DNA of 64,000 nt from an uncultured bacterium. Lineage in GTDB: Bacteria > Fidelibacterota > Marinisomatia > Marinisomatales > UBA1611. The stretch covers positions 9,560 through 73,559 of the forward strand of contig CAZYDX010000001.1 of assembly GCA_964646455.1 (NCBI GenBank), in the 5' to 3' direction. Below the pieces are notes generated by a model, which was not told the DNA's origin, did not search any database, and saw only the letters and a program-made list of their open reading frames with translations. The position numbers and the translations under genes were made by a program. Below are positions 1 to 64,000 of the stretch, piece by piece; position 1 is the first letter of the stretch, and every line of letters begins with the position of its first letter.

Positions 1-1
1 A

Positions 2-931
2 ACACCAACATCTGTTTTAAGTGCGACAATAAATAAGTATTGTACTTGTTCTATAATTATTGGTGATGATGATAAAATTTATATTTCCAGTAAGGATTTA
101 AACCTAAAATATACTGCCGATAGATATGATAATATTCAATTTGGGGATGATCTTGATTTAATTAAATCTGCTGTAAAAATTATGCAACCAAATTTTGGTT
201 TTGAGTTGGAAACATATGCTGAATTTTTACCAGGAACAGGCCTGGGTGGTTCATCAGCTATAGTAGTATCTGTCCTAGGTGCATTGAATTATTTTCGTAA
301 TGAACAACAATTAGATATATACCAACTTGCAGACCTTGCTTATCAGGTTGAACGTATAGATATGAAAATTAAAGGAGGATGGCAGGATCAATATGCTACC
401 GCTTTTGGAGGATTTAGTTGGATAAATTTCCGCGAGAATGAAATCATTGTTAATCCATTATTACTACGTAAAGAAACTATTTTAGAATTAGAGTACAACT
501 TGATGCTTTTTCGTCTTGGAGAAACTCGTAGTTCAAGTAATATACAAAAAAAACATATATCTAAATTAGAGAATTCAAGCAATCTGGATTCCTATGCAGA
601 AATGACTGAACTATCAGTTAAAATGAAAGAATCACTATTAAAAGGAGAGACCAAAACCTTTGCTGATTTTCTTCACGAATCATGGATGATAAAGCAGAAA
701 ATAAACTCATCAGTATCAAATGATTTAATTGAAGACTGCTATAATACAGCTCGTGATTTAGGTGCTTTAGGTGGTAAGCTATTAGGCGCTGGAAGTAGTG
801 GATATTTACTTATTTATTCATCACCTTTATATCAAAAGAAAATAATTGAATCATTAGCTGATAAAGGTGTAATGAAAGAAAATTTTAAATTTAGTCAAGA
901 TGGCCTTGAAGTTTGGTCTACAAAAAAATAA
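2..931 (+). CDS. GHMP-family sugar(-phosphate) kinase, HddA/fucokinase-like; 5' end lies upstream of the window
   Basis: The frame of the 182..931 ORF stays open back to nt 2 with no stop. GHMP motif II 'LPGTGLGGSSAIVVSVLGAL'; C-terminal 'GGKLLGAGSSGYLLIY'. Confidence 0.8.
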   Translation, partial: TPTSVLSATINKYCTCSIIIGDDDKIYISSKDLNLKYTADRYDNIQFGDDLDLIKSAVKIMQPNFGFELETYAEFLPGTGLGGSSAIVVSVLGALNYFRNEQQLDIYQLADLAYQVERIDMKIKGGWQDQYATAFGGFSWINFRENEIIVNPLLLRKETILELEYNLMLFRLGETRSSSNIQKKHISKLENSSNLDSYAEMTELSVKMKESLLKGETKTFADFLHESWMIKQKINSSVSNDLIEDCYNTARDLGALGGKLLGAGSSGYLLIYSSPLYQKKIIESLADKGVMKENFKFSQDGLEVWSTKK

Positions 932-942
932 TATAGTTTAAT

Positions 943-1908
943 ATGAGAATTTTAATAACTGGAGCAACTGGATTTGTTGGAAGCCATATGGCTGATTATA
1001 TTATTGAAAATACTGATGATGAAATTTTTGCAACAAAAAGATGGATGGAAGACACACAAAATATTGAACATTTATTAGATAATAAACGTTTTACTTTTAT
1101 AGACTGTGATTTATTAGATGGATTAAGTGTTAAAAGGGCTATTGAAATTTCAAAGCCAAAAAAAGTTTTTCATTTTGCTGCACAAAGTTTTCCCGAGATT
1201 AGTTTTAATATTCCTATTATTACATTAGAAACAAATATTATTGGTACATCTAATTTACTTGAATCAATTAAGATAAGTAATTTTAATCCTGTAATAATTA
1301 GTGTTTCATCAAGTGAAGTCTATGGTATGCCTAAGAAAGAGGAAATCCCAATTAATGAAAACAATCCAATTCGTGCTGCTAATCCATATTCAATTTCTAA
1401 AGTAGGCCAAGATTTGATGTCTACATATTACTTTAAAGCATATGATATGAAAATAATTATAACTAGGATGTTTAGCCATGAAGGATCTAGGAGAGGAAAG
1501 GAATTTGCACTTTCATCTTTTGCATATCAGATTGCAAAAGGTGAAGAAAATGGAATATATGAAATAAAACATGGCAATCTTGATTCTATAAGAACTTATA
1601 ATCATATAGATGATGCTATTACAGCATATTGGCTATGTTCAAATACTAAAAATTTTGGTGAAATTTATAATATAGGGGGTAACGAAACTTGTACAGTAGG
1701 AGATGCGCTTGATTTAATGATATCCAAATCAGATAAGCCTTTTAAAAAAATATTGGATAAAAATAGAGTGAGGCCAACAGATATAACTTTGCAGATTCCA
1801 GATTCTTCAAAATTTTATAAAGAATTTGATTGGAGGCCAATCAAAACCTTAAATGATATTTGTGATGACTTGTTATCCTATTGGCGGAGAAAAATAAGGT
1901 TTCAATAA
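943..1908 (+). CDS. NAD(P)-dependent sugar-nucleotide dehydratase/reductase, Gmd/Rmd-like extended SDR
   Basis: Rossmann 'ILITGATGFVGSH'; 'SSSEVYG'; YxxxK in 'YSISKVGQD'; 'TRMFSHEGSRRG...SSFAYQIAKGE' resembles GDP-sugar 4,6-dehydratase/4-reductase enzymes. Confidence 0.75.
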   Translation: MRILITGATGFVGSHMADYIIENTDDEIFATKRWMEDTQNIEHLLDNKRFTFIDCDLLDGLSVKRAIEISKPKKVFHFAAQSFPEISFNIPIITLETNIIGTSNLLESIKISNFNPVIISVSSSEVYGMPKKEEIPINENNPIRAANPYSISKVGQDLMSTYYFKAYDMKIIITRMFSHEGSRRGKEFALSSFAYQIAKGEENGIYEIKHGNLDSIRTYNHIDDAITAYWLCSNTKNFGEIYNIGGNETCTVGDALDLMISKSDKPFKKILDKNRVRPTDITLQIPDSSKFYKEFDWRPIKTLNDICDDLLSYWRRKIRFQ

Positions 1909-3039
1909 ATGGAAAAAATTAATATACCGTGGGCTAAACCTTCTTTTGATGATAGCGAATTGAATGAGGTTATTGATTCATTCAGTTCAAATTGGCTTAC
2001 AATGGGGCCAAAGGTTAAAAAATTTGAAGAGAAAATGGCTAGATTATTAGATGTTCCCTATGCAATTGCTGTAAATAATGGAACAACAGCACTAGATATT
2101 GCTCTAAAATCAATTGGAATTAAGCCTAATGATGAAATTATTGTTCCGGCAATGACTTACTTTGCTACAGCATCTGCAGTTTCATATCAATACGCCACTC
2201 CTGTTTTTGTTGATATAGATAAAGAAAGTTTTAATTTAGATCCTAAAAGGATTGAAGAGGCTATATCAATAAAAACAAAAGCAATTTTATTTATAGATTA
2301 CGGTGGCAATCCTGCAAACTTTGATAAAATTAAAAAGATTTCAGAAAAATATAATCTTACTCTTTTACAAGATGGAGCTCAATCTTTAGGTGGCGTATAT
2401 AAAGGAAAACCAATGGGAGCGCAGGCTAAAATTTCTACTATGAGTTTTCATATGGCAAAAATCATTACATGTGTTGAAGGTGGTATGATTTTTACACATG
2501 AAAAAAAACTTATGTCAGAGGTTCTTTCTAGGAGGAATCAGGGTGAGGTAGGTGAAGAAAATTATAATCATGTGTATCTAGGCACTAATGCTAGAATGAC
2601 AGATATTCAAGCTGCAATTGGACTAGCGCAGTTAAAAAAACTTCCAAGTTTTTTAGACAAAAGAATAAATATCGCTAAAAAATATGATGAATTATTTGAT
2701 CAATTAGATTTAAACATAAAGACTATTTCTATATCAAGGAAAAACAGTATAAATCCTTATTTTCTTTATCCTATATTAATCGATAACAGAGATCAAGTAG
2801 CGCTGTATATCAAAAACAAATTTGGTATTGATACAAGAATAGCATACTCTATGCCAGTTTATAAACAAAAATTATACTCTGAGGAAGGTGCTAAATATAA
2901 AAAAATGGATTGCCCTGTTGCAGAATTTGTTACTTCCCAAATTCTTAATCTGCCAATTTTTCCTGATATGAATGTAGATATGATAGAAAAAGTAGTGCTA
3001 TCAATTAAAGATGCAATAATTTATTTTGATTCAAAATAA
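1909..3039 (+). CDS. DegT/DnrJ/EryC1/StrS-family PLP sugar aminotransferase
   Basis: 'AVNNGTTALDIAL', 'LLQDGAQSLG', PLP-lysine block 'SFHMAKIITCVEGGMIF', 'GTNARMTDIQAAIGLAQL'. ATG directly abuts the upstream TAA. Confidence 0.85.
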   Translation: MEKINIPWAKPSFDDSELNEVIDSFSSNWLTMGPKVKKFEEKMARLLDVPYAIAVNNGTTALDIALKSIGIKPNDEIIVPAMTYFATASAVSYQYATPVFVDIDKESFNLDPKRIEEAISIKTKAILFIDYGGNPANFDKIKKISEKYNLTLLQDGAQSLGGVYKGKPMGAQAKISTMSFHMAKIITCVEGGMIFTHEKKLMSEVLSRRNQGEVGEENYNHVYLGTNARMTDIQAAIGLAQLKKLPSFLDKRINIAKKYDELFDQLDLNIKTISISRKNSINPYFLYPILIDNRDQVALYIKNKFGIDTRIAYSMPVYKQKLYSEEGAKYKKMDCPVAEFVTSQILNLPIFPDMNVDMIEKVVLSIKDAIIYFDSK

Positions 3040-3056
3040 GTGTTTCAATAATTAAA

Positions 3057-3932
3057 ATGGATTTAGAAAAGAATATAGATAAAAATTTAATAATCCCAAG
3101 CTCAGTTAAAGAACAGTTTAATTTAAATGGTCGTTTAGCAGTTATTACAGGAGGAGCAGGTTTTCTAGGAGTTCAATTTGCGGAAACTATTTTTGAAATG
3201 GGAGGAATACCCGTTATCCTGGATTTTAATAAAGAGCTAATTGAATCAGCAGAAAAACAATTAAAAGATTTTGGATGCAAAAAATATTATTTTTTTGAAG
3301 TTGATGTGACAAATGAAAAAGATTCAGAGAATATTATAAATAAAATTTGGGATGAAATTTCACAAGTTGATATTTTAATAAATTGTATTGCTTTAACAAA
3401 AGATACTATTGAAAAAACTAATTCTGATTTTTTTGAGCCTTTTGAGAATATGGATCAGAAATTATGGGAGAAAGGAATTAATCTCAATTTAACCGCTACT
3501 CAATTAATGTGTAAAATTGTTGGTAAAAAGATGTCGAAATGTGGTAAAGGTTCTATTATAAATATTGCATCAGATGTTGGAGTAATAAGTCCAAATCAAA
3601 ATATATATAAACCAGATAAATATGGTTATAAAGGTGTTAATTTCAATACCCCATCCTTTTATTCAGTAGGTAAAGCAGGTGTAATACATTTGACTAAATA
3701 TCTTGCTACTTATTGGGCAAAAAATAATGTTAGAGTTAATAGCATTTCTCCTGCCGGTGTATTTAAAGATCATGATAAGGAATTTGTAAATAAATTGGGC
3801 AATCAAATTCCAATGGGGAGGATGGCAATGCCAAATGAATTTAAAGGTGCAATAGCTTTTCTTTCTTCTGACGCATCCTCATTTGTAACCGGACATAATT
3901 TGATTATTGATGGGGGAAGAACTATATGGTGA
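3057..3932 (+). CDS. short-chain dehydrogenase/reductase (classical SDR)
   Basis: Cofactor motif 'ITGGAGFLGVQFA'; YxxxK in 'YSVGKAGVIHLTKY'; 'NSISPAG'; C-terminal 'FVTGHNLIIDGG'. Confidence 0.8.
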   Translation: MDLEKNIDKNLIIPSSVKEQFNLNGRLAVITGGAGFLGVQFAETIFEMGGIPVILDFNKELIESAEKQLKDFGCKKYYFFEVDVTNEKDSENIINKIWDEISQVDILINCIALTKDTIEKTNSDFFEPFENMDQKLWEKGINLNLTATQLMCKIVGKKMSKCGKGSIINIASDVGVISPNQNIYKPDKYGYKGVNFNTPSFYSVGKAGVIHLTKYLATYWAKNNVRVNSISPAGVFKDHDKEFVNKLGNQIPMGRMAMPNEFKGAIAFLSSDASSFVTGHNLIIDGGRTIW

Positions 3933-3950
3933 ATGTAATTATAAAAAATT

Positions 3951-5216
3951 ATGATTGAGAAATTCGAAAAATTAATTAACAAAATATTTAATCCTTATGG
4001 AAAATTTAATAAAAATGAATTGAAATATGTTCTTCAATACCTTGATTCAGAAAACCCTGAAAATGAATTAAATCCATGGTCAGCAAGACTTGAAGAAGCA
4101 TTTTCAGATAAATTTAATGTAGAGTTTGCGATTGCGCATAATTCTGGAACTTCTACATTGCATAGTTGTCTTTATGCGGCTGGAGTTGGGGCAGGTGATG
4201 AGATTATTGGCCCAGTTCAAACTGGTGCTTGGTTTCCTTATGTCTGTCTCCATCAAAATGCAGTACCTATTTATGTTGATTCTGATCCAAATACATTTTT
4301 AATGGATCCTAATGAAATTGAAAAAAAAATAACAAAAAAAACTAAAGCTATCATACCAACTCATATGCATGGTTTATCTTCAAAAATGGATGAGATAATG
4401 AAGATTGCTGAACATTATAATCTTTACGTTATTGAAGATTGTGCACAGAGTTTCTTGGCTAAATATAAAGAAAAGTTTGTTGGCACTATTGGCCATATGT
4501 CAAGTTTTAGTTTTGAAACAAAAAAACATATGACTTCAGGTCAAGGTGGTATTGTATTAACAAATGATAATATTTTAGCAGAAAAAATAAGAAAACATGC
4601 AGGACTGGGTTATAAAACATTAACAGCGAAACAAGGAATGACAAGATTAATGCCACATGAATTTCAAAATCCGTATTTTAAAAGACATGACACTTTAGCT
4701 TATAACTACAGATTGCCTGATATATGTGCTGCTATTGCATTAGCTCAATTAGAAGATTTGGATAATAAAGTAAAGAGGCGAATTAAAATAGCTAGAATGT
4801 ATGATAGAGTATTGCAAAATGTAGATTGGATTATTCCTCAAAAAGTTCCTGATTATTGCGAAAGTACTTATTGGTCCTACGCAGTAAAATATTTAGGTGA
4901 ACAAAGTTATGGTATTAGTTGGGAAAATTTTTATGAAATGTTTAATAATAATGGTGGTGATGGTTTTTATGGAGCATTATCATTAAATACAGATGAAATC
5001 TTTATGAAAGAAAAAGATTTTCTTGGCACATATATTCCTAATGATTATGATTTATTTAAAAATAGATTCTCTGATGATAGTGAAATGTATCCGATAGCAA
5101 AAAAAATTCAACCATTATTAATACAATTTAAAACTGGATATAGAAATTTAAATATAGCTGAAAAATCAGTTAATGCTTTAAAGAAAACAATTCAACAGAT
5201 ACAGAAAAATGGTTAA
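3951..5216 (+). CDS. DegT-family PLP-dependent enzyme (aminotransferase or dehydratase-like), long variant
   Basis: 'AHNSGTSTLHSCL', 'VIEDCAQSF', lysine block 'SFSFETKKHMTSGQGGIV', 'YNYRLPDICAAIALAQL'. At 421 aa it has an extended C-terminus. Confidence 0.75.
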   Translation: MIEKFEKLINKIFNPYGKFNKNELKYVLQYLDSENPENELNPWSARLEEAFSDKFNVEFAIAHNSGTSTLHSCLYAAGVGAGDEIIGPVQTGAWFPYVCLHQNAVPIYVDSDPNTFLMDPNEIEKKITKKTKAIIPTHMHGLSSKMDEIMKIAEHYNLYVIEDCAQSFLAKYKEKFVGTIGHMSSFSFETKKHMTSGQGGIVLTNDNILAEKIRKHAGLGYKTLTAKQGMTRLMPHEFQNPYFKRHDTLAYNYRLPDICAAIALAQLEDLDNKVKRRIKIARMYDRVLQNVDWIIPQKVPDYCESTYWSYAVKYLGEQSYGISWENFYEMFNNNGGDGFYGALSLNTDEIFMKEKDFLGTYIPNDYDLFKNRFSDDSEMYPIAKKIQPLLIQFKTGYRNLNIAEKSVNALKKTIQQIQKNG

Positions 5217-5946
5217 TGGATTAATTACAGTAAGATCACAATCAACCAGGTTACCTGAAAAGTGCTTTCTTCCATTTGGTAATGGAAATGTTATTGAACA
5301 TGTAATACGTAGAGCAAAATATTTTAAAATTAATCCTATCGTATGTACAACTAATGAAATTGAGGATGATAGAATAGTCGAAATAGCAAAGAATGAGGAT
5401 GTTCGATACTTTCGTGGAAGTGTTAAGGATAAATTATTACGATGGAGAGATTGTTGTAGAAAATATAATTTAGATAAATTTGTAAGCATAGATGCAGATG
5501 ACCCTTTTTTTGATGGTGACTTGATCAAAAGTAGTTATAAAGAATTAAGTGATTCTTTTGATATAATTAAACATCCTATGCAGCAACCAAATAATGGTTA
5601 TTATGAAGGTTGTGTTGGATATTCATTAAGGACTACAATTATCGAAAAAGCATGTGAAATAAAAAACACTGATGATACGGAAATGATGTGGCATTTTATT
5701 GAAGATGTTTCAGGAGTTAGGATTGGATTTTTGAAAGTTGTTGATGACAATATTTCATTTCCTATAAGACTGACTTTAGATTATCAAGAAGATTACTGGC
5801 TAATGCAATTTATTTTGAGATCTCTTGGGCCTTTTGCAGATAGAAAAAATATAGTGGGTTTATTTATTAATAATCCAGATTTGTATACATTGAATTGGTT
5901 TAGAAATGATGAGTATAAATCTGCTCATTCCAAATTATCTTATTAA
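5209..5946 (+). CDS. cytidylyltransferase-fold protein, SpsF/FlmC-type
   Basis: N-terminus 'LITVRSQSTRLPEKCFLPFGNGNVIEHVIRR' fits the R-x-x-S-x-R-L-P-x-K signature of SpsF-type CMP-sugar synthetase-like proteins. 8-nt overlap with the upstream gene. Confidence 0.6.
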   Translation: MVNGLITVRSQSTRLPEKCFLPFGNGNVIEHVIRRAKYFKINPIVCTTNEIEDDRIVEIAKNEDVRYFRGSVKDKLLRWRDCCRKYNLDKFVSIDADDPFFDGDLIKSSYKELSDSFDIIKHPMQQPNNGYYEGCVGYSLRTTIIEKACEIKNTDDTEMMWHFIEDVSGVRIGFLKVVDDNISFPIRLTLDYQEDYWLMQFILRSLGPFADRKNIVGLFINNPDLYTLNWFRNDEYKSAHSKLSY

Positions 5947-5963
5947 TATTTATTTCTTATTCT

Positions 5964-7253
5964 ATGAATAAACAAAAGATTGTATATATCGTTCACCATG
6001 TAGATGTTGAAGGTCCATTGACCGAAACGATTGAAGCAACTTTTGAAAGAATGTATGATTTTGGACTACCCAAAGATATTTCTATAACTAAAGATAACCT
6101 CCATAAGATTCAAGATGGAGTTTTAGATGGTATAGATCAAAATCTATCTTCAAAATTAAAAAAGGTGTTTTCTAAGAGATATCTGAATTATTTCAAAGAT
6201 TGGAATGAAATCGACAAATCAATAATTGAAACTACATCTAAATCATTTAGGCAGAAACATTGTTCCAAAGAGGGCGATCCTTATAAGTATTCTTGGTACA
6301 TATATGATTATCATAATGGTTATAAAGATAATCCACGATTTCGTGTAAAAGGAGTACATAAAATATTTGATCATTATATGAATAGTCTTATAAAAGAAAA
6401 TATTTTTAATGATGGCATCTATTGGCATTATCATCAGCCTTCAATTAGCGGTCAATGTCTAGAAGATAATACATGTTGGACAAATAGTGTTTTACATGAA
6501 GAAATAGTAGCAAAAAGGATTATAGAGCGTAATTGGTATTTTAGTTGTTTTCGTGCGGGTTCATGGGTGGAGAGAAATGATATTTCTCATTGGCTAGAAA
6601 TGTTTATACCTTTTGATTATAGTGCAAGATATATGTCAGATAATGAAGCATATTCTCCTGGAGATGTTTTGGATTGGCGTTTTACTCCTAATATTTGGGG
6701 TGCATGGCATCCAGATTGGTATGACTATCGTGTAGAAGGAACAATGAAAAGATATTTATTTAGATGTACAGATCTTGCTACTTACCATAATCATTTAAAT
6801 AAAAAAGAAGTTGAAGAAGCTTTTGAACAAGCTGATGAACATGGATCTAGTATCCTCAGTTATTATAATCACGATTATAGAGATATGAAATTAGAAGTAG
6901 ATGAAGCGTACCAAATAATTACAGATGTAAGTGAAAAATACCCCGATATAAACTGGAAATTTGTAAATGCTCTTGAAGCTGCCCAAAAATACTTAAACAT
7001 AAATCCACGAAAACCAAATCTATCGGTTAAAAAGGAGAATGATCTGCTTTATGTTCATTCTGAAAATAATATTTTTGGACCTCAGCCTTTTTTAGCAATT
7101 CAAGAAGGAGATAAGTTTTTCAGAGATAATTTTACTATGGAGACTGAAAAAAGTTGGGTATATAGATTTAGAAATCTACATAATCTAAAGGCATTTGGTG
7201 TCGCTGCAAATGATCCTTCTGGTCTATATGACATAAAGGTAAAAGTTTTTTAA
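5964..7253 (+). CDS. hypothetical soluble protein, function unknown
   Basis: 429-aa co-directional ORF rich in Trp/Tyr/His, with no TM segment and no motif I can name. It is flanked tightly by glycan genes. Confidence 0.5.
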   Translation: MNKQKIVYIVHHVDVEGPLTETIEATFERMYDFGLPKDISITKDNLHKIQDGVLDGIDQNLSSKLKKVFSKRYLNYFKDWNEIDKSIIETTSKSFRQKHCSKEGDPYKYSWYIYDYHNGYKDNPRFRVKGVHKIFDHYMNSLIKENIFNDGIYWHYHQPSISGQCLEDNTCWTNSVLHEEIVAKRIIERNWYFSCFRAGSWVERNDISHWLEMFIPFDYSARYMSDNEAYSPGDVLDWRFTPNIWGAWHPDWYDYRVEGTMKRYLFRCTDLATYHNHLNKKEVEEAFEQADEHGSSILSYYNHDYRDMKLEVDEAYQIITDVSEKYPDINWKFVNALEAAQKYLNINPRKPNLSVKKENDLLYVHSENNIFGPQPFLAIQEGDKFFRDNFTMETEKSWVYRFRNLHNLKAFGVAANDPSGLYDIKVKVF

Positions 7254-7273
7254 TTAATATAACTATATAATAT

Positions 7274-8059
7274 ATGTTTAAAGATTTAAATAGAGAGGAA
7301 ATCTATAGAAAGGAATATTATGAGTATTGGTATTCTAGAGTGCATGAATCAAATAAGCTAGGCAATAAGTCCTCAATAATTATCGAAGGTGACTTTGTTG
7401 TTCCTTCTGATTCCATATATAGAGAATTTTTTGATAAGTATCTTATTAATAATGGAAAGATTTTAGATATAGGATGCGGTTGGGGTAGGTTTTTTAATTA
7501 TTATAATAATTGTAATATGAAAATATATGGTGTAGATATCTCTAATATTATGGTTAAGAAAGCAAAAGAATTTTTTCCTGAAACAGCCTTAAGAATTAAT
7601 GAAGCAGAAGCTGAAAATCTTCCATTTGAAGATAATTTTTTTGATGTGGTGTGCTGTTTTGGTGTTTTCGATGCTACATTTCAAGATAAAGTTCTAAAAG
7701 AAATGCTTCGTGTTTGTAAACTTGGAGGAAGGGTTATTTTTACTGGTAAAAATAATAGATATCCATTAAATGATAAGATAGCTTATAAAGCTGAGTTAGG
7801 CGCATTAAAAAACAAAGAGCCTAATTACTATACTAATGTAGAAAAAATGATTAACGAATTAATTGAAAATAAACATACTATTTCAAATAAATATTTCTTT
7901 ATAAATAGGGGTGATATGTCGTTTAATAATTACGTTATTGATTTACCAGAACAATTTTATGAATATTGTTTAACAGTAAAGAAATGCTCTACGTCTTATA
8001 AATTCTCAAAATTTTATGATTCAAGATCTGAAAATTTTAAAATAAAAGATTCATTATAA
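7274..8059 (+). CDS. class I SAM-dependent methyltransferase
   Basis: Motif I 'ILDIGCGWGRFF'; 'FDVVCCFGVF'; 'LGGRVIFTG'. Confidence 0.8.
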   Translation: MFKDLNREEIYRKEYYEYWYSRVHESNKLGNKSSIIIEGDFVVPSDSIYREFFDKYLINNGKILDIGCGWGRFFNYYNNCNMKIYGVDISNIMVKKAKEFFPETALRINEAEAENLPFEDNFFDVVCCFGVFDATFQDKVLKEMLRVCKLGGRVIFTGKNNRYPLNDKIAYKAELGALKNKEPNYYTNVEKMINELIENKHTISNKYFFINRGDMSFNNYVIDLPEQFYEYCLTVKKCSTSYKFSKFYDSRSENFKIKDSL

Positions 8060-9081
8060 TGATTGATAATCCAATATTTATTACAGGTTGTTATAGAAGT
8101 GGCACCACATATATAAGCAGAGTCCTTGATGCTCATCCTAATCTTAATGTAACATTTGATTCGGTAAATTATTTTCGTTTTATTATAAAAAAAAATATAC
8201 CTGCAAAAGAATATAAAAAAATTGTTAATAGTATTTCTAAGCGTATGAAATCAAGATATAATATTATCTTAGATCCCAAAAAAATTATAAAAAATATCGA
8301 AAATTCTAATTCTATAAATCATAAACAAATTTATTCTAGTGTAATGAATTGTTTATTTGAATATTCGAAAAATATATGGGGTGAAAAATCTTTGCTAGAA
8401 TGGTCTAATATACCTCTATTTTTATCAATGTTTCCAAATGGTCATGTAATACATATAATTCGAGATCCAAGAGACGTAGTAGCTTCTTATAAAAACATGA
8501 CATATGAAAAGGGAGATAGATATTTAGATGCTATTTTTGCTAGCCTAGGTTCTTTAAATGCATCAATGTATTATAATGATTTGCTTCCAGAAGATCGTTA
8601 TAAAATATTGATTTATGAAGACTTCATCATGAATAAGATTAAATACTGTAGAGATTTATGTAAATACTTAGGTATTGAATTCTTTGATGAAATGCTTGAT
8701 GAAAATAATCATACAGATATTTTTGGAAAAAAATTTAATTCAAAAACACATACGTCATTTCCAGATGATAAATCTAAACCAATAAATAGATGGAAGAAAA
8801 AACTATCCAATAATGAAATTGAATTAGTAGAAAGTATTTTAAGATTACAAATGAACCATTATGGATATAAGCTATCAACTGACTTAAAAAATAATTCAAT
8901 TTCATGGCTATTAAATATTTTAAAAAATAGCAATCTTATTAATGATCACTTTATTAATTATTTAATTTCTGGAGAAGGAATTGAATCTTATCCAAGTGAT
9001 TCTACAGATCCTAAGAATTGGGCTATTGATACAGGAATTACTGGTCAAGGAGCTGCTAAGGCTTATGTAGAAAAAAAATAA
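8059..9081 (+). CDS. PAPS-dependent sulfotransferase
   Basis: 5'-phosphosulfate-binding loop 'GCYRSGTTYISR' and 3'-phosphate-binding block 'IIRDPRDVVASY'. TAATG overlap with the upstream gene. Confidence 0.8.
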   Translation: MIDNPIFITGCYRSGTTYISRVLDAHPNLNVTFDSVNYFRFIIKKNIPAKEYKKIVNSISKRMKSRYNIILDPKKIIKNIENSNSINHKQIYSSVMNCLFEYSKNIWGEKSLLEWSNIPLFLSMFPNGHVIHIIRDPRDVVASYKNMTYEKGDRYLDAIFASLGSLNASMYYNDLLPEDRYKILIYEDFIMNKIKYCRDLCKYLGIEFFDEMLDENNHTDIFGKKFNSKTHTSFPDDKSKPINRWKKKLSNNEIELVESILRLQMNHYGYKLSTDLKNNSISWLLNILKNSNLINDHFINYLISGEGIESYPSDSTDPKNWAIDTGITGQGAAKAYVEKK

Positions 9082-9148
9082 TTATTTTCAATTTATTTTT
9101 ATAACAACTTTACCAAAATTTTCTAATATACTATGTAACTACTAATAC

Positions 9149-10114
9149 ATGAATATAAAAGATAAACTTCGCTTGCCTTATTATTTTATTCGTGATTTAA
9201 AATCATCAAAAAATGATAATTTAGTTAAAAGAAATTCAATACTGAAAAATCAATTTTTAAATGATGAATGTTATCTTTTGCTTTCGGGTGAACCCATTGC
9301 ATCTTTTGATCTTAATCAGATAAAAAATAAGTTTTCAGCTGCATGTGGGTTGTTTTTTGTACATGAACAAATGCCAAATCTCAATCTTAATTTTATGTTC
9401 AACCTTGGTCTAGGACCCAAATTGGATAAAAGAAACCCTTATGATGAAATGCGATGGCCTGAAAATTACATTCCTTCAAAAAAAAAATGGGATAATAAAT
9501 TAATTATTAGGAACCTTTTTGAAAATACCAAGAATAACAAAACACTTAAATATTTTTTTAATTATGATTTTATTAATTATTACATAAAGAATCATATTAT
9601 CAATTTAAGTAATGATAATATTTTTTGGATAAAAACTATGGACCATTTTCATATAAAAAGACATAAGCAGATTGATTTGACAAATAGATTTATAGGAGCA
9701 GGAAATGGATTTATAGATTCTATTTTGTGCCTTATTTATATGGGATTCAAGAAAATCTATATTCTTGGCGCTGGTTACACTTACAAGCCTAATTATTTAT
9801 TTCATTTTTATACAAACTTTTCTAGCCCATTATCCCTAGGTAAAAACACTGCAATAAAAAATGGCAAGATGTTTATTCATAATTATAATAATAAATTTGG
9901 CACAAATATAGAATTCAATGGTCTAAAAAAAATTAATAATTATTACAGAGGTGTTTATATAAAAAATAGAGTTAAATCATTCTATGAAGAATCAAATGCA
10001 AATATATTAAATAAATATGCAAAAGATATTGGTGTAAGTTTAATAAATATTATGCCTGATGAATTTGAAAGTCCAATTTTTGAAAGGTTTTCTTATAAAG
10101 AATTCAAAAATTAA
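9149..10114 (+). CDS. hypothetical protein; possibly a Cst-II/DUF115-like nonulosonate transferase
   Basis: 'YLLLSGEPIASFDLNQI' and 'GAGNGFIDSILCLIYMGFKKIYILGAGYTY' loosely resemble the G-N-G-P-S and 'ALGYKEIYLSGIDFY' blocks of Campylobacter Cst-II type enzymes. The resemblance is weak. Confidence 0.35.
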   Translation: MNIKDKLRLPYYFIRDLKSSKNDNLVKRNSILKNQFLNDECYLLLSGEPIASFDLNQIKNKFSAACGLFFVHEQMPNLNLNFMFNLGLGPKLDKRNPYDEMRWPENYIPSKKKWDNKLIIRNLFENTKNNKTLKYFFNYDFINYYIKNHIINLSNDNIFWIKTMDHFHIKRHKQIDLTNRFIGAGNGFIDSILCLIYMGFKKIYILGAGYTYKPNYLFHFYTNFSSPLSLGKNTAIKNGKMFIHNYNNKFGTNIEFNGLKKINNYYRGVYIKNRVKSFYEESNANILNKYAKDIGVSLINIMPDEFESPIFERFSYKEFKN

Positions 10115-11456
10115 AAATATATCTAGTTCTGATTTATTATTAATCATATTTCTAGCAATGGTGGAATTGCATGTTTTTAATATTTTCATATTTTTTGAAG
10201 GTATTATTGGACAAACATTCACATTCGATAAAATGAGAGTAGTATTTTGTTTTATCGTATTATTAATACATCTTTTCATATATAGAGGGATATATATATC
10301 CTATATTAGATCATATTTAAAATATTTTGTTTTGCTATTAATATTGTTTACCATATCAAATCTGTTGAATTACAATACATTAGATTCAAAAGAACTTATA
10401 CGATCATATCTTTTAATCTTATATCCATTTTGTTTCATATTAGTTATAAGGTCTATTTTGCATCTAAAAATATTTTTATCAATTTGTGCTGTTATTGCAA
10501 CTTTAATATCATTTATTTCTGTATCTGATTTGATTTCAATAAGTAGTTTTGGTTCTTCTATAAAAGGAGCTTACTATGCAGAATATTTGGAGTCAACCTC
10601 GACCCATGGATTGATGAATGATAAAAGTGTAGTTAGAAGTGGGTTTTTATGGATGTCTAACAATGTTATGGCGCATCAATTATCTCCATATTTTGTATAC
10701 TTATTTTTTATGTTTATTAATATAAAAGGGTTTAGTTTTTCAAAGGTAGTATATCTTATATCAATGTCAGTTATTTTCATAGCTATATTAAAAACCCTAA
10801 GTCGGGGAGGATTAATTGTAGTGATGTTAGGTTCTATTTTTGCATTATTATATTCAAAGAAGATTAATTTTTTAAGTTTTGTTAAATATTCATTAATCTT
10901 TTTATCATTATTGGGAATTTTATTTATTTCACAATTTAGCGCTAAATATACTGATACTATATCTAAGAGGTTTTCAAGTGTAATATTATTATTAAAAAGT
11001 AGTAATATTTCAAAACTTGAAGGTAACGCACTTGGAAGAATTTTTGCTGCAGCTGCTACAGTAAAAGAAATAAGTCAGAAGCCTTTTTTTGGTTGGGGTA
11101 ATGGAAAAATGTTAGGTAGTGTAGGTAAAGGAACAAAAAATCATGTTGCATATTTGGATTATATTGGAAAAGTAGGCATATCTGGTTTTGTAGTATTAAT
11201 TTTATTATGGAGAAAAGTTTTTATTGATTTTTTTAATTCAAAAAGAATTCTTTTGAATAATAGGATTTATGATAATAATCTAAATAAATTGTTACTTGTT
11301 TTAATATTTGTGAGTTTTTTATCAGGATTCTTTCAACCACAATCATTCATTGGACCAATGAAGTTAATGATATGTTATATTGTCTGTATTTCTTACAAAT
11401 TATCAATTGATCATAATCAAATGCATACAAAAATATCATATAGAAATATTAGCTGA
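10059..11456 (+). CDS. O-antigen ligase/polymerase-family (WaaL/Wzy-like) polytopic membrane protein
   Basis: Multiple TM helices; 'LKTLSRGGLIVVMLGSIF' and 'GWGNGKM...KNHVAYLDYIGKVGISG' fit Wzy_C-type blocks. The start is uncertain: ATG 10059 overlaps the upstream gene by 56 nt, and the next ATG is 10158. Confidence 0.6.
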   Translation: MNLKVQFLKGFLIKNSKIKNISSSDLLLIIFLAMVELHVFNIFIFFEGIIGQTFTFDKMRVVFCFIVLLIHLFIYRGIYISYIRSYLKYFVLLLILFTISNLLNYNTLDSKELIRSYLLILYPFCFILVIRSILHLKIFLSICAVIATLISFISVSDLISISSFGSSIKGAYYAEYLESTSTHGLMNDKSVVRSGFLWMSNNVMAHQLSPYFVYLFFMFINIKGFSFSKVVYLISMSVIFIAILKTLSRGGLIVVMLGSIFALLYSKKINFLSFVKYSLIFLSLLGILFISQFSAKYTDTISKRFSSVILLLKSSNISKLEGNALGRIFAAAATVKEISQKPFFGWGNGKMLGSVGKGTKNHVAYLDYIGKVGISGFVVLILLWRKVFIDFFNSKRILLNNRIYDNNLNKLLLVLIFVSFLSGFFQPQSFIGPMKLMICYIVCISYKLSIDHNQMHTKISYRNIS

Positions 11457-11557
11457 TGATTTTAGATTCATCAATTAATTTACTTTAAATAAGAAATTAT
11501 ATTTTATTCTTTATAACTAATAAATATATAAATATTATTATTTGTAGGACTTTATAA

Positions 11558-12535
11558 ATGAAATCTATAGTTACTGGTGGAGCTGGATTTATTGGAAGTC
11601 ATCTTGTCGATGCATTGTTGGAAGATGGGCTAGAAGTTATTGTTATTGATAACTTTAGTACTGGCAGGTTGCAAAATCTTAATCATGTGGTAGATGATAT
11701 AGAATTAGTTGAATGTGATATATCTTCTAGTGGTAAATGGAAAAATTATTTTAAGAACGTGGATTATGTTTTTCATTTAGCAGCGTTAGCTGATATTGTT
11801 CCATCTATTGAAAATCCTGCTGAATATTATCGTTCAAATGTTAATGGTACTTTTAATTTATTAGAGACTTGCAAAAATAATAATATTAATAAAATTGTTT
11901 ATTCTGCATCTTCATCGTGTTATGGAATTCCTGATGAATATCCTACAAAAGAAACGGCTGAGATTCGTCCACAATATCCATACGCACTTACAAAATATTT
12001 AGGTGAACAACTTATGATGCATTGGTGCGCTGTATATAATTTAAAAACAGTATCATTACGTTTTTTTAATGTTTATGGTCCAAGATCAAGAACATCTGGT
12101 ACTTATGGAGCAGTATTCGGTGTTTTCCTTGCTCAAAAACTTGCTAAAAAGCCTTTCACGGTAGTTGGAGACGGTAAGCAAACTAGGGATTTTACTTTTG
12201 TTTCAGATGTCGTAGAAGCTATTATTGCTGCTGCCAAAAGTGATGTAATTGGCGAAATTATAAATATTGGATCAGATAATACATATAGTGTCAATGATCT
12301 TGTTGGGCTTCTTGGTGGAGAAGTAGAGTATATACCTAAACGACCTGGAGAGCCTGATTGTACTTGGGCAGAAATTAAAAAGGCTAAAAAACTATTAAAT
12401 TGGATTCCCAAAGTAAGTTTAGATGAAGGAGTTAAAATTCTACTAGATAATATAGATTATTGGAAAGAAGCGCCGGTTTGGAATAAAGATTCTATTGCTG
12501 AAGCCACAGAAAAATGGTTTAAATACTTGAGTTAA
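11558..12535 (+). CDS. NAD-dependent epimerase/dehydratase (UDP-glucuronate decarboxylase / UDP-hexose 4-epimerase-like)
   Basis: 'IVTGGAGFIGSHLVDALL', 'IDNFSTG', 'SSSCYG', YxxxK in 'YALTKYLGEQ'. Confidence 0.8.
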   Translation: MKSIVTGGAGFIGSHLVDALLEDGLEVIVIDNFSTGRLQNLNHVVDDIELVECDISSSGKWKNYFKNVDYVFHLAALADIVPSIENPAEYYRSNVNGTFNLLETCKNNNINKIVYSASSSCYGIPDEYPTKETAEIRPQYPYALTKYLGEQLMMHWCAVYNLKTVSLRFFNVYGPRSRTSGTYGAVFGVFLAQKLAKKPFTVVGDGKQTRDFTFVSDVVEAIIAAAKSDVIGEIINIGSDNTYSVNDLVGLLGGEVEYIPKRPGEPDCTWAEIKKAKKLLNWIPKVSLDEGVKILLDNIDYWKEAPVWNKDSIAEATEKWFKYLS

Positions 12536-12542
12536 CATTATT

Positions 12543-14066
12543 ATGAATTCTAAGATTAAATCGCTAAGTGCCCTTCAAGAAATAACTAAAGAACTTAAAT
12601 CAAATGGTAAAACTATAGTCCATTGCCATGGTGTTTTTGACTTGCTTCATATTGGACATATAAGACATTTCAAAGAAGCAAAATCTTTTGGTGACTATTT
12701 AATAGTTACTATTAGTCCTGATGAATTTGTAAATAAGGGACCAAATCGACCCGCATTTACAACTGAATTACGACTTGAAACTTTGGCTTCATTAGATTTT
12801 GTTGATTTTGTTGCTTCTAATAATTGGCCAACAGCTGTTGAAACGATTAAAATGTTAAATCCAGATATATATTGTAAAGGGCCAGATTATAAAGAACAAA
12901 GTGATGATATAACTGGTAAAATTAAAGATGAAAAGGAAGCTGTTAAGTTTATAGGTGGTGTAATTAGATATACAAAAGATATAACTTTTAGTTCAAGTAG
13001 TCTTCTAAATAAATTTGGTGAAATTTATAATAAGTCTCAAAAATCCTTCATTCAAAAGATATGTCATAAATATGATTTTGAAGATATAAAAACTAAAATA
13101 AGTAAAATGAAAGACCTCAGAATTCTTGTTGTAGGAGAAACTATAATTGATCAATATGTTTTTTGTCAAGCTTTGGGAAAATCAGGTAAAGAGCCTGTAC
13201 TTGTATTAAGAGAACTTGAAATGGAACAGTATGCAGGTGGAGCTGTAGCAATTGCAATGCATTTATCAGAATTTTGTGGAAGTATTACTTTATTAAGTAT
13301 GTTAGGTGAGAAAAAGGAATATGAGAATTTTCTTATTGATAATCTTCCAGATAATATTGAGCCATGCTTCATTTATAAAAACAATGCGCCAACTATTACA
13401 AAAAAGAGGTTTGTTGATCATGTTTCTAAGAGAAAATCTTTAGGGGTTTATACAATAAACGATTCACATATGGATAGTGAAAATAATAAACAATTTCAAA
13501 ATTATCTTAATGATTTAATACCCAAGCATGATTTATTAATTATTTCTGATTATGGGCATGGTTTTATATCTAAAGAATCTGCAATAAAGATTTCAAAGAA
13601 ATCTATTTTTACTTCTCTTAATGCGCAAATTAATGCATCAAATATTGGTTATCATACAATGGATAATTATAGAAATATAGATTGCGCAATTATAAATGAA
13701 AATGAAATTCGTCATGAATTACGAGATCGTGAAACAAATGTAAATGATTTAATGAAAACACTTGCCGAAAAAATGAAAGCAAATAGTTTAATAGTTACAC
13801 GTGGAAACAGAGGAGCAATATTATATAATTCTATAAAAAAGAAATATCATAATTGTCCAGCTTTTGCTTCAAAAATTATCGATAAAATAGGGGCTGGAGA
13901 TGCAATGTTAGCTTTACTAAGTTGTTCATTAAAAAGCGGTATTGATATTGATGTTTCACTGCTAATAGGTTCTCTTGCGGCAGCTCAATCTGTAGAGACC
14001 ATAGGTAATAGTATAAATGTTAATAAAAATCAATTAGTTAAGACTGTTTATCATTTATTTAAATAA
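12543..14066 (+). CDS. bifunctional nucleotidyltransferase + PfkB sugar kinase (HldE/RfaE-like, domains in inverted order)
   Basis: N-terminal cytidylyltransferase HxGH motif 'HCHGVFDLLHIGHIRHF'. The C-terminal ~320 aa is PfkB-like ('ILVVGETIIDQY', 'GAGDAMLALLS'). Confidence 0.75.
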   Translation: MNSKIKSLSALQEITKELKSNGKTIVHCHGVFDLLHIGHIRHFKEAKSFGDYLIVTISPDEFVNKGPNRPAFTTELRLETLASLDFVDFVASNNWPTAVETIKMLNPDIYCKGPDYKEQSDDITGKIKDEKEAVKFIGGVIRYTKDITFSSSSLLNKFGEIYNKSQKSFIQKICHKYDFEDIKTKISKMKDLRILVVGETIIDQYVFCQALGKSGKEPVLVLRELEMEQYAGGAVAIAMHLSEFCGSITLLSMLGEKKEYENFLIDNLPDNIEPCFIYKNNAPTITKKRFVDHVSKRKSLGVYTINDSHMDSENNKQFQNYLNDLIPKHDLLIISDYGHGFISKESAIKISKKSIFTSLNAQINASNIGYHTMDNYRNIDCAIINENEIRHELRDRETNVNDLMKTLAEKMKANSLIVTRGNRGAILYNSIKKKYHNCPAFASKIIDKIGAGDAMLALLSCSLKSGIDIDVSLLIGSLAAAQSVETIGNSINVNKNQLVKTVYHLFK

Positions 14067-14111
14067 TTATCGTCCATCTGAATATAATAATTTACTTATA
14101 TACAAGAAAAT

Positions 14112-14127
14112 AGGATATTATTATCCT
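14112..14127 (+). terminator. weak hairpin (AGGATA / TATCCT, 4-nt loop) downstream of the HldE-like gene; possible terminator
   Basis: The inverted repeat was read directly. The stem is only 6 bp, it is AT-rich, and the T-tract is poor. Confidence 0.15.
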
Positions 14128-14226
14128 CTTTAGTATTAAATATCTTCAGAATAATTGGAGCACTTATTAATAAAAAGGATAATGTATTCAATTATTATTA
14201 ATAATATTGTAATATGCTTAATTATT

Positions 14227-14232
14227 AAGGAG
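14227..14232 (+). promoter_or_regulatory. Shine-Dalgarno-like AAGGAG 9 nt upstream of ATG 14242
   Basis: 'ttAAGGAGtaaagtgaaATG' read directly. It is one of the few strong SD matches in the window. Confidence 0.5.
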
Positions 14233-14241
14233 TAAAGTGAA

Positions 14242-15027
14242 ATGAGTAATAACATATCATCATTTAAAAATAATGGATATTTAAAATATAAATTTAAAAA
14301 TATTGAACCTATAAATTTGGTGAAGAAAATTATCAATAAACATTTTAAATCTACTTTATGTAAGGATTATCCTGATACGGATTATTTTCGAAATCTTTTA
14401 TTAATATGCCAAGATGAAATAAACCAAAATAAAGTTCATCAACAAATTGTTAATAATGAGAAAGAAATATATAATAAACTTCTTAGCAATAAGTCTATAT
14501 CTATACAATCAGTGGTTTATTTAAGAGGTGTGAGATCTAATTCTCAAGAAATGATGGAGTATTTGGATTATCATAGAGAAAACTTTTATTGTGATGATGA
14601 CTATATAAATCATCAATTGAACAATCATATTCCAATACAAAATTACAATATTAATACCAGTATGAAAATAATTGACAAATCCCATACTATAGATGACGAT
14701 AATATAACAACAGAAAAATTTTATTCTAAAAATAGTGGTGTTGATCGATTTTCTGTGGGACACAATATTGGATTATCTTACAATCCAAAGGTTATAACTG
14801 ATGGTGTTGATATATCTGAAGCAGAAAGAATTGATTTAGATAAAGATGAAATGTTTATTTTTTCTCCAAACTTAATTCATGGTGGAGGAATTAATCCAAC
14901 TAAAAACATAAGATTTAGTTTAGATTTTGCTGTTATTAGCACAGAAAAGCTTGTAGGAGCGAGTAAAAGCCATTTTGCAGCATATACTAAAGAAAAAACT
15001 CATTTTGTTGATTTAAATACCCTCTAG
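14242..15027 (+). CDS. putative Fe(II)/2-oxoglutarate-dependent oxygenase (PhyH-like)
   Basis: N-terminal 'FKNNGYLKYKF'; candidate H-x-E 'DYHRENF'; distal 'LIHGGGINPTKNIRFSLDF' supplies the His and the 2OG-binding Arg. Motif-level resemblance only. Confidence 0.35.
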   Translation: MSNNISSFKNNGYLKYKFKNIEPINLVKKIINKHFKSTLCKDYPDTDYFRNLLLICQDEINQNKVHQQIVNNEKEIYNKLLSNKSISIQSVVYLRGVRSNSQEMMEYLDYHRENFYCDDDYINHQLNNHIPIQNYNINTSMKIIDKSHTIDDDNITTEKFYSKNSGVDRFSVGHNIGLSYNPKVITDGVDISEAERIDLDKDEMFIFSPNLIHGGGINPTKNIRFSLDFAVISTEKLVGASKSHFAAYTKEKTHFVDLNTL

Positions 15028-15151
15028 CTATATAGTTTATAAAATAGTTTGATTTTTTATTAATAATTGATCAAAAATCTCAATATATTCATTTTCAGTC
15101 TATTTGAAAAATTGAAAAAGATTTGCAGAATTATACTATAATATTATAAAA

Positions 15152-15718
15152 ATGAATTCAAAATCCTTTTTATTAAAATACTTAAATGATTTTTCTGATC
15201 TAATTAAACCCAGACTAGATGATGTGGATAGCTTACTGGAAGTTGCAGAGTTATGTAAAAAAGTTAGAGAAAATCAAAACAAGATACTTATTTTTGGTAA
15301 TGGTGGTAGCGCAGCGATGGCAAGTCATTTTAGTGTGGATATTACAAAAAATGCAAGGATAAGGTGCTTGAACTTTAATGAAGCTGATCTTATCACATGT
15401 TTTGCAAATGATTATGGTTTTGATCGGTGGGTAGAAAAAGCAGTCGAATTTTATGGTAACGATGGAGATTTGTTAATACTTATATCCTCTAGTGGCAATT
15501 CAAAAAATATGCTTAATGCTGTTGATGTCGCTAGAAAAAAGAATTTTATGAGCGTTATAACACTTTCAGGATTCAATAAAAATAATCCTTTAAAGAAAAT
15601 GGGTAATTTGAATTTATGGGTAAATAATAAATCTTATAACTTTGTGGAAAACACCCATCAAATATGGCTATTATCTATTGTTGATCTCATAATTGGTTCG
15701 CGTGAATATTCCGTATAA
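15152..15718 (+). CDS. gmhA: phosphoheptose isomerase (SIS domain, GmhA-like)
   Basis: 'ILIFGNGGSAAMASHFSVD' and 'LILISSSGNSKN' are typical GmhA/SIS blocks. The length of 188 aa fits. Confidence 0.8.
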   Translation: MNSKSFLLKYLNDFSDLIKPRLDDVDSLLEVAELCKKVRENQNKILIFGNGGSAAMASHFSVDITKNARIRCLNFNEADLITCFANDYGFDRWVEKAVEFYGNDGDLLILISSSGNSKNMLNAVDVARKKNFMSVITLSGFNKNNPLKKMGNLNLWVNNKSYNFVENTHQIWLLSIVDLIIGSREYSV

Positions 15719-15740
15719 CATTGTTAGATAATAAATTACT

Positions 15741-16721
15741 ATGAGAAAAATATTTGTTACAGGTGGAGCAGGTTACGTTGGAGCTGTTTTAGTTCCACGC
15801 TTACTTGATGAAGGTTATGAAGTAACGGTGCTTGATCTTATGATTTATGGACAAAATGTTTTACCAAATCATTCAAATTTAAATGCTATTAAAGGGGATA
15901 TTAGGAATTTGGATCTTTTGGATGAAATAGTTCCAGGTCATGATACAATTATACATTTAGCCTGTATATCAAATGATCCTAGTTTTGAATTGAATTCGGA
16001 TTTAGGTAAATCTATTAATTTGGACGCTTTTCGTCCTTTTGTTGAAATATCAAAAAAACGAAATGTTAGTCGTTTTATTTATGCATCTTCTTCAAGTGTC
16101 TATGGTATCAAAAAAGAAACTGATGTTCATGAAGGAATAATTTTAGAACCGCTTACAGATTATTCGCGTTTCAAGGCAGAATGTGAAAAAATTCTGTTAG
16201 AATATCAGTCTGATAGTTTTACAACAGTAACTATTCGACCTGCAACAGTATGCGGATATTCTCCTAGGCAGCGTTTAGATGTGGTTGTTAATATACTTAC
16301 AAACTTAGCATTTCATAAACGTGAAATTTCAGTTTTTGGTGGTAAACAACTGCGCCCCAATATACATATTCTAGATATGGTAGAAGCCTATATGACGCTT
16401 CTAAATTCCCCAAAGGAAAAGATAGCTGGAAAGATATTCAATGCTGGGTATGAAAATCAATCAGTTATGGAATTAGCTGAAACAGTTAAATCTGTAGTTG
16501 GTAGGGATGTCAAATTGGTACATACTCCCTCTGATGATAACAGATCTTATCATATTTCATCTGAAAAGATTAAGAAAGAGCTTGGCTTTGTTCCAAGTCA
16601 TACCATACGTGAAGCAGTTGAAGACCTTTGTAATGCATTCTCAAAAGGACTATTACCTGATTCACTTGAAAATGAAATGTATTTTAATATAAATAGAATG
16701 CAAAATTTGGAACTTAATTAA
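15741..16721 (+). CDS. NAD-dependent epimerase/dehydratase (extended SDR)
   Basis: 'IFVTGGAGYVGAVLV', 'ASSSSVYG', YxxxK in 'YSRFKAECE'. Confidence 0.8.
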   Translation: MRKIFVTGGAGYVGAVLVPRLLDEGYEVTVLDLMIYGQNVLPNHSNLNAIKGDIRNLDLLDEIVPGHDTIIHLACISNDPSFELNSDLGKSINLDAFRPFVEISKKRNVSRFIYASSSSVYGIKKETDVHEGIILEPLTDYSRFKAECEKILLEYQSDSFTTVTIRPATVCGYSPRQRLDVVVNILTNLAFHKREISVFGGKQLRPNIHILDMVEAYMTLLNSPKEKIAGKIFNAGYENQSVMELAETVKSVVGRDVKLVHTPSDDNRSYHISSEKIKKELGFVPSHTIREAVEDLCNAFSKGLLPDSLENEMYFNINRMQNLELN

Positions 16722-16723
16722 TA

Positions 16724-17824
16724 ATGAAAGTTAGATATTCATATCTACCACAGCAATTTAATGACTGTGAAGATTTATGGCAGGATTTACGAAAATTTGT
16801 TCCTACTGGAGATTTTACATTAGGGAAACCACTGAAAAAATTTGAGCACAGTTTTGCAGAATTAATTGGAGCAAAATATGCCATAGGTGTGAACTCTGGA
16901 ACTGATGCAATAAAAATAACTCTTAAAGCTTTGGGTATTGGTCCTGGTGATGAGGTTATAACTGCTGCTAATACTTTCGTAGCTACCGTTGGTGCCATTT
17001 GTGAATTGGGTGCTATTCCTGTTTTTGTAGATTGTGATGATACGTTTTGTATGGATGTAGATAATATTGAACATAAAATCACTGATAAAACTAAAGCCCT
17101 ATTACCGGTTCATTTTACTGGATATATGACTGATATGCGTAAAATCACAAAAATTGCAGATCAATATAAATTATTTGTTGTAGAGGATGCTTGCCAATCA
17201 ATTCTTGGATCTATTGATGGTAAAAAAGCTGGCAATTGGGGTTGTCCCGCAGCATTTTCTTTACATCCATTAAAAAATATTAATGTTTGGTCAGATGGAG
17301 GCGTGATTGTAACGGACGATGCTGACTTAAATAATAAATTGAGACTAATGCGAAATCATGGTTTAGAGGATAGAGATACGGTGTCTATTATGGGTTATAA
17401 TTCTCGTTTAGATACAATACAAGCTGTAGTAGGAAACTGGATTTTACCAAAGGCAAAATCAATCTCTGAGAAACGAATATCCAATGCTAATTACCTTGAC
17501 AATGGTCTTTCAAAAGTCAATCAGATCTCAATTCCTCCAAGGCCCAACGGATATCGGTTGGTTTACCACCTTTATATTATATTTGCAAAAGATAGAGATG
17601 GGCTATTAGAATATTGTATCGAAAGAGGAATTGAGGCAAAAATTCATTACCCTATTCCTATTTATCGACAACCTGCATTAAAATACCTTGGATATAGACA
17701 AGGTGATTTCCCAATTGCTGATTCTCACACCTCTAAAATTATTACATTCCCTTGCGATCAACACCTTGAGCAGTCCCAATTAGATTATATTATTAATACA
17801 GTAAGCGAATATTATGGCAGATAA
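16724..17824 (+). CDS. DegT-family PLP sugar aminotransferase
   Basis: 'GVNSGTDAIKITLKALG', 'VVEDACQSILG', 'AFSLHPLKNINVWSDGGVIVT', 'GYNSRLDTIQAVVG'. Confidence 0.85.
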   Translation: MKVRYSYLPQQFNDCEDLWQDLRKFVPTGDFTLGKPLKKFEHSFAELIGAKYAIGVNSGTDAIKITLKALGIGPGDEVITAANTFVATVGAICELGAIPVFVDCDDTFCMDVDNIEHKITDKTKALLPVHFTGYMTDMRKITKIADQYKLFVVEDACQSILGSIDGKKAGNWGCPAAFSLHPLKNINVWSDGGVIVTDDADLNNKLRLMRNHGLEDRDTVSIMGYNSRLDTIQAVVGNWILPKAKSISEKRISNANYLDNGLSKVNQISIPPRPNGYRLVYHLYIIFAKDRDGLLEYCIERGIEAKIHYPIPIYRQPALKYLGYRQGDFPIADSHTSKIITFPCDQHLEQSQLDYIINTVSEYYGR

Positions 17825-18926
17825 TAATATAATAATACCTTATGTAGACCTTTCTGCGCAATGGAGAGATGACCGTTCAGAACTACTACCTATAATTGAT
17901 AATTTACTGAGCAGCGGACATTATGTAGGCGGAGAAGAAATTGAGCACTTTGAAATTCAGATTGCCAAATTATGTCAGGTTAAATATGCTGTAGCTCTAA
18001 ATAGTGGTACAGACGCCCTAACTTTGTCTCTTCATTTATTAGGCGTAAACAAAGGAGATGAAGTTATAACTCCGCCTAATTCATTCATTGCTTCTACAGC
18101 AGTTATTGAGCATCTGGGAGCAGTACCTGTCTTTGTAGATGTTTTATCAGACCAAAACATTGACACAGAAATGATTGAATCTTCTATAACTAATAATACA
18201 AAAGCAATTATGCCAGTCCATTTAACAGGTAGGATGTGTGATATGGATAGAATTACTAATCTAGCAAATAATTACGGTTTAAAGATTATTGAAGATGCAG
18301 CACAAGCTATTGGCTCAAAGTATAGAGGAAAACCTAGCGGTTCTATAGGGCATGTCGGTTGTTTTTCAGCGCACCCTCTAAAAAATTTAAATGCATGTGG
18401 TGATGGTGGATTTATTACTACGAATGATTCTAATTTGTATGAAAGAGCTAAAGCGCTACGAAGTCATGGTATTATTGATCGTGATAGGGTAGATAGTTTT
18501 GGATATGTTTCTAGGATGGATAATCTTCAGGCAGCAATTTTAAGTTATAGATTAGATAAATTAGATAAAATCATTGAAAAAAGAAGAAAAAATGCTCAAT
18601 ATTATTTAGATAATATTGATAGTAATAAAGTAATTCTTCCTGTTGAGAAAGAATATGAATTCAATTCTTACCATACATTTGTTATACAAGTGGAAAAAAG
18701 AAATGAATTAAAAGATTTTTTACTTGAAAAAGGGATTGAAACTGCAATACACTATCCAACGCCCATTCATTTACAGCCGGCTGCAAAAGAATTAGGTTAC
18801 ACAATAGGGGATTTTCCCGTAACTGAAGCACAAGCTAATACGATATTGACCTTACCAGTGAATCAAAATTTAAGCCAAATCGAAATAGAGGCAATAAGCG
18901 CCGCAGTAAATAGTTTTTACATTTGA
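17814..18926 (+). CDS. DegT-family PLP sugar aminotransferase (tandem paralogue of 16724..17824)
   Basis: 'ALNSGTDALTLSLHLLG', 'IIEDAAQAIGS', 'CFSAHPLKNLNACGDGGFITT', 'SRMDNLQAAILS'. Confidence 0.85.
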   Translation: MADNNIIIPYVDLSAQWRDDRSELLPIIDNLLSSGHYVGGEEIEHFEIQIAKLCQVKYAVALNSGTDALTLSLHLLGVNKGDEVITPPNSFIASTAVIEHLGAVPVFVDVLSDQNIDTEMIESSITNNTKAIMPVHLTGRMCDMDRITNLANNYGLKIIEDAAQAIGSKYRGKPSGSIGHVGCFSAHPLKNLNACGDGGFITTNDSNLYERAKALRSHGIIDRDRVDSFGYVSRMDNLQAAILSYRLDKLDKIIEKRRKNAQYYLDNIDSNKVILPVEKEYEFNSYHTFVIQVEKRNELKDFLLEKGIETAIHYPTPIHLQPAAKELGYTIGDFPVTEAQANTILTLPVNQNLSQIEIEAISAAVNSFYI

Positions 18927-20536
18927 TAATTGGAATAGATCTTGATAACACTATTATCGACTACAGAGAATCTTTCTGGTTAACCTCTGTTTCTACTGGT
19001 ATTATTTCTGATAATGACAAGAAAGATTTTTGTTTAAAAAAGGGTACGTTTCCAAGTAAAAGTCAAATTAAACAATACCTAAAGTCCGAGAAAAATAGTG
19101 ATTTTATGTGGGAATCATTGCAGGGAAAGGTATATGGTCAGTATATACCTCATGCTAAAATTTATCCTGGATTTGCTAATTTTCTTTTACATTGTAAAAA
19201 TAGAGGCGTAAAGGTTTTCATTATTAGTCATAAAACTAAATTTGGACATAATGATAATAGTAAAACACCTTTACGAGAAGCAGCATTAAACTTTTTAAAG
19301 AAAAATAATTTATTTTCAGATGATTATGGAATCAATGAGAATGATGTGTTTTTTTTAAATACTCGAAATGCGAAAGTAAATAAAATTATGGATTTAAAGT
19401 GCACATATTTTATAGATGATTTACCTCAGATTTTTGAAGAAAAGAACTTTCCCCAAAAAACAACTAAAATACTTTTTGATCCTGTATCTGAGAGTCTAAT
19501 GAATGACACCTTTAATAGTTGGTGGACCATTAATAAATATATTTTTGACCAAGTCAAAAATTCTGATATTAGCGCGTATGTTGAAATTTGTATTAAGGAT
19601 AAAGTAAAATTAGTTAGCAATGTAAAAGGAAGGAAAAATAGCAATATATATAAAGTTAATATGAATTCCGGTAAAGAATTTGTAGGTAAGCTCTATCCTG
19701 ATAGAACCTTTGATAATCGCGATAGAATTACTAAAGAAACCTGCGCCTACAACTTTCTTCATTCAAATGAAATAAAAAAGGTACCAAAAACCATATATTC
19801 TAATCAAAATTTAAATTTTGCCCTATTTGAATGGGTTATTGGAAAAGAAATATCAGAAATAACCGAAGATCATATTCAGGGTGTTACTGATTTTGTAATA
19901 GAATTGGCAAATATAAGTAAAAATACAAACCCAGGGACTTTTGATTTAGCTTCAGCTGCTTGCCTTAGCGGTCAAATGATTGAACAACAGATTAATGAAA
20001 GATATACTGTTTTACTAAAATGTGCAGAATTACATTCTGATTTGTCCAATTTTTTGAATAATAACTTTTATGAAGCTATTAAAAAAATATTACCAGTAAG
20101 TAAAAAACACTGGCCAGGAGACTTTAGTAAAAAATTAAATAAATATCATAGAATATTGAGCCCATCTGATTTTGGTTTTCATAATATTTTACTTACAAAG
20201 AATGGTCTAAAGTTTATTGATTTTGAATATTTTGGTTGGGATGATCCTGTGAAACTTGTATGTGATTTTTTGCTTCATCCAGCTATGAATTTAACAGATT
20301 CACAAAGGTCAATATGGTTGGAAAAAATGAATGAGACTTTCTCTAATGATATTAATTTCAAAGCTAGATTATCAGCTTCCTATTATCTTTATGGGCTTTG
20401 TTGGTGTTTAATTATTTTAAATGTTTTCACTACAGAAAATATGAATGATAAAAAGCAAGCTATACAATTGTCAAAATCAAAAAAGTTGTTAAATCATATT
20501 ATTAGATTAAATGAAAAAGGAATTATGTATGCATGA
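18923..20536 (+). CDS. fusion protein: N-terminal HAD-like hydrolase + C-terminal APH/choline-kinase-like phosphotransferase
   Basis: HAD motif I 'IIGIDLDNTIIDY' and motif IV-like 'YFIDDLPQI'. Kinase block 'LSPSDFGFHNILLTKNGLKFIDFEYFGWDDP' (D-x4-N ... DFE). TTG start overlapping the upstream TGA. Confidence 0.6.
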   Translation: MIIGIDLDNTIIDYRESFWLTSVSTGIISDNDKKDFCLKKGTFPSKSQIKQYLKSEKNSDFMWESLQGKVYGQYIPHAKIYPGFANFLLHCKNRGVKVFIISHKTKFGHNDNSKTPLREAALNFLKKNNLFSDDYGINENDVFFLNTRNAKVNKIMDLKCTYFIDDLPQIFEEKNFPQKTTKILFDPVSESLMNDTFNSWWTINKYIFDQVKNSDISAYVEICIKDKVKLVSNVKGRKNSNIYKVNMNSGKEFVGKLYPDRTFDNRDRITKETCAYNFLHSNEIKKVPKTIYSNQNLNFALFEWVIGKEISEITEDHIQGVTDFVIELANISKNTNPGTFDLASAACLSGQMIEQQINERYTVLLKCAELHSDLSNFLNNNFYEAIKKILPVSKKHWPGDFSKKLNKYHRILSPSDFGFHNILLTKNGLKFIDFEYFGWDDPVKLVCDFLLHPAMNLTDSQRSIWLEKMNETFSNDINFKARLSASYYLYGLCWCLIILNVFTTENMNDKKQAIQLSKSKKLLNHIIRLNEKGIMYA

Positions 20537-21362
20537 TAATATGCATAAAGCTGCACTAGAAATTAAATTGGATGAACGTTCTAGATATCTTAGAAAAATG
20601 ACAGTTAAAACACTTGAGAGTGGAAAAAGGGCTCACCTAGGTTCTGCAATGTCCATTCTAGAAATTGTTAGAGTTTTATATGATGGTTATTTAAATATAG
20701 ATCCAAAAAATCTAGCAGATCTTGAAAGAGATCGATTTATTTTAAGTAAAGGCCATGGATGTTTGGCTCAATATGTTATCTTAGCTGACAAAGGTTTTTT
20801 TGATCAAAAAGAACTATTAAAATTTTGTCATGCGGAATCCATTTTAGGAGGGCACCCCGAACAAGGAAAAATTCCTGGCGTTGAAGCATCAACAGGGGCA
20901 CTGGGGCATGGTATGCCAATTGGTGTAGGCATGGCATTAGCAGCTAAATTGCATAATAGAAAAACAAAGGTTGCTGTGATTTTAGGAGATGGCGAAACAA
21001 ATGAAGGATCAATATGGGAAGCAGCCATGTCTGCAGCTAAACATAATCTTTCTAATCTTACTATTTTCATTGATTATAATAAAATTCAATCTTATGATTT
21101 TGTTTCTGAAGTTTTAAATCCAGAGCCGATGGCTGATAAATGGTCAAGTTTTGGTTTTTTTGTTAAGGAAGTGAATGGTCATGACATTAATGAGTTGAAT
21201 AATGAAATTTCAAAATTACCTTATGATAAAACAAAACCAACGGCGTTTATATGTCACACAATAAAAGGGAAAGGGTTCCCGTTCGCTGAAAATGACCCAA
21301 CTTGGCATCATAAATCTAATTTGACCGATTCTGAAATTAAAAATATGTACGATAATTTATAA
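20511..21362 (+). CDS. transketolase, N-terminal (ThDP-binding) subunit
   Basis: 'HLGSAMSILEIVRVLY', 'GALGHGMPIGVGMALA', ThDP motif 'ILGDGETNEGSIWEAAMSAAKHNLSNLTIFIDYN'. ATG 20529 or 20541 are alternative starts. Confidence 0.85.
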   Translation: MKKELCMHDNMHKAALEIKLDERSRYLRKMTVKTLESGKRAHLGSAMSILEIVRVLYDGYLNIDPKNLADLERDRFILSKGHGCLAQYVILADKGFFDQKELLKFCHAESILGGHPEQGKIPGVEASTGALGHGMPIGVGMALAAKLHNRKTKVAVILGDGETNEGSIWEAAMSAAKHNLSNLTIFIDYNKIQSYDFVSEVLNPEPMADKWSSFGFFVKEVNGHDINELNNEISKLPYDKTKPTAFICHTIKGKGFPFAENDPTWHHKSNLTDSEIKNMYDNL

Positions 21363-21367
21363 TAAAT

Positions 21368-22282
21368 ATGCGAAAAACTAGTTTAAATATGGTTTACGAA
21401 TTAGCTAAAAAAGATGATAGGGTTTTGTTTATTGGATCTGATCTTGGTCCTGGGGTTTTAAATGAATTTAAAAAAGATTTTCCGGACCGTTTTTTCATGG
21501 AAGGTATAGCAGAACAGCATATTATTGGTATGGCTGCAGGTCTTGCATTTGATGGTTTTATTCCTTATGTGAATACTATTGCAGTTTTTTTAACTCGTCG
21601 ATGTTTCGAGCAAGTAGCATTAGATCTTTGCCTTCATAATCTTCCAGTAAGATTAATTGGTAATGGAGGAGGGCTCGTATATGCACCCTTAGGCCCCACT
21701 CATCAAGCTATTGAGGACATTGGCATTTTACGTACATTACCTAATATGACAATTGTAGCTCCTTGTGATGCAAATGAGATGGAAAGACTTATGGTTGCAT
21801 CATTAGAGTGGCCACACCCATTATATATTCGTCTAGCAAAAGGTGGAGATCCAATAATTAGTAAATCAGAATTAGGATTTGAGATAGGTAAAGGAATCAA
21901 TTTGAGAAAAGGTAATAATGTTATATTTATTACAACTGGAATAACAGCTCAAAGAGCTAATGATGCTTGCTTAAAATTGAATGATGAACAGATTGATTGC
22001 GGATTATTTCATATGCATACAATTAAACCTTTTGACCATGAAGGTTTAAGGGAAGCCTCTAAATCTGCAGATTTAATTGTTACTTTAGAAGAGCATGTAT
22101 TAAATGGAGGGTTGGGAAGTGCTGTCTTAGAATCATTTTCTGATAACGGTATTATAAAAAAGGTTGTCAGACTAGGTATTCCTGATGTTTTTGCAAAGCA
22201 ATATGGATCACAAGATATTATACTTGAGGGTTTTGGGCTGGACTCAGATAGTATTGTAAAAACAGTCAAAAGATATCTATAA
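21368..22282 (+). CDS. transketolase, C-terminal (pyrimidine-binding) subunit
   Basis: 'FFMEGIAEQHIIGMAAGLAFDGFIPYVNTIAVFLTRRCFEQV', 'GPTHQAIEDIGILRTLPNMTIVAPCD'. Confidence 0.85.
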   Translation: MRKTSLNMVYELAKKDDRVLFIGSDLGPGVLNEFKKDFPDRFFMEGIAEQHIIGMAAGLAFDGFIPYVNTIAVFLTRRCFEQVALDLCLHNLPVRLIGNGGGLVYAPLGPTHQAIEDIGILRTLPNMTIVAPCDANEMERLMVASLEWPHPLYIRLAKGGDPIISKSELGFEIGKGINLRKGNNVIFITTGITAQRANDACLKLNDEQIDCGLFHMHTIKPFDHEGLREASKSADLIVTLEEHVLNGGLGSAVLESFSDNGIIKKVVRLGIPDVFAKQYGSQDIILEGFGLDSDSIVKTVKRYL

Positions 22283-22315
22283 CAAATAAATAAAATAGAA
22301 ATAGGAAAATAAACT

Positions 22316-22981
22316 ATGGGTAAACTTGTAAATTATGTTACACCTTTACATATAGCTACTAGTCGAGCTTATATCGACCGTATGGTAGATGAAAAGGTTG
22401 AATGTATGTTAAAGGCTAAAGAGTATGAAGAAGATTATTGGGACGGAGATCGCCGTTATGGTTATGGCGGATATAAATATATTCCTGGCAGGTGGAAGCC
22501 AGTTGCAGAGGCATTAATAAAGAATTATAATCTTACAAATGAATCTAGTGTTTTGGATATAGGCTGCGGAAAAGGATATCTTTTGTACGAAATGAAATTA
22601 TTACTCCCAGATTTGATAATTGCAGGTTTTGATAGTTCAAATCATGGACTTGCCAATGCAAAAGAAGAAATCAAAGAATTTTTATTTTCTCATAAAGCCC
22701 AAGAAAAGTACCCTTATAAAGAAGACGAATTTGATTTAGTTATATCATTGGGGTGTATACATAATTTGAGGATATTTGAAATTGAGAAAGCATTAAATGA
22801 AATTGAAAGGGTAGGTAAACAAGGATATATAATGATGGAGAGCTATCGCAATGAACAAGAACAATTTAATCTTCAATGTTGGGCGCTTACGTGCGAATCT
22901 TTTTTTGATTATAAGGAATGGCCATGGATATATGACCACTTTGGCTATACTGGCGATTATGAATTTATTTATTTTGAGTAA
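22316..22981 (+). CDS. class I SAM-dependent methyltransferase
   Basis: Motif I 'VLDIGCGKGYLLYE'; 'FDLVISLGCIHNL'. Confidence 0.75.
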   Translation: MGKLVNYVTPLHIATSRAYIDRMVDEKVECMLKAKEYEEDYWDGDRRYGYGGYKYIPGRWKPVAEALIKNYNLTNESSVLDIGCGKGYLLYEMKLLLPDLIIAGFDSSNHGLANAKEEIKEFLFSHKAQEKYPYKEDEFDLVISLGCIHNLRIFEIEKALNEIERVGKQGYIMMESYRNEQEQFNLQCWALTCESFFDYKEWPWIYDHFGYTGDYEFIYFE

Positions 22982-22987
22982 TTAATA

Positions 22988-24019
22988 ATGAAAGCAGCAA
23001 TAATACAAAAAAGTAAAGAACCTTTAGTGGTAGTTGATATTGATTTGCCCGAAAAGTTGGAAGTTGGTCAGGTTTTAGTGAAATTGAGTTATAGTGGGAT
23101 TTGTGGTGCGCAAATAAATGAAATTGATGCAATGAAAGGACCCGATAAATTTCTACCGCATTTACTAGGTCACGAAGGATCTGGTATAGTAAAAGAAATT
23201 GGACCAGGAGTTTCAACCGTAATGCAGGGGGATCATGTCGTGTTGCACTGGCGACCTAGCAAAGGAATTCAATCACCCACGCCTAAATACAATTGGAATG
23301 GTAAACGGGTTAATGCTGGATGGGTGACTACTTTTAATGAGGAAGCGGTAATTTCTGAAAATAGATTAACAGTGATTCCTAAAAATTTTGATATGAGAAT
23401 TGCACCATTGTTTGGATGTGCAGTTACTACAGCCTTTGGTGTTGTAAATAATGATGCAAAAATAAAAGTAGGTCAGTCTGTAGTAATTTTTGGTATTGGA
23501 GGAGTTGGACTCAATATTGCACAAGCTGCATCAATGGTTAGTGCCAATCCTATTGTAGGTGTAGACTTATTAGAAAATAAATTAGAAATGGGTAAAAAAT
23601 TTGGCCTAACTCATACTATTATAGGTGGTATTGAAGATTATATAAATAAAATTAAGAATATTGTTGGAGAAGAAGGTGCTGACATAGTTATTGAAACAAC
23701 AGGTAATTCACGAATTATTGAGCAAGCATATAAGCTGACACATCCTGATGGTAGAACAATATTAGTTGGTGTCCCTAATAAAGGAGATAATGTATCTATC
23801 TATACTTTACCATTACATTTCAACAAAATACTTACTGGATCGCATGGAGGTGACTCTATCCCTGATCTTGAAATACCGCGCTATATAAAATTATTGGAAG
23901 CTGGTAAAATGAGCCTAAATGACCTAATTACACATGAATTTAGTTTGAATGAGGTTAACGAGGCGCTTGATCTTTTTCGATCAGGACAAGCTGGAAGAAT
24001 AATAATAAATATGAGTTAG
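22988..24019 (+). CDS. zinc-dependent medium-chain alcohol/polyol dehydrogenase
   Basis: Zn-ligand region 'GICGAQINE...LGHEGSGIVKEIGPGV'; Rossmann 'VIFGIGGVGLNIAQAA'. Confidence 0.8.
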   Translation: MKAAIIQKSKEPLVVVDIDLPEKLEVGQVLVKLSYSGICGAQINEIDAMKGPDKFLPHLLGHEGSGIVKEIGPGVSTVMQGDHVVLHWRPSKGIQSPTPKYNWNGKRVNAGWVTTFNEEAVISENRLTVIPKNFDMRIAPLFGCAVTTAFGVVNNDAKIKVGQSVVIFGIGGVGLNIAQAASMVSANPIVGVDLLENKLEMGKKFGLTHTIIGGIEDYINKIKNIVGEEGADIVIETTGNSRIIEQAYKLTHPDGRTILVGVPNKGDNVSIYTLPLHFNKILTGSHGGDSIPDLEIPRYIKLLEAGKMSLNDLITHEFSLNEVNEALDLFRSGQAGRIIINMS

Positions 24020-24027
24020 ATGAAGAA

Positions 24028-25368
24028 ATGGGAAATTCAAAATTATTAAAAACATTTTTAAACATGCCTGAATTACCAATAGTAAGAAAAGGTGATGGCA
24101 TTTATCTTTATATGAAAGATGGAAAAAAAATTCTTGATACTACTGGAGGGTTTACGGCACATGCTATTTTGGGTTGGTCACAACCCACTGTAATAGATGC
24201 GATTATTAAACAGGCAAGGAAAATCACCCATATTGATTACAAGACCTTTTCCGATATAAACAGGGAGAAATTGGCTAGTTTACTACTATCTAGAGCTGAA
24301 CATGATCTTGACAGAGTTTATTTTGTTGGTAGTTCCGGAGGAGAAGCCTGTGAGGCGGCCATGAAATTAAGTTATCAGGCCCATTATGACACTGGTAAAA
24401 AGGAAAAGACTTGGTTTATTTCTAGGGAGCAGTCTTATCATGGCTCTTCCACGGACGCATTAGCTGTAGGTCATCGGCCAAACCTTGACTTTTACAAACC
24501 TCTTTTACCAAATAAAAGGGCAAAAATATCCGAACACAATATGTACCGGGATAAAAATGATAATGAAACAATGGATGAATATTCTCACCGAAGTGCGAAA
24601 CAATTAGAAGACAAGATTCTTGAAATTGGTCCGGAAAAAGTATGCGCATTTATTGCAGAAACAATCATGGGGGGTCTTGTTGGTGATGTTCCTCCTGCGC
24701 CAAATTATTGGAAATATGTTAATAGTATTTGTAAAAAATATGATGTGCATTTGATTCTTGATGAAGTTTGGTGTGGTACAGGAACTAGTGGTAAAATTTA
24801 TTGTGTTGATTGGGATAATATTACACCAGATTTTATATTTATTGGTAAAACACTGGGGGCTGGTTTTGCGCCATTAAGTGCTTTGGTTACAAGTAGCAAA
24901 ATTGAAGAGAAAATTAGAAATGGACAAGGTCAGATACAGCATTCAACTACTCACCAAGGGCACTCGCTCTGTGTTGCAGCGGCCTTAGCTGTGCAAAAAA
25001 TTATACACAATGATAGTTTTCTTGAAGAAATAAATACTAAAGGTGAAATATTAAGGAATACATTAGAAAATGAACTAGGAAATCATCCTTTTTATTCAAA
25101 TGTCAGAGGAAGAGGTTTGAGGAATTCTCTTGAATATCAATGTGAGGATCAACATTTATTTGGAAATGCTCTTGCCCAAGAAATGAAAGAAAATTTTGGT
25201 ATATTAATCAGCGGGAAATGGCATAGAGTCTGTTTTTCACCAGCTCTAACAATAACAATGGATGAATTAGATTTTGTTTTAAATTCATTTATTGAGACTT
25301 TTAATAATGTTGCATCGAAATGGGATAAAAAGTATAGATCTAAAATTGATATAAAGCCAATCTTTTAA
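24028..25368 (+). CDS. class-III (omega-type) PLP aminotransferase
   Basis: 'SGGEACEAAMKLS', 'LILDEVWCGTGTSGK', PLP-lysine block 'IGKTLGAGFAPLSA'. Confidence 0.8.
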   Translation: MGNSKLLKTFLNMPELPIVRKGDGIYLYMKDGKKILDTTGGFTAHAILGWSQPTVIDAIIKQARKITHIDYKTFSDINREKLASLLLSRAEHDLDRVYFVGSSGGEACEAAMKLSYQAHYDTGKKEKTWFISREQSYHGSSTDALAVGHRPNLDFYKPLLPNKRAKISEHNMYRDKNDNETMDEYSHRSAKQLEDKILEIGPEKVCAFIAETIMGGLVGDVPPAPNYWKYVNSICKKYDVHLILDEVWCGTGTSGKIYCVDWDNITPDFIFIGKTLGAGFAPLSALVTSSKIEEKIRNGQGQIQHSTTHQGHSLCVAAALAVQKIIHNDSFLEEINTKGEILRNTLENELGNHPFYSNVRGRGLRNSLEYQCEDQHLFGNALAQEMKENFGILISGKWHRVCFSPALTITMDELDFVLNSFIETFNNVASKWDKKYRSKIDIKPIF

Positions 25369-25387
25369 TAAATCAAAAATTGAAGCA

Positions 25388-25879
25388 ATGGATTTAAGTT
25401 ATAAAATAAACCTTAAGGATTCAAAATCCATCATCTTAGATGATTCAGGTAAATCTATTGCATGTTTTACCGTCAATGATATTGTTGCAATAGATAATAG
25501 TGTTATCGATCAATTAATTGGATTATCAGAGGAATTGGGTAAAAAAGACATTCGTATATGCTTACATCAAAATAACGAAAGTAAATTGCACAATATGATA
25601 AATCTTATTTACAAGAAAAAAATAAATGTTCCTCATAAGCATCTAGATAAATCAGAAAGCTATCATATAATTAGGGGGCAAATGATTATAAGTATATATG
25701 ATAATGAGGCTAATATAAAAGATAAATATTTTCTTGACGAAAATGATACTTTCTTATTTAGAGTTGGGAAAGATAATTTTCATACTACTGTTCCTGTTTC
25801 GGACTATGTTATTGTTCATGAAACTCGTTCAGGTCCTTTTAACAAAAATGGTGATAGTATATTTTTCAACAAAAAATAA
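25388..25879 (+). CDS. small cupin-fold protein, WbuC-like
   Basis: 163 aa. 'IRICLHQNNESKLHNMINLI...VPHKHLDKSESYHIIRGQMII' resembles the WbuC-family cupins found in O-antigen loci. This is recalled, not searched. Confidence 0.45.
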   Translation: MDLSYKINLKDSKSIILDDSGKSIACFTVNDIVAIDNSVIDQLIGLSEELGKKDIRICLHQNNESKLHNMINLIYKKKINVPHKHLDKSESYHIIRGQMIISIYDNEANIKDKYFLDENDTFLFRVGKDNFHTTVPVSDYVIVHETRSGPFNKNGDSIFFNKK

Positions 25880-25894
25880 TTTATTTGAATTAAT

Positions 25895-26458
25895 ATGAAT
25901 ATTGGCGAATCTTATTACACTGAACAAGAATTGAATTCATTTGGTTTTTTAAAGATTGGAAAAAATGTTCTTATTAAAAAGAATGCAACTATTATCTATT
26001 CTGAAAATATTTCTATTGGTGATAATGTAAGGATTGATGATTTTTGTTTTATTATAGCTAAAAATAAATTAAAAATTGGTTCTTATTGTCATATTTCATC
26101 ACATTGTGTAATTAGAGCTGATGAAAAAATATCAATTGGGAATTTTGTACAAATTTCGAATAATGTTATAATCTTAACTGTTACTGATGATTTCTCAGGT
26201 GAGTTTCTAGGAGGTCCAATGGTGCCTAATAAATATACTAAAGTATCAGGTGGAAGTATAATTTTAGAGGATCATGTGCTTTTGGGCGCGGGAAGCGTTG
26301 TTTTGCCAAACTGCACTCTATTAGAAGGTGCTGCTGTAGGTGCTAATTCATTAGTAGATAGAGATTTAGATGAATGGATTATTTATTTTGGCAATCCTGT
26401 AAGAGCAGTTAAAAAAAGAAAAAAAGACAGAAAAGAGCTTGGACTAAAATTAATCTAA
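25895..26458 (+). CDS. hexapeptide-repeat (left-handed beta-helix) acyl/acetyltransferase
   Basis: Repeated [LIV]-G-x4 hexapeptides: 'IGDNVRIDDFCFI', 'IGSYCHISSHCVI', 'IGNFVQISNNVII', 'LLGAGSVVLPNCTLLEGAAVGANSLV'. Confidence 0.75.
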   Translation: MNIGESYYTEQELNSFGFLKIGKNVLIKKNATIIYSENISIGDNVRIDDFCFIIAKNKLKIGSYCHISSHCVIRADEKISIGNFVQISNNVIILTVTDDFSGEFLGGPMVPNKYTKVSGGSIILEDHVLLGAGSVVLPNCTLLEGAAVGANSLVDRDLDEWIIYFGNPVRAVKKRKKDRKELGLKLI

Positions 26459-26482
26459 TTTATTATTACTTCTCATTAAGTA

Positions 26483-26899
26483 TTGAATAAAGAATTTATT
26501 AAATCAGTTAATTTCCATCACTATGGATTGGCTCTTAAAAGTTTCAGGAGTGCAGTAAAATTCCATAGTAATTTGGGATACATTATTTCTGAAATTATTT
26601 ATGATGATATCCAAAATGTAGAATTAATCCTTTGTACATCTAACAACTTTCCCACAGTTGAACTTGTAAAACCATATGATGACAAGAGTCCAATAAATAA
26701 TTATTTAAAAAAAAATAATGAAATAATTTATCATATTTGTTATGAAGTAGATGATATTGATAATGATTTAAAGTTATTATTTAAAAATAATCGTTCAATA
26801 TGCGTAAGCAAACCAAAGCCTGCTAAATTATTTAATAATCGATTAGTTTCATTCTATTACATAAATGATATCGGATTAATAGAATTACTCCAAAAATGA
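26483..26899 (+). CDS. VOC/glyoxalase-fold protein (methylmalonyl-CoA epimerase-like)
   Basis: 'FHHYGLALKSF' and 'HICYEVDDI' match the paired metal-ligand blocks of VOC enzymes. TTG start at 26483 verified in the sequence. Confidence 0.6.
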   Translation: MNKEFIKSVNFHHYGLALKSFRSAVKFHSNLGYIISEIIYDDIQNVELILCTSNNFPTVELVKPYDDKSPINNYLKKNNEIIYHICYEVDDIDNDLKLLFKNNRSICVSKPKPAKLFNNRLVSFYYINDIGLIELLQK

Positions 26900-28641
26900 T
26901 TAAAGAAGATATAAAGTACAGTGAAATATTAAGGGAGAATAGTGAATTAGCTAAGGTGCTTCCAGATAAAAGTTATGAGATAAAAATATTATCAAATATT
27001 ATTACTTCTCAAGTAAATGAAATTTTAGAATATACATTGAGATTAGAATCAATACCTGCAATAGTAAAATCTGGTAACTATGATAATATAGTTCAAGATA
27101 GTTCTGTTTATAATAATTCAGATTTATGCATAATATTTTGGGAATTATGTAATATTATTAATGGATTTCAGTATAAAATAGAACTCTTAACTAATAGAGA
27201 GTTGGAAGATCTTAAAATAAAGATGAAGACTGAGATTGATCTTGTAATTCGTAATTTACAAAAGGCCTCTCTTGTTATTTTTAATCAGTTTTCATCATTA
27301 GCATTTTCAACAAATAGTATAATTAGCAATAATTATAAAAGTTTTTCAGATGAATTAAATCAATATTTAAAAGATCGAATAACTGATAATATACGTATAG
27401 TAGAAATAGATAATGTATTAGCAAATATTGGTTTGCAAAAATGTTTGGATGAGAGGAATTATTATTCTTCTAAAGCATTATATACAGTTGAATTTTTCAG
27501 ATCCTATACTGAATATGTTAAGCCTTATATAATGTCTGCCAATGGCAAAGCAAAGAAGATTTTAATTTTTGATTGTGATAATACATTATGGAAGGGTGTG
27601 CTTGGTGAAGATGGTATTGATAATATTGAAATGTCATCTGATACAAATAATGGATGTATATTTTCTGAGATTCAGGATATTGCACTGGCTTTAAATAGAC
27701 AAGGTGTACTAATTGGCTTGTGTAGTAAGAATAATATAGATGATATAGACGAAGTTATTGGTTCTCACCCAAATATGAAAATCAAAGATGAAAACATCTC
27801 TATAAAGAAATGTAACTGGTCAGATAAAGTTTCTAATCTCAGAGAGATTGCTGAAGAATTAAATATTGGTTTAGATAGTATTCTTTTTATAGATGATTCG
27901 TCTTTTGAAATAAACTTTGTAAATGAACAATTGCCAGAAATTACTACTTTGCAAGTTCCTGAAAGAATATATAATTATCCAAGATTATTGCGGGAAAATA
28001 TTAGACATTTTTATAATTTATCATCCACTGATGAAGATAGGAAAAAGAATTCAATTTATAGGCAACAATCAAAAAGGAAGAATGATCAAAAGAGATTTTC
28101 AAATATTGAAGATTATCTAGTTTCCTTAAATATAGAAGTAAAAATGTATGAAAATATAGAAACTATAATTCCGCGAGTATCACAGATGAGTCTTAAAACA
28201 AACCAATTCAACCTTACAACAAATAGATATACTGAAAATGATATTAAAAAATTTAATATGGATAAAAGAATCAGAATTTATGCTTTTTCAGTCACTGACA
28301 AGTTTGGTGATAGTGGAATAACAGGATTATCAATAATAAAACTTATAACTGAAACTAAAACGGCAGAAATTGATACTTTTCTTATGAGCTGTAGAATTAT
28401 TGGTAGGAATATAGAATATGCATTCATTAACAATATTATAACGAGAATAAAAAAAGAAAAGTTTAGTTATGTAAAAGCAAATTATATAAAAACAAATAAA
28501 AATGATCAGGTGAAAAATTTCTATGACTCTTGTTCTTTTAAAAACATTGAATCTAATAAACTAAATAAAAAATATATTTTAGATTTAAGCAAATATGAAC
28601 CAAAACTAATAAACTATATCAGGATTGAAAATGCCAAATAA
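26896..28641 (+). CDS. FkbH-like HAD-superfamily (subfamily IIIC) phosphatase/acyl-loading enzyme with a C-terminal GNAT-like region
   Basis: Diagnostic 'KKILIFDCDNTLWKGVLGEDGIDNIEM', 'LIGLCSKNN', 'ILFIDDSSFE'; C-terminal 'LMSCRIIGRNIEYAFIN'. Confidence 0.7.
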   Translation: MIKEDIKYSEILRENSELAKVLPDKSYEIKILSNIITSQVNEILEYTLRLESIPAIVKSGNYDNIVQDSSVYNNSDLCIIFWELCNIINGFQYKIELLTNRELEDLKIKMKTEIDLVIRNLQKASLVIFNQFSSLAFSTNSIISNNYKSFSDELNQYLKDRITDNIRIVEIDNVLANIGLQKCLDERNYYSSKALYTVEFFRSYTEYVKPYIMSANGKAKKILIFDCDNTLWKGVLGEDGIDNIEMSSDTNNGCIFSEIQDIALALNRQGVLIGLCSKNNIDDIDEVIGSHPNMKIKDENISIKKCNWSDKVSNLREIAEELNIGLDSILFIDDSSFEINFVNEQLPEITTLQVPERIYNYPRLLRENIRHFYNLSSTDEDRKKNSIYRQQSKRKNDQKRFSNIEDYLVSLNIEVKMYENIETIIPRVSQMSLKTNQFNLTTNRYTENDIKKFNMDKRIRIYAFSVTDKFGDSGITGLSIIKLITETKTAEIDTFLMSCRIIGRNIEYAFINNIITRIKKEKFSYVKANYIKTNKNDQVKNFYDSCSFKNIESNKLNKKYILDLSKYEPKLINYIRIENAK

Positions 28642-28876
28642 TTTAGAAAATAGTTTGAAAGAAATAATGTCTGCAGTATTTACAGTAGATAAAAATGAAT
28701 TAGATCATAATTCTTCGCCTGAAGATATTTCATCATGGGATTCACTTAAACATCTTAATCTTGTTGCTGCGATAGAGACTGAGTTAAATATAGATTTATC
28801 TGATGATGAGATTGTATGTTTGACGGATTTTCACAATATTCTTTTAATTATAGAAAAAAAATATAAAGATAAGTAA
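28625..28876 (+). CDS. acyl/peptidyl carrier protein
   Basis: About 80 aa with the phosphopantetheine-attachment motif 'SSWDSLKHLNLVAAIE' (DSL). TTG at 28625, with ATG 28631 as an alternative start. It overlaps the end of the FkbH-like gene. Confidence 0.7.
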   Translation: MKMPNNLENSLKEIMSAVFTVDKNELDHNSSPEDISSWDSLKHLNLVAAIETELNIDLSDDEIVCLTDFHNILLIIEKKYKDK

Positions 28877-28977
28877 ATAATTTATTCCTAAAAATTTATA
28901 CTAACTTTCACTCAAGTTTATCTAATTAAGTCTATTATTGAATATTATTTTAAGTTCAAAACAATCTATGATTTCAA

Positions 28978-30513
28978 GTGAATGATCCTTTATTAAAATC
29001 TGAGTATTTATATAATTTAAAAAGAACATCTACTATAAAATTTTCAGATATATCTAAACCGAATATGGTATGTTTGATAGTTGCAAATGGAGGACCAACA
29101 AAACTGCTACAAAGTTATTTGGATGGACATCCACAATTATACAATATACCTTGTTATCCAATGATATATTATTACCCACATTGGGAAACATGGGAAATAA
29201 ATGAATCTTCAAATTGGACTTGGGAAAAAATTATTGATTTATTTTGCAATAAACACTCATCTCTTTTGGATTCGCGAAATATAGGAGGTTTAAATGGTTT
29301 AGATCGGTTAGGTGATAATAAAAACGAACATATAGAGATCAGTGAAAAATTATTCCGCTTTTATTTAAAAGAAATGTTAAAAGAAGAGCCAATTAAAAGA
29401 CGGACCTTTCTTTTAGCGGTATATTATGTTTATGCCATATGTAAGGGACAAGATTTATCTAATAAAACTACATTATTATGGCCGCATCATGTTTATGAAT
29501 ATCTAGATATTTACTTTTCTGACTTTCCTGACTCTATATTAATTGGTTCAATTCGAGATTCTAGACCCAAAATTTATCGTAACTATGAATTGAACACTAA
29601 AACTGATCAATATAAGCTAAATCCTACTGATCAAATGATATATCGTTCGCACATTTATTATCATGTAGTAAAAAATATGTTTTATTCCCATCACAAACTG
29701 AAAAATTATGTTAATCCATCTAGAGCTTATTTCCTTAAGCATGAAGAATTAGCGATGGACCAAAAGAAAACTATGCAGAACTTTTGCAGAATTATTCATA
29801 TTGATTTCTTGAATCTTTTATTAGATAGCACATTTGATGGAAAGTTATGGTGGGGGCATAGAATTTATGATATGCCCATTTCTAATGAAAACATGAAACC
29901 TAAAGAAAGAGTCAACTTGATTTCGAAAATGGCATTGGAAAGAGTATTATTAACAGATTGGAATCAATATTCCTCATTAGAAATATTTGTAATTGAAGGA
30001 ATTGCTTATGATTTTTTCACTAAGTATAATTACGATTTATTATATTATAAAAAAGATACATTTATTTACCGCTTTATATTATTCTTAATAATTTTATTAC
30101 CACAAAGTTTTGAATTAAGAGATTTTATATACTATTGGTCACCTATAAATCATAAAAATTTCCTTGTGTTAGCTTTTAAAGAATGTAGAGGGATTATACC
30201 TTTAAAAGATTATTCAAAAAATGCATCCTATATTTATAAACGTAATTATAAAGACTTCAAATTGTGGGAAAAGAGTTATTCATACCGTCTTTTTGAAAAA
30301 ACAAAGAATTTTAATTATGGAAGTAAATATTGGTTCATAATTGCAACGATCCAGAATTTTGGTGCAGTAATATATATATTAGGAAAATATTTTCATTTTT
30401 TAATATCAGCTTTTTTATTACCGGTCCAATATTGCAAACGTGTTTTATTGCATTTCTCAGGTTTATGGAAGAGATTATTTAACAAAACCTTTTGGGTTCA
30501 AGAATTAACTTAA
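28978..30513 (+). CDS. membrane-anchored protein with a divergent sulfotransferase-like N-terminal domain
   Basis: 'LIVANGGPTKLL' and 'IGSIRDSRPKIYRNY' loosely fit the PAPS 5'-PSB and 3'-PB blocks. The C-terminal third is hydrophobic ('FIYRFILFLIILLP', 'WFIIATIQNFGAVIYILGKYFHFLISAFLLP'). GTG start. Confidence 0.35.
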   Translation: MNDPLLKSEYLYNLKRTSTIKFSDISKPNMVCLIVANGGPTKLLQSYLDGHPQLYNIPCYPMIYYYPHWETWEINESSNWTWEKIIDLFCNKHSSLLDSRNIGGLNGLDRLGDNKNEHIEISEKLFRFYLKEMLKEEPIKRRTFLLAVYYVYAICKGQDLSNKTTLLWPHHVYEYLDIYFSDFPDSILIGSIRDSRPKIYRNYELNTKTDQYKLNPTDQMIYRSHIYYHVVKNMFYSHHKLKNYVNPSRAYFLKHEELAMDQKKTMQNFCRIIHIDFLNLLLDSTFDGKLWWGHRIYDMPISNENMKPKERVNLISKMALERVLLTDWNQYSSLEIFVIEGIAYDFFTKYNYDLLYYKKDTFIYRFILFLIILLPQSFELRDFIYYWSPINHKNFLVLAFKECRGIIPLKDYSKNASYIYKRNYKDFKLWEKSYSYRLFEKTKNFNYGSKYWFIIATIQNFGAVIYILGKYFHFLISAFLLPVQYCKRVLLHFSGLWKRLFNKTFWVQELT

Positions 30514-30573
30514 TAAATATTTAGATTTATTTGTTTATAACAGACTGTATTGTGATTATTATTAAGGTAAAAA

Positions 30574-32745
30574 ATGAAAAATATTAAAATTCTATCTACT
30601 CTAGGACCAAGTTCTTTGGATAAAAAAGTAATTCGACGATTAACTGAATTAGGAGTTGATATGTTTCGTTTAAATTTATCTCATATAACCATAGATCAAC
30701 TTGAAAGTAATATTAATATTATTAGAGATTATAGTAATGTTCCCATTTGTTTGGATACGGAAGGTGCTCAGGTGAGAACTGGAGTTGTAAAGGGTGGGAA
30801 AATATTTGTTAAAGAAGGAGAAATAATAGAACTCATTTCATATGAATTATCTGATAATAAAAACTTATTTTATTTTACACCACTTCATATTATGGATAGG
30901 TTAAGTTTAGGCGATTTAATTAGTATCGATTATGATTCATGCTTGATTCAGGTTATAGATAAAACTAGTTCAGGTATAAAAGTAATGGTGCTAAGTGAAG
31001 GAGAAATTCATAGTAATAAAGCAGTATCTATTCTTCAAAAAAATCCTGAGCTTGAACCTCTTACCGCAAAAGATCTTGAAGCAATTATGATTGGTAAAAA
31101 ATTAAAAATTAATAATGTCGCTTTATCATTTGCTAATAGTGGTAAAGATGTAAAACTGTTGCGGGAGTTGTGTTCTAAAGATTGTTCGATTATTTCTAAA
31201 ATTGAGACTACAAAAGCTATAGATAATTTGAATGAAATAATTCGATTGTCTGATGCCATTTTAATTGATCGTGGAGATTTATCAAAAGAAGAATTGATAG
31301 AAGAAATACCATTTTTACAAAAATTTATAATTAATAAAGCAAATGAAATGAATAAAGAAGTTTATGTCGCCACAAATTTATTGGAATCAATGATAAGACA
31401 TAAAAGCCCTACTCGTGCTGAGGTTAACGATGTAATAAACACGTTAATTGATGGTGCAGATGGATTAGTTTTAGCTGCAGAAACAGCAATTGGTGATTAT
31501 CCAATTGAAAGCGTAGGGTATATCAAAAATCTAATAAGTACATACAATATGAAGATGCATAATGAAGGTAATGTCTATAATAATATAGAAAGTACATTTA
31601 TCAATTTTCCTCATGGAGGAAAATTGATACAGCAGATCAAAATTCGAGATAAATTAGAATATGAGCATGAACTTCTAGTAGATGAACAAACATTATTAGA
31701 TGTTGAACAAATTGCAAATGGTGGTTATTCTCCTCTAACTGGCTTTATGGATGAAAAGAATCTGAAAAGTGTCTTAAATGAATATTATCTAACAAGCGGG
31801 GAAGTTTGGACAATGCCAGTAATTTTACAGGTTTGTAAGGGACAAATAAACAATTTTGTTATGGGAGATAGAATTGCATTATTATCTAAATATGATAATA
31901 AAATTTATGGAATATTGGAATTATCTGATGTTTATAAAATAAACTCAAAGGAAATATCATTAAAATTATTTAATACTAATGATGCTAAGCATCCAGGTGT
32001 AAATAATCTAAAGAATAAAGGAAATTATTGTTTGGGTGGTACTATTGAGTCTGTTCGAAAATTAAAAAATCCATATAAAAGATTCATTTTTACTCCAGAA
32101 GAAACACGTTTTATCTTTGATAAAAGAGGCTGGAAAAAAATTATTGGATTTCATACTCGCAATGTTATCCATAAAGCACATGAATATATACAGATTAAGG
32201 CTTTGTCAGAATCATTTGCTGATGGTTTATTTATCCATCCGCTTATAGGACCGAAGAAAAAATTAGATTTTTCTTCAAATATTATATTAAAAAGTTACCA
32301 AATGATGATCGATAATTATTACCCAAAAGGGAAAATTCTTTTGGGTGGTTTTCCATCATATCCAAGGTATGCAGCTGCACGTGAGGCTGTTTTTACTGCA
32401 ATTTGTAGACAAAACTATGGCTGTAGTCATTTTATTATTGGAAGAGATCATTCAGGTGTTGGAAAATATAGTAAGTCAACAGAGGCAAAAGATCTATTTG
32501 AATTTTTGAAAAGTGGTTTAAATATTGAACCTATTTACTTTGATAAAGTATCTTATTGTAAAAAATGTAAGGACTATGTTGAAGATTGCAACCATACTAA
32601 ACATGATTTTAAATCAATTAGCGCTAGTTATGTTCGTAAGGTTTTTCAAGATGGAGAGATGCCTGAAGGTTGGCTTATAAGAGAAGAAATTAGCGAAATG
32701 ATTAATGCATCAATCAAAAACAAGGAAGATGTATTTTACAAATAA
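30574..32745 (+). CDS. fusion protein: pyruvate-kinase A/B domains (no PK_C domain) + Sat-type ATP sulfurylase
   Basis: PK blocks: 'ILSTLGPSS', 'MFRLNLSH', 'CLDTEGAQVRTG', 'SKIET', 'IDRGDLSKE', 'TNLLESMIRHKSPTRAEVNDVINTLIDGADGLVLAAETAIGDYP'. ATPS blocks: 'PHGGKLI', 'GGYSPLTGFM', 'WTMPVIL', 'GFHTRNVIHKAHEYI', 'IHPLIGPKKKLDF', 'GCSHFIIGRDHSGVG'. It is a single uninterrupted ORF. Confidence 0.85.
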   Translation: MKNIKILSTLGPSSLDKKVIRRLTELGVDMFRLNLSHITIDQLESNINIIRDYSNVPICLDTEGAQVRTGVVKGGKIFVKEGEIIELISYELSDNKNLFYFTPLHIMDRLSLGDLISIDYDSCLIQVIDKTSSGIKVMVLSEGEIHSNKAVSILQKNPELEPLTAKDLEAIMIGKKLKINNVALSFANSGKDVKLLRELCSKDCSIISKIETTKAIDNLNEIIRLSDAILIDRGDLSKEELIEEIPFLQKFIINKANEMNKEVYVATNLLESMIRHKSPTRAEVNDVINTLIDGADGLVLAAETAIGDYPIESVGYIKNLISTYNMKMHNEGNVYNNIESTFINFPHGGKLIQQIKIRDKLEYEHELLVDEQTLLDVEQIANGGYSPLTGFMDEKNLKSVLNEYYLTSGEVWTMPVILQVCKGQINNFVMGDRIALLSKYDNKIYGILELSDVYKINSKEISLKLFNTNDAKHPGVNNLKNKGNYCLGGTIESVRKLKNPYKRFIFTPEETRFIFDKRGWKKIIGFHTRNVIHKAHEYIQIKALSESFADGLFIHPLIGPKKKLDFSSNIILKSYQMMIDNYYPKGKILLGGFPSYPRYAAAREAVFTAICRQNYGCSHFIIGRDHSGVGKYSKSTEAKDLFEFLKSGLNIEPIYFDKVSYCKKCKDYVEDCNHTKHDFKSISASYVRKVFQDGEMPEGWLIREEISEMINASIKNKEDVFYK

Positions 32746-32867
32746 CATCATTATATAAGGTTAGTTGAATCCTTTAAATATTTATCATTTAATTTTCAAA
32801 TCGCAAATAATATATCTCCTTCTTTTTGCAATAAAATAAATAAACTTCTTACTTAATGTTTAATTGA

Positions 32868-34121
32868 ATGTCTACTGATATAAAAATATTTTTAATAAAA
32901 TTTTCAAAAATTCCTATATATCTAATTATTATACCATTTATAATCATTGTTCGAATTATACGTCCGTTAATATTTATTAGGTTTGGTAAAATACATTCTT
33001 ATATAATTGGGCATTTTATTGCAGATACTGAATATTATCTAAATGAGAAAAAACTGCAAAAAATAAAGTCAATTGATTTTTTCTATTATTACTTTAAATA
33101 CACTTCATTTAAAAATCCTCCAAATGAACAATGGGATCTGATGGTGCGACGAAAATTATTTATTAATCCCTTGATTAAATTATTTCATAAAGTTAATGAT
33201 TTTATTCCTGGTGGTGATTTGCATAAGATAAATATGCCTCTTCAAAAAACTAAATTCAACAATTTAAAACTTGTAAGAAACAGAATCCTCAATGATGCTA
33301 TTATTGATAAAGATGATTTGATACACATAAATTTTACTAATGAAGAAATTCAAAGAGGAGAAAATTTTTTAAAAGACATAGGTGTTAAATCTGAAGATAA
33401 ATTTGTTTGTTTGCTTGTTAGAGATTCTGCTTATAAAGACAAATTCCAAAATTGGAGAAAAAATTGGGCATACCATAATTACAGAGATTCAGATATTGAA
33501 GACTATAAACTTATGGTATCATCATTGGTTAAAAAAGGCTATAGGGTATTTAGAATGGGTAAAGTTGTAAATAATCCACTAGATGTTTCGCACCCATTCT
33601 TTATTGATTATGCTAATTCAGATTTTCGATCTGATTTTCTTGATATTTGGTTAATGGCTAATTGTTATTTCTGCGTAACTACTGGTTGCGGAATAGATAC
33701 TCTTTGTAGAAATTTTATGAGACCTATGGTTTTAGTAAATTTTTTGCCAATTAATACTATTCCTAACCTTCCTCCCTTAATTCTATCCCCAAAAACATTA
33801 TTATGGGAAAGTACGGGTGAAAGATTATGTCTATCGGAGTCTATTAGACACTCTTATATCCGTACTGAACTATATAAAGATGCAGGAATATTAATAAAAA
33901 ATCTTTCATCAGTTGAAATAAATGAAACAGTTTTAGAGATGGAATCAAAATTATTAGGTAATTGGAAGAAGTCTAAGTTAGACAATCAATTAAATATTCG
34001 GGCTTTAGAATTGTTATATAAAAATATTACATATCGAAAAATACGTTCTTCAATTCATTATCTAGATTCTAGTATTAGTGATACATTCTTACGTCATAAT
34101 CATGAATGGTTTTTAAAATGA
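32868..34121 (+). CDS. N-terminally anchored putative glycosyltransferase (resembles the family I recall as TIGR04372)
   Basis: N-terminal TM 'IPIYLIIIPFIIIVRIIRPLIFIRFGKIHSYIIGHF'; 'FVCLLVRDSAYKD...HNYRDSDIEDYKLMVSSLVKKGYRVFRMG'. The family assignment is from memory only. Confidence 0.4.
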   Translation: MSTDIKIFLIKFSKIPIYLIIIPFIIIVRIIRPLIFIRFGKIHSYIIGHFIADTEYYLNEKKLQKIKSIDFFYYYFKYTSFKNPPNEQWDLMVRRKLFINPLIKLFHKVNDFIPGGDLHKINMPLQKTKFNNLKLVRNRILNDAIIDKDDLIHINFTNEEIQRGENFLKDIGVKSEDKFVCLLVRDSAYKDKFQNWRKNWAYHNYRDSDIEDYKLMVSSLVKKGYRVFRMGKVVNNPLDVSHPFFIDYANSDFRSDFLDIWLMANCYFCVTTGCGIDTLCRNFMRPMVLVNFLPINTIPNLPPLILSPKTLLWESTGERLCLSESIRHSYIRTELYKDAGILIKNLSSVEINETVLEMESKLLGNWKKSKLDNQLNIRALELLYKNITYRKIRSSIHYLDSSISDTFLRHNHEWFLK

Positions 34122-35887
34122 ATAAAGTATTAAAAGTTTTTAATACTCTTATACGTCAATTTCCAAAACATTTTATTATATTGTTTTTTCTTATTGTTTT
34201 ACAAACTAGTTTAAGTGTACTGAGTGTTTTATCGGTTGCACCAATAGCTGATTTCTTTTTAGGTAATTCAGGAGAAAATGCAAATATAATTACTCGTTAT
34301 TTTGAGAGTGTTTTTGGTTATTTAGATCTTGAATTACATTTAATGTATCTATTTATCTTTTTCGGTGGCATTACTTTAATAAATGGCCTTTTTAATTTGA
34401 TTGTTCATTATTCGATACTGAGAGTTAAATATGATGTATTAAATAACATGTTAACAAGTTCTATCGGAGAGTTTTTTCAATCTCGATTATTATTTTTCAC
34501 TCAAGGTGATATGGGATTATTATTAAATACTTTTCAGCGTGAGGTTGCTAAAATTGGGGATACATTCGGTGGCATTACAAGATTTTTCGCTAATATATTT
34601 CATACATTAATTCTATTAAGTATACCTATTTATTTTTCCCCAATGCTTACAGGGTTATTCTTGATCCTTTCCTTTATCATTTCTAGTCCACTGATATTTT
34701 TAAATCGATATATTTATTCTCTAGGTAAAAAAAATACAGAAACAGCAAATATAACTTCTGGAATTTTACATGAAACGATGACAGCAGCTAAGCTAATTCT
34801 TAGTTCTGGAAGGCAGCATGCAGCTGTAAAGAGGTATTCGGATTCTATAATTAAACACTCTACAGTTAGTGTCAAATTTCAATCTATTCTCCATGCCGCT
34901 GGGATATTATATCAACCCTTGGGTATTATTGTAGTTCTTATTTTGGTTTATGTTGCGTTTATAGAAGGATTGCAGTTGAGTGAACTATCTTTGATCCTTT
35001 TTTCTATTTATAGGCTTATACCTAATATGGCAGCATTATTTAAAAGTACAGCTACAATTGGTGGTTTTGCTCCAGCCTTTGAGCAACTAGAAAAATTGCG
35101 CATTGATGCGGAAAAATTTAAAGAATATTCGGGTGGAGCAGAATTTATATCACTAAATAAATCTATTCGTTTTCAAGATGTGTCATTTAATTATCCTGGG
35201 CGAAAGATGGCGTTAAATCAAATTGATCTAAATTTTAAAAAGAATCACATGACAGCTTTGGTAGGAAAATCTGGAGCTGGTAAAACAACAGTCGTTGATT
35301 TAATTTTGGGATTATATGAAAATACTAATGGTTCTTTATTATTAGATGGAAGTGACATCAATCAGTATAATATAAATTCATTTCGTAAAAAGATTGGTTA
35401 TGTACCTCAAGATCCACAACTTTTTGATGCATCAGTAAGAGAAAATTTATTATGGTCTAATCCTTATGCAACTGAGAAAGATATGTGGGAGGCATGTAAA
35501 TTAGCCAATGCTAAAGACTTTGTTTCTGATCTTCCCGGTATGTTAGACACTACTCTAGGAGACAGGGGTATAAGAATTTCTGGTGGTCAGCGACAAAGGC
35601 TTGCATTAGCAAGGGCGATTATTCGCAAACCAGATATACTCATTCTTGATGAAGCTACAAGTGCTCTTGATACAGAATCTGAGAGATTAATTCACGATTC
35701 TATAGTTTACTTAAAAAATAAAATGACAATTATAATTATTGCACATCGTTTATCCACAATAAAAAATGCAAACTATATTTATGTCTTAAATGAAGGAAGT
35801 GTAGTTCAAGAAGGTTCTTTTTCAAAATTAGCAGATCAAGAAGGGCATTTTTCTAATATGATCAAATTGCAATTAATGAATAATTAG
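34106..35887 (+). CDS. ABC exporter, fused permease + ATPase (MsbA/PglK-like)
   Basis: N-terminal 6-TM-type domain; Walker A 'GKSGAGKTT'; signature 'ISGGQRQRLALARA'; Walker B 'ILILDEATSALD'; H-loop 'IIAHRLSTI'. ATG 34118 (ATGA overlap) is an alternative start. Confidence 0.9.
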   Translation: MVFKMNKVLKVFNTLIRQFPKHFIILFFLIVLQTSLSVLSVLSVAPIADFFLGNSGENANIITRYFESVFGYLDLELHLMYLFIFFGGITLINGLFNLIVHYSILRVKYDVLNNMLTSSIGEFFQSRLLFFTQGDMGLLLNTFQREVAKIGDTFGGITRFFANIFHTLILLSIPIYFSPMLTGLFLILSFIISSPLIFLNRYIYSLGKKNTETANITSGILHETMTAAKLILSSGRQHAAVKRYSDSIIKHSTVSVKFQSILHAAGILYQPLGIIVVLILVYVAFIEGLQLSELSLILFSIYRLIPNMAALFKSTATIGGFAPAFEQLEKLRIDAEKFKEYSGGAEFISLNKSIRFQDVSFNYPGRKMALNQIDLNFKKNHMTALVGKSGAGKTTVVDLILGLYENTNGSLLLDGSDINQYNINSFRKKIGYVPQDPQLFDASVRENLLWSNPYATEKDMWEACKLANAKDFVSDLPGMLDTTLGDRGIRISGGQRQRLALARAIIRKPDILILDEATSALDTESERLIHDSIVYLKNKMTIIIIAHRLSTIKNANYIYVLNEGSVVQEGSFSKLADQEGHFSNMIKLQLMNN

Positions 35888-35907
35888 AATGATCAAAGTT
35901 TGGTAGA

Positions 35908-37410
35908 ATGAGAAAAAAAATATTCTTAAACAAAAGTTTCTATTTTATTCTGTTAATTATCATTACAGTATTATTTACTATGCTGAAATCTATACAGTTG
36001 AAAATGCATAATACTATACCTGAAGCGATTGCTCGTCAAAGAATGCTAATTGGTATTGCAATATCAGATTTGAATTATGGTTTAAAAGGCTATATTGGTT
36101 ATGATATAATAAATGATACATTAATTAAGAATGGTATAACAAATAGAACAGAAGCATTTTATAATAAAGATGTTCTAAATAAAGCAATAAATAAAACACT
36201 AGATCTTGATGTTTCATCTAATAGTAAATACCCTATTTATAGGGAAGATAAAGGGATGGTGGTTTATTACAAAATGGCATTTTTACTATTTGGATATAAT
36301 GTTCAAGGATTTTTATACTTATATTATTTATTATTTCTTGTTTCTGTTCTTATTTTCATATTTACTTTTTATAATAGAATTGATTTGCTCAATATTCTGC
36401 TATTATTTGTATTAAGTCATTATTTTTTAGTATCAATAATTCCATATGCTGGCATTGAGCTGCAAACTGTTCATAATCAACGTTTCTTAGCAGTCCTAGG
36501 CTTGCTTCCTAGTATATACCTATCATTTATAATTTTTTGGAAATATAGATTAAGTGCTTTTGTAAAACTTGGCACCTTAATTCAAATTCTAATTTTGATA
36601 TTTGTTTATTTTTGTAGATCTAGCATAATATATCAAATATTATTCTTACTAATATTGTTTGTTATTGGTGTTCTACGGCATTGGTTTAAAAATCCGGAAT
36701 TAGGAAAGCTTATATTTATTAAAATTAATATATTTCCAATATTCATGATTTGTATAACCCTATTTTTATTACAATTACATTTAATTCTTTCTTTACATCA
36801 TTCATATGATTCAACTACATCAAAACATCTATTTTGGCATGATGTTTATAAGGGTTTGAGTGTTCATCCTAAAAGTAAGATTAAACATAATATTTATGGT
36901 TATAAAGATGATTCTGTCCAACAGTTTGTTGATGATTATGCAAAAAAACATCTAGACAGAGAAAGTGTGAACTCCGAAGATGAGTCAAAATTATATGAAG
37001 CAATCGTTAAAAACAAAGTTGTAGAAATTATTAAAAATGATCCATTTTATATATTTTCCACCTTTTTTTATTATAAGATAAACAGTTTTTTTCATTATTT
37101 CACTACTACATTATTTAAAACTATTAACAATTATTCTTTCTGGATTATACTATTATTGATTACATCAACAAGTACATTAATTAATAAAGTATTTATGAAT
37201 AAATGGTTTGATTATTTTAAGGTTGTTACTTTTGCAATGCCATTTTCCTTATTGCCAGCTTTAATTGCATTTCCGCATCCAAGCGTATATTCTGATACTA
37301 TTTTAATGTTTACTTTTTATGTTTATTTGATTTTATCTGGTATTATTTGTTATTTATCTAATAAATATTCTATACTAAAAGTATTAAGTAAATCTTATAA
37401 AAATAATTAG
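35908..37410 (+). CDS. polytopic integral membrane protein; candidate GT-C-type glycosyltransferase or polymerase
   Basis: TM1 is followed by a ~90-aa loop ending in the acidic 'YREDKGM' just before TM2. Many further TM helices follow, plus a ~90-aa soluble loop (aa ~300-390). No named motif. Confidence 0.5.
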   Translation: MRKKIFLNKSFYFILLIIITVLFTMLKSIQLKMHNTIPEAIARQRMLIGIAISDLNYGLKGYIGYDIINDTLIKNGITNRTEAFYNKDVLNKAINKTLDLDVSSNSKYPIYREDKGMVVYYKMAFLLFGYNVQGFLYLYYLLFLVSVLIFIFTFYNRIDLLNILLLFVLSHYFLVSIIPYAGIELQTVHNQRFLAVLGLLPSIYLSFIIFWKYRLSAFVKLGTLIQILILIFVYFCRSSIIYQILFLLILFVIGVLRHWFKNPELGKLIFIKINIFPIFMICITLFLLQLHLILSLHHSYDSTTSKHLFWHDVYKGLSVHPKSKIKHNIYGYKDDSVQQFVDDYAKKHLDRESVNSEDESKLYEAIVKNKVVEIIKNDPFYIFSTFFYYKINSFFHYFTTTLFKTINNYSFWIILLLITSTSTLINKVFMNKWFDYFKVVTFAMPFSLLPALIAFPHPSVYSDTILMFTFYVYLILSGIICYLSNKYSILKVLSKSYKNN

Positions 37411-37421
37411 CGAGGCAATTA

Positions 37422-38060
37422 ATGATTAAATCTAACATAAATAAATATTTTAGTTCTATTTTTCATAGATATAATGAATCAAATGAATTGAATAATCTAA
37501 GAGACAAACCAATCGAACATAAAATTAAATATTATAATTCTCTAAGCTATGAAGTTATAATGAAAAAAAAGGAGAATAAATTTTATTTATATATGCCAGA
37601 ACTTTCTATTGTTACCATTAATACTAATTTGGATAAGGCTTTTATAGAATTAGAGAAAAAAAGAGAAAAATATTTTACTACTCTTTTATCCTACGATTCT
37701 GATCATGAAATTAGACTTCCAAATAAAATAAAGAATAAATTTGAAATATATCAGAAAATGAAATTGTTTATTTACAAACTAATCATTATATGCTTTTTAG
37801 GTGGAATAACATTTTCATTAAGTATTGCATTAATAAGTAATAAAATTGCAGAAATCCCAGATAGATTTGACGATATTTCTATTGTAGATAATATGTGGAA
37901 ATCAGTTGGAAAAGTTAAAGAAATAATTGAAGCCCCTGAAGAAATTCAAAAAGAAAGACTTGAAACATTTCATGAACTTTTGCTAATGTTAAAACCATTT
38001 GTGCAGGAATTAGAAATATTGTTTGATAAACAAGAGTCAAATAAAAATTCAGATAAATAG
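37422..38060 (+). CDS. hypothetical single-pass membrane protein
   Basis: 212 aa with a central TM 'LFIYKLIIICFLGGITFSLSIALI'. The N-terminal 'YEVIMKKKENKFYLYMPELSIVTINTNLDKAFIELEKK' has a HicB/UPF0150-like pattern. Confidence 0.4.
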   Translation: MIKSNINKYFSSIFHRYNESNELNNLRDKPIEHKIKYYNSLSYEVIMKKKENKFYLYMPELSIVTINTNLDKAFIELEKKREKYFTTLLSYDSDHEIRLPNKIKNKFEIYQKMKLFIYKLIIICFLGGITFSLSIALISNKIAEIPDRFDDISIVDNMWKSVGKVKEIIEAPEEIQKERLETFHELLLMLKPFVQELEILFDKQESNKNSDK

Positions 38061-38080
38061 TGTTGAAGTAGTTGTTATAA

Positions 38081-38101
38081 ATAAAAGTTAAAACCTTTTA
38101 T
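38081..38101 (+). terminator. weak AT-rich hairpin (ATAAAAG / CTTTTAT, 7-nt loop) followed by a T-rich tract; possible operon boundary
   Basis: The inverted repeat was read directly in the 95-nt gap before the TTG-start DegT gene. It has only one G:C pair, so stability is low. Confidence 0.2.
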
Positions 38102-38155
38102 AATTTTATTTACTCTTCTTGTTTTATTTAACTCATTATATAAACTTTTATAGCT

Positions 38156-39256
38156 TTGATTAAATTAAATAATTTATCTCGCCATAATACAAGTATTAAA
38201 AATGAGCTTGAAGAAGCTATAAATAGAGTATTTACTAGCGGATGGTATATTTTGGGATCTGAGGTAAAACTATTTGAGAGTGAATTTGCAGATTATTGTG
38301 GCGTAAGTAATTGTATTGGAGTTGGCAATGGAACTGATGCTTTAGAAATTTGTTTGCGTTCCTTGGATGTAGGACAAAATGATTCAGTTGCATGTGTTGC
38401 AAATGCTGGATATTATTCGTCTACAGCTATTTTATCTATTGGCGCTGTTCCAAAATATATAGATGTATCTTGGGAAAGTATGACAATGGATCCAAAATCT
38501 TTGGAAGAGAGAATTACTTCAGATACTAAAGCAATTATTGTAACTCATTTGTATGGTCAGATGGCTAATATGCCAAAAATCATGGCAATTGCTAATAAAC
38601 AAAAGATTCCTGTTATTGAAGATTGCGCTCAAGCACATGGTGCTGTCTTAAATGGAAAAAAAGCAGGGAGCTGGGCGACCCTAGGATGTTTCAGCTTTTA
38701 CCCTACAAAAAATTTAGGTGCGCTTGGTGATGGAGGTGCCATTACAACATCAGATGAAAAGCTTACAAAAAAAATTATGCAGTTAAGACAATATGGTTGG
38801 GATAAAAAATACCAACTAAATATTTCAGGTGGCAGAAATAGCAGGTTGGATGAAATTCAGGCTGCTGTATTGAGAGTTAAACTTAAATATTTAGATAATT
38901 GGAATAATATTCGCAGAAAGATTGCTTCAAGTTATTCAAAAAAACTAAATAGCTCTGATTTACTTCTACAAAAGAATTTTGGTAAGGATTATGTTGCACA
39001 TCTATATATTATTAGATCCAATAATAGAAAAAAATGGATGAAGATATTAAATGATGCAAAAATCGCTTCAGATATACATTATCCAATACCTGATTATAAA
39101 CAAAATAACCTAATAAACTATTTTAATAATATATCATTAAATAATACTGAAAAATGTTGTAAACAGGTATTTTCAATACCCTGTTATCCTGAAATATCTG
39201 AGCTAGAATTTAGTAAAATTATAAAAACCTTGATTGAACTAAGAAATAAAAACTAA
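38156..39256 (+). CDS. DegT-family PLP sugar aminotransferase (ArnB/FdtB/WecE-like)
   Basis: '[16 protein letters not shown]', '[11 protein letters not shown]', '[21 protein letters not shown]', '[18 protein letters not shown]'. TTG start verified. Confidence 0.85.
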
Positions 39257-39257
39257 A

Positions 39258-40082
39258 ATGAAAATTTGTATTGCTGGAAAAAATTCTATTGCTGTTAATG
39301 CAGTTGATCATTTAATTAATTTAATTGATAAAGGGGATCATGAAATAGTTGTTTTACCTAATAATGATGATTTAGGCTATGATGATTGGCAACCATCATT
39401 ATCAAAATATGCATCCAATAATGATTTAAATATTGTTGATATTAACGAACTTTATTATTTAAATGATTTAATTTTTATTTCACTAGAATATAATAGGATA
39501 ATTGATCCTAATAAGTTCCAAACTGAAAAACTATTTAATATTCATTTTTCGTATTTACCAAGCTATAAAGGTATGTATACAAGTATACATCCTATTATTA
39601 ATGGTGAAAAGAAAAGTGGTGTTACATTACATCTTATTGATTCTGGTATTGATACTGGAGAAATTATAGATTGTATCCAATTTCCATTAGAGATTGATGA
39701 CACTGCAAGAGATTTATATTTTAAATATTTAGACTATGGTTTTAAAATATTTAAAAATAATATTATTTCAATAATTAATAATACTTATAACTCTACTTCA
39801 CAAAGTAATCTATATGCATCTTATTATTCTAAAAAATCAATTGATTTTAATAATATTAAAATTGACCTAAATAAAACGGCATATGAAATTCATAATCAAA
39901 TACGAGCTTATAATTTTAAAGAATACCAATTACCTAAAATTATGAATAAATTTATTTCAAAATCTGTTTTAACTAATGAAAAAAAAGAATATGAAAAAAT
40001 AGTAGAATTTGATGATAGATTTGAAATTGTGGGGATTGATAAATATGTTGTGCAGACATATAAAGCAAAACAAAGTATTTAA
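39258..40082 (+). CDS. sugar N-formyltransferase (formyl_trans_N fold)
   Basis: 'LFNIHFSYLPSYKGMYT' (H-x-S-L-L-P-x-x-R/K-G type block) and 'GVTLHLIDSGIDTGEIID'. Confidence 0.7.
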   Translation: MKICIAGKNSIAVNAVDHLINLIDKGDHEIVVLPNNDDLGYDDWQPSLSKYASNNDLNIVDINELYYLNDLIFISLEYNRIIDPNKFQTEKLFNIHFSYLPSYKGMYTSIHPIINGEKKSGVTLHLIDSGIDTGEIIDCIQFPLEIDDTARDLYFKYLDYGFKIFKNNIISIINNTYNSTSQSNLYASYYSKKSIDFNNIKIDLNKTAYEIHNQIRAYNFKEYQLPKIMNKFISKSVLTNEKKEYEKIVEFDDRFEIVGIDKYVVQTYKAKQSI

Positions 40083-40085
40083 TGA

Positions 40086-41021
40086 ATGATGAATGATTTT
40101 ATTACATTGATGATCTTATCTTATTATAGTGAAAATAGAATCACTAAAAACTACAATCTAATTAAAGAGAGATTAGAAAAAGAAAAAATTTCGTTCGAGT
40201 TAATAATTATTGATGATGGATCAAATGATAACTCATATGAAGAAGCATTAAATATTGAAAAAATTGATAATAGGGTAAAAGCGTATCAGTTAAGTAAGAA
40301 TTATACTAGTCATTATTCTATTTTTGCAGGGTTTTCAGTTGCAAAAGGAAGTTGTGCAGTCGCAATACCTGATGATTTTCAAGTTCCTTTGGACACTGTT
40401 GTCGAAATGTATCGTCATTGGGAAAGAGGTTATAAAATCGTTGTACCTTATCGAGATCTAAGAGAAGATCCATTAATAAACCGTATTTTTTCAAATATTT
40501 ATTATAGCATTATGAATACTTTATCTGAAGTAAAATTTCCCAAGGGTGGTGCAGATGTTTTTCTTGCTGATAGAGAAGTAATTGATATTTTTAACAAAAA
40601 TATTCATCCAAAAAATACATCAACGATAGTTGAGGCACTTCGATTAGGATTCGATCCACTATTTATCCCTATGCATCGAGCAAAGGGCGTTAATATAAAA
40701 TCTCGCTGGTCATTTAAGAAAAAATTTAGGCTTGCGAAGGATACTTTCTTATCATCATCATCATTTCCTATAAAATTGATTTCTGTTTTGGGTATTGGAA
40801 CATTTTTCTTTTCTATTTTCGTAATTGTTTTTTATATATATGCTAAGTTGATTGGCTATGTGAAAATACCAGGATGGACTTTACTTGTTATTTTTATATC
40901 ATTTTTTAGTGGTCTAATATTACTGAGTCTGGGAATAATTGCTGAATATATATGGCGGATCTTTGATGAAGTTAAAGGAAGGCCAGGTTTTATAATTAAA
41001 AAAAAAGATAATATTGAGTAG
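40086..41021 (+). CDS. GT2 polyprenyl-phosphate glycosyltransferase (ArnC/GtrB/DPM1-like)
   Basis: 'IIIDDGSNDNS', 'AIPDDFQ', two C-terminal TM helices, and the typical tail 'LGIIAEYIWRIFDEVKGRPGFIIKKK'. Confidence 0.8.
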   Translation: MMNDFITLMILSYYSENRITKNYNLIKERLEKEKISFELIIIDDGSNDNSYEEALNIEKIDNRVKAYQLSKNYTSHYSIFAGFSVAKGSCAVAIPDDFQVPLDTVVEMYRHWERGYKIVVPYRDLREDPLINRIFSNIYYSIMNTLSEVKFPKGGADVFLADREVIDIFNKNIHPKNTSTIVEALRLGFDPLFIPMHRAKGVNIKSRWSFKKKFRLAKDTFLSSSSFPIKLISVLGIGTFFFSIFVIVFYIYAKLIGYVKIPGWTLLVIFISFFSGLILLSLGIIAEYIWRIFDEVKGRPGFIIKKKDNIE

Positions 41022-41427
41022 TTCAAGTCTTATTAATACTTGTAAAGTTTTGTCTCTACCAAAGATAGAAGATCCCCGGGGGAATTTGACATTTATTGAA
41101 AATAATAAGCACATACCATTTGAAATTAAAAGGATATTTTATATTTATGATGTTCCTACAGCTGAAAGTCGCGGAGCACATGCACATAAATCTCTTCATC
41201 AGTTCCTAGTTTGTCTTTCAGGAAGTTTTGATGTCACAATTGATGATGGAAAGAATAAGAAAAGAATCCATCTTAATAGACCATGGAAAGGCCTGTATAT
41301 TCCACCAAAAATATGGGCAGCAGAAGAAAATTTTGATCCTGGGACAGTATGTTTAGTTTTATGTTCAAATATATATATTGAGAATGATTATATAAGGGAT
41401 TATAAAGAATTCTTAAAACATATTTAA
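41014..41427 (+). CDS. FdtA/WxcM-like cupin, sugar-nucleotide 3,4-ketoisomerase
   Basis: 'LPKIEDPRGNLTFIE', 'IPFEIKRIFYIYDVP', 'RGAHAHKSLHQFLVCLSGSFDV'. TTG start overlaps the upstream TAG. Confidence 0.7.
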   Translation: MSSSSLINTCKVLSLPKIEDPRGNLTFIENNKHIPFEIKRIFYIYDVPTAESRGAHAHKSLHQFLVCLSGSFDVTIDDGKNKKRIHLNRPWKGLYIPPKIWAAEENFDPGTVCLVLCSNIYIENDYIRDYKEFLKHI

Positions 41428-41457
41428 TGAATAATTGTTTTTAAGGTAAAATATACA

Positions 41458-42273
41458 ATGATGAAAAAAATTAATATTATTGCTGAGATAGGATGGAACC
41501 ATATGGGAGATATGGATCTTGCTGCAAAAATGATTAATAAGGCTGCTAAAAATGGTGTTGATATTTGCAAGTTTCAAACTTGGTCTGTGGATAAGCTAAA
41601 ACCAGGCGTATGGGATAAAGATGGTCGTAGAGAAATTTATAAGAAAGCTCAATTATCAAAAGAAGATCACTCTTATTTGAAAACTATTTGTGAAAATAAT
41701 TCTGTAGAATTTCTCACCTCAGTTTTTAATATTAATGATCTTGTTTTCTTAAGTGAGTTAAATATGGAAATGATCAAGATTCCAAGTCATGAGGTTCATA
41801 ATCTGGAATTAATAAAGGCTTCTGTTGATTTATTTGATATTATTCTAATATCTACTGGTGCTGCGAAGTGGTTGGAAGTAGAAAAAATAATAGAAGCTGT
41901 AGATCCTGAAAAGCTCGTTTTTATGCATTGCGTATCGACTTATCCTTGTCCTCCAGAAAATATTAATCTTCCTAGAATGCAGAAACTAAAAGATTATACA
42001 TCTGCTGTTGGTTACAGCGGACATTTTACTGGGATAGATGATGCTATCAGTGCAATTTGTCATGGTGCGACCTTCATTGAAAAACATTTTACTATCGATC
42101 AAGATTTGCCAGGAAGAGATAATAAATTTGCTATTTTACCTAAGCAAATGAGATCACTTACCGATTTTAGAGATAAGTATGAAAAAATGAATATTGATTT
42201 AGGGTTAGACTTACAGGAATGTGAATTAGATACTTATGAAAATTATAGGGGTCGATGGAGTAAAAATGGCTAA
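41458..42273 (+). CDS. NeuB-family ulosonic-acid synthase, TIM-barrel only (no SAF domain)
   Basis: 'IIAEIGWNHMGDMDLAAKMINKAAKNGVDICKFQTW', 'MHCVSTYPCPPENINLPRM', 'VGYSGHFTGI', 'IEKHFTIDQ'. At 271 aa it is too short for the C-terminal antifreeze-like domain. Confidence 0.75.
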   Translation: MMKKINIIAEIGWNHMGDMDLAAKMINKAAKNGVDICKFQTWSVDKLKPGVWDKDGRREIYKKAQLSKEDHSYLKTICENNSVEFLTSVFNINDLVFLSELNMEMIKIPSHEVHNLELIKASVDLFDIILISTGAAKWLEVEKIIEAVDPEKLVFMHCVSTYPCPPENINLPRMQKLKDYTSAVGYSGHFTGIDDAISAICHGATFIEKHFTIDQDLPGRDNKFAILPKQMRSLTDFRDKYEKMNIDLGLDLQECELDTYENYRGRWSKNG

Positions 42274-43585
42274 ATCACGGATTCCTTTAATATCAATTAT
42301 AATTCGCACCTATAATGAAGAGAAATGGATTGGTAGATGCCTTAGAGGAATATTCAGCCAAAAAGTGGATGCAAAGATTGAAGTAATTTTGGTTGATAAT
42401 GAAAGTACTGACCATACAGTGCAAGTGGCAAAACGGTTTCCAATTAGTCAATGTATTACAATTAATAAATTTTTTCCAGGATTAGCGTTAAATAATGGTA
42501 TACGTGAATCAAAAGGCGATTATATTGTTTGTATATCTGCTCATTGTGTACCTGAAAATGATCAATGGCTAACTAAATTACTGGATAATCTTAAAGATAA
42601 TTCAGATATCGCAGGTGTATACGGTAGACAACTTCCTTTTAGTTTCACAGATCCAATAGATAAGCGTGATTTATTGATTGTCTTCGGATTAGATAAGCGT
42701 ATACAGCAAAATGATTATTTTTTTCATAATGCTAATAGTATGATACCAAGAAAAGTATGGGACAAGTATCCATTTGATGAAGAAGTTAGTAATATTGAAG
42801 ATAGAGTTTGGGGGAAGCAAGTAACAGAAGCTGGTTATAAAATTATTTATGAACCAAAAGCTGCAGTATATCATCATCATGGATTGCATCAAGGAAATGA
42901 AAAATCGAGAGCTAGAGGTGTCGTTTCAATTCTTGAACATGTTGATGAAGGCATATTGAATTCATTTCCACATTCGATGAAACCTGAAATGATTAATATT
43001 GCAGCAGTTATCCCTATAATAGGAGATATTTATAAAGACAAGGACCAATTACATCAATTTCAAAAAACGATAAATGAATTAAAAGAATCAAAATTAATTG
43101 AATCGATTTACTGTGTTTCAGATAATAATGAAGCTGCAGATTCCTTTGATATTAAATGGTTAGATAGAAAGTTAATATTGAAAGCTAATTCATTGCCGTT
43201 AGATCAATTATTAAAGAAAACTTTAGATTTGATAGAAAGTAAAGGTGAATGTCCAGATAGTATATTGTATGTAAATCATGATTATGTTAACCGTCCAAAA
43301 GGTATTTTTGATGAACTTATTAAAGATGCTCAGCTTAAAGGATGTGATACAGTATTTCCGGGTTTAATAGATTATGGTCATTATTGGTATTTTAATGATG
43401 AAAATAAATTTAAACAAACCGATTCATCATTAGAATCACGTAGAAAACGAGATCCACTTTATAAAGCGTTATATGGACTAGGATGTTTGACATCTTCATG
43501 GGTTCTGCGTTCGGGAAAAATGATAGGAGGAAAAGTAGGTATTCTTCCATTTTCTGATATCAAGTATTCTACACGATTAAAATAA
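42236..43585 (+). CDS. fusion protein: N-terminal GT2 glycosyltransferase + C-terminal degenerate cytidylyltransferase-like domain
   Basis: GT2 part: 'LISIIIRTYNEEKWIGRCLRGIFSQ', 'ILVDNESTDHT'. C-terminal part: 'INIAAVIPIIGD' and 'SRRKRDPLYKALYGLG' resemble CMP-NulO synthetase blocks but lack the R..SK loop. ATG 42266 is an alternative start. Confidence 0.55.
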   Translation: MKIIGVDGVKMAKSRIPLISIIIRTYNEEKWIGRCLRGIFSQKVDAKIEVILVDNESTDHTVQVAKRFPISQCITINKFFPGLALNNGIRESKGDYIVCISAHCVPENDQWLTKLLDNLKDNSDIAGVYGRQLPFSFTDPIDKRDLLIVFGLDKRIQQNDYFFHNANSMIPRKVWDKYPFDEEVSNIEDRVWGKQVTEAGYKIIYEPKAAVYHHHGLHQGNEKSRARGVVSILEHVDEGILNSFPHSMKPEMINIAAVIPIIGDIYKDKDQLHQFQKTINELKESKLIESIYCVSDNNEAADSFDIKWLDRKLILKANSLPLDQLLKKTLDLIESKGECPDSILYVNHDYVNRPKGIFDELIKDAQLKGCDTVFPGLIDYGHYWYFNDENKFKQTDSSLESRRKRDPLYKALYGLGCLTSSWVLRSGKMIGGKVGILPFSDIKYSTRLK

Positions 43586-43592
43586 GATTCAT

Positions 43593-44738
43593 TTGAAAAT
43601 AATCGATATAATTGGATATTCATTATCTTCACCTTATGGTGATGGAAATGTTTATGGACAACCTTTAGGTGTGAAGAGTGTTGGTATTGTTGAAGTGCAT
43701 ACTGATAATGAATACATTGGTATTGGGGAAACCTATTCTGGTGTTTATGTACCTGAATTAATAAATCCGATTGTAGAATATCTTAAATCTTTTATCATTG
43801 GTGCTGATCCTGATAACATTAGTGAAATTAATCATCTTCTTGAAATTCCATTTATATCTGGTAATGGATTAGTGCGTAGTATAATTAGTGCTATAGATAT
43901 AGCTCTGTGGGATATAAAAGGACAATCATTAAATAAACCTATCGCTAAAATATTAAATAGTCAGATAAGAGAATCAGTAAGTGTCTATGCTAGTGGAGGT
44001 TCAGTTACGATGAATAGTGATGAAATTTGCAATGATATAGAAAGAACACTAACCAAAGGTTATAACGCATATAAGATGCGGGTAGGACTTCAATCTTGGA
44101 AGAAAGATATTGAGCGAGTTTCAACAGCCAGAAATACGATTGGAGAAAATAATCAATTAATGATTGATGCAATTATGGGAACGTTACCAAATACTTGGGG
44201 CCTTGATAGAGCAAAAAAATGCATTAAAGATCTGTCCGTGTTCAATCTTACTTGGCTAGAGGAGCCATTACCTCCTGAAAATTTTTCTGGTTATCAAAAA
44301 CTAAATAAAGACTCACCCATTCCAATTGCTATGGGTGAGTCTTTAACTGCTACAAATGAATTTGAAGCATATATTTCTGGCAATTGCGTTGGTTATATCC
44401 AACCTGACGTAACACATTGTGGTGGATTTTCTAGAACTATAAAAGTCATAAATATTGCAAAAAAATACAATATCCCTGTTGCGTTACATGTCTGGGGAAG
44501 TGCTATTTCTATAATGTCTAATTTGCATATTGCATTGGCAATGCCTGAAGTAATCTGGCTTGAAATTCCCCAGGTTAGACTCAATCTTCTTTTCGATCAA
44601 CTATCAGAGAATATAAATATTGAGAATGGTTCTATATTTTTAATTGATAAACCTGGACTAGGAATAAGTATTAATAAAGAAGAAAAAAATAGATACCCTT
44701 TTATTCCAGGGAGCGGATATAAAGTTCCTTTAAAATAA
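43593..44738 (+). CDS. enolase-superfamily enzyme (mandelate racemase / acid-sugar dehydratase-like)
   Basis: 'DIALWDIKG', 'AYKMRVG', metal ligands in 'LMIDAIMG', 'LTWLEEPL' and 'AMGESL', plus 'YIQPDVTHCGG'. TTG start verified. Confidence 0.75.
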   Translation: MKIIDIIGYSLSSPYGDGNVYGQPLGVKSVGIVEVHTDNEYIGIGETYSGVYVPELINPIVEYLKSFIIGADPDNISEINHLLEIPFISGNGLVRSIISAIDIALWDIKGQSLNKPIAKILNSQIRESVSVYASGGSVTMNSDEICNDIERTLTKGYNAYKMRVGLQSWKKDIERVSTARNTIGENNQLMIDAIMGTLPNTWGLDRAKKCIKDLSVFNLTWLEEPLPPENFSGYQKLNKDSPIPIAMGESLTATNEFEAYISGNCVGYIQPDVTHCGGFSRTIKVINIAKKYNIPVALHVWGSAISIMSNLHIALAMPEVIWLEIPQVRLNLLFDQLSENINIENGSIFLIDKPGLGISINKEEKNRYPFIPGSGYKVPLK

Positions 44739-44739
44739 A

Positions 44740-45768
44740 ATGAATCAAGTTGGAAAACTCTTAATAGGATGCGATCTTTTTTTGGATCTCAAAATGTATC
44801 ATATACCAGATTATTTTATAAAATTAATGAAAAATAAATATGAAAATGTCGATTTAGTAGAAATCAATACCGTCAATTCTGAAAGTATTGATTATTCTAC
44901 AATTGATATTTATTGGGGAAATAGAATAACAAAAAATTTAATTGATGAACTAACATCACTAAAATGGATACATTTTGGTTCTGTTGGAGTAAATGCTAAA
45001 ATAAAGAATAAAGTTATAAATAGAAATATTCGAGTATCCAATAGTAGTGGAATTATGACAGATGCAGTTGTTTCTAGTGGATTAGCATTTATTTTTGCAT
45101 TTGCTAGAGGATTACATAACGTATGGAATCTCAAGGATAGTAATAAGTTTAATAGAAAATCTTATGATCAATTTTTTGAAAATACACATGATGTTTTTGG
45201 GCAGTCTATACTTATTGTAGGGTTTGGTGATATTGGAAAGAAACTTGCTTTAGCATGCAATTCTTTAGGAATGAAAGTTAGTATTATAAGAAAAAATTAT
45301 GATAATAAGCCCAAGTGGGTCAAAGCGTCTTATCCAATTAAAGAACTTAATGAAGCAGTAGAGGATATTGACTATATTGTTAATATTCTTCCATTAAATG
45401 ATCAAACTAAGGGTGTTTTCACAAAAAATATTTTCACAAAAATGAAAGATGAATCAATATTTATCAATATTGGTCGTGGAGATACTGTTATTGAATCTGA
45501 TTTAATCGATTCGTTAAAGAATAATATTATAGGTGGCGCGGGGTTAGATGTTTTTTCTTCTGAAAGTTATGTAGATCCTTCAACGCCTCTTATGCCAGAT
45601 TCTCCACTATTTTCGTTGCGAAATGTTATTTTAACACCTCATATTGGAGGATTAACTAATAGTTACTGGAAAAAGCAATGTAATTTATTTTTAGATAACT
45701 TAAAGCAGTTCATATCCGGTAAAGAATTAATTAATGAAATTTTCACTAATAATATAGTTTCTGATTGA
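44740..45768 (+). CDS. D-isomer-specific 2-hydroxyacid dehydrogenase
   Basis: 'SILIVGFGDIGKKLA', 'FINIGRGDTV', 'AGLDVF', 'LTPHIGGLT'. Confidence 0.75.
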   Translation: MNQVGKLLIGCDLFLDLKMYHIPDYFIKLMKNKYENVDLVEINTVNSESIDYSTIDIYWGNRITKNLIDELTSLKWIHFGSVGVNAKIKNKVINRNIRVSNSSGIMTDAVVSSGLAFIFAFARGLHNVWNLKDSNKFNRKSYDQFFENTHDVFGQSILIVGFGDIGKKLALACNSLGMKVSIIRKNYDNKPKWVKASYPIKELNEAVEDIDYIVNILPLNDQTKGVFTKNIFTKMKDESIFINIGRGDTVIESDLIDSLKNNIIGGAGLDVFSSESYVDPSTPLMPDSPLFSLRNVILTPHIGGLTNSYWKKQCNLFLDNLKQFISGKELINEIFTNNIVSD

Positions 45769-46472
45769 AAAGACATAATTCAAATAATATTTTAGGTATA
45801 ATACCAGCCCGAGGAGGATCAAAGGGCGTTCCCAAAAAGAACATACGTAAGATAAATGGTAAACCTCTGATTTACTACACAATCGCAGAATCACAAAAAT
45901 CAAAATTGTTAACTGACTTTGTTGTTTCAACAGAAAGTAAAGAAATTGCGGAATATTGCAAATCAATTGGGCATGAAATTCCTTTTATGCGTCCATTAGC
46001 TCTTTCTGAAGATCATGTAGAATCTTATCCTGTTATATATCATGCTCTTAAAGAAATGGAAAAAATAAAAAAAATTTATTATGATATCATAGTTATGTTA
46101 CAACCTACTACTCCATTAAGAATATTTTCTGATATTGATAATGCATTAGCAATGCTTTTGGAATCAGATGCAGAATCAATTGTTAGTATTGTTAATGTAG
46201 GTGGCTATCATCCTTTAAGAATGAAACAAATTAGTGATAATAATATTTTAGTTAATTATGTAGAACAGAAGTTTGAGAATATGCAGCCTAGACAGAGTTT
46301 GCCACCTGTTTTTATAAGGAATGGGGCTATTTATGCATCTAAAAGAAATATTATAATTAATAAAATGATAGTTGGACGTAGTTGTTTGGCCTATGAAATG
46401 CCATATGAGAGATCAGTTAATATTGATACTGAAATAGATTTTAATTTGGCTGAATTAATGATGAAAAAATAA
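45765..46472 (+). CDS. neuA: CMP-nonulosonate (acylneuraminate) cytidylyltransferase
   Basis: 'LGIIPARGGSKGVPKKNIRKINGKPLIYYTI', 'MLQPTTPLR', 'RQSLPPVFIRNGAIYA'. TTG start in a TTGA overlap. Confidence 0.8.
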   Translation: MKRHNSNNILGIIPARGGSKGVPKKNIRKINGKPLIYYTIAESQKSKLLTDFVVSTESKEIAEYCKSIGHEIPFMRPLALSEDHVESYPVIYHALKEMEKIKKIYYDIIVMLQPTTPLRIFSDIDNALAMLLESDAESIVSIVNVGGYHPLRMKQISDNNILVNYVEQKFENMQPRQSLPPVFIRNGAIYASKRNIIINKMIVGRSCLAYEMPYERSVNIDTEIDFNLAELMMKK

Positions 46473-46476
46473 ATGT

Positions 46477-47322
46477 ATGTTTTTCTATCGAACCTTAAAA
46501 AGAATAGAAAATAAAATTATGTTTTTGATTGATTTGTCATCCTTTGAATTTTGGAGAAATATATTGTCATTTTCAATGCCGACACAGAAGAAAATAAAAT
46601 TTGATTTTCAAATAATTGATTTATTAATAAAAAATCATCAAAAAGAAAAGATTTTACTTATAGGTAATGCTAAAACATCAAAAACATTAGGCAATGAAGT
46701 TAATTCTTTTGATGGAGATATTATAAGATTCAATCGCTTTCAGGATGGTTATGATGATTATTTGGGGTCTAAAACAACGCACTGGTTCCTTTCTAATGGC
46801 CTGACTTTTGATGAACGAAACTATGTTTATAATAATTTGGATAGAATAAAACAAACCAATCCAGATTTAATTAATTATCTTATGACAACATATAATTCGA
46901 ATACAGAATATCATGAAAAGAAAAAAGTTTTAAGTAAAGACAGAATAATTGATATAATTGATACTCGTCCATTAATTAGAATTCTAATTAATTTAACAAA
47001 TCAATTTATCAGTAGTAATGGTCATATAATTAATCTAAGGGATCCTATGCTTGTAAATTATGGTTATTTTAAACCATCTACAGGTTTTCTAAGTATTATT
47101 TATGCATTGAATAATTACAAACAAATTTTTATACACAATTTTGACTTTTTTCGCTCAGATCATTATTGGATAAAAAAGGAAAATTATGGTATGAATGAAG
47201 TTGATGGTAAGTATTATAAGGGTGTTGATTCCGATAAGGTTCAAGGAAATCATGAATTCATTTTTGAAGAGAATGTAATAAAGGAATTGATTAATAATAA
47301 ATTTATTAGATGGTTATCTTAA
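46477..47322 (+). CDS. GT29-like (animal-type) sialyltransferase homologue
   Basis: Sialylmotif L-like 'ILLIGNAKTSKTLGNEVNSFDGDIIRFNRFQDGYDDYLGSKTTHWFL'; S-like 'KPSTGFLSIIYALNNYKQIFIHNFDFF'; III-like 'DHYW'; VS-like 'NHEFIFEE' (H-x4-E). All four occur in canonical order. Confidence 0.6.
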   Translation: MFFYRTLKRIENKIMFLIDLSSFEFWRNILSFSMPTQKKIKFDFQIIDLLIKNHQKEKILLIGNAKTSKTLGNEVNSFDGDIIRFNRFQDGYDDYLGSKTTHWFLSNGLTFDERNYVYNNLDRIKQTNPDLINYLMTTYNSNTEYHEKKKVLSKDRIIDIIDTRPLIRILINLTNQFISSNGHIINLRDPMLVNYGYFKPSTGFLSIIYALNNYKQIFIHNFDFFRSDHYWIKKENYGMNEVDGKYYKGVDSDKVQGNHEFIFEENVIKELINNKFIRWLS

Positions 47323-47335
47323 TAAAGGCAGCAAT

Positions 47336-47800
47336 ATGAATCTGAAGGATATTAAACTCATAGTTTATGATTTTGATGGAGTAATGACAGATAATAAGGT
47401 TTATTTAGATCAAAATAGCAATGAAATGGTTAGAGTAAATCGATCTGATGGTTTAGCAATAGCAATAATTAAAGAAATGGGAATTAAACAAATAATTATA
47501 TCTACTGAAGAAAATCCAGTTGTAAGTGTTAGAGCTAAAAAACTAAAAATTAAATGTTTCCACAATATTGATAATAAGAAAAATGAACTGAAACGATATT
47601 GTAGTAACAATAATATTGATTTATCTGAAGTTGTTTATGCAGGAAATGATGTTAATGATTTAGAAGCAATGCAAATATGTGGTTGCACCTTTTGTCCTGC
47701 AGATGCACATATGAATATAAAGAAAATTTCAGATTATGTTCTTAAATCAAATGGTGGCGATGGAGTGATAAGAGAAATGTTGGATTTCATTAAAAAATAA
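47336..47800 (+). CDS. KdsC-type HAD phosphatase (ulosonate-phosphate phosphatase)
   Basis: 154 aa. 'LIVYDFDGVMTDNKVY' (DxDxT), 'YAGNDVNDLEAM', 'GGDGVIRE'. Size and motifs are those of Kdo-8-P / Kdn-9-P phosphatases. Confidence 0.75.
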   Translation: MNLKDIKLIVYDFDGVMTDNKVYLDQNSNEMVRVNRSDGLAIAIIKEMGIKQIIISTEENPVVSVRAKKLKIKCFHNIDNKKNELKRYCSNNNIDLSEVVYAGNDVNDLEAMQICGCTFCPADAHMNIKKISDYVLKSNGGDGVIREMLDFIKK

Positions 47801-47805
47801 ATGTT

Positions 47806-47810
47806 AGGAG
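47806..47810 (+). promoter_or_regulatory. Shine-Dalgarno-like AGGAG 6 nt upstream of ATG 47817
   Basis: 'gttAGGAGaaaaaaATG' read directly. Confidence 0.5.
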
Positions 47811-47816
47811 AAAAAA

Positions 47817-48668
47817 ATGTCTATTTTTATAATTGCTGAAATTGGGATTAACCATAATGGAGATCTTGAAATCGCAAAAAAACTTATTGATGTTGCTGCA
47901 GATGCAGGCGCTAATGCAGTAAAATTTCAAAAAAGAGAAATTGATTTAGTATATTCAAAATCAATGCTTGATAGTCCTCGTGAGAGTCCATGGGGGACAA
48001 CTCAAAGAGAACAAAAAAAAGGACTTGAGTTTGGAGCAGATGATTATAAAAAAATTGACAAATATTGTAGAGAAAAAGATATTGAGTGGTTTGCCTCAGC
48101 CTGGGATATAAATAGTCAAAATTTCTTAAATCAGTTTGATCTTAAATATAATAAAATAGCTTCAGCTATGATTGTTTACGAAGAACTTTTGCAAAAAGTA
48201 GCATCTGAGGGTAAGCATACATTTATTTCTACTGGTTTGAGTAGCTTAACTGATATTGATAGAGCTGTGCAGATTTTTAGGGATTCGAATTGTCCTTTTG
48301 AATTAATGCATTGTGTTTCAACCTATCCAATGCGCGATGAAGATGCTAATCTAAAAATGATAGAAACATTACGTGAGAGATATAATTGTAAAATAGGTTA
48401 TAGTGGGCACGAAGTTGGTCTTGCAGTATCATATGCAGCAGCAGCATTAGGAATTACTTCTCTTGAACGACATATTACACTAGATCGAGCAATGTACGGA
48501 TCAGATCAGTCTGCCTCAATTGAGCCTGCGGGTTTTAAAATGTTAGTAGGCGCTATTCGGAAGATTGAACAAGCATTAGGAGATGGAGAAAAACGTATTT
48601 TAGAAGCAGAAATTCCTATTGCTCAAAAATTACGTGAACATTTTAAATGGGAATCCAGCAAAAAATAA
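47817..48668 (+). CDS. neuB: NeuB-family nonulosonic-acid synthase, NANS-like, no SAF domain
   Basis: 'IIAEIGINHNGDLEIAKKLIDVAADAGANAVKFQKR', 'MHCVSTYPMRDEDANLKMI', 'IGYSGHEVGLAVSYAAAALGITSLERHITLDRAMYGSDQSASIEP'. Only 283 aa. Confidence 0.8.
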   Translation: MSIFIIAEIGINHNGDLEIAKKLIDVAADAGANAVKFQKREIDLVYSKSMLDSPRESPWGTTQREQKKGLEFGADDYKKIDKYCREKDIEWFASAWDINSQNFLNQFDLKYNKIASAMIVYEELLQKVASEGKHTFISTGLSSLTDIDRAVQIFRDSNCPFELMHCVSTYPMRDEDANLKMIETLRERYNCKIGYSGHEVGLAVSYAAAALGITSLERHITLDRAMYGSDQSASIEPAGFKMLVGAIRKIEQALGDGEKRILEAEIPIAQKLREHFKWESSKK

Positions 48669-49504
48669 AAAACCCTATTGGAGTTATGCAAGGGCGCTTA
48701 TTGCCAAAGTATAATGGACGTTACCAAGCACATCCTGTAGATTATTGGGAAGATGAATTTCCCATTGCGTTTGAATTAGGTCTAGATTGTATAGAATTTA
48801 TTCTTGATTTTAATGACTTTCAAAATAATCCATTAATGACAATCGATGGTAAAAAAAAGATTCAAAAAATAACAAAACAAACAGGAATTGCTGTGCATTC
48901 AGTTTGCGCAGATTATTTAATGTATCTCCCATTGCATTCTGAAAATGAGCATGATGCTTCTTTAAGCCTAGAAATAGTTAAATCATTGATTATAACGGCT
49001 GCAGAATTAGATATAAGTGATATAGTAATACCTTGTGTTGATAATGCAAGTATTAAAAACATAAAGCTAAGGGATAGATTTATAGAGGTTCTATCTTCTG
49101 TTTTAAAAATAGCTGAAGAAAATAATGTAAACCTTGCTCTAGAAACAGATTTAAATCCTTATCAATTAATAAAATTAATTGAAGAATTTGATTCAACCAG
49201 TATTAAAGTAAATTATGATATAGGCAATAGTGCGTCATTAGGATACAATCATCTTGATGAAATAAAATCATATGGTTCTCTTATAAGTGATGTACATATA
49301 AAAGATCGTAAGTTAGGTGGTGGTTCTGTAGTGCTTGGTCAAGGTAATGCTGATATACCTGGTTGCATTAATACTTTTAGAAGTATTAATTATAAAGGAA
49401 TTTATATATTACAAATATATAGAGATGATGAAGGAATATCTATTTTTAAAAAACAATTAAGTTGGCTTAAAAAAAATGTTCCATCTTTATGGCAAAAGAA
49501 TTAG
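48647..49504 (+). CDS. xylose-isomerase-like TIM-barrel protein (sugar-phosphate isomerase/epimerase family)
   Basis: 'IGVMQGRLLP', 'GLDCIEFILD', 'NLALETD', 'VNYDIGNSA', 'DVHIKDR' fit the metal-ligand spacing of this fold. ATG 48686 is an alternative start. Confidence 0.55.
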   Translation: MGIQQKIKNPIGVMQGRLLPKYNGRYQAHPVDYWEDEFPIAFELGLDCIEFILDFNDFQNNPLMTIDGKKKIQKITKQTGIAVHSVCADYLMYLPLHSENEHDASLSLEIVKSLIITAAELDISDIVIPCVDNASIKNIKLRDRFIEVLSSVLKIAEENNVNLALETDLNPYQLIKLIEEFDSTSIKVNYDIGNSASLGYNHLDEIKSYGSLISDVHIKDRKLGGGSVVLGQGNADIPGCINTFRSINYKGIYILQIYRDDEGISIFKKQLSWLKKNVPSLWQKN

Positions 49505-50226
49505 CAGTAATAATCCCAGCAAGATCTGGATCTAAAGGATTATCAGATAAAAACATAAAGCTTTTGGCAGGGCATCCTCTTCTGTCTTATAGTATTGCAG
49601 CAGCTAAACTTTCTAACATTAACCCTATATTAGTTTCAACTGATTCAGATGAATATGCTGATATCGCGAAATATTATGGAGCAAGCGTTCCATTTATAAG
49701 ACCAAAAGAGATATCAGCAGATAAATCAACTGATTTTGAATTTATGAAACATGCTATGGAATGGTATAAAAAACATCATAGTAAATTACCAAATTATTGG
49801 TTACATCTTCGTCCAACAACTCCACTAAGAGATCCACATATAATTAATAAAGCAATAGAATTGATTACAAAAAATCCTTTAGCTACCTCACTGCGGTCGG
49901 GCCATGAAGTTCCAGAATCTCCATTTAAATGGTTTATGAAAGATAAAGATGGTTTTTTTAAAGGTCTTCAAAACAATCTTACTCCAGAATTAGTTAATGA
50001 GCCGCGTCAGAAATTTCCTAAGATGTATAATCCCGATGGATATATTGATATTGTCAAATCATCTCATGTGCTTTATAATAATACACTTCATGGAGATAAA
50101 ATGTTAGTTTTTGTAACGCCAAGATGTACTGAAGTTGATACAAAAGAAGATTTTGATTATTTAGAATATGAAATTAGAAAGCAGAAATCACCATTATTAA
50201 ACTGGTTAGAAAAAAAGGTATCATAA
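49489..50226 (+). CDS. CMP-nonulosonate cytidylyltransferase (second copy)
   Basis: 'LAVIIPARSGSKGLSDKNIKLLAGHPLLSYSI', 'LHLRPTTPLR', 'RQKFPKMYNPDGYIDI'. Confidence 0.75.
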   Translation: MAKELAVIIPARSGSKGLSDKNIKLLAGHPLLSYSIAAAKLSNINPILVSTDSDEYADIAKYYGASVPFIRPKEISADKSTDFEFMKHAMEWYKKHHSKLPNYWLHLRPTTPLRDPHIINKAIELITKNPLATSLRSGHEVPESPFKWFMKDKDGFFKGLQNNLTPELVNEPRQKFPKMYNPDGYIDIVKSSHVLYNNTLHGDKMLVFVTPRCTEVDTKEDFDYLEYEIRKQKSPLLNWLEKKVS

Positions 50227-50227
50227 T

Positions 50228-51613
50228 ATGTCTGGATTAGGTTTCTCTCACAAATCTCAGTTGGTTCCATTAGTCAATACAAAGCACAGAATCATTAAAA
50301 CCCCAATTCCTGTTCCAGAAAGTATTTCATATTTAAATAAATTATATAATTCTGAATCACATTCAATGCATGGACAGCTTCCTATGGTTTGGGATAGAGC
50401 AGATGGGTTTCAAGTCTTTGATCCGTGGGGAAATAAATGGCTTGATTTTTCAAGTACAATTTTCGTTACGAATGCTGGTCATGGAAATAAAAGGATTACA
50501 AATGCTTTGAATAAGGTTATCAATAAATCATTATTACATACATATACTTTTAGTTCGAAAGAACGTATTGATTATATAGATTATTTAATAAAAAATACTC
50601 CAAAACAATTTGAAAAGGCTTTTTTACTTTCTGCAGGCACAGAAGCAACTGAATGCGCACTAAAACTTATGCGACTTAATGGACAAAAGAATGATAAGCG
50701 ATTAGGAGGAATAATTTGTTTTGAAGGTAATTGGCATGGAAGAACAATGGGTGCCCAAATGATGAGTGGCAATATAGCTCAGAAGGATTGGATTGGATAT
50801 CATGATCCAAATATACATCACCTTCCTTTTCCTTATCCTTGGAAAAAGGAAGCTATAAGAGATCCACGTAAGTTTTTTACAGATAATTTAAATAGTCTTT
50901 TAGATGAGAAAAATTTAGATCCAAAAAAGGACATATGTGGAATAATGATGGAAACTTTTCAAGGATGGGGTGCAGTCTTTTACCCACCAGAATTTGTTCA
51001 AGAAGTGCAATCTTTTGCACGTGAGATTAATGCCGTATTGGCATTTGATGAGATGCAGTCTGGTTTTGGACGTACTGGAGAACTATTTGGTTATATGCAT
51101 TATGGTGTAGAGCCTGATCTGATTTGTTGTGGAAAAGGTGCAAGTTCAAGCTTACCCCTATCAATAGTTTTGGGTAGTGTTAATTTAATGGATATTCCTG
51201 AAATTGGTTCTATGAGCTCTACGCATTCGGCAAATCCAATGGTATGTGCTGCTGGAAAGGCAAATTTAGAAGCTATTCTTAAAGATGGATTATTAAAAAA
51301 CTCTAAGTTGCTTGGTAAAACTTTTCATGACGAGTTAAATAAAATGCAACACTATTTTCCTAAACATCTTTCTTATATTCAAGGAAAGGGATTGATTTCT
51401 GCTTTGATCTTCTATGATAGAGATGGAAACCCTCTAAACAATCTTTGTGACCGCGTAGTTGAGTTTTGCTTTCAACGTGGACTTCTAGTAGTGCATACAG
51501 GAAGAGAATCTATTAAACTAGCGCCACCTTTAACAATGAATGAAGAAGCTCTAAAAGAAGGGATTGATGTTATACGTAGTAGTATAGCTGATGCGATCAA
51601 TGAAATATGTTAA
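50228..51613 (+). CDS. class-III PLP aminotransferase
   Basis: 'SAGTEATECALKLMR', 'AFDEMQSGFGRTGELFG', lysine block 'CCGKGASSSLPLS'. Confidence 0.8.
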   Translation: MSGLGFSHKSQLVPLVNTKHRIIKTPIPVPESISYLNKLYNSESHSMHGQLPMVWDRADGFQVFDPWGNKWLDFSSTIFVTNAGHGNKRITNALNKVINKSLLHTYTFSSKERIDYIDYLIKNTPKQFEKAFLLSAGTEATECALKLMRLNGQKNDKRLGGIICFEGNWHGRTMGAQMMSGNIAQKDWIGYHDPNIHHLPFPYPWKKEAIRDPRKFFTDNLNSLLDEKNLDPKKDICGIMMETFQGWGAVFYPPEFVQEVQSFAREINAVLAFDEMQSGFGRTGELFGYMHYGVEPDLICCGKGASSSLPLSIVLGSVNLMDIPEIGSMSSTHSANPMVCAAGKANLEAILKDGLLKNSKLLGKTFHDELNKMQHYFPKHLSYIQGKGLISALIFYDRDGNPLNNLCDRVVEFCFQRGLLVVHTGRESIKLAPPLTMNEEALKEGIDVIRSSIADAINEIC

Positions 51614-52038
51614 ATAATATTAGGCATACTGGAATTGTAGTTAGAGATCTTAATAAATTAATTTCATTTTATGAAGGTCTTGGCTTCTCAATAGATAATA
51701 GACAGATAGAAAAGGGACTATATATAGATAAAATAGTTGGTTTAGATAATGTTTCCATAGAGACAGTTAAACTAAAATCGCCATGTGGTGGTTTAATAGA
51801 ACTATTAAACTATATTTCGCATCCTGATAAAAAAAAGATTATAAAACAACCATCTAATAAGCTAGGTTGCTCACATATTGCTATATCTGTAAAAAATTTA
51901 GATAAAGCAGTAATATTTGTTCAAAATAATGGCGGATCAATCGTGAACAATCCTGTGAGTTCACCGAATGGTACAGTTCGTGTTGTATATTGTCATGATC
52001 CTGAAGGAGTGCTCATGGAATTAGTAGAGGAAATTTAA
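51607..52038 (+). CDS. VOC/glyoxalase-fold protein
   Basis: 'IRHTGIVVRDL', 'CSHIAISVKNLD', 'YCHDPEGVLMELVE'. Confidence 0.65.
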   Translation: MLNNIRHTGIVVRDLNKLISFYEGLGFSIDNRQIEKGLYIDKIVGLDNVSIETVKLKSPCGGLIELLNYISHPDKKKIIKQPSNKLGCSHIAISVKNLDKAVIFVQNNGGSIVNNPVSSPNGTVRVVYCHDPEGVLMELVEEI

Positions 52039-52703
52039 TGTCAGACTATATTAATGTAATTTACAGCACTGATAAGATCCCTAAAACAGATTACCCATAT
52101 AGGTTATCATCATATTTATTTAATAATTATAAACTTCAAAAAGGGCAAAAGATACTAGAACCAGGATGTGGAAGAGGTGAATTCTTAAATGGTTTTCGAA
52201 AACTGGGTATGGAAGTATATGGATGTGATATATCTCCTCAGGCAGGTGAAGAATTAAATAATATTGAAGTCAAACAAACAGATATTGAAAATGACCCATT
52301 ACCATATGATGATAATTTTTTTGATGTAGTTTTTAGTAAATCATTATTGGAACATCTTATTCATCCTGACCATTATCTACTAGAAGTAAATAGAATTCTT
52401 AAGCCGGGGGGGAAAGTTCTTACACTTGTTCCTGATTGGGAATCGAATTATAAAATATACTTTGATGATTTTACTCATAGGACACCTTTTACAAAGGTTT
52501 CTCTAAATGATATTTATCTTATGTGCGATTACGTGAACGTTGAAATAATTAAATTTAGACAATTACCTATAGTATGGAAATTACCATTTCTTAATTATTT
52601 TTGTGCTTTCATCTCACCATTTATCCCTGTTAGAACAACTAATAAATTTTTACGATGGTCAAGAGAGCTAATGCTAATAGGATATGCTAATAAAGGAAAA
52701 TGA
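52038..52703 (+). CDS. class I SAM-dependent methyltransferase
   Basis: 'ILEPGCGRGEFL', 'FDVVFSKSLLEHL', 'LKPGGKVL'. TAATG overlap with the upstream gene. Confidence 0.7.
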   Translation: MSDYINVIYSTDKIPKTDYPYRLSSYLFNNYKLQKGQKILEPGCGRGEFLNGFRKLGMEVYGCDISPQAGEELNNIEVKQTDIENDPLPYDDNFFDVVFSKSLLEHLIHPDHYLLEVNRILKPGGKVLTLVPDWESNYKIYFDDFTHRTPFTKVSLNDIYLMCDYVNVEIIKFRQLPIVWKLPFLNYFCAFISPFIPVRTTNKFLRWSRELMLIGYANKGK

Positions 52704-53470
52704 ATTTAGAATTAAATAATAAATGTTTTTTAGTAACTGGTTCTAGTCGAGGTATTGGAAAATCTATTGCTAAACGATTATTAAGAGAAGGTGCTAGAGT
52801 AGCGATTGTATCTAGGGGAGAGGAAGACCTCCATTTAACTGGTGAAGAACTTAAGAAAGAATTTTCTGCTGATAATGTTCAAATGTTTTTATCAGATTGC
52901 ACATCATATGAAGCTCTTATAAAATTAAAAAAAGATATTATTCATGTATGGGGTGGAATTGATGGCGTTGTTGCTAACGTTGGAGATGGACGTAGTGTTA
53001 GTGAAGCTATACCGGATGTTGACCAATGGAATCGTACATGGAAAACCAATTTTGAATCATCTTATCTTACAGCAAGCGTTTTCTTAGAATTATTAAAAGA
53101 ATCAAAAGGTAGCATATTATTTATTTCATCAATTGCTGGAGTTGAATCCATAGGTGCGCCAGTAGATTATTCGATAGCAAAATCTGCAGTAAATTCATTT
53201 GCAAAAAATCTTTCAAAAAAAATAGCTCCAGATATTAGGGTTAATGTGATTGCGCCAGGAAATATATTTTTTAAGGGCGGTTCGTGGGATCAAAAATTAT
53301 TAAAAAATAGTAAAAAGATTGATAAAATGCTTAAGGAAAATGTGCCAATGCAGCGATTTGGAAAGCCAGAAGAAATAGCAGATATTGCTGCTTTTTTGTG
53401 TTCTAATCGTTCATCATTTATAACAGGTACTATAATTAGAGTTGATGGTGGTCAAACAACTTCTTTCTAA
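52700..53470 (+). CDS. short-chain dehydrogenase/reductase (classical SDR)
   Basis: 'FLVTGSSRGIGKSIA', 'FISSIAG', YxxxK in 'YSIAKSAVNSFAKNL', 'NVIAPGNI'. Confidence 0.85.
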   Translation: MNLELNNKCFLVTGSSRGIGKSIAKRLLREGARVAIVSRGEEDLHLTGEELKKEFSADNVQMFLSDCTSYEALIKLKKDIIHVWGGIDGVVANVGDGRSVSEAIPDVDQWNRTWKTNFESSYLTASVFLELLKESKGSILFISSIAGVESIGAPVDYSIAKSAVNSFAKNLSKKIAPDIRVNVIAPGNIFFKGGSWDQKLLKNSKKIDKMLKENVPMQRFGKPEEIADIAAFLCSNRSSFITGTIIRVDGGQTTSF

Positions 53471-53546
53471 TTTAAACTCAATATTTTCGTAATTACTTTT
53501 CTTATTTATAAATAATTTTAAATCATATTAACTATTTATTAATTCA

Positions 53547-55295
53547 ATGAGTCATTTTTTAGTAACAACACCATTAAAAGAGACCTGGCCAACTGATAAT
53601 AGCAAAATACTATTTTTAGGTGAATGGTGTCTATTGTATTACGAAAAAAAATCATTGTCTTCTGTGAATGGACATGTTTTGGATTATCATTGGGATGATA
53701 GAAATAAATTATATAATGATTATAAATATATACAAAAAATTTATGAACAACTCTTAATCTTATTATCTTATCAGTTAAATACTATTCATAATGTTGATCA
53801 TTCAGTACGTTATTGGAGAATATTAGTTGGACCATGGCTCGGATATTTTCTACAAATTCTGTTTGATAGATGGTCTTCTCTAACTCAAGCAATGAATTCG
53901 TATGAGATTGATAACACAATAATTCTAGATTATGAATCTGAGCATTTTATTCCAAAAGGAATGGATGACTTCCATGAATATTATATAAGCGATGAATGGA
54001 ATCATTTTGTTTATGGAGAAATATTGAAGATGGCAGGAGAAGTTTCATTATCTTATCAAAATCCAGAACAAGTGCAAATAGAAAATAAAATTAATAATAC
54101 AAATCATAATTTTTCATTAAAAAAAATATTAAAATCAGTTTTAAATAATCTTTCTTACTTAAATAGAGACAATGATTACTTTTTCATTTCTACTCAACTA
54201 CCAAAGTTATTACAATTGAAACTTGAATTAAAACTTAATCAATTTCCAATAATAAGGTTCTCTAGACAAGTTCCGAATAAAAAACCTGATTTAAAGAAGC
54301 GCAGTTGGGAATTAAATCCGACAAATGATTCAGATTTTGTAAGAATTTCTACAAAGTTAATTAGCAAATTTTTACCTACAGTTTATCTTGAAGGATATAA
54401 GTCACTCATAGAGATCGTGCAAAATTTAACTTGGCCAAAACGACCTAAAGCAATTTGGACTTCAGATTCGCATTATGATGATGATGTTTTTAAAGCTTGG
54501 TCTGCAAATAAAATAGAACATGGTTCAAAATTAATTATCGGACAGCATGGAGGTCACTTTGGAATTGGTCGTTGGTATTTTTTGGAAGAACATGAAATCT
54601 CTATTTCTGATAAGTATTTTAGTTGGGGATGGACAGATAATTCTATTCCTAAAGTTATTCCAGTCGGACAATTGAAAAATAAAAAACCATTAACTTTTGA
54701 TTATTCAAATCAAAAAAAGTTGCTTATGGTATGTCTAAGTATGCCTCGATATAGTTACCATATGTATAGTGTCATTGTTGCAAGTCAATATTTGGACTAT
54801 TTAAATCAACAATTCTTATTTGTTAAATCACTTAAAAAATCAATACAGAATAAGTTAATTATTAGATTATATAATAAGGATTATGGCTGGGAACAGGAGA
54901 ATCGTTGGAAAGATAAGTTTCCAAATATCCAATTAGATAATGGTAAAAAGAATATGGAATCACTTATTATTGGTTCACGCCTTTATGTGTCAACATATAA
55001 TGCAACAACATATTTGGAATCATTAACAATGAATATACCAACTATAATTTTTTGGAATCATAATCATTGGGAAATTCGTGAATCGGCAAAACCATATTTT
55101 GAAAAGATGAAAAAAGTTGGAATATTTCATGATAATCCTGTATCAGCTGCTAGGCAAATTAACTCTGTATGGGATGATGTGGATAAATGGTGGTCTAGCA
55201 ACGAAGTTTCTGAAGTAGTAAAAATATTTTGTAATAGATTTTCTAAAATATATAAAAATCCTTTAAAAAAGATCATTAAAGAAATAAAAAATTAA
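53547..55295 (+). CDS. large uncharacterised putative transferase (resembles the family I recall as LIC12162-type, found in nonulosonate loci)
   Basis: 582 aa. The N-terminus 'FLVTTPLKETWPTDNSKILFLGEWCLLY' matches my memory of that family's start (..T..EETWP....LFLGEWC..). No search was done. Confidence 0.4.
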   Translation: MSHFLVTTPLKETWPTDNSKILFLGEWCLLYYEKKSLSSVNGHVLDYHWDDRNKLYNDYKYIQKIYEQLLILLSYQLNTIHNVDHSVRYWRILVGPWLGYFLQILFDRWSSLTQAMNSYEIDNTIILDYESEHFIPKGMDDFHEYYISDEWNHFVYGEILKMAGEVSLSYQNPEQVQIENKINNTNHNFSLKKILKSVLNNLSYLNRDNDYFFISTQLPKLLQLKLELKLNQFPIIRFSRQVPNKKPDLKKRSWELNPTNDSDFVRISTKLISKFLPTVYLEGYKSLIEIVQNLTWPKRPKAIWTSDSHYDDDVFKAWSANKIEHGSKLIIGQHGGHFGIGRWYFLEEHEISISDKYFSWGWTDNSIPKVIPVGQLKNKKPLTFDYSNQKKLLMVCLSMPRYSYHMYSVIVASQYLDYLNQQFLFVKSLKKSIQNKLIIRLYNKDYGWEQENRWKDKFPNIQLDNGKKNMESLIIGSRLYVSTYNATTYLESLTMNIPTIIFWNHNHWEIRESAKPYFEKMKKVGIFHDNPVSAARQINSVWDDVDKWWSSNEVSEVVKIFCNRFSKIYKNPLKKIIKEIKN

Positions 55296-55330
55296 TTATT
55301 TATTTATATCAATGAGATACAATTATTTTT

Positions 55331-56290
55331 ATGAAAATGAATAATAAAAATATAATTCTATCAATAATTATTCCTCTCTACAATGATGAAATTTATATTT
55401 TAGATTGTATAAAGTCAGTTATTATTAATAAAAGTAATAATTTTGAGATATTAATATCTGATGATGTTTCTACAGATTCTAGCTTGAATATAATCAAGTC
55501 AATTAAAGATCCTAGAATAAGAATTATTTCTACTCCTAAAGCATTTGGTGCGGCAAAAAATTGGTCATATGCATTAAATGCTGCTAAAGGTAAATATGTT
55601 TATTTTCTAGCTGGTGATGATTATTTATCGAAAGGAATATTGGATAAAATTATTCCTAATTTTGATGGAAAATCTCATTATATAGCTCCTATGAGTTGCT
55701 TTAATGATAAGGATGGAAAGATATTTGAGGAACAGGCTACTATAGAAAAGTTCCATAATATGTTTGATGGGAATGAAAAATTATCTTACCAATTAATGAA
55801 ATGGATTAATCATGATGAATTAGTCCTCTCATTTTTTGTTAGAAAGAAAATGTTAATTATATTTAATATGCTACCTTATAGTTCTAATTCTATTTTTTGG
55901 TATTGGGTCTTTGTCGCTTTTTATAATACGAATGTGAAAAATTTAACTGATACAGTTCTTTTCAAAAGGTATAATCATATACATAAGAGAGAATATTGGA
56001 CATCAATCCGATCACAAAATAGTTTATTAGTTTATCTTAAACGATCCTATATTTTTAGATCGTTGTGTGATATATACAATATTATAATTATTTCAAAATA
56101 TTTTAATTCACTAAAATTATTTTTTCATCTATTATTTTTACCAAGAAAAACTTCCGATCATAGTGGTGGTTTATTGGGTTTTTTCAAGAATTCAAAAAAA
56201 CATTATTACGAACCTGGTTTAATATTAATTTTTTTATTTTCTATACCGATTTCAATTATTCGATTTATAAATAAAATAACTAATGAATAA
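55331..56290 (+). CDS. GT2-family glycosyltransferase with a hydrophobic C-terminus
   Basis: 'LSIIIPLYNDEIYILDCIKS', 'ILISDDVSTDSS', DxD-like 'YFLAGDDYL'. C-terminal TM 'GLILIFLFSIPISII'. Confidence 0.7.
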   Translation: MKMNNKNIILSIIIPLYNDEIYILDCIKSVIINKSNNFEILISDDVSTDSSLNIIKSIKDPRIRIISTPKAFGAAKNWSYALNAAKGKYVYFLAGDDYLSKGILDKIIPNFDGKSHYIAPMSCFNDKDGKIFEEQATIEKFHNMFDGNEKLSYQLMKWINHDELVLSFFVRKKMLIIFNMLPYSSNSIFWYWVFVAFYNTNVKNLTDTVLFKRYNHIHKREYWTSIRSQNSLLVYLKRSYIFRSLCDIYNIIIISKYFNSLKLFFHLLFLPRKTSDHSGGLLGFFKNSKKHYYEPGLILIFLFSIPISIIRFINKITNE

Positions 56291-56924
56291 TTCAAAAATA
56301 GTCGTTTATACGGCAATTAAAGGCAATATAGACCCAATCAGAGATGACATAATATGTTTTAATAAATACAACAAATTTAAATCTGATGTGATGAATGCAA
56401 AAATTTATAAAATATTACCACATTTATTTATGGATTGTGAATATAGTATATGGGTTGATGGCAATATTTTCTTAAATAAACAATCAGAAGAATTTGTTAA
56501 AATGTTAAATGGGAAAGAGATTGCAGTTATAAAGCACCCAACAAATAAGTGTATTTATCAAGAGGCAGAAATAGTTATAAATTCTAAATTAGATGATAGT
56601 GAAATAGTTACAAACCAAATTAGCAGATACAAAGATAATGGTTATAAATCTATGCAAGGAATGGGAATGTGTGGATTAATAATAAGGAAACATACGGATA
56701 AAATTGCAAGGTTAAATGAAAAATGGTGGTCTGAAATATGTTTTGGATCTAAACGAGATCAAATTAGTTTTCCTTACGTATTTAGTAATGAAGTAGAATA
56801 TATTGATTGGCCAGGATCATATAATAATAATTTATTTTCAAGAGATAAACATGTAGTTCCTTTTTACATACAATTTAAAAATATTATTAAGGTTTTTATT
56901 AAAAATTTGATAAAAAAATTATGA
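56283..56924 (+). CDS. DUF616/TOD1-MUCI70-like putative glycosyltransferase
   Basis: 'IVVYTAIKGNIDPIRD' and 'SKRDQISFPYVF' fit what I recall of DUF616 proteins (YTAIFG.YD ... RDQLSF). Confidence 0.4.
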   Translation: MNNSKIVVYTAIKGNIDPIRDDIICFNKYNKFKSDVMNAKIYKILPHLFMDCEYSIWVDGNIFLNKQSEEFVKMLNGKEIAVIKHPTNKCIYQEAEIVINSKLDDSEIVTNQISRYKDNGYKSMQGMGMCGLIIRKHTDKIARLNEKWWSEICFGSKRDQISFPYVFSNEVEYIDWPGSYNNNLFSRDKHVVPFYIQFKNIIKVFIKNLIKKL

Positions 56925-56999
56925 AAAAAAGAATTATAAGTTTTTTAGAATATTATCCCAGATTATACAACTTGTTTAAAGGAACAAAAAAAAATTGCC

Positions 57000-57794
57000 A
57001 TGGATTTTATTTACAACCGTAAACAACCTGTTGAATATTGGTATGATATTAGTTTATTAACTGATGCGCCTTGGGAAAATATGGTTCATAATTCGGATAA
57101 TATGAATAAAAAATTCTCTACAACCCATAGACAATTATTGAAACTCGTTTCTAATGGAGATTTTACGTTAACTCAGTTTGATCAATACAAAAATATTGAT
57201 ATTTACAAAAAATTGAATCAATTAATGTGGCGCCACTATATCGTTTTTTGGACATCTTTATATTCTGCAAAATCTACGCAATCCAATATAAAGAATTATG
57301 TTGAGATGGGAGTTGCTGATGGACTAACTATTTATTTTGCAATTAATGCAGTAAAAGAATACAAATTTGATTTTAAAGCTTATCTTTATGACACATGGGA
57401 TAAGGTATTGCTTGATAATCCTTCAACTTTAGGAAAACAATTTGAATATGATTATCTTGATATAAATGTTACAAAAAATAATCTTAATGCATTTAATGAT
57501 AAATTATATTTTAAACGTGGAATGATTCCAGAAACTTTTAATGGTAAAGATGAGCCAAAATCAATTGTATGGATGAGTTTAGATTTAAATTCAAATAAAC
57601 CCACAATTGAATCTTTGGATTATTATTGGGATAGGTTAGAGTCAGGTGGGGTCATTTTAGTTGATGATTATGCTCAGCAAACCTATGTTGATACTAAAAG
57701 ATCTATTGATATATGGATTTCAAAGCATAATAATTCTTTATTATTTCAAGTTCCAACTTCACAAGCGATCATTTTTAAAACAAATAATAAATAG
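57000..57794 (+). CDS. TylF/MycF-like SAM-dependent O-methyltransferase
   Basis: 'VEMGVADGLTIYFA' (motif I) and 'MSLDLNSNKPTIESLDYYWDRLESGGVILVDDY' (the D-x-D..Y.S....L......L..GG....DDY block of the TylF family). Confidence 0.65.
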   Translation: MDFIYNRKQPVEYWYDISLLTDAPWENMVHNSDNMNKKFSTTHRQLLKLVSNGDFTLTQFDQYKNIDIYKKLNQLMWRHYIVFWTSLYSAKSTQSNIKNYVEMGVADGLTIYFAINAVKEYKFDFKAYLYDTWDKVLLDNPSTLGKQFEYDYLDINVTKNNLNAFNDKLYFKRGMIPETFNGKDEPKSIVWMSLDLNSNKPTIESLDYYWDRLESGGVILVDDYAQQTYVDTKRSIDIWISKHNNSLLFQVPTSQAIIFKTNNK

Positions 57795-57814
57795 ATCTAA
57801 AAATAGAAACTTCA

Positions 57815-58558
57815 TTGAAATTATTTTTGAGATCAAAAATTATTAATTACAAAGATCTAAAATCTTTTATTAAAAAAATAAAAAATATTAAAGAAATAAT
57901 ATTAAAAGTATTTTTTGAAAATATTTTATATCTATTTTACAAAAAGAAAATATTTGATTTGAATCTAGTAGAAAAAAAAAATGTTTTAGTTTTTGTTGCC
58001 CATCACGATGATGAAGTTATTTATTGCGGAGGTACGCTTTGTAAGCTTGCAAAAAATAAGAATAGGATTCATATAATAGTTCTTACTGATGCAAAGTTTC
58101 AGAATACGGAACTAGGTAAAGAAAATTATATAAAAAGAAGGGAATCTTTTTACCAAGTAAATAAATATTTAAATTCAACTTACACAGAGTGTAATATAGA
58201 AAATTATAAAAATTTAGATCACATAGTTATTTCAGATATATTGAAAGCTGTAATAAATAAGGTAAATCTTATAAAGATTAATCCTGATTTGATTATTACA
58301 CATGGTATTAAGGGAGAATATGGACATGCTCAACATAAGTTAACACATATTATTGCAAATAAAATCTTTAAAAATTACCCAATCTATTATTTTAACAATG
58401 GTTTAACTGTAGATAAAATATGGGTAAATATTTCAGAAAAAGAAAAAAATATAATTTTTTATTATTATGAGAATTGGGATAAATCTGAATTTCATGCTGT
58501 GAAACTATTATCTGATAATTGGAATATAAAAAATTTAGAAATTTTTGAAATGTACTAG
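57815..58558 (+). CDS. PIG-L/LmbE-family N-acetyl-sugar deacetylase
   Basis: 'VLVFVAHHDDEVIYCGGTL' (AHxDDE zinc motif) and 'HGIKGEYGHAQH'. TTG start; there is no internal ATG before the domain. Confidence 0.75.
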   Translation: MKLFLRSKIINYKDLKSFIKKIKNIKEIILKVFFENILYLFYKKKIFDLNLVEKKNVLVFVAHHDDEVIYCGGTLCKLAKNKNRIHIIVLTDAKFQNTELGKENYIKRRESFYQVNKYLNSTYTECNIENYKNLDHIVISDILKAVINKVNLIKINPDLIITHGIKGEYGHAQHKLTHIIANKIFKNYPIYYFNNGLTVDKIWVNISEKEKNIIFYYYENWDKSEFHAVKLLSDNWNIKNLEIFEMY

Positions 58559-58641
58559 ATTTTTAATTGACCAAATAAACATATTCAATAATCTTAAATT
58601 ATTTAGATCAAAAATATAAAAATTTAATGTGAACTAATAAA

Positions 58642-59484
58642 GTGTACAAATCTATACTTAAAAGAATGATAAAAAAGTTTTTAGATTATATTATTAAAAT
58701 TAATAATACACATCTTTATAAGTTTTTATATAATCTCTTATCAAAAATTTTCAGATTTAATTCTTTTATAAATTCATATAAGAAAGATCATATATGTTTG
58801 GAAGATAAAACTAGTAAAGATATGATTTATATATGTCATAAAGAAAGAATTCCCTTATATAATATTGGAATTAATTCCAGGTTAGATAAACTAATGAGAG
58901 ATGAATACTTATTAAATAATATTTCTTTACCAGAAGATTGTATTGTTTTTGATATAGGTTCAAATATTGGTGAATTTGGCGTTTACTTAAGAGCTAATTG
59001 TAAAAAAATGAATATAGAATATCATGCATTCGAACCATCTATGATAGAATATGAGACAAATAAATTAAATAATAATAGAAATAATGATTTTATTAATAAT
59101 GTTGGTTTATGGAATAAGAAAGGAGTGATAGAATTTTATAATAAAAATATTACTGGAGATAGTTCATTTATTGAGACAGATGGTTACACTTCGATAGAGA
59201 GAGCTAACGTTGATACTATAGATAATTATGTTAAAAAATATGATATTCAAAATATAAGATTGTTAAAATTAGAAGCAGAAGGAGGCGAGCCTGAAGTACT
59301 TGAGGGTGCGATAAATACTTTACCTATTATAGATTATATAACTGCTGATTTAGGCTATGAAAGAGGAATTAATGAAGAACATACATTTTCTGATGTAACA
59401 AATTTTTTACTTTCAAACGGCTACGAAATAATTGATATAAACCTCGATAGGTTTTCTTCTCTTTATAAAAATAAGAAAGATTAA
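58642..59484 (+). CDS. FkbM-family methyltransferase
   Basis: 'VFDIGSNIGEFGVYL' and 'IRLLKLEAEGGEPEVLEGA'. GTG start, with ATG 58666 as an alternative. Confidence 0.7.
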   Translation: MYKSILKRMIKKFLDYIIKINNTHLYKFLYNLLSKIFRFNSFINSYKKDHICLEDKTSKDMIYICHKERIPLYNIGINSRLDKLMRDEYLLNNISLPEDCIVFDIGSNIGEFGVYLRANCKKMNIEYHAFEPSMIEYETNKLNNNRNNDFINNVGLWNKKGVIEFYNKNITGDSSFIETDGYTSIERANVDTIDNYVKKYDIQNIRLLKLEAEGGEPEVLEGAINTLPIIDYITADLGYERGINEEHTFSDVTNFLLSNGYEIIDINLDRFSSLYKNKKD

Positions 59485-59504
59485 ACTTATAAAATAAAAA
59501 ATAG

Positions 59505-60431
59505 ATGAAAAAAATATTTGTCGCCACATCAAGTTTTGCAAAGATATCAAATGATCCAATAGATTTGCTAGATAAAAATTTATATAAAGTTAGTTATAAT
59601 ACCTTATTACGAAAGTTGAATGAAAGAGAATTAATTGATTTTGCTAAAAATGCTGATGCAATTATTGCAGGTACTGAGAAATATTCTATAAAAGTATTTG
59701 AGAAATTGAACAAACTAAAAGTTATATCACGAATTGGTGTTGGGGTTGATAATATTGATCTTAAAGCTTCTAAGACATATGGAATAAAAATTTATATAAC
59801 CCATACTACTCCTGCTCCAGCTGTTGCAGAGCTTACTTTAGGATTGTTAATTGATGTTGCTCGAAAAATTTCTTCAAATTACAGTAATATTATAATTGGA
59901 AAATGGAATAAACAAATGGGTGTTTTATTAAGTAATAAAACTTTAGGAATCATCGGTTTGGGAACAGTTGGAAAAGAATTAGTTAAACTTGCAAAAGGAT
60001 TTAATTTTAAACTTCTAGCATTTGATAAATATTATGATGAAGATTTTGCAAAAAGACATAATATATCTTATTGTGATTTAAACACATTACTTAATAATGC
60101 TGATATTATATCTATACATTTAAATTTGTCTAGTGAAACTGATCAATTAATTAATGAAAAGCAGATTAGTAAAATGAAAAAGAATAGTATATTATTAAAT
60201 ACTTCTAGGGGAGAAATAGTTGATGAGAAAGCTCTTTATAATGCGTTAAAAGATGAGGAGATATTGGGTGCAGGTCTAGATGTTTTTAAAAACGAACCTT
60301 ATTTCGGACCGCTTAAAGAGCTTAAAAATGTGATTCTTACTCCTCATGTAGGATCATATGCTAAAGAAATACGAATTCAAATGGAAATGGAAGCAGTAGA
60401 AAACGTTATTAGAGGGTTAAATGAATTATAA
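59505..60431 (+). CDS. D-2-hydroxyacid dehydrogenase (3-phosphoglycerate dehydrogenase-like)
   Basis: 'TLGIIGLGTVGKELVKLA', 'LLNTSRGEIVDE', 'AGLDVF', 'LTPHVGS'. Confidence 0.8.
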   Translation: MKKIFVATSSFAKISNDPIDLLDKNLYKVSYNTLLRKLNERELIDFAKNADAIIAGTEKYSIKVFEKLNKLKVISRIGVGVDNIDLKASKTYGIKIYITHTTPAPAVAELTLGLLIDVARKISSNYSNIIIGKWNKQMGVLLSNKTLGIIGLGTVGKELVKLAKGFNFKLLAFDKYYDEDFAKRHNISYCDLNTLLNNADIISIHLNLSSETDQLINEKQISKMKKNSILLNTSRGEIVDEKALYNALKDEEILGAGLDVFKNEPYFGPLKELKNVILTPHVGSYAKEIRIQMEMEAVENVIRGLNEL

Positions 60432-61344
60432 AAAAGTTTTAGTTACGGGAAGTTCAGGTTTTATTGGTAGCCATGTAGTTGATGCTTTGATAAAGAATGG
60501 TTTGCAGGTAGTTCTTTTCGATAATAAAAATTCACCTTATAAATCTGATGAACAAATTGAATTTATCGGAAGTATATTAAATAAAGAAGATTTAGATAAA
60601 TCTATAAGGGATTGTGATGCAGTTTATCATTTTGCTGCGCAAGCAGATATTGGAGTTTCAAGCACCTCTCCTGAAAAAACTTTAGAGACTAATATAATTG
60701 GAACACAAAATGTATTAAAAGCAGCTATAAAGCACAAAGTTAAGAGGTTTATGTTCGCCAGTACTATATATGTGTATAGTGAATTAGGAAGTTTCTATCG
60801 TGTTTCAAAACAAGCTTGTGAAAAAATGATTGAAGAATACCAAAGAGAGTTTTCTATTGATTATACAATCTTACGTTTTGGTTCACTTTATGGACCAAGA
60901 GCAAATAAATTTAATGGAATTCAAAATTTTTTAATAGATGCTTTGAAGAATAAGAAGATTTTACGTAGAGGTGATGGTGAAGAGATAAGAGAATATATCC
61001 ATGTGAAGGATGCTGCTCAATTATCTGTTGATGCGTTAGATAAAAAATATATGAATGAACATTTAATAATCACTGGTAATCAACAAATAAAGGTAAAAGA
61101 TTTATTATTTATGATTAAGGAAATATTTAAAGGTCAAGTTAAAATTGATTTTGGGCAAGAAGAGGAACTTCATCATTACGAAATAACTCCATATAATTAT
61201 AAACCGCAAGTTGCTAAAAAATTGACTTCCAGCACATATTATGATCTTGGGCAAGGATTAATGGATTTGATATATGATTTGGAAAATGATAACGATAATG
61301 AAAATAATATTCCAAAAATATCTTTACGTAATAGAAAAAAATGA
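60421..61344 (+). CDS. NAD-dependent epimerase/dehydratase (extended SDR)
   Basis: 'VLVTGSSGFIGSHVVDAL', 'FASTIYVY', YxxxK in 'YRVSKQACE'. Confidence 0.8.
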   Translation: MNYKKVLVTGSSGFIGSHVVDALIKNGLQVVLFDNKNSPYKSDEQIEFIGSILNKEDLDKSIRDCDAVYHFAAQADIGVSSTSPEKTLETNIIGTQNVLKAAIKHKVKRFMFASTIYVYSELGSFYRVSKQACEKMIEEYQREFSIDYTILRFGSLYGPRANKFNGIQNFLIDALKNKKILRRGDGEEIREYIHVKDAAQLSVDALDKKYMNEHLIITGNQQIKVKDLLFMIKEIFKGQVKIDFGQEEELHHYEITPYNYKPQVAKKLTSSTYYDLGQGLMDLIYDLENDNDNENNIPKISLRNRKK

Positions 61345-61958
61345 AATTTATTGATTTGAGCCATCCTATATCTAATGATACGAAAACATATCCAACTGAT
61401 CCAAAAATTTCTATAGTAAAAGAAAAAGGAATAAATCGTAATAACAGTCTATTACATAGTTTTAAAATGGGGACACATACTGGAACACATCTTGATGTAC
61501 CTGCTCATATACTTCCTAATGGTAAAACCTTGGATAATTATTCTTTAAAATACTTTTCTGGCCTCACAGTTAAAGTTGATAAAGATTCAATTGATTCCTT
61601 AAGTAAAATAAAGAAAAATATTGATGGTTTAATTTATGAAACAGGATGGTTTAACAATTTCAATAACCCTGACATTTTCTATGGTAAAGATAGACCTACT
61701 ATACCTCTTAAATTAATTAAGAAAGTTATTGCGATGAATATTAATTTTTTTGGTTGTGACCTTCCAAGTGTAGACAAAAGTGAATCAGTAGATAAAAAAG
61801 TTCACCACAATTTATTGTATTCTGATATTATAATTTATGAATCATTAACAAACCTTAATCAATTACCTTTACTCAAACCTTTTCATTTTTATGGTTTTCC
61901 ACTTCCATTTATTGGGTTAGATGGATCACCTATTCGCGCAGTTGGAATTATTAATTAG
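61341..61958 (+). CDS. cyclase-family metallohydrolase (kynurenine-formamidase-like amidohydrolase)
   Basis: Signature 'MGTHTGTHLDVPAH' (H-x-G-T-H-x-D-x-P-x-H). ATGA overlap with the upstream gene. Confidence 0.7.
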   Translation: MKFIDLSHPISNDTKTYPTDPKISIVKEKGINRNNSLLHSFKMGTHTGTHLDVPAHILPNGKTLDNYSLKYFSGLTVKVDKDSIDSLSKIKKNIDGLIYETGWFNNFNNPDIFYGKDRPTIPLKLIKKVIAMNINFFGCDLPSVDKSESVDKKVHHNLLYSDIIIYESLTNLNQLPLLKPFHFYGFPLPFIGLDGSPIRAVGIIN

Positions 61959-61977
61959 TATTTAATTTTAATTAATT

Positions 61978-62604
61978 TTGATCAAGGGAATTATATTTGA
62001 TTTTGATGGAGTTATAGTTGACTCTGTTCAAGTGAAAACAGATGCCTTTTTTGAATTGTATTCTCCGTATGGTAGTGAAATAGCTGATAAAGTTGTTAAG
62101 CATCATATTTTAAATGGAGGAATGTCTCGTTACGAAAAGATTAACTATTATCACAAAACTTATTTAAATAAATCCGTTACAAAAACAGAGATAGCATTCT
62201 TAGCAAAACGCTTTTCAAAATTAGTTATAAATAAGGTAATTGATTCTCCATATATACCTGGTGTGCTTGATTATATTAAAAAGAGTGTCAAAAATTATAT
62301 GTTATTCATTTCAACTGGGACTCCAATTAATGAAATAAAACAAATTTTACTGGCTAGGAAAATCAATAAATATTTTTCTGATGTTTTTGGTTCGCCTGAT
62401 AACAAAAATATTCATATTAATAATATTATTTCTAATTATAATATAACTTCAGATGAATTATTATTCTATGGTGATAGTAAAGTTGACATGGATGCAGCAA
62501 ATAATAATAATATTGATTTTATACTAATTAATAATATTGATAATAAAGATCTTACTTTGCAATATAGTGGACAAGTAATTGACAACTTTAAAGGATTAAT
62601 ATAA
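61978..62604 (+). CDS. HAD-superfamily phosphatase (beta-phosphoglucomutase/PGP-like subfamily)
   Basis: Motif I 'IIFDFDGVIVDS'; motif IV 'FYGDSKVDMDAA'. TTG start verified. Confidence 0.75.
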   Translation: MIKGIIFDFDGVIVDSVQVKTDAFFELYSPYGSEIADKVVKHHILNGGMSRYEKINYYHKTYLNKSVTKTEIAFLAKRFSKLVINKVIDSPYIPGVLDYIKKSVKNYMLFISTGTPINEIKQILLARKINKYFSDVFGSPDNKNIHINNIISNYNITSDELLFYGDSKVDMDAANNNNIDFILINNIDNKDLTLQYSGQVIDNFKGLI

Positions 62605-63356
62605 TGTATGAAAAAATTAAAATTATTAGATCAAAGCTTGTTAATAATGAATTATCAATCGGAGCTTGGCAACAAATTCCACATGCATCGATATCTGAAA
62701 TATTAGGTAAGTCAGGATATGATTGGGTAGCTGTTGATATGGAACATGGATCTGTAAGTGCTCATCAATTGCCTGATTTATTTAGGGCTATTGAACTTGG
62801 TGGATCTTTACCTTTAGTTAGGTTAAATGAATCTACACCTAAAGAATGCAAAATAGCTTTAGATGCAGGAGCAGGAGGAGTAATTGCTCCTATGATTGAA
62901 ACTGCCGATCAACTTGAAATAATTAAAAAATCCTGCTGCTGGCCCCCATCAGGGAATAGAGGTGTAGGATATTCTAGAGCAAATCTATTTGGTAAGTATT
63001 TTGATGAATATAATGTTGAAGCTCAAAGTCCAATTATTGTTGCTCAAATTGAGCATATTAATGCAGTTAATAATCTCGAAGAAATAATTAAGGTTGAAGG
63101 TTTAGATGCAATTATTATTGGTCCTTATGATTTATCTGCATCTATGGGTTTGACTGGGAAGTTTGAAGATAAGGAATTTGTTAAAGTTATGGATCTTATA
63201 TTGAATATTTGCAAAAAAAATAATTTTCCATGTGGCGATCATATTATATATCCTGACCCTGTTTCAATATCAAATAAGATAGATCAGGGTTTTAGGTTTT
63301 TAGCATATTCAACCGATGCGGTATTATTACATCATGCAGCTGAATTAAAAATATAG
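62604..63356 (+). CDS. HpcH/HpaI-family class II (pyruvate) aldolase
   Basis: 'GYDWVAVDMEHG', 'PLVRLNE', 'VIAPMIET', 'VAQIEH', 'IGPYDLSASMG'. TAATG overlap. Confidence 0.75.
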   Translation: MYEKIKIIRSKLVNNELSIGAWQQIPHASISEILGKSGYDWVAVDMEHGSVSAHQLPDLFRAIELGGSLPLVRLNESTPKECKIALDAGAGGVIAPMIETADQLEIIKKSCCWPPSGNRGVGYSRANLFGKYFDEYNVEAQSPIIVAQIEHINAVNNLEEIIKVEGLDAIIIGPYDLSASMGLTGKFEDKEFVKVMDLILNICKKNNFPCGDHIIYPDPVSISNKIDQGFRFLAYSTDAVLLHHAAELKI

Positions 63357-63379
63357 AATTGATAGGATGAGAATTTTAA

Positions 63380-64000
63380 GTGCCTTTACCTGATAAATGT
63401 CCTCTCTGTAAAGCTAGCGATAAAGAACAATCAGTTGTTACATCGCATGTATATTCACCTGAAAACTTTGTTGGCCGTGCTTTTTATCATTGTCATAACT
63501 GTGATGTAAGACATCAGTACCCTAGGCTTACAGTGCAAGAGGAAAATCATTTTTATAAATCTGAATTTGAATCTTTCATGGACAAGAGATCTGGGGATGA
63601 AGGAGGATGGAAAAAAGCTGAAGATCACATAATTTCAAATGAAGAAACACGTTTAAGACGAATGAAATATCTGTTACCAAATTTAAAAAAGAATATGAAT
63701 ATACTTGAAATAGGTTGTTCATCAGGATTTATGTTATACCCTTTGATTAAAGAGGGATATGATTGTATTGGGGTTGAACCTTCTGGTGTTTTTAGTGATT
63801 TTGTTAAAGATCGAGGATTGAAAGTTTTTAATTCAATCAATGATTTAATTAAAAAGGGAAGTAATACTCAATTCGATTTAATAATGCACTATTTCGTTCT
63901 TGAGCATATAAGTGATCCTATAAGTTTTCTTGAATCTCAACTTGAATTACTGAAACCAGGTGGAAAAATTATTTTTGAAATACCTAATATTGCTGATCCT
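63380..64000 (+). CDS. SAM-dependent methyltransferase with an N-terminal CxxC...CxxC zinc-ribbon; 3' end beyond the window
   Basis: I translated this by hand. GTG at 63380 sits directly after an in-frame TAA, and the frame is open to nt 64000 (207 codons). 'CPLC...CHNC', motif I 'ILEIGCSSGFML', 'FDLIMHYFVLEHI', 'LKPGGKIIFEIPN'. It is not in the ORF track because no stop is reached. Confidence 0.65.
   Translation, partial: MPLPDKCPLCKASDKEQSVVTSHVYSPENFVGRAFYHCHNCDVRHQYPRLTVQEENHFYKSEFESFMDKRSGDEGGWKKAEDHIISNEETRLRRMKYLLPNLKKNMNILEIGCSSGFMLYPLIKEGYDCIGVEPSGVFSDFVKDRGLKVFNSINDLIKKGSNTQFDLIMHYFVLEHISDPISFLESQLELLKPGGKIIFEIPNIADP

Follow-up and report, generated by a model that had tools for sequence, protein, structure and literature searches.

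A candidate operon for the phosphate-dependent synthesis of a CMP-activated nonulosonic acid, built around a NANS-like synthase without a SAF domain

The genes at 47336-50226 of the window (the whole 64,000-nucleotide stretch of DNA that was analysed) probably form the core of a pathway that depends on phosphorylated sugars and ends in a CMP-activated nonulosonic acid, a reading to which we assign a rough probability of 0.7 from sequence comparison. The pathway likely yields a nine-carbon acidic surface sugar via a phosphorylated intermediate, as in animals and Bacteroides. The residue signature of the synthase, its relationship to NANS, its linkage to a HAD phosphatase gene, the occurrence of HAD-synthase fusions and the presence of Glu56 in the phosphatase together make the phosphate-dependent reading well supported. 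The NANS/Kdn-9-P-like route put forward in the original prediction therefore gained comparative support (NANS similarity, moderately supported NJ grouping, signature, HAD linkage in 52/80 loci, and fusions), and that interpretation as a whole is partly supported.

The four core genes and their order (HAD phosphatase, NeuB-family synthase, TIM barrel, cytidylyltransferase) were borne out with exact coordinates (Table 1) and Pfam domains, and the domain assignments are far beyond chance (NeuB PF03102, E = 3.9e-72; AP_endonuc_2, 4.4e-27; CTP_transf_3, 2.3e-20; Hydrolase_3, 1.1e-11). The junctions from the HAD gene through the SDR gene, which ends at 53470, measure 16, -22, -16, 1, -7, -1 and -4 nt; this spacing fits one operon. 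The operon proposed here includes the core genes and extends to about 55295. The original prediction covered the four core genes, and the operon runs past them. As had been claimed, the window holds no detectable UDP-GlcNAc 2-epimerase (NeuC): Pfam scans of about 60 ORFs found none, and a tblastn search that used two Epimerase_2 proteins as queries returned nothing at E < 1.

Table 1. Genes of the proposed operon and the adjoining GT29-like gene (window coordinates)
Feature	Coordinates	Strand	Details
GT29-like protein	46477..47322	+	Pfam Glyco_transf_29 E 2.2e-6
HAD phosphatase	47336..47800	+	154 aa; motifs DFDGVMTD and GNDVNDLE
NeuB-family synthase	47817..48668	+	283 aa; includes IGYSGHEVGLAVSYAAAALGITSLERHITLDRAMYGSDQSASIEP
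TIM barrel, xylose-isomerase fold, UlaE-like	48647..49504	+	285 aa; PF01261
Cytidylyltransferase, CTP_transf_3	49489..50226	+	245 aa; PF02348
Class III (omega-type) aminotransferase	50228..51613	+	PF00202 E 5.5e-80
VOC/glyoxalase-fold protein	51607..52038	+	weak NCBIfam matches: glyoxalase I, methylmalonyl-CoA epimerase
SAM-dependent methyltransferase	52038..52703	+	methyltransferase Pfam families on identical gene in locus L001
Short-chain dehydrogenase/reductase (SDR)	52700..53470	+	SDR family matches
LIC12162-family putative transferase	53547..55295	+	TIGR04331 537.4 bits vs cutoff 225

The synthase passed the threshold of the NeuB family model PF03102 (243 bits; cutoff 22.1), which was its sole Pfam match, and no SAF domain was found in it. 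Its match to TIGR03569 ends at model position 274 of 329, and the AF2 model (pLDDT 82) shows a TIM barrel followed by a C-terminal linker helix only, the SAF domain of the NANS/BT1714 type being absent. The lack of SAF was thus correctly predicted; however, the characterised NANS and BT1714 keep this domain, so SAF loss by itself is no sign of phosphate dependence. The top NCBIfam match was the NeuB_NnaB model, and NCBI and JGI label the SAF-less family plainly as N-acetylneuraminate synthase. Scores against the classical equivalogs fell below their cutoffs (TIGR03569, 258.6 vs 399.65 bits; TIGR03586, 195.4 vs 340.25 bits), and these scores, together with the missing SAF domain, the replacement of Glu134 by Met and the missing Arg314, place the protein outside the classical NeuB, LegI and PseI types.

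By BLASTP, human NANS gave the top score among the references compared (212 bits, against 117-157 for the others), with 40% identity over 272 residues and 3 gap positions. Bacteroides BT1714 gave 117 bits (30% identity), the other NeuB of the window (41458) 121 bits, and a classical NeuB+SAF protein encoded upstream on the contig 157 bits; identities of 29-33% link the synthase to BT1714 and the other two NeuB genes on its own contig. A separate classical NeuB+SAF cluster is present on this contig. The best solved relative was PDB 6ncs (E = 6e-48). In NJ trees the SAF-less family was monophyletic in 500/500 bootstraps and grouped with NANS and BT1714 in 243/500, with 6ncs included in a further 192/500 (435/500); the predicted grouping has no more than moderate bootstrap support (49%, or 87% with 6ncs), in trees built by a simple distance method.

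Residue positions are numbered after Nm NeuB (prefix Nm). The metal-binding and catalytic residues E25, K53, K129, Y186, H215, E234, H236 and D247, and likewise Q55, are kept in 81/81 members of the SAF-less family. Towards the distal end of the sugar site, classical NeuB and LegI enzymes have T/S56, an aromatic residue at 57, Glu134, V/I/F288 and Arg314; members of the SAF-less family have Lys56, as in NANS and BT1714, Arg57 in 81/81 (also found in BT1714; Ser in NANS), Met rather than Glu at Nm-134 in 78/81 and Lys at Nm-288 in 78/81, and the SAF Arg314 is absent. The synthase of the window carries the signature of NANS and BT1714 (Lys56, no Glu134, Lys288, no Arg314, and a [WF]G.T..E.[KR]..LE loop), a phospho-type signature that was defined in this analysis from these two characterised enzymes only. 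At Nm-134 both of these enzymes have Asp where the SAF-less family has Met; Met134 and Trp112 are family-specific, unlike NANS and BT1714. Since NANS and BT1714 have Asp134 and also keep SAF, the binding mode of the SAF-less family may differ from theirs. The residue aligned to human NANS Met42 is Val in the window synthase and in 45/81 family members (mostly Ile or Leu otherwise). We take this position to mark Kdn capability: it is hydrophobic too in the human and Bacteroides enzymes, both able to make Kdn, and mouse NANS has Thr there. The Glu134 of Nm adjoins the expected place of the ManNAc-6-P phosphate, and the alpha2-beta2 loop has been credited with the use of phosphorylated substrate by NANS (PMC8208679); by inference, this loop is the region with the shared [WF]G.T..E.[KR]..LE motif. 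The GYSGHE block, to which the original prediction gave weight, is indeed common to the synthase and NANS, but it fails as a marker of phosphate use, BT1714 having GFSDHT and the other NeuB of the window, of the classical Glu134 type, having GYSGHF. We predict that the synthase is a SAF-less enzyme of the NANS/Kdn-9-P-synthase type, condensing PEP with a hexose 6-phosphate.

The top NCBIfam matches of the HAD protein were KDN-9-P phosphatase (NF058599, 118 bits) and KdsC (TIGR01670, 104.1 bits), both under the curated cutoffs (180 and 106.95 bits, the latter a narrow miss); its best solved relatives were 3mmz (E = 4.6e-36) and BT1713/3e81 (E = 2.2e-24). It retains D10, D12 and D107 of the HAD core motifs. 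At BT1713 positions 56, 64 and 67, where Glu, Arg and Lys reportedly mark substrate binding, the window HAD has Glu, Arg and Lys; among HADs neighbouring family members Glu56 occurs in 52/52, Arg64 in 35/52 and Lys67 in 36/52 (Lys or Arg in 48/52). Presumably, E. coli KdsC has Arg at the position matching Glu56. The protein is predicted to be a phosphatase of the KdsC/KDN-9-P-phosphatase (C0) type that removes the 9-phosphate from the synthase product.

The SAF-less NeuB family is found in more than 15 phyla with 61-84% identity, and the shortened synthase turns out to be common yet unstudied in environmental bacteria; this spread across bacterial phyla makes the earlier label of a "eukaryote-like toolkit" misleading. 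A KdsC-type HAD gene lies within 8 kb in 52/80 family loci (42/57 where at least 4 kb of flank was available on both sides) and in none of the remaining 28/80; CTP_transf_3 genes fall inside the same 8-kb limit in 60/80. Loci linked to HAD or CTP_transf_3 include those of Bacillota and Actinomycetota, phyla that to our knowledge make no Kdo-LPS. A single-protein fusion of CTP_transf_3, HAD and NeuB is encoded in Nonomuraea maritima, HAD+NeuB fusions are known from Mucilaginibacter species and from two proteins of metagenomic origin, and all of these HAD-bearing fusions have phospho-type signatures; NeuB-CTP fusions also exist.

The CMP-transferase passed the PF02348 threshold (73.8 bits; cutoff 22.6) and scored below the cutoff of the PseF equivalog (117.5 vs 205.7 bits); among solved structures the CMP-Neu5Ac synthetase 6ifd comes closest to it (E = 8e-30), and judging by these matches it is a CMP-ulosonate synthetase (CTP_transf_3).

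The original prediction assigned no role to the TIM barrel. By sequence its nearest solved relative is UlaE (3cqh, E = 3.5e-12, about 22% identity), with which it shares the fold (TM 0.84-0.87). It keeps the Glu-Asp-His metal ligands, and the second Glu of UlaE (catalytic or metal-binding) is replaced by an invariant Gln; with this incomplete Glu-Asp-His-Glu tetrad and scores near 72 bits, where the cutoffs are 200-317, it lies outside the UlaE/SgbU equivalogs. We predict a metal-dependent epimerase or isomerase acting beside the carbonyl of a sugar phosphate or ulosonate. The Pfam family of the TIM barrel is present in 36/80 family loci and absent from 44/80; orthologue-level TIM barrels (at least 150 bits) occur at 21 loci, where two SDR genes mostly come next. 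TIM barrels are usually accompanied by SDRs, and SDR orthologues (at least 95 bits), found in 22/80 loci, mostly stand directly after the TIM barrel; the SDR probably serves as redox partner to the TIM barrel, the aminotransferase or both.

Orthologues of the class III aminotransferase (300-690 bits) follow the CMP-transferase in 13/80 loci, and this enzyme is a candidate for a tailoring step or for the supply of an amino-sugar phosphate. The VOC gene, found in 14/80 loci, adjoins it (PF00903 matches the identical gene in locus L001), and the methyltransferase, with orthologues in 10/80 loci, is a putative tailoring enzyme. DegT-type aminotransferases occur in 27/80 family neighbourhoods. Judging from the aminotransferases and oxidoreductases that are frequently encoded nearby, the end product often seems to be other than plain Kdn. 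A LIC12162-family protein, also encoded beside family members in loci L018, L074 and L078, is a candidate transferase of the activated sugar. The GT29-like gene, earlier proposed as a pathway partner, lost that place: its Pfam match is weak (27.7 bits; threshold 23), none of the 80 family loci holds a homologue, and comparison with the GT29 domain of P0503, a NeuB-SAF-GT29 fusion, brought up no significant similarity. It adjoins an upstream module (NeuB 41458 to CMP-transferase 45765), and is probably part of that module and not of the phosphate-dependent pathway.

In the proposed pathway, we infer that the substrate is phosphorylated, which sugar is made, and how and in what order it is tailored. 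The SAF-less NeuB would join PEP to a hexose 6-phosphate, forming a nonulosonate 9-phosphate; with mannose 6-phosphate, the simplest choice of substrate, this would be Kdn-9-P. The KdsC-type HAD phosphatase would then remove the 9-phosphate, the cytidylyltransferase would make the CMP-sugar, and a transferase, possibly the LIC12162-family protein, would place the sugar onto a surface glycan. Stereochemistry or substituents may be altered by the SDR and the UlaE-like TIM barrel, with a rarer further module of aminotransferase, VOC protein and methyltransferase; the target may be the hexose phosphate, ahead of condensation, or the ulosonate that results from it.

An unlikely alternative, the best placed of those considered, is that all remodelling occurs at the sugar-phosphate level: the SDR, TIM barrel and class III aminotransferase would oxidise, epimerise or isomerise, and transaminate or reduce a hexose 6-phosphate, and the NANS-like synthase would condense the resulting unusual sugar phosphate, so that a nonulosonic acid of a new amino or epimeric kind arises. 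NtdABC (kanosamine) and YcjQRS are models for such logic. It would suit the TIM-SDR-SDR triad, which directly follows the synthase in most of the 21 loci with orthologue-level TIM barrels, the aminotransferase/VOC/methyltransferase module in 10-14/80 loci, the action of UlaE on a sugar phosphate, and the family-specific Met134 and Trp112. However, the HAD-NeuB-CMP-transferase core is often alone (24/80 family loci have the HAD without TIM barrel, SDR or class III aminotransferase) and the synthase is highly conserved, which together argue for one common substrate; tailoring may equally come after condensation, as in Kdo8N biosynthesis.

Less likely again is an animal-type Neu5Ac route from ManNAc-6-P to Neu5Ac-9-P, with the TIM barrel supplying ManNAc-6-P (2-epimerisation of GlcNAc-6-P is one way), which would make both NeuC and a kinase dispensable. 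NANS is the closest characterised relative of the synthase and shares with it the GYSGHE and LERHITLD blocks, the enzyme group of the TIM barrel deprotonates beside a carbonyl, and Leptospira with related genes is reported to make Neu5Ac, an animal-like route having been proposed (PMC3438082). Against this, no acetyltransferase, NanE, NeuC or ManNAc kinase was found linked to the SAF-less family, and no kinase family recurs across the neighbourhoods of the synthase; Nm-134 differs from NANS, position 42 is hydrophobic like that of Kdn-capable enzymes, and more than half of the loci (44/80) lack the TIM barrel. A NulO synthase of the classical kind that works without phosphate (Neu5Ac-, Leg- or Pse-type), beside an unrelated KdsC (Kdo) or general sugar phosphatase would agree with the NCBI/JGI annotation, the NeuB_NnaB match and the DegT-type neighbours, but is very improbable given the HAD-NeuB fusions, HAD linkage also in LPS-free phyla, Glu in all neighbouring HADs where E. 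coli KdsC presumably has Arg, the missing Glu134 and Arg314, scores under the NeuB and PseI equivalog cutoffs, and the separate classical cluster on the contig.

The phosphate-dependent reading can be set beside several known systems. Animal NANS (EC 2.5.1.57), Neu5Ac-9-P phosphatase and CMAS follow the same logic of synthase, phosphatase and CMP-synthetase. NANS shares with the synthase the motifs FQK[RS], [WF]G.T..E.[KR]..LEF, GYSGHE, LERHITLD and GSD..AS.EP, and like it has Lys at Nm-56 and Nm-288 and no SAF Arg314; the window differs in having no SAF domain, Met for Asp at Nm-134, no GNE-type epimerase/kinase, a phosphatase of KdsC rather than animal NANP type, and bacterial, operon-organised genes. 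B. thetaiotaomicron BT1714/BT1713 (L092) is, as is proposed for the window, a bacterial phosphate-dependent route with a C0-type HAD beside the synthase; both HADs have Glu56, Arg64 and Lys67, and both synthases have Lys56, Arg57 and Lys288 and no Glu134. Unlike the window synthase, BT1714 has 346 aa, a SAF domain and a GFSDHT block, and is 30% identical; the window HAD, at 118 bits, stays under the 180 bits that the BT1713 equivalog model requires, and the operon adds a TIM barrel, SDR, aminotransferase and methyltransferase.

In the Leptospira NulO cluster, 6ncs (290 aa) is SAF-less like the window synthase, and the LIC12162 family is likewise represented in both. However, 6ncs has neither the [WF]G.T..E loop nor Arg57, and falls in the phospho-type clade in 192/500 bootstraps only. 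The Leptospira NeuB-AP_endonuc_2 fusion ("endonuclease-like") has been read as a sign of an animal-like phosphorylated route (PMC3438082). NeuB-fused TIM domains (P0548) show no pairwise similarity to the window TIM barrel, which resembles the epimerase UlaE and not a phosphatase, a separate HAD phosphatase being present.

The Kdo pathway (KdsD, KdsA, KdsC, KdsB) has the same logic of sugar-phosphate isomerase, PEP synthase, C0 HAD and CMP-transferase, and the window phosphatase and CMP-transferase are homologous to KdsC and KdsB; the synthase, however, belongs with NeuB rather than with KdsA/DAHPS, KdsD is no relative of the TIM barrel, Glu replaces in the HAD the Arg of KdsC, and the expected product has nine carbons. 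UlaE (L-xylulose-5-P 3-epimerase) has the same fold and Glu-Asp-His ligands as the TIM barrel, but differs in its second Glu against the invariant Gln, at about 22% identity. YcjR is a 3-keto-glucoside 4-epimerase that acts with the dehydrogenases YcjS and YcjQ in an oxidise-epimerise-reduce scheme, and the TIM barrel with two dehydrogenases recalls this YcjQRS scheme.

The four open reading frames predicted as phosphatase, synthase, TIM barrel and cytidylyltransferase were recovered at exactly the positions tabulated below, with unambiguous domain matches and with the peptide motifs that had been quoted for them. Spacing is tight from the HAD phosphatase to an SDR gene ending at 53470, with overlaps of at most 22 nt and gaps of at most 16 nt. 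The four genes therefore make up the first half of an operon whose further genes, past the cytidylyltransferase, encode a class III aminotransferase, a VOC-fold protein, a methyltransferase and the SDR; a LIC12162-family transferase gene follows after a 76-nt gap. Throughout its 64 kb the window is a glycan-biosynthesis island with its genes on one strand (~29% G+C), in which no tRNA or rRNA genes were found. The metagenomic contig (95 kb) extends on both sides. Upstream lie export genes of the Wza/Wzz type, which suggest a diderm bacterium, and the cluster of a classical NeuB+SAF, and downstream lie more sugar-modifying genes; no housekeeping genes, and glycan genes only, were seen within the window and the ~19 kb of contig beyond its two ends. 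Pfam scans and tblastn agreed with the original prediction that a UDP-GlcNAc 2-epimerase (NeuC type) is missing from the window.

Coordinates of the operon genes and of other features (window positions, except where a separately fetched locus is named: L097, the part of the contig that adjoins the window upstream; L095, the contig past the window end; L047, L050 and L051, loci of synthase relatives).
Feature	Position	Size or content
HAD phosphatase	47336-47800	154 aa
NeuB-family synthase	47817-48668	283 aa
Xylose-isomerase-fold TIM barrel	48647-49504	285 aa
Cytidylyltransferase	49489-50226	245 aa
Downstream module	50228-55295	
LIC12162-family protein	53547-55295	TIGR04331, 537 bits
Second ulosonic-acid module	41014-47322	FdtA-like cupin, 449-aa GT2 fusion, enolase-superfamily sugar-acid dehydratase, 2-hydroxyacid dehydrogenase, CMP-transferase, GT29-like protein
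SAF-less NeuB of second module	41458-42273	271 aa, classical Glu134 type
Third NeuB cluster	L097 5264-9877	classical NeuB with SAF (352 aa), NTP-transferase, PglD-like acetyltransferase, unrelated AP_endonuc_2 TIM barrel, CBS+GHMP kinase; Wza/Wzz before it
End of last gene of third cluster	182-931	
Upstream gene set	20511-28641	split transketolase, methyltransferase, Zn-dependent alcohol dehydrogenase, second class III aminotransferase, hexapeptide acyltransferase, VOC protein, 581-aa ORF
Aminotransferase/VOC/581-aa genes of that set	24028-28641	
ATP sulfurylase fusion	30574-32745	pyruvate-kinase barrel, PUA-like domain and ATP sulfurylase in one protein
Sulfotransferase-like genes	8059-9081; 28978-30513	
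Aldolase set	61341-63356 and L095 10777-13382	cyclase-family protein, HAD hydrolase, HpcH/HpaI-type aldolase; past window end methyltransferase, epimerase, CMP-transferase
HldE-like protein	12543-14066	bifunctional kinase/nucleotidyltransferase
GmhA-like protein	15152-15718	SIS protein
TPP enzyme in some lineages	L047, L050, L051, about 8840-10620	acetolactate-synthase-like, between SAF-less synthase and HAD

The synthase truly lacks the SAF domain, as had been noticed, since PF03102 was the sole domain match and the match to the NeuB equivalog model stopped at position 274 of 329. Reference sequences (human NANS, N. meningitidis NeuB, E. coli NeuB and C. jejuni LegI) were checked by exact look-up, and the B. 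thetaiotaomicron synthase adjoining a 99%-identical copy of the phosphatase BT1713 is BT1714, the characterised Kdn-9-P synthase (346 aa, with SAF domain). By BLASTP the window synthase was 40% identical to human NANS over 272 residues with 3 gap positions (212 bits), compared to 33% for the classical NeuB+SAF of the same contig (157 bits), 29% for the other NeuB of the window (121 bits) and 30% for BT1714 (117 bits). In neighbour-joining trees of the catalytic domain the synthase and its close relatives, hereafter the window family, formed a clade in 500/500 bootstraps (computed in numpy) and joined NANS, BT1714 and two paralogues; NeuB, LegI, PseI, SpsE and the other NeuB of the window fell apart from it. 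The clade of window family, NANS and BT1714 was recovered in 243/500 bootstraps, and in another 192/500 with the Leptospira SAF-less NeuB structure 6ncs inside, which would amount to moderate support for the proposed clustering with NANS rather than with NeuB, LegI or PseI.

The active-site comparison is more telling than the tree. The metal and catalytic residues of the Neisseria structure are kept in 81/81 window-family members, and the residues round the far end of the sugar site divide the enzymes into two patterns.

Residues that separate the two synthase patterns (Nm-, numbering of N. meningitidis NeuB; counts are of 81 window-family members).
Position	Classical NeuB/LegI	NANS	BT1714	Window family
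Nm-56	Thr/Ser	Lys	Lys	Lys
Nm-57	aromatic	Ser	Arg	Arg (81/81)
Nm-134	Glu	Asp	Asp	Met (78/81)
Nm-288 (linker)	Phe/Val/Ile	Lys	Lys	Lys (78/81)
Nm-314 (SAF domain)	Arg	not Arg	not Arg	no SAF domain

A large-scale study places Nm Glu134 at the site where the phosphate of ManNAc-6-P would sit; according to the same study, NANS does not conserve Arg314, and its alpha2-beta2 loop favours a phosphorylated substrate (PMC8208679). Added positive charge together with loss of Glu134 would accommodate a phosphate in the window family, and with Arg314 no longer needed the SAF domain would become dispensable. The Lys at Nm-288 lies in the short C-terminal tail of the SAF-less family (nearly invariant; Lys271 of the window synthase), a helix in the predicted model. 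All enzymes of the NANS/BT1714 pattern share the loop motif [WF]G.T..E.[KR]..LE directly after strand 2. The GYSGHE block, which had been offered as the phosphate marker, does not serve as one: it reads GFSDHT in BT1714 and GYSGHF in the classical-type NeuB at 41458.

We examined the neighbourhoods of window-family synthases at 80 loci, searching up to 8 kb from each synthase with profiles built from the window proteins. A CTP_transf_3 gene was found at 60/80 loci and a KdsC-type HAD at 52/80 (42/57 where at least 4 kb of flank was available on each side), followed by the TIM barrel (36/80), SDR orthologue (22/80), VOC protein (14/80), class III aminotransferase (13/80) and methyltransferase (10/80). 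An unbiased clustering that took in every neighbouring ORF further brought out DegT and class IV aminotransferases, GFO oxidoreductases, a TPP enzyme and NDP-sugar enzymes; no recurrent kinase was found among them, and NeuC occurred in only 5 of the loci. The TPP enzyme is a hint that the ulosonate may undergo branched-chain or two-carbon extension.

Relatives at 40–53% identity to the window synthase include fusion proteins, i.e., CTP_transf_3+HAD+NeuB in Nonomuraea maritima, HAD+NeuB in several Mucilaginibacter species and two metagenomic proteins, as well as NeuB+CTP_transf_3, NeuB+SAF+AP_endonuc_2 and NeuB+SAF+GT29. Every HAD-fused relative has the NANS/BT1714 residue pattern, and no other available evidence argues as strongly for a phosphorylated synthase product as this fusion of HAD to synthase. 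The window HAD itself scored best against the model for KDN-9-P phosphatase of Bacteroides and against the KdsC subfamily, just below the curated cutoff in each case, and its best solved relatives were the Streptomyces avermitilis HAD 3mmz and BT1713. It carries Glu, Arg and Lys at BT1713 positions 56, 64 and 67, which we take to be the residues for substrate binding and specificity (Glu56, Arg64, Lys67); the Glu is present in 52/52 neighbouring HADs and in the HAD domains of the fusion proteins, at a position where E. coli KdsC presumably has Arg. The original prediction is thus confirmed in its observation and, by the residue pattern, HAD linkage and fusions, supported in its core reading of a phosphate-dependent NANS/Kdn-9-P-like route; three side claims, the sequence marker and two concerning a eukaryote-like toolkit, were wrong.

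That toolkit is not eukaryote-like, for the window family was found in more than 15 bacterial phyla at 61–84% identity in a species-level genome collection, in hosts that include the dominant ocean lineages Marinimicrobia, Pelagibacteraceae, Prochlorococcus, SAR86 and SAR116, and also Omnitrophota, Planctomycetota, Bacteroidota, Bacillota, Actinomycetota and Spirochaetota. There were at least 8000 candidate close relatives (~282 aa), with 74–84% identity among the top 120. Nor did the GT29-like gene prove to be a member of the system, being present at 0/80 loci. A metagenomic protein of 595 aa, P0503, 47% identical to the window synthase, joins a NANS-like NeuB, SAF and a GT29-like sialyltransferase domain, which ties GT29-like domains to the NANS-like synthase type in some organism; the window GT29-like protein has no detectable similarity to this domain.

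Conversion of mannose 6-phosphate to Kdn is the simplest reading of substrate and product, given that NanE, kinase and acetyltransferase showed no linkage to the window family at the 80 loci (and NeuC so little), that the position aligned with human NANS Met42 is hydrophobic, and that actinomycetes make Kdn polymers. The human and Bacteroides enzymes, which can form Kdn, are likewise hydrophobic at the Met42 position, and mouse NANS has Thr; the effect of M42T in NANS was reportedly described by Hao et al. in 2006. Actinomycetes carry the window family and its fusions, and Streptomyces SCO4881, of the Kdn teichulosonic-acid cluster, is a candidate family member. Actinomycete teichulosonic acids contain Kdn, and their cluster has NeuA and NeuB homologues (PMC3479208, PMC13011467). 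Plain Kdn as the final product is disfavoured by how often genes for aminotransferases, oxidoreductases and methyltransferases neighbour the synthase, and by the family-specific Met134 and Trp112.

The TIM barrel is nearest to UlaE, a sugar-phosphate 3-epimerase, both by sequence (E 3.5e-12) and by fold (TM 0.84–0.87 for a predicted model of pLDDT 88), followed by ketose 3-epimerases, the 3-keto-glucoside 4-epimerase YcjR and isomerases. Its Glu, Asp and His ligands are retained; the second Glu of UlaE is replaced by a Gln, invariant in 21 locus orthologues and 31 database homologues, which makes the classical two-base epimerase mechanism doubtful. In most loci with an orthologue the TIM barrel gene is directly followed by two SDR genes, an arrangement that recalls oxidise-epimerise-reduce systems. 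The protein may supply or remodel the hexose 6-phosphate, or it may change a stereocentre of the ulosonate. A phosphatase role, as read for Leptospira (PMC3438082), is rejected for this gene, the nearest relatives being epimerases and isomerases by sequence and fold and a dedicated HAD being present. The Leptospira NeuB-'endonuclease' fusion is no guide either, its fused TIM domains being too different for inference; related NeuB-SAF-AP_endonuc_2 fusions are P0548 and P0582, whose TIM domains showed no pairwise similarity to the window TIM barrel or to the contig's second TIM barrel.

More speculatively, and in our view improbably, the SAF-less synthase, UlaE-like TIM barrel, SDR and class III aminotransferase could constitute a third general route to nonulosonic acids (NulO), with its entire chemistry, stereo-inversion and amination included, taking place on sugar phosphates or the free ulosonate, not on nucleotide sugars, and with an undescribed amino or methylated NulO on the surface of abundant marine bacteria as product. 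Were this true, the 'animal' phosphorylated route would be an old and widespread bacterial invention.

The LIC12162-family protein, of a family named after a gene of the Leptospira O-antigen/NulO region, also adjoins members of the window family at three other loci (L018, L074, L078), and is a candidate for transfer of the CMP-sugar. The contig holds at least three NeuB and at least five CTP_transf_3 genes; the second ulosonic-acid module is separate from the operon, and NulO pathways do not usually combine such enzymes. The upstream gene set, whose 581-aa ORF had no Pfam match, may be another sugar-building module and is not a close paralogue of the downstream one: its aminotransferase/VOC/581-aa genes were rejected as a copy, the aminotransferases being 24% identical and the other pairs dissimilar. 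The ATP sulfurylase fusion and the two sulfotransferase-like genes suggest a sulfated surface glycan with an odd sulfate-activation route, the aldolase set may build a further keto-deoxy acid sugar by way of an aldolase, and the HldE-like and GmhA-like genes indicate a heptose branch within the island.

How phages, grazers and immune systems recognise a cell depends in part on the nonulosonic acids of its surface. The residue signature may aid annotation by separating phosphate-dependent from classical enzymes, all now labelled 'N-acetylneuraminate synthase'; the fused enzymes in cultured Mucilaginibacter and Nonomuraea make the prediction easy to test, and a conserved set of tailoring genes stands out, in which a class III aminotransferase, a VOC protein and a methyltransferase often accompany the TIM barrel and SDRs. 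Teaching usually assigns the phosphorylated route to animals alone and treats Bacteroides as an oddity; among bacteria it is established for B. thetaiotaomicron. The present data indicate a compact SAF-less version of it in more than 15 bacterial phyla, dominant ocean lineages included. The B. thetaiotaomicron route has served as model for the Prymnesium pathway (PMC6200933), a phosphorylated bacterial route was proposed for Leptospira (PMC3438082), and SAF-less NeuB homologues had already been seen as an 'environmental' group without assigned function (PMC8208679). Added here is a very widespread SAF-less subfamily with what appears to be a phospho-type signature, linked and fused to KdsC-type phosphatase and CMP-transferase, and forming the core of variable tailoring modules.
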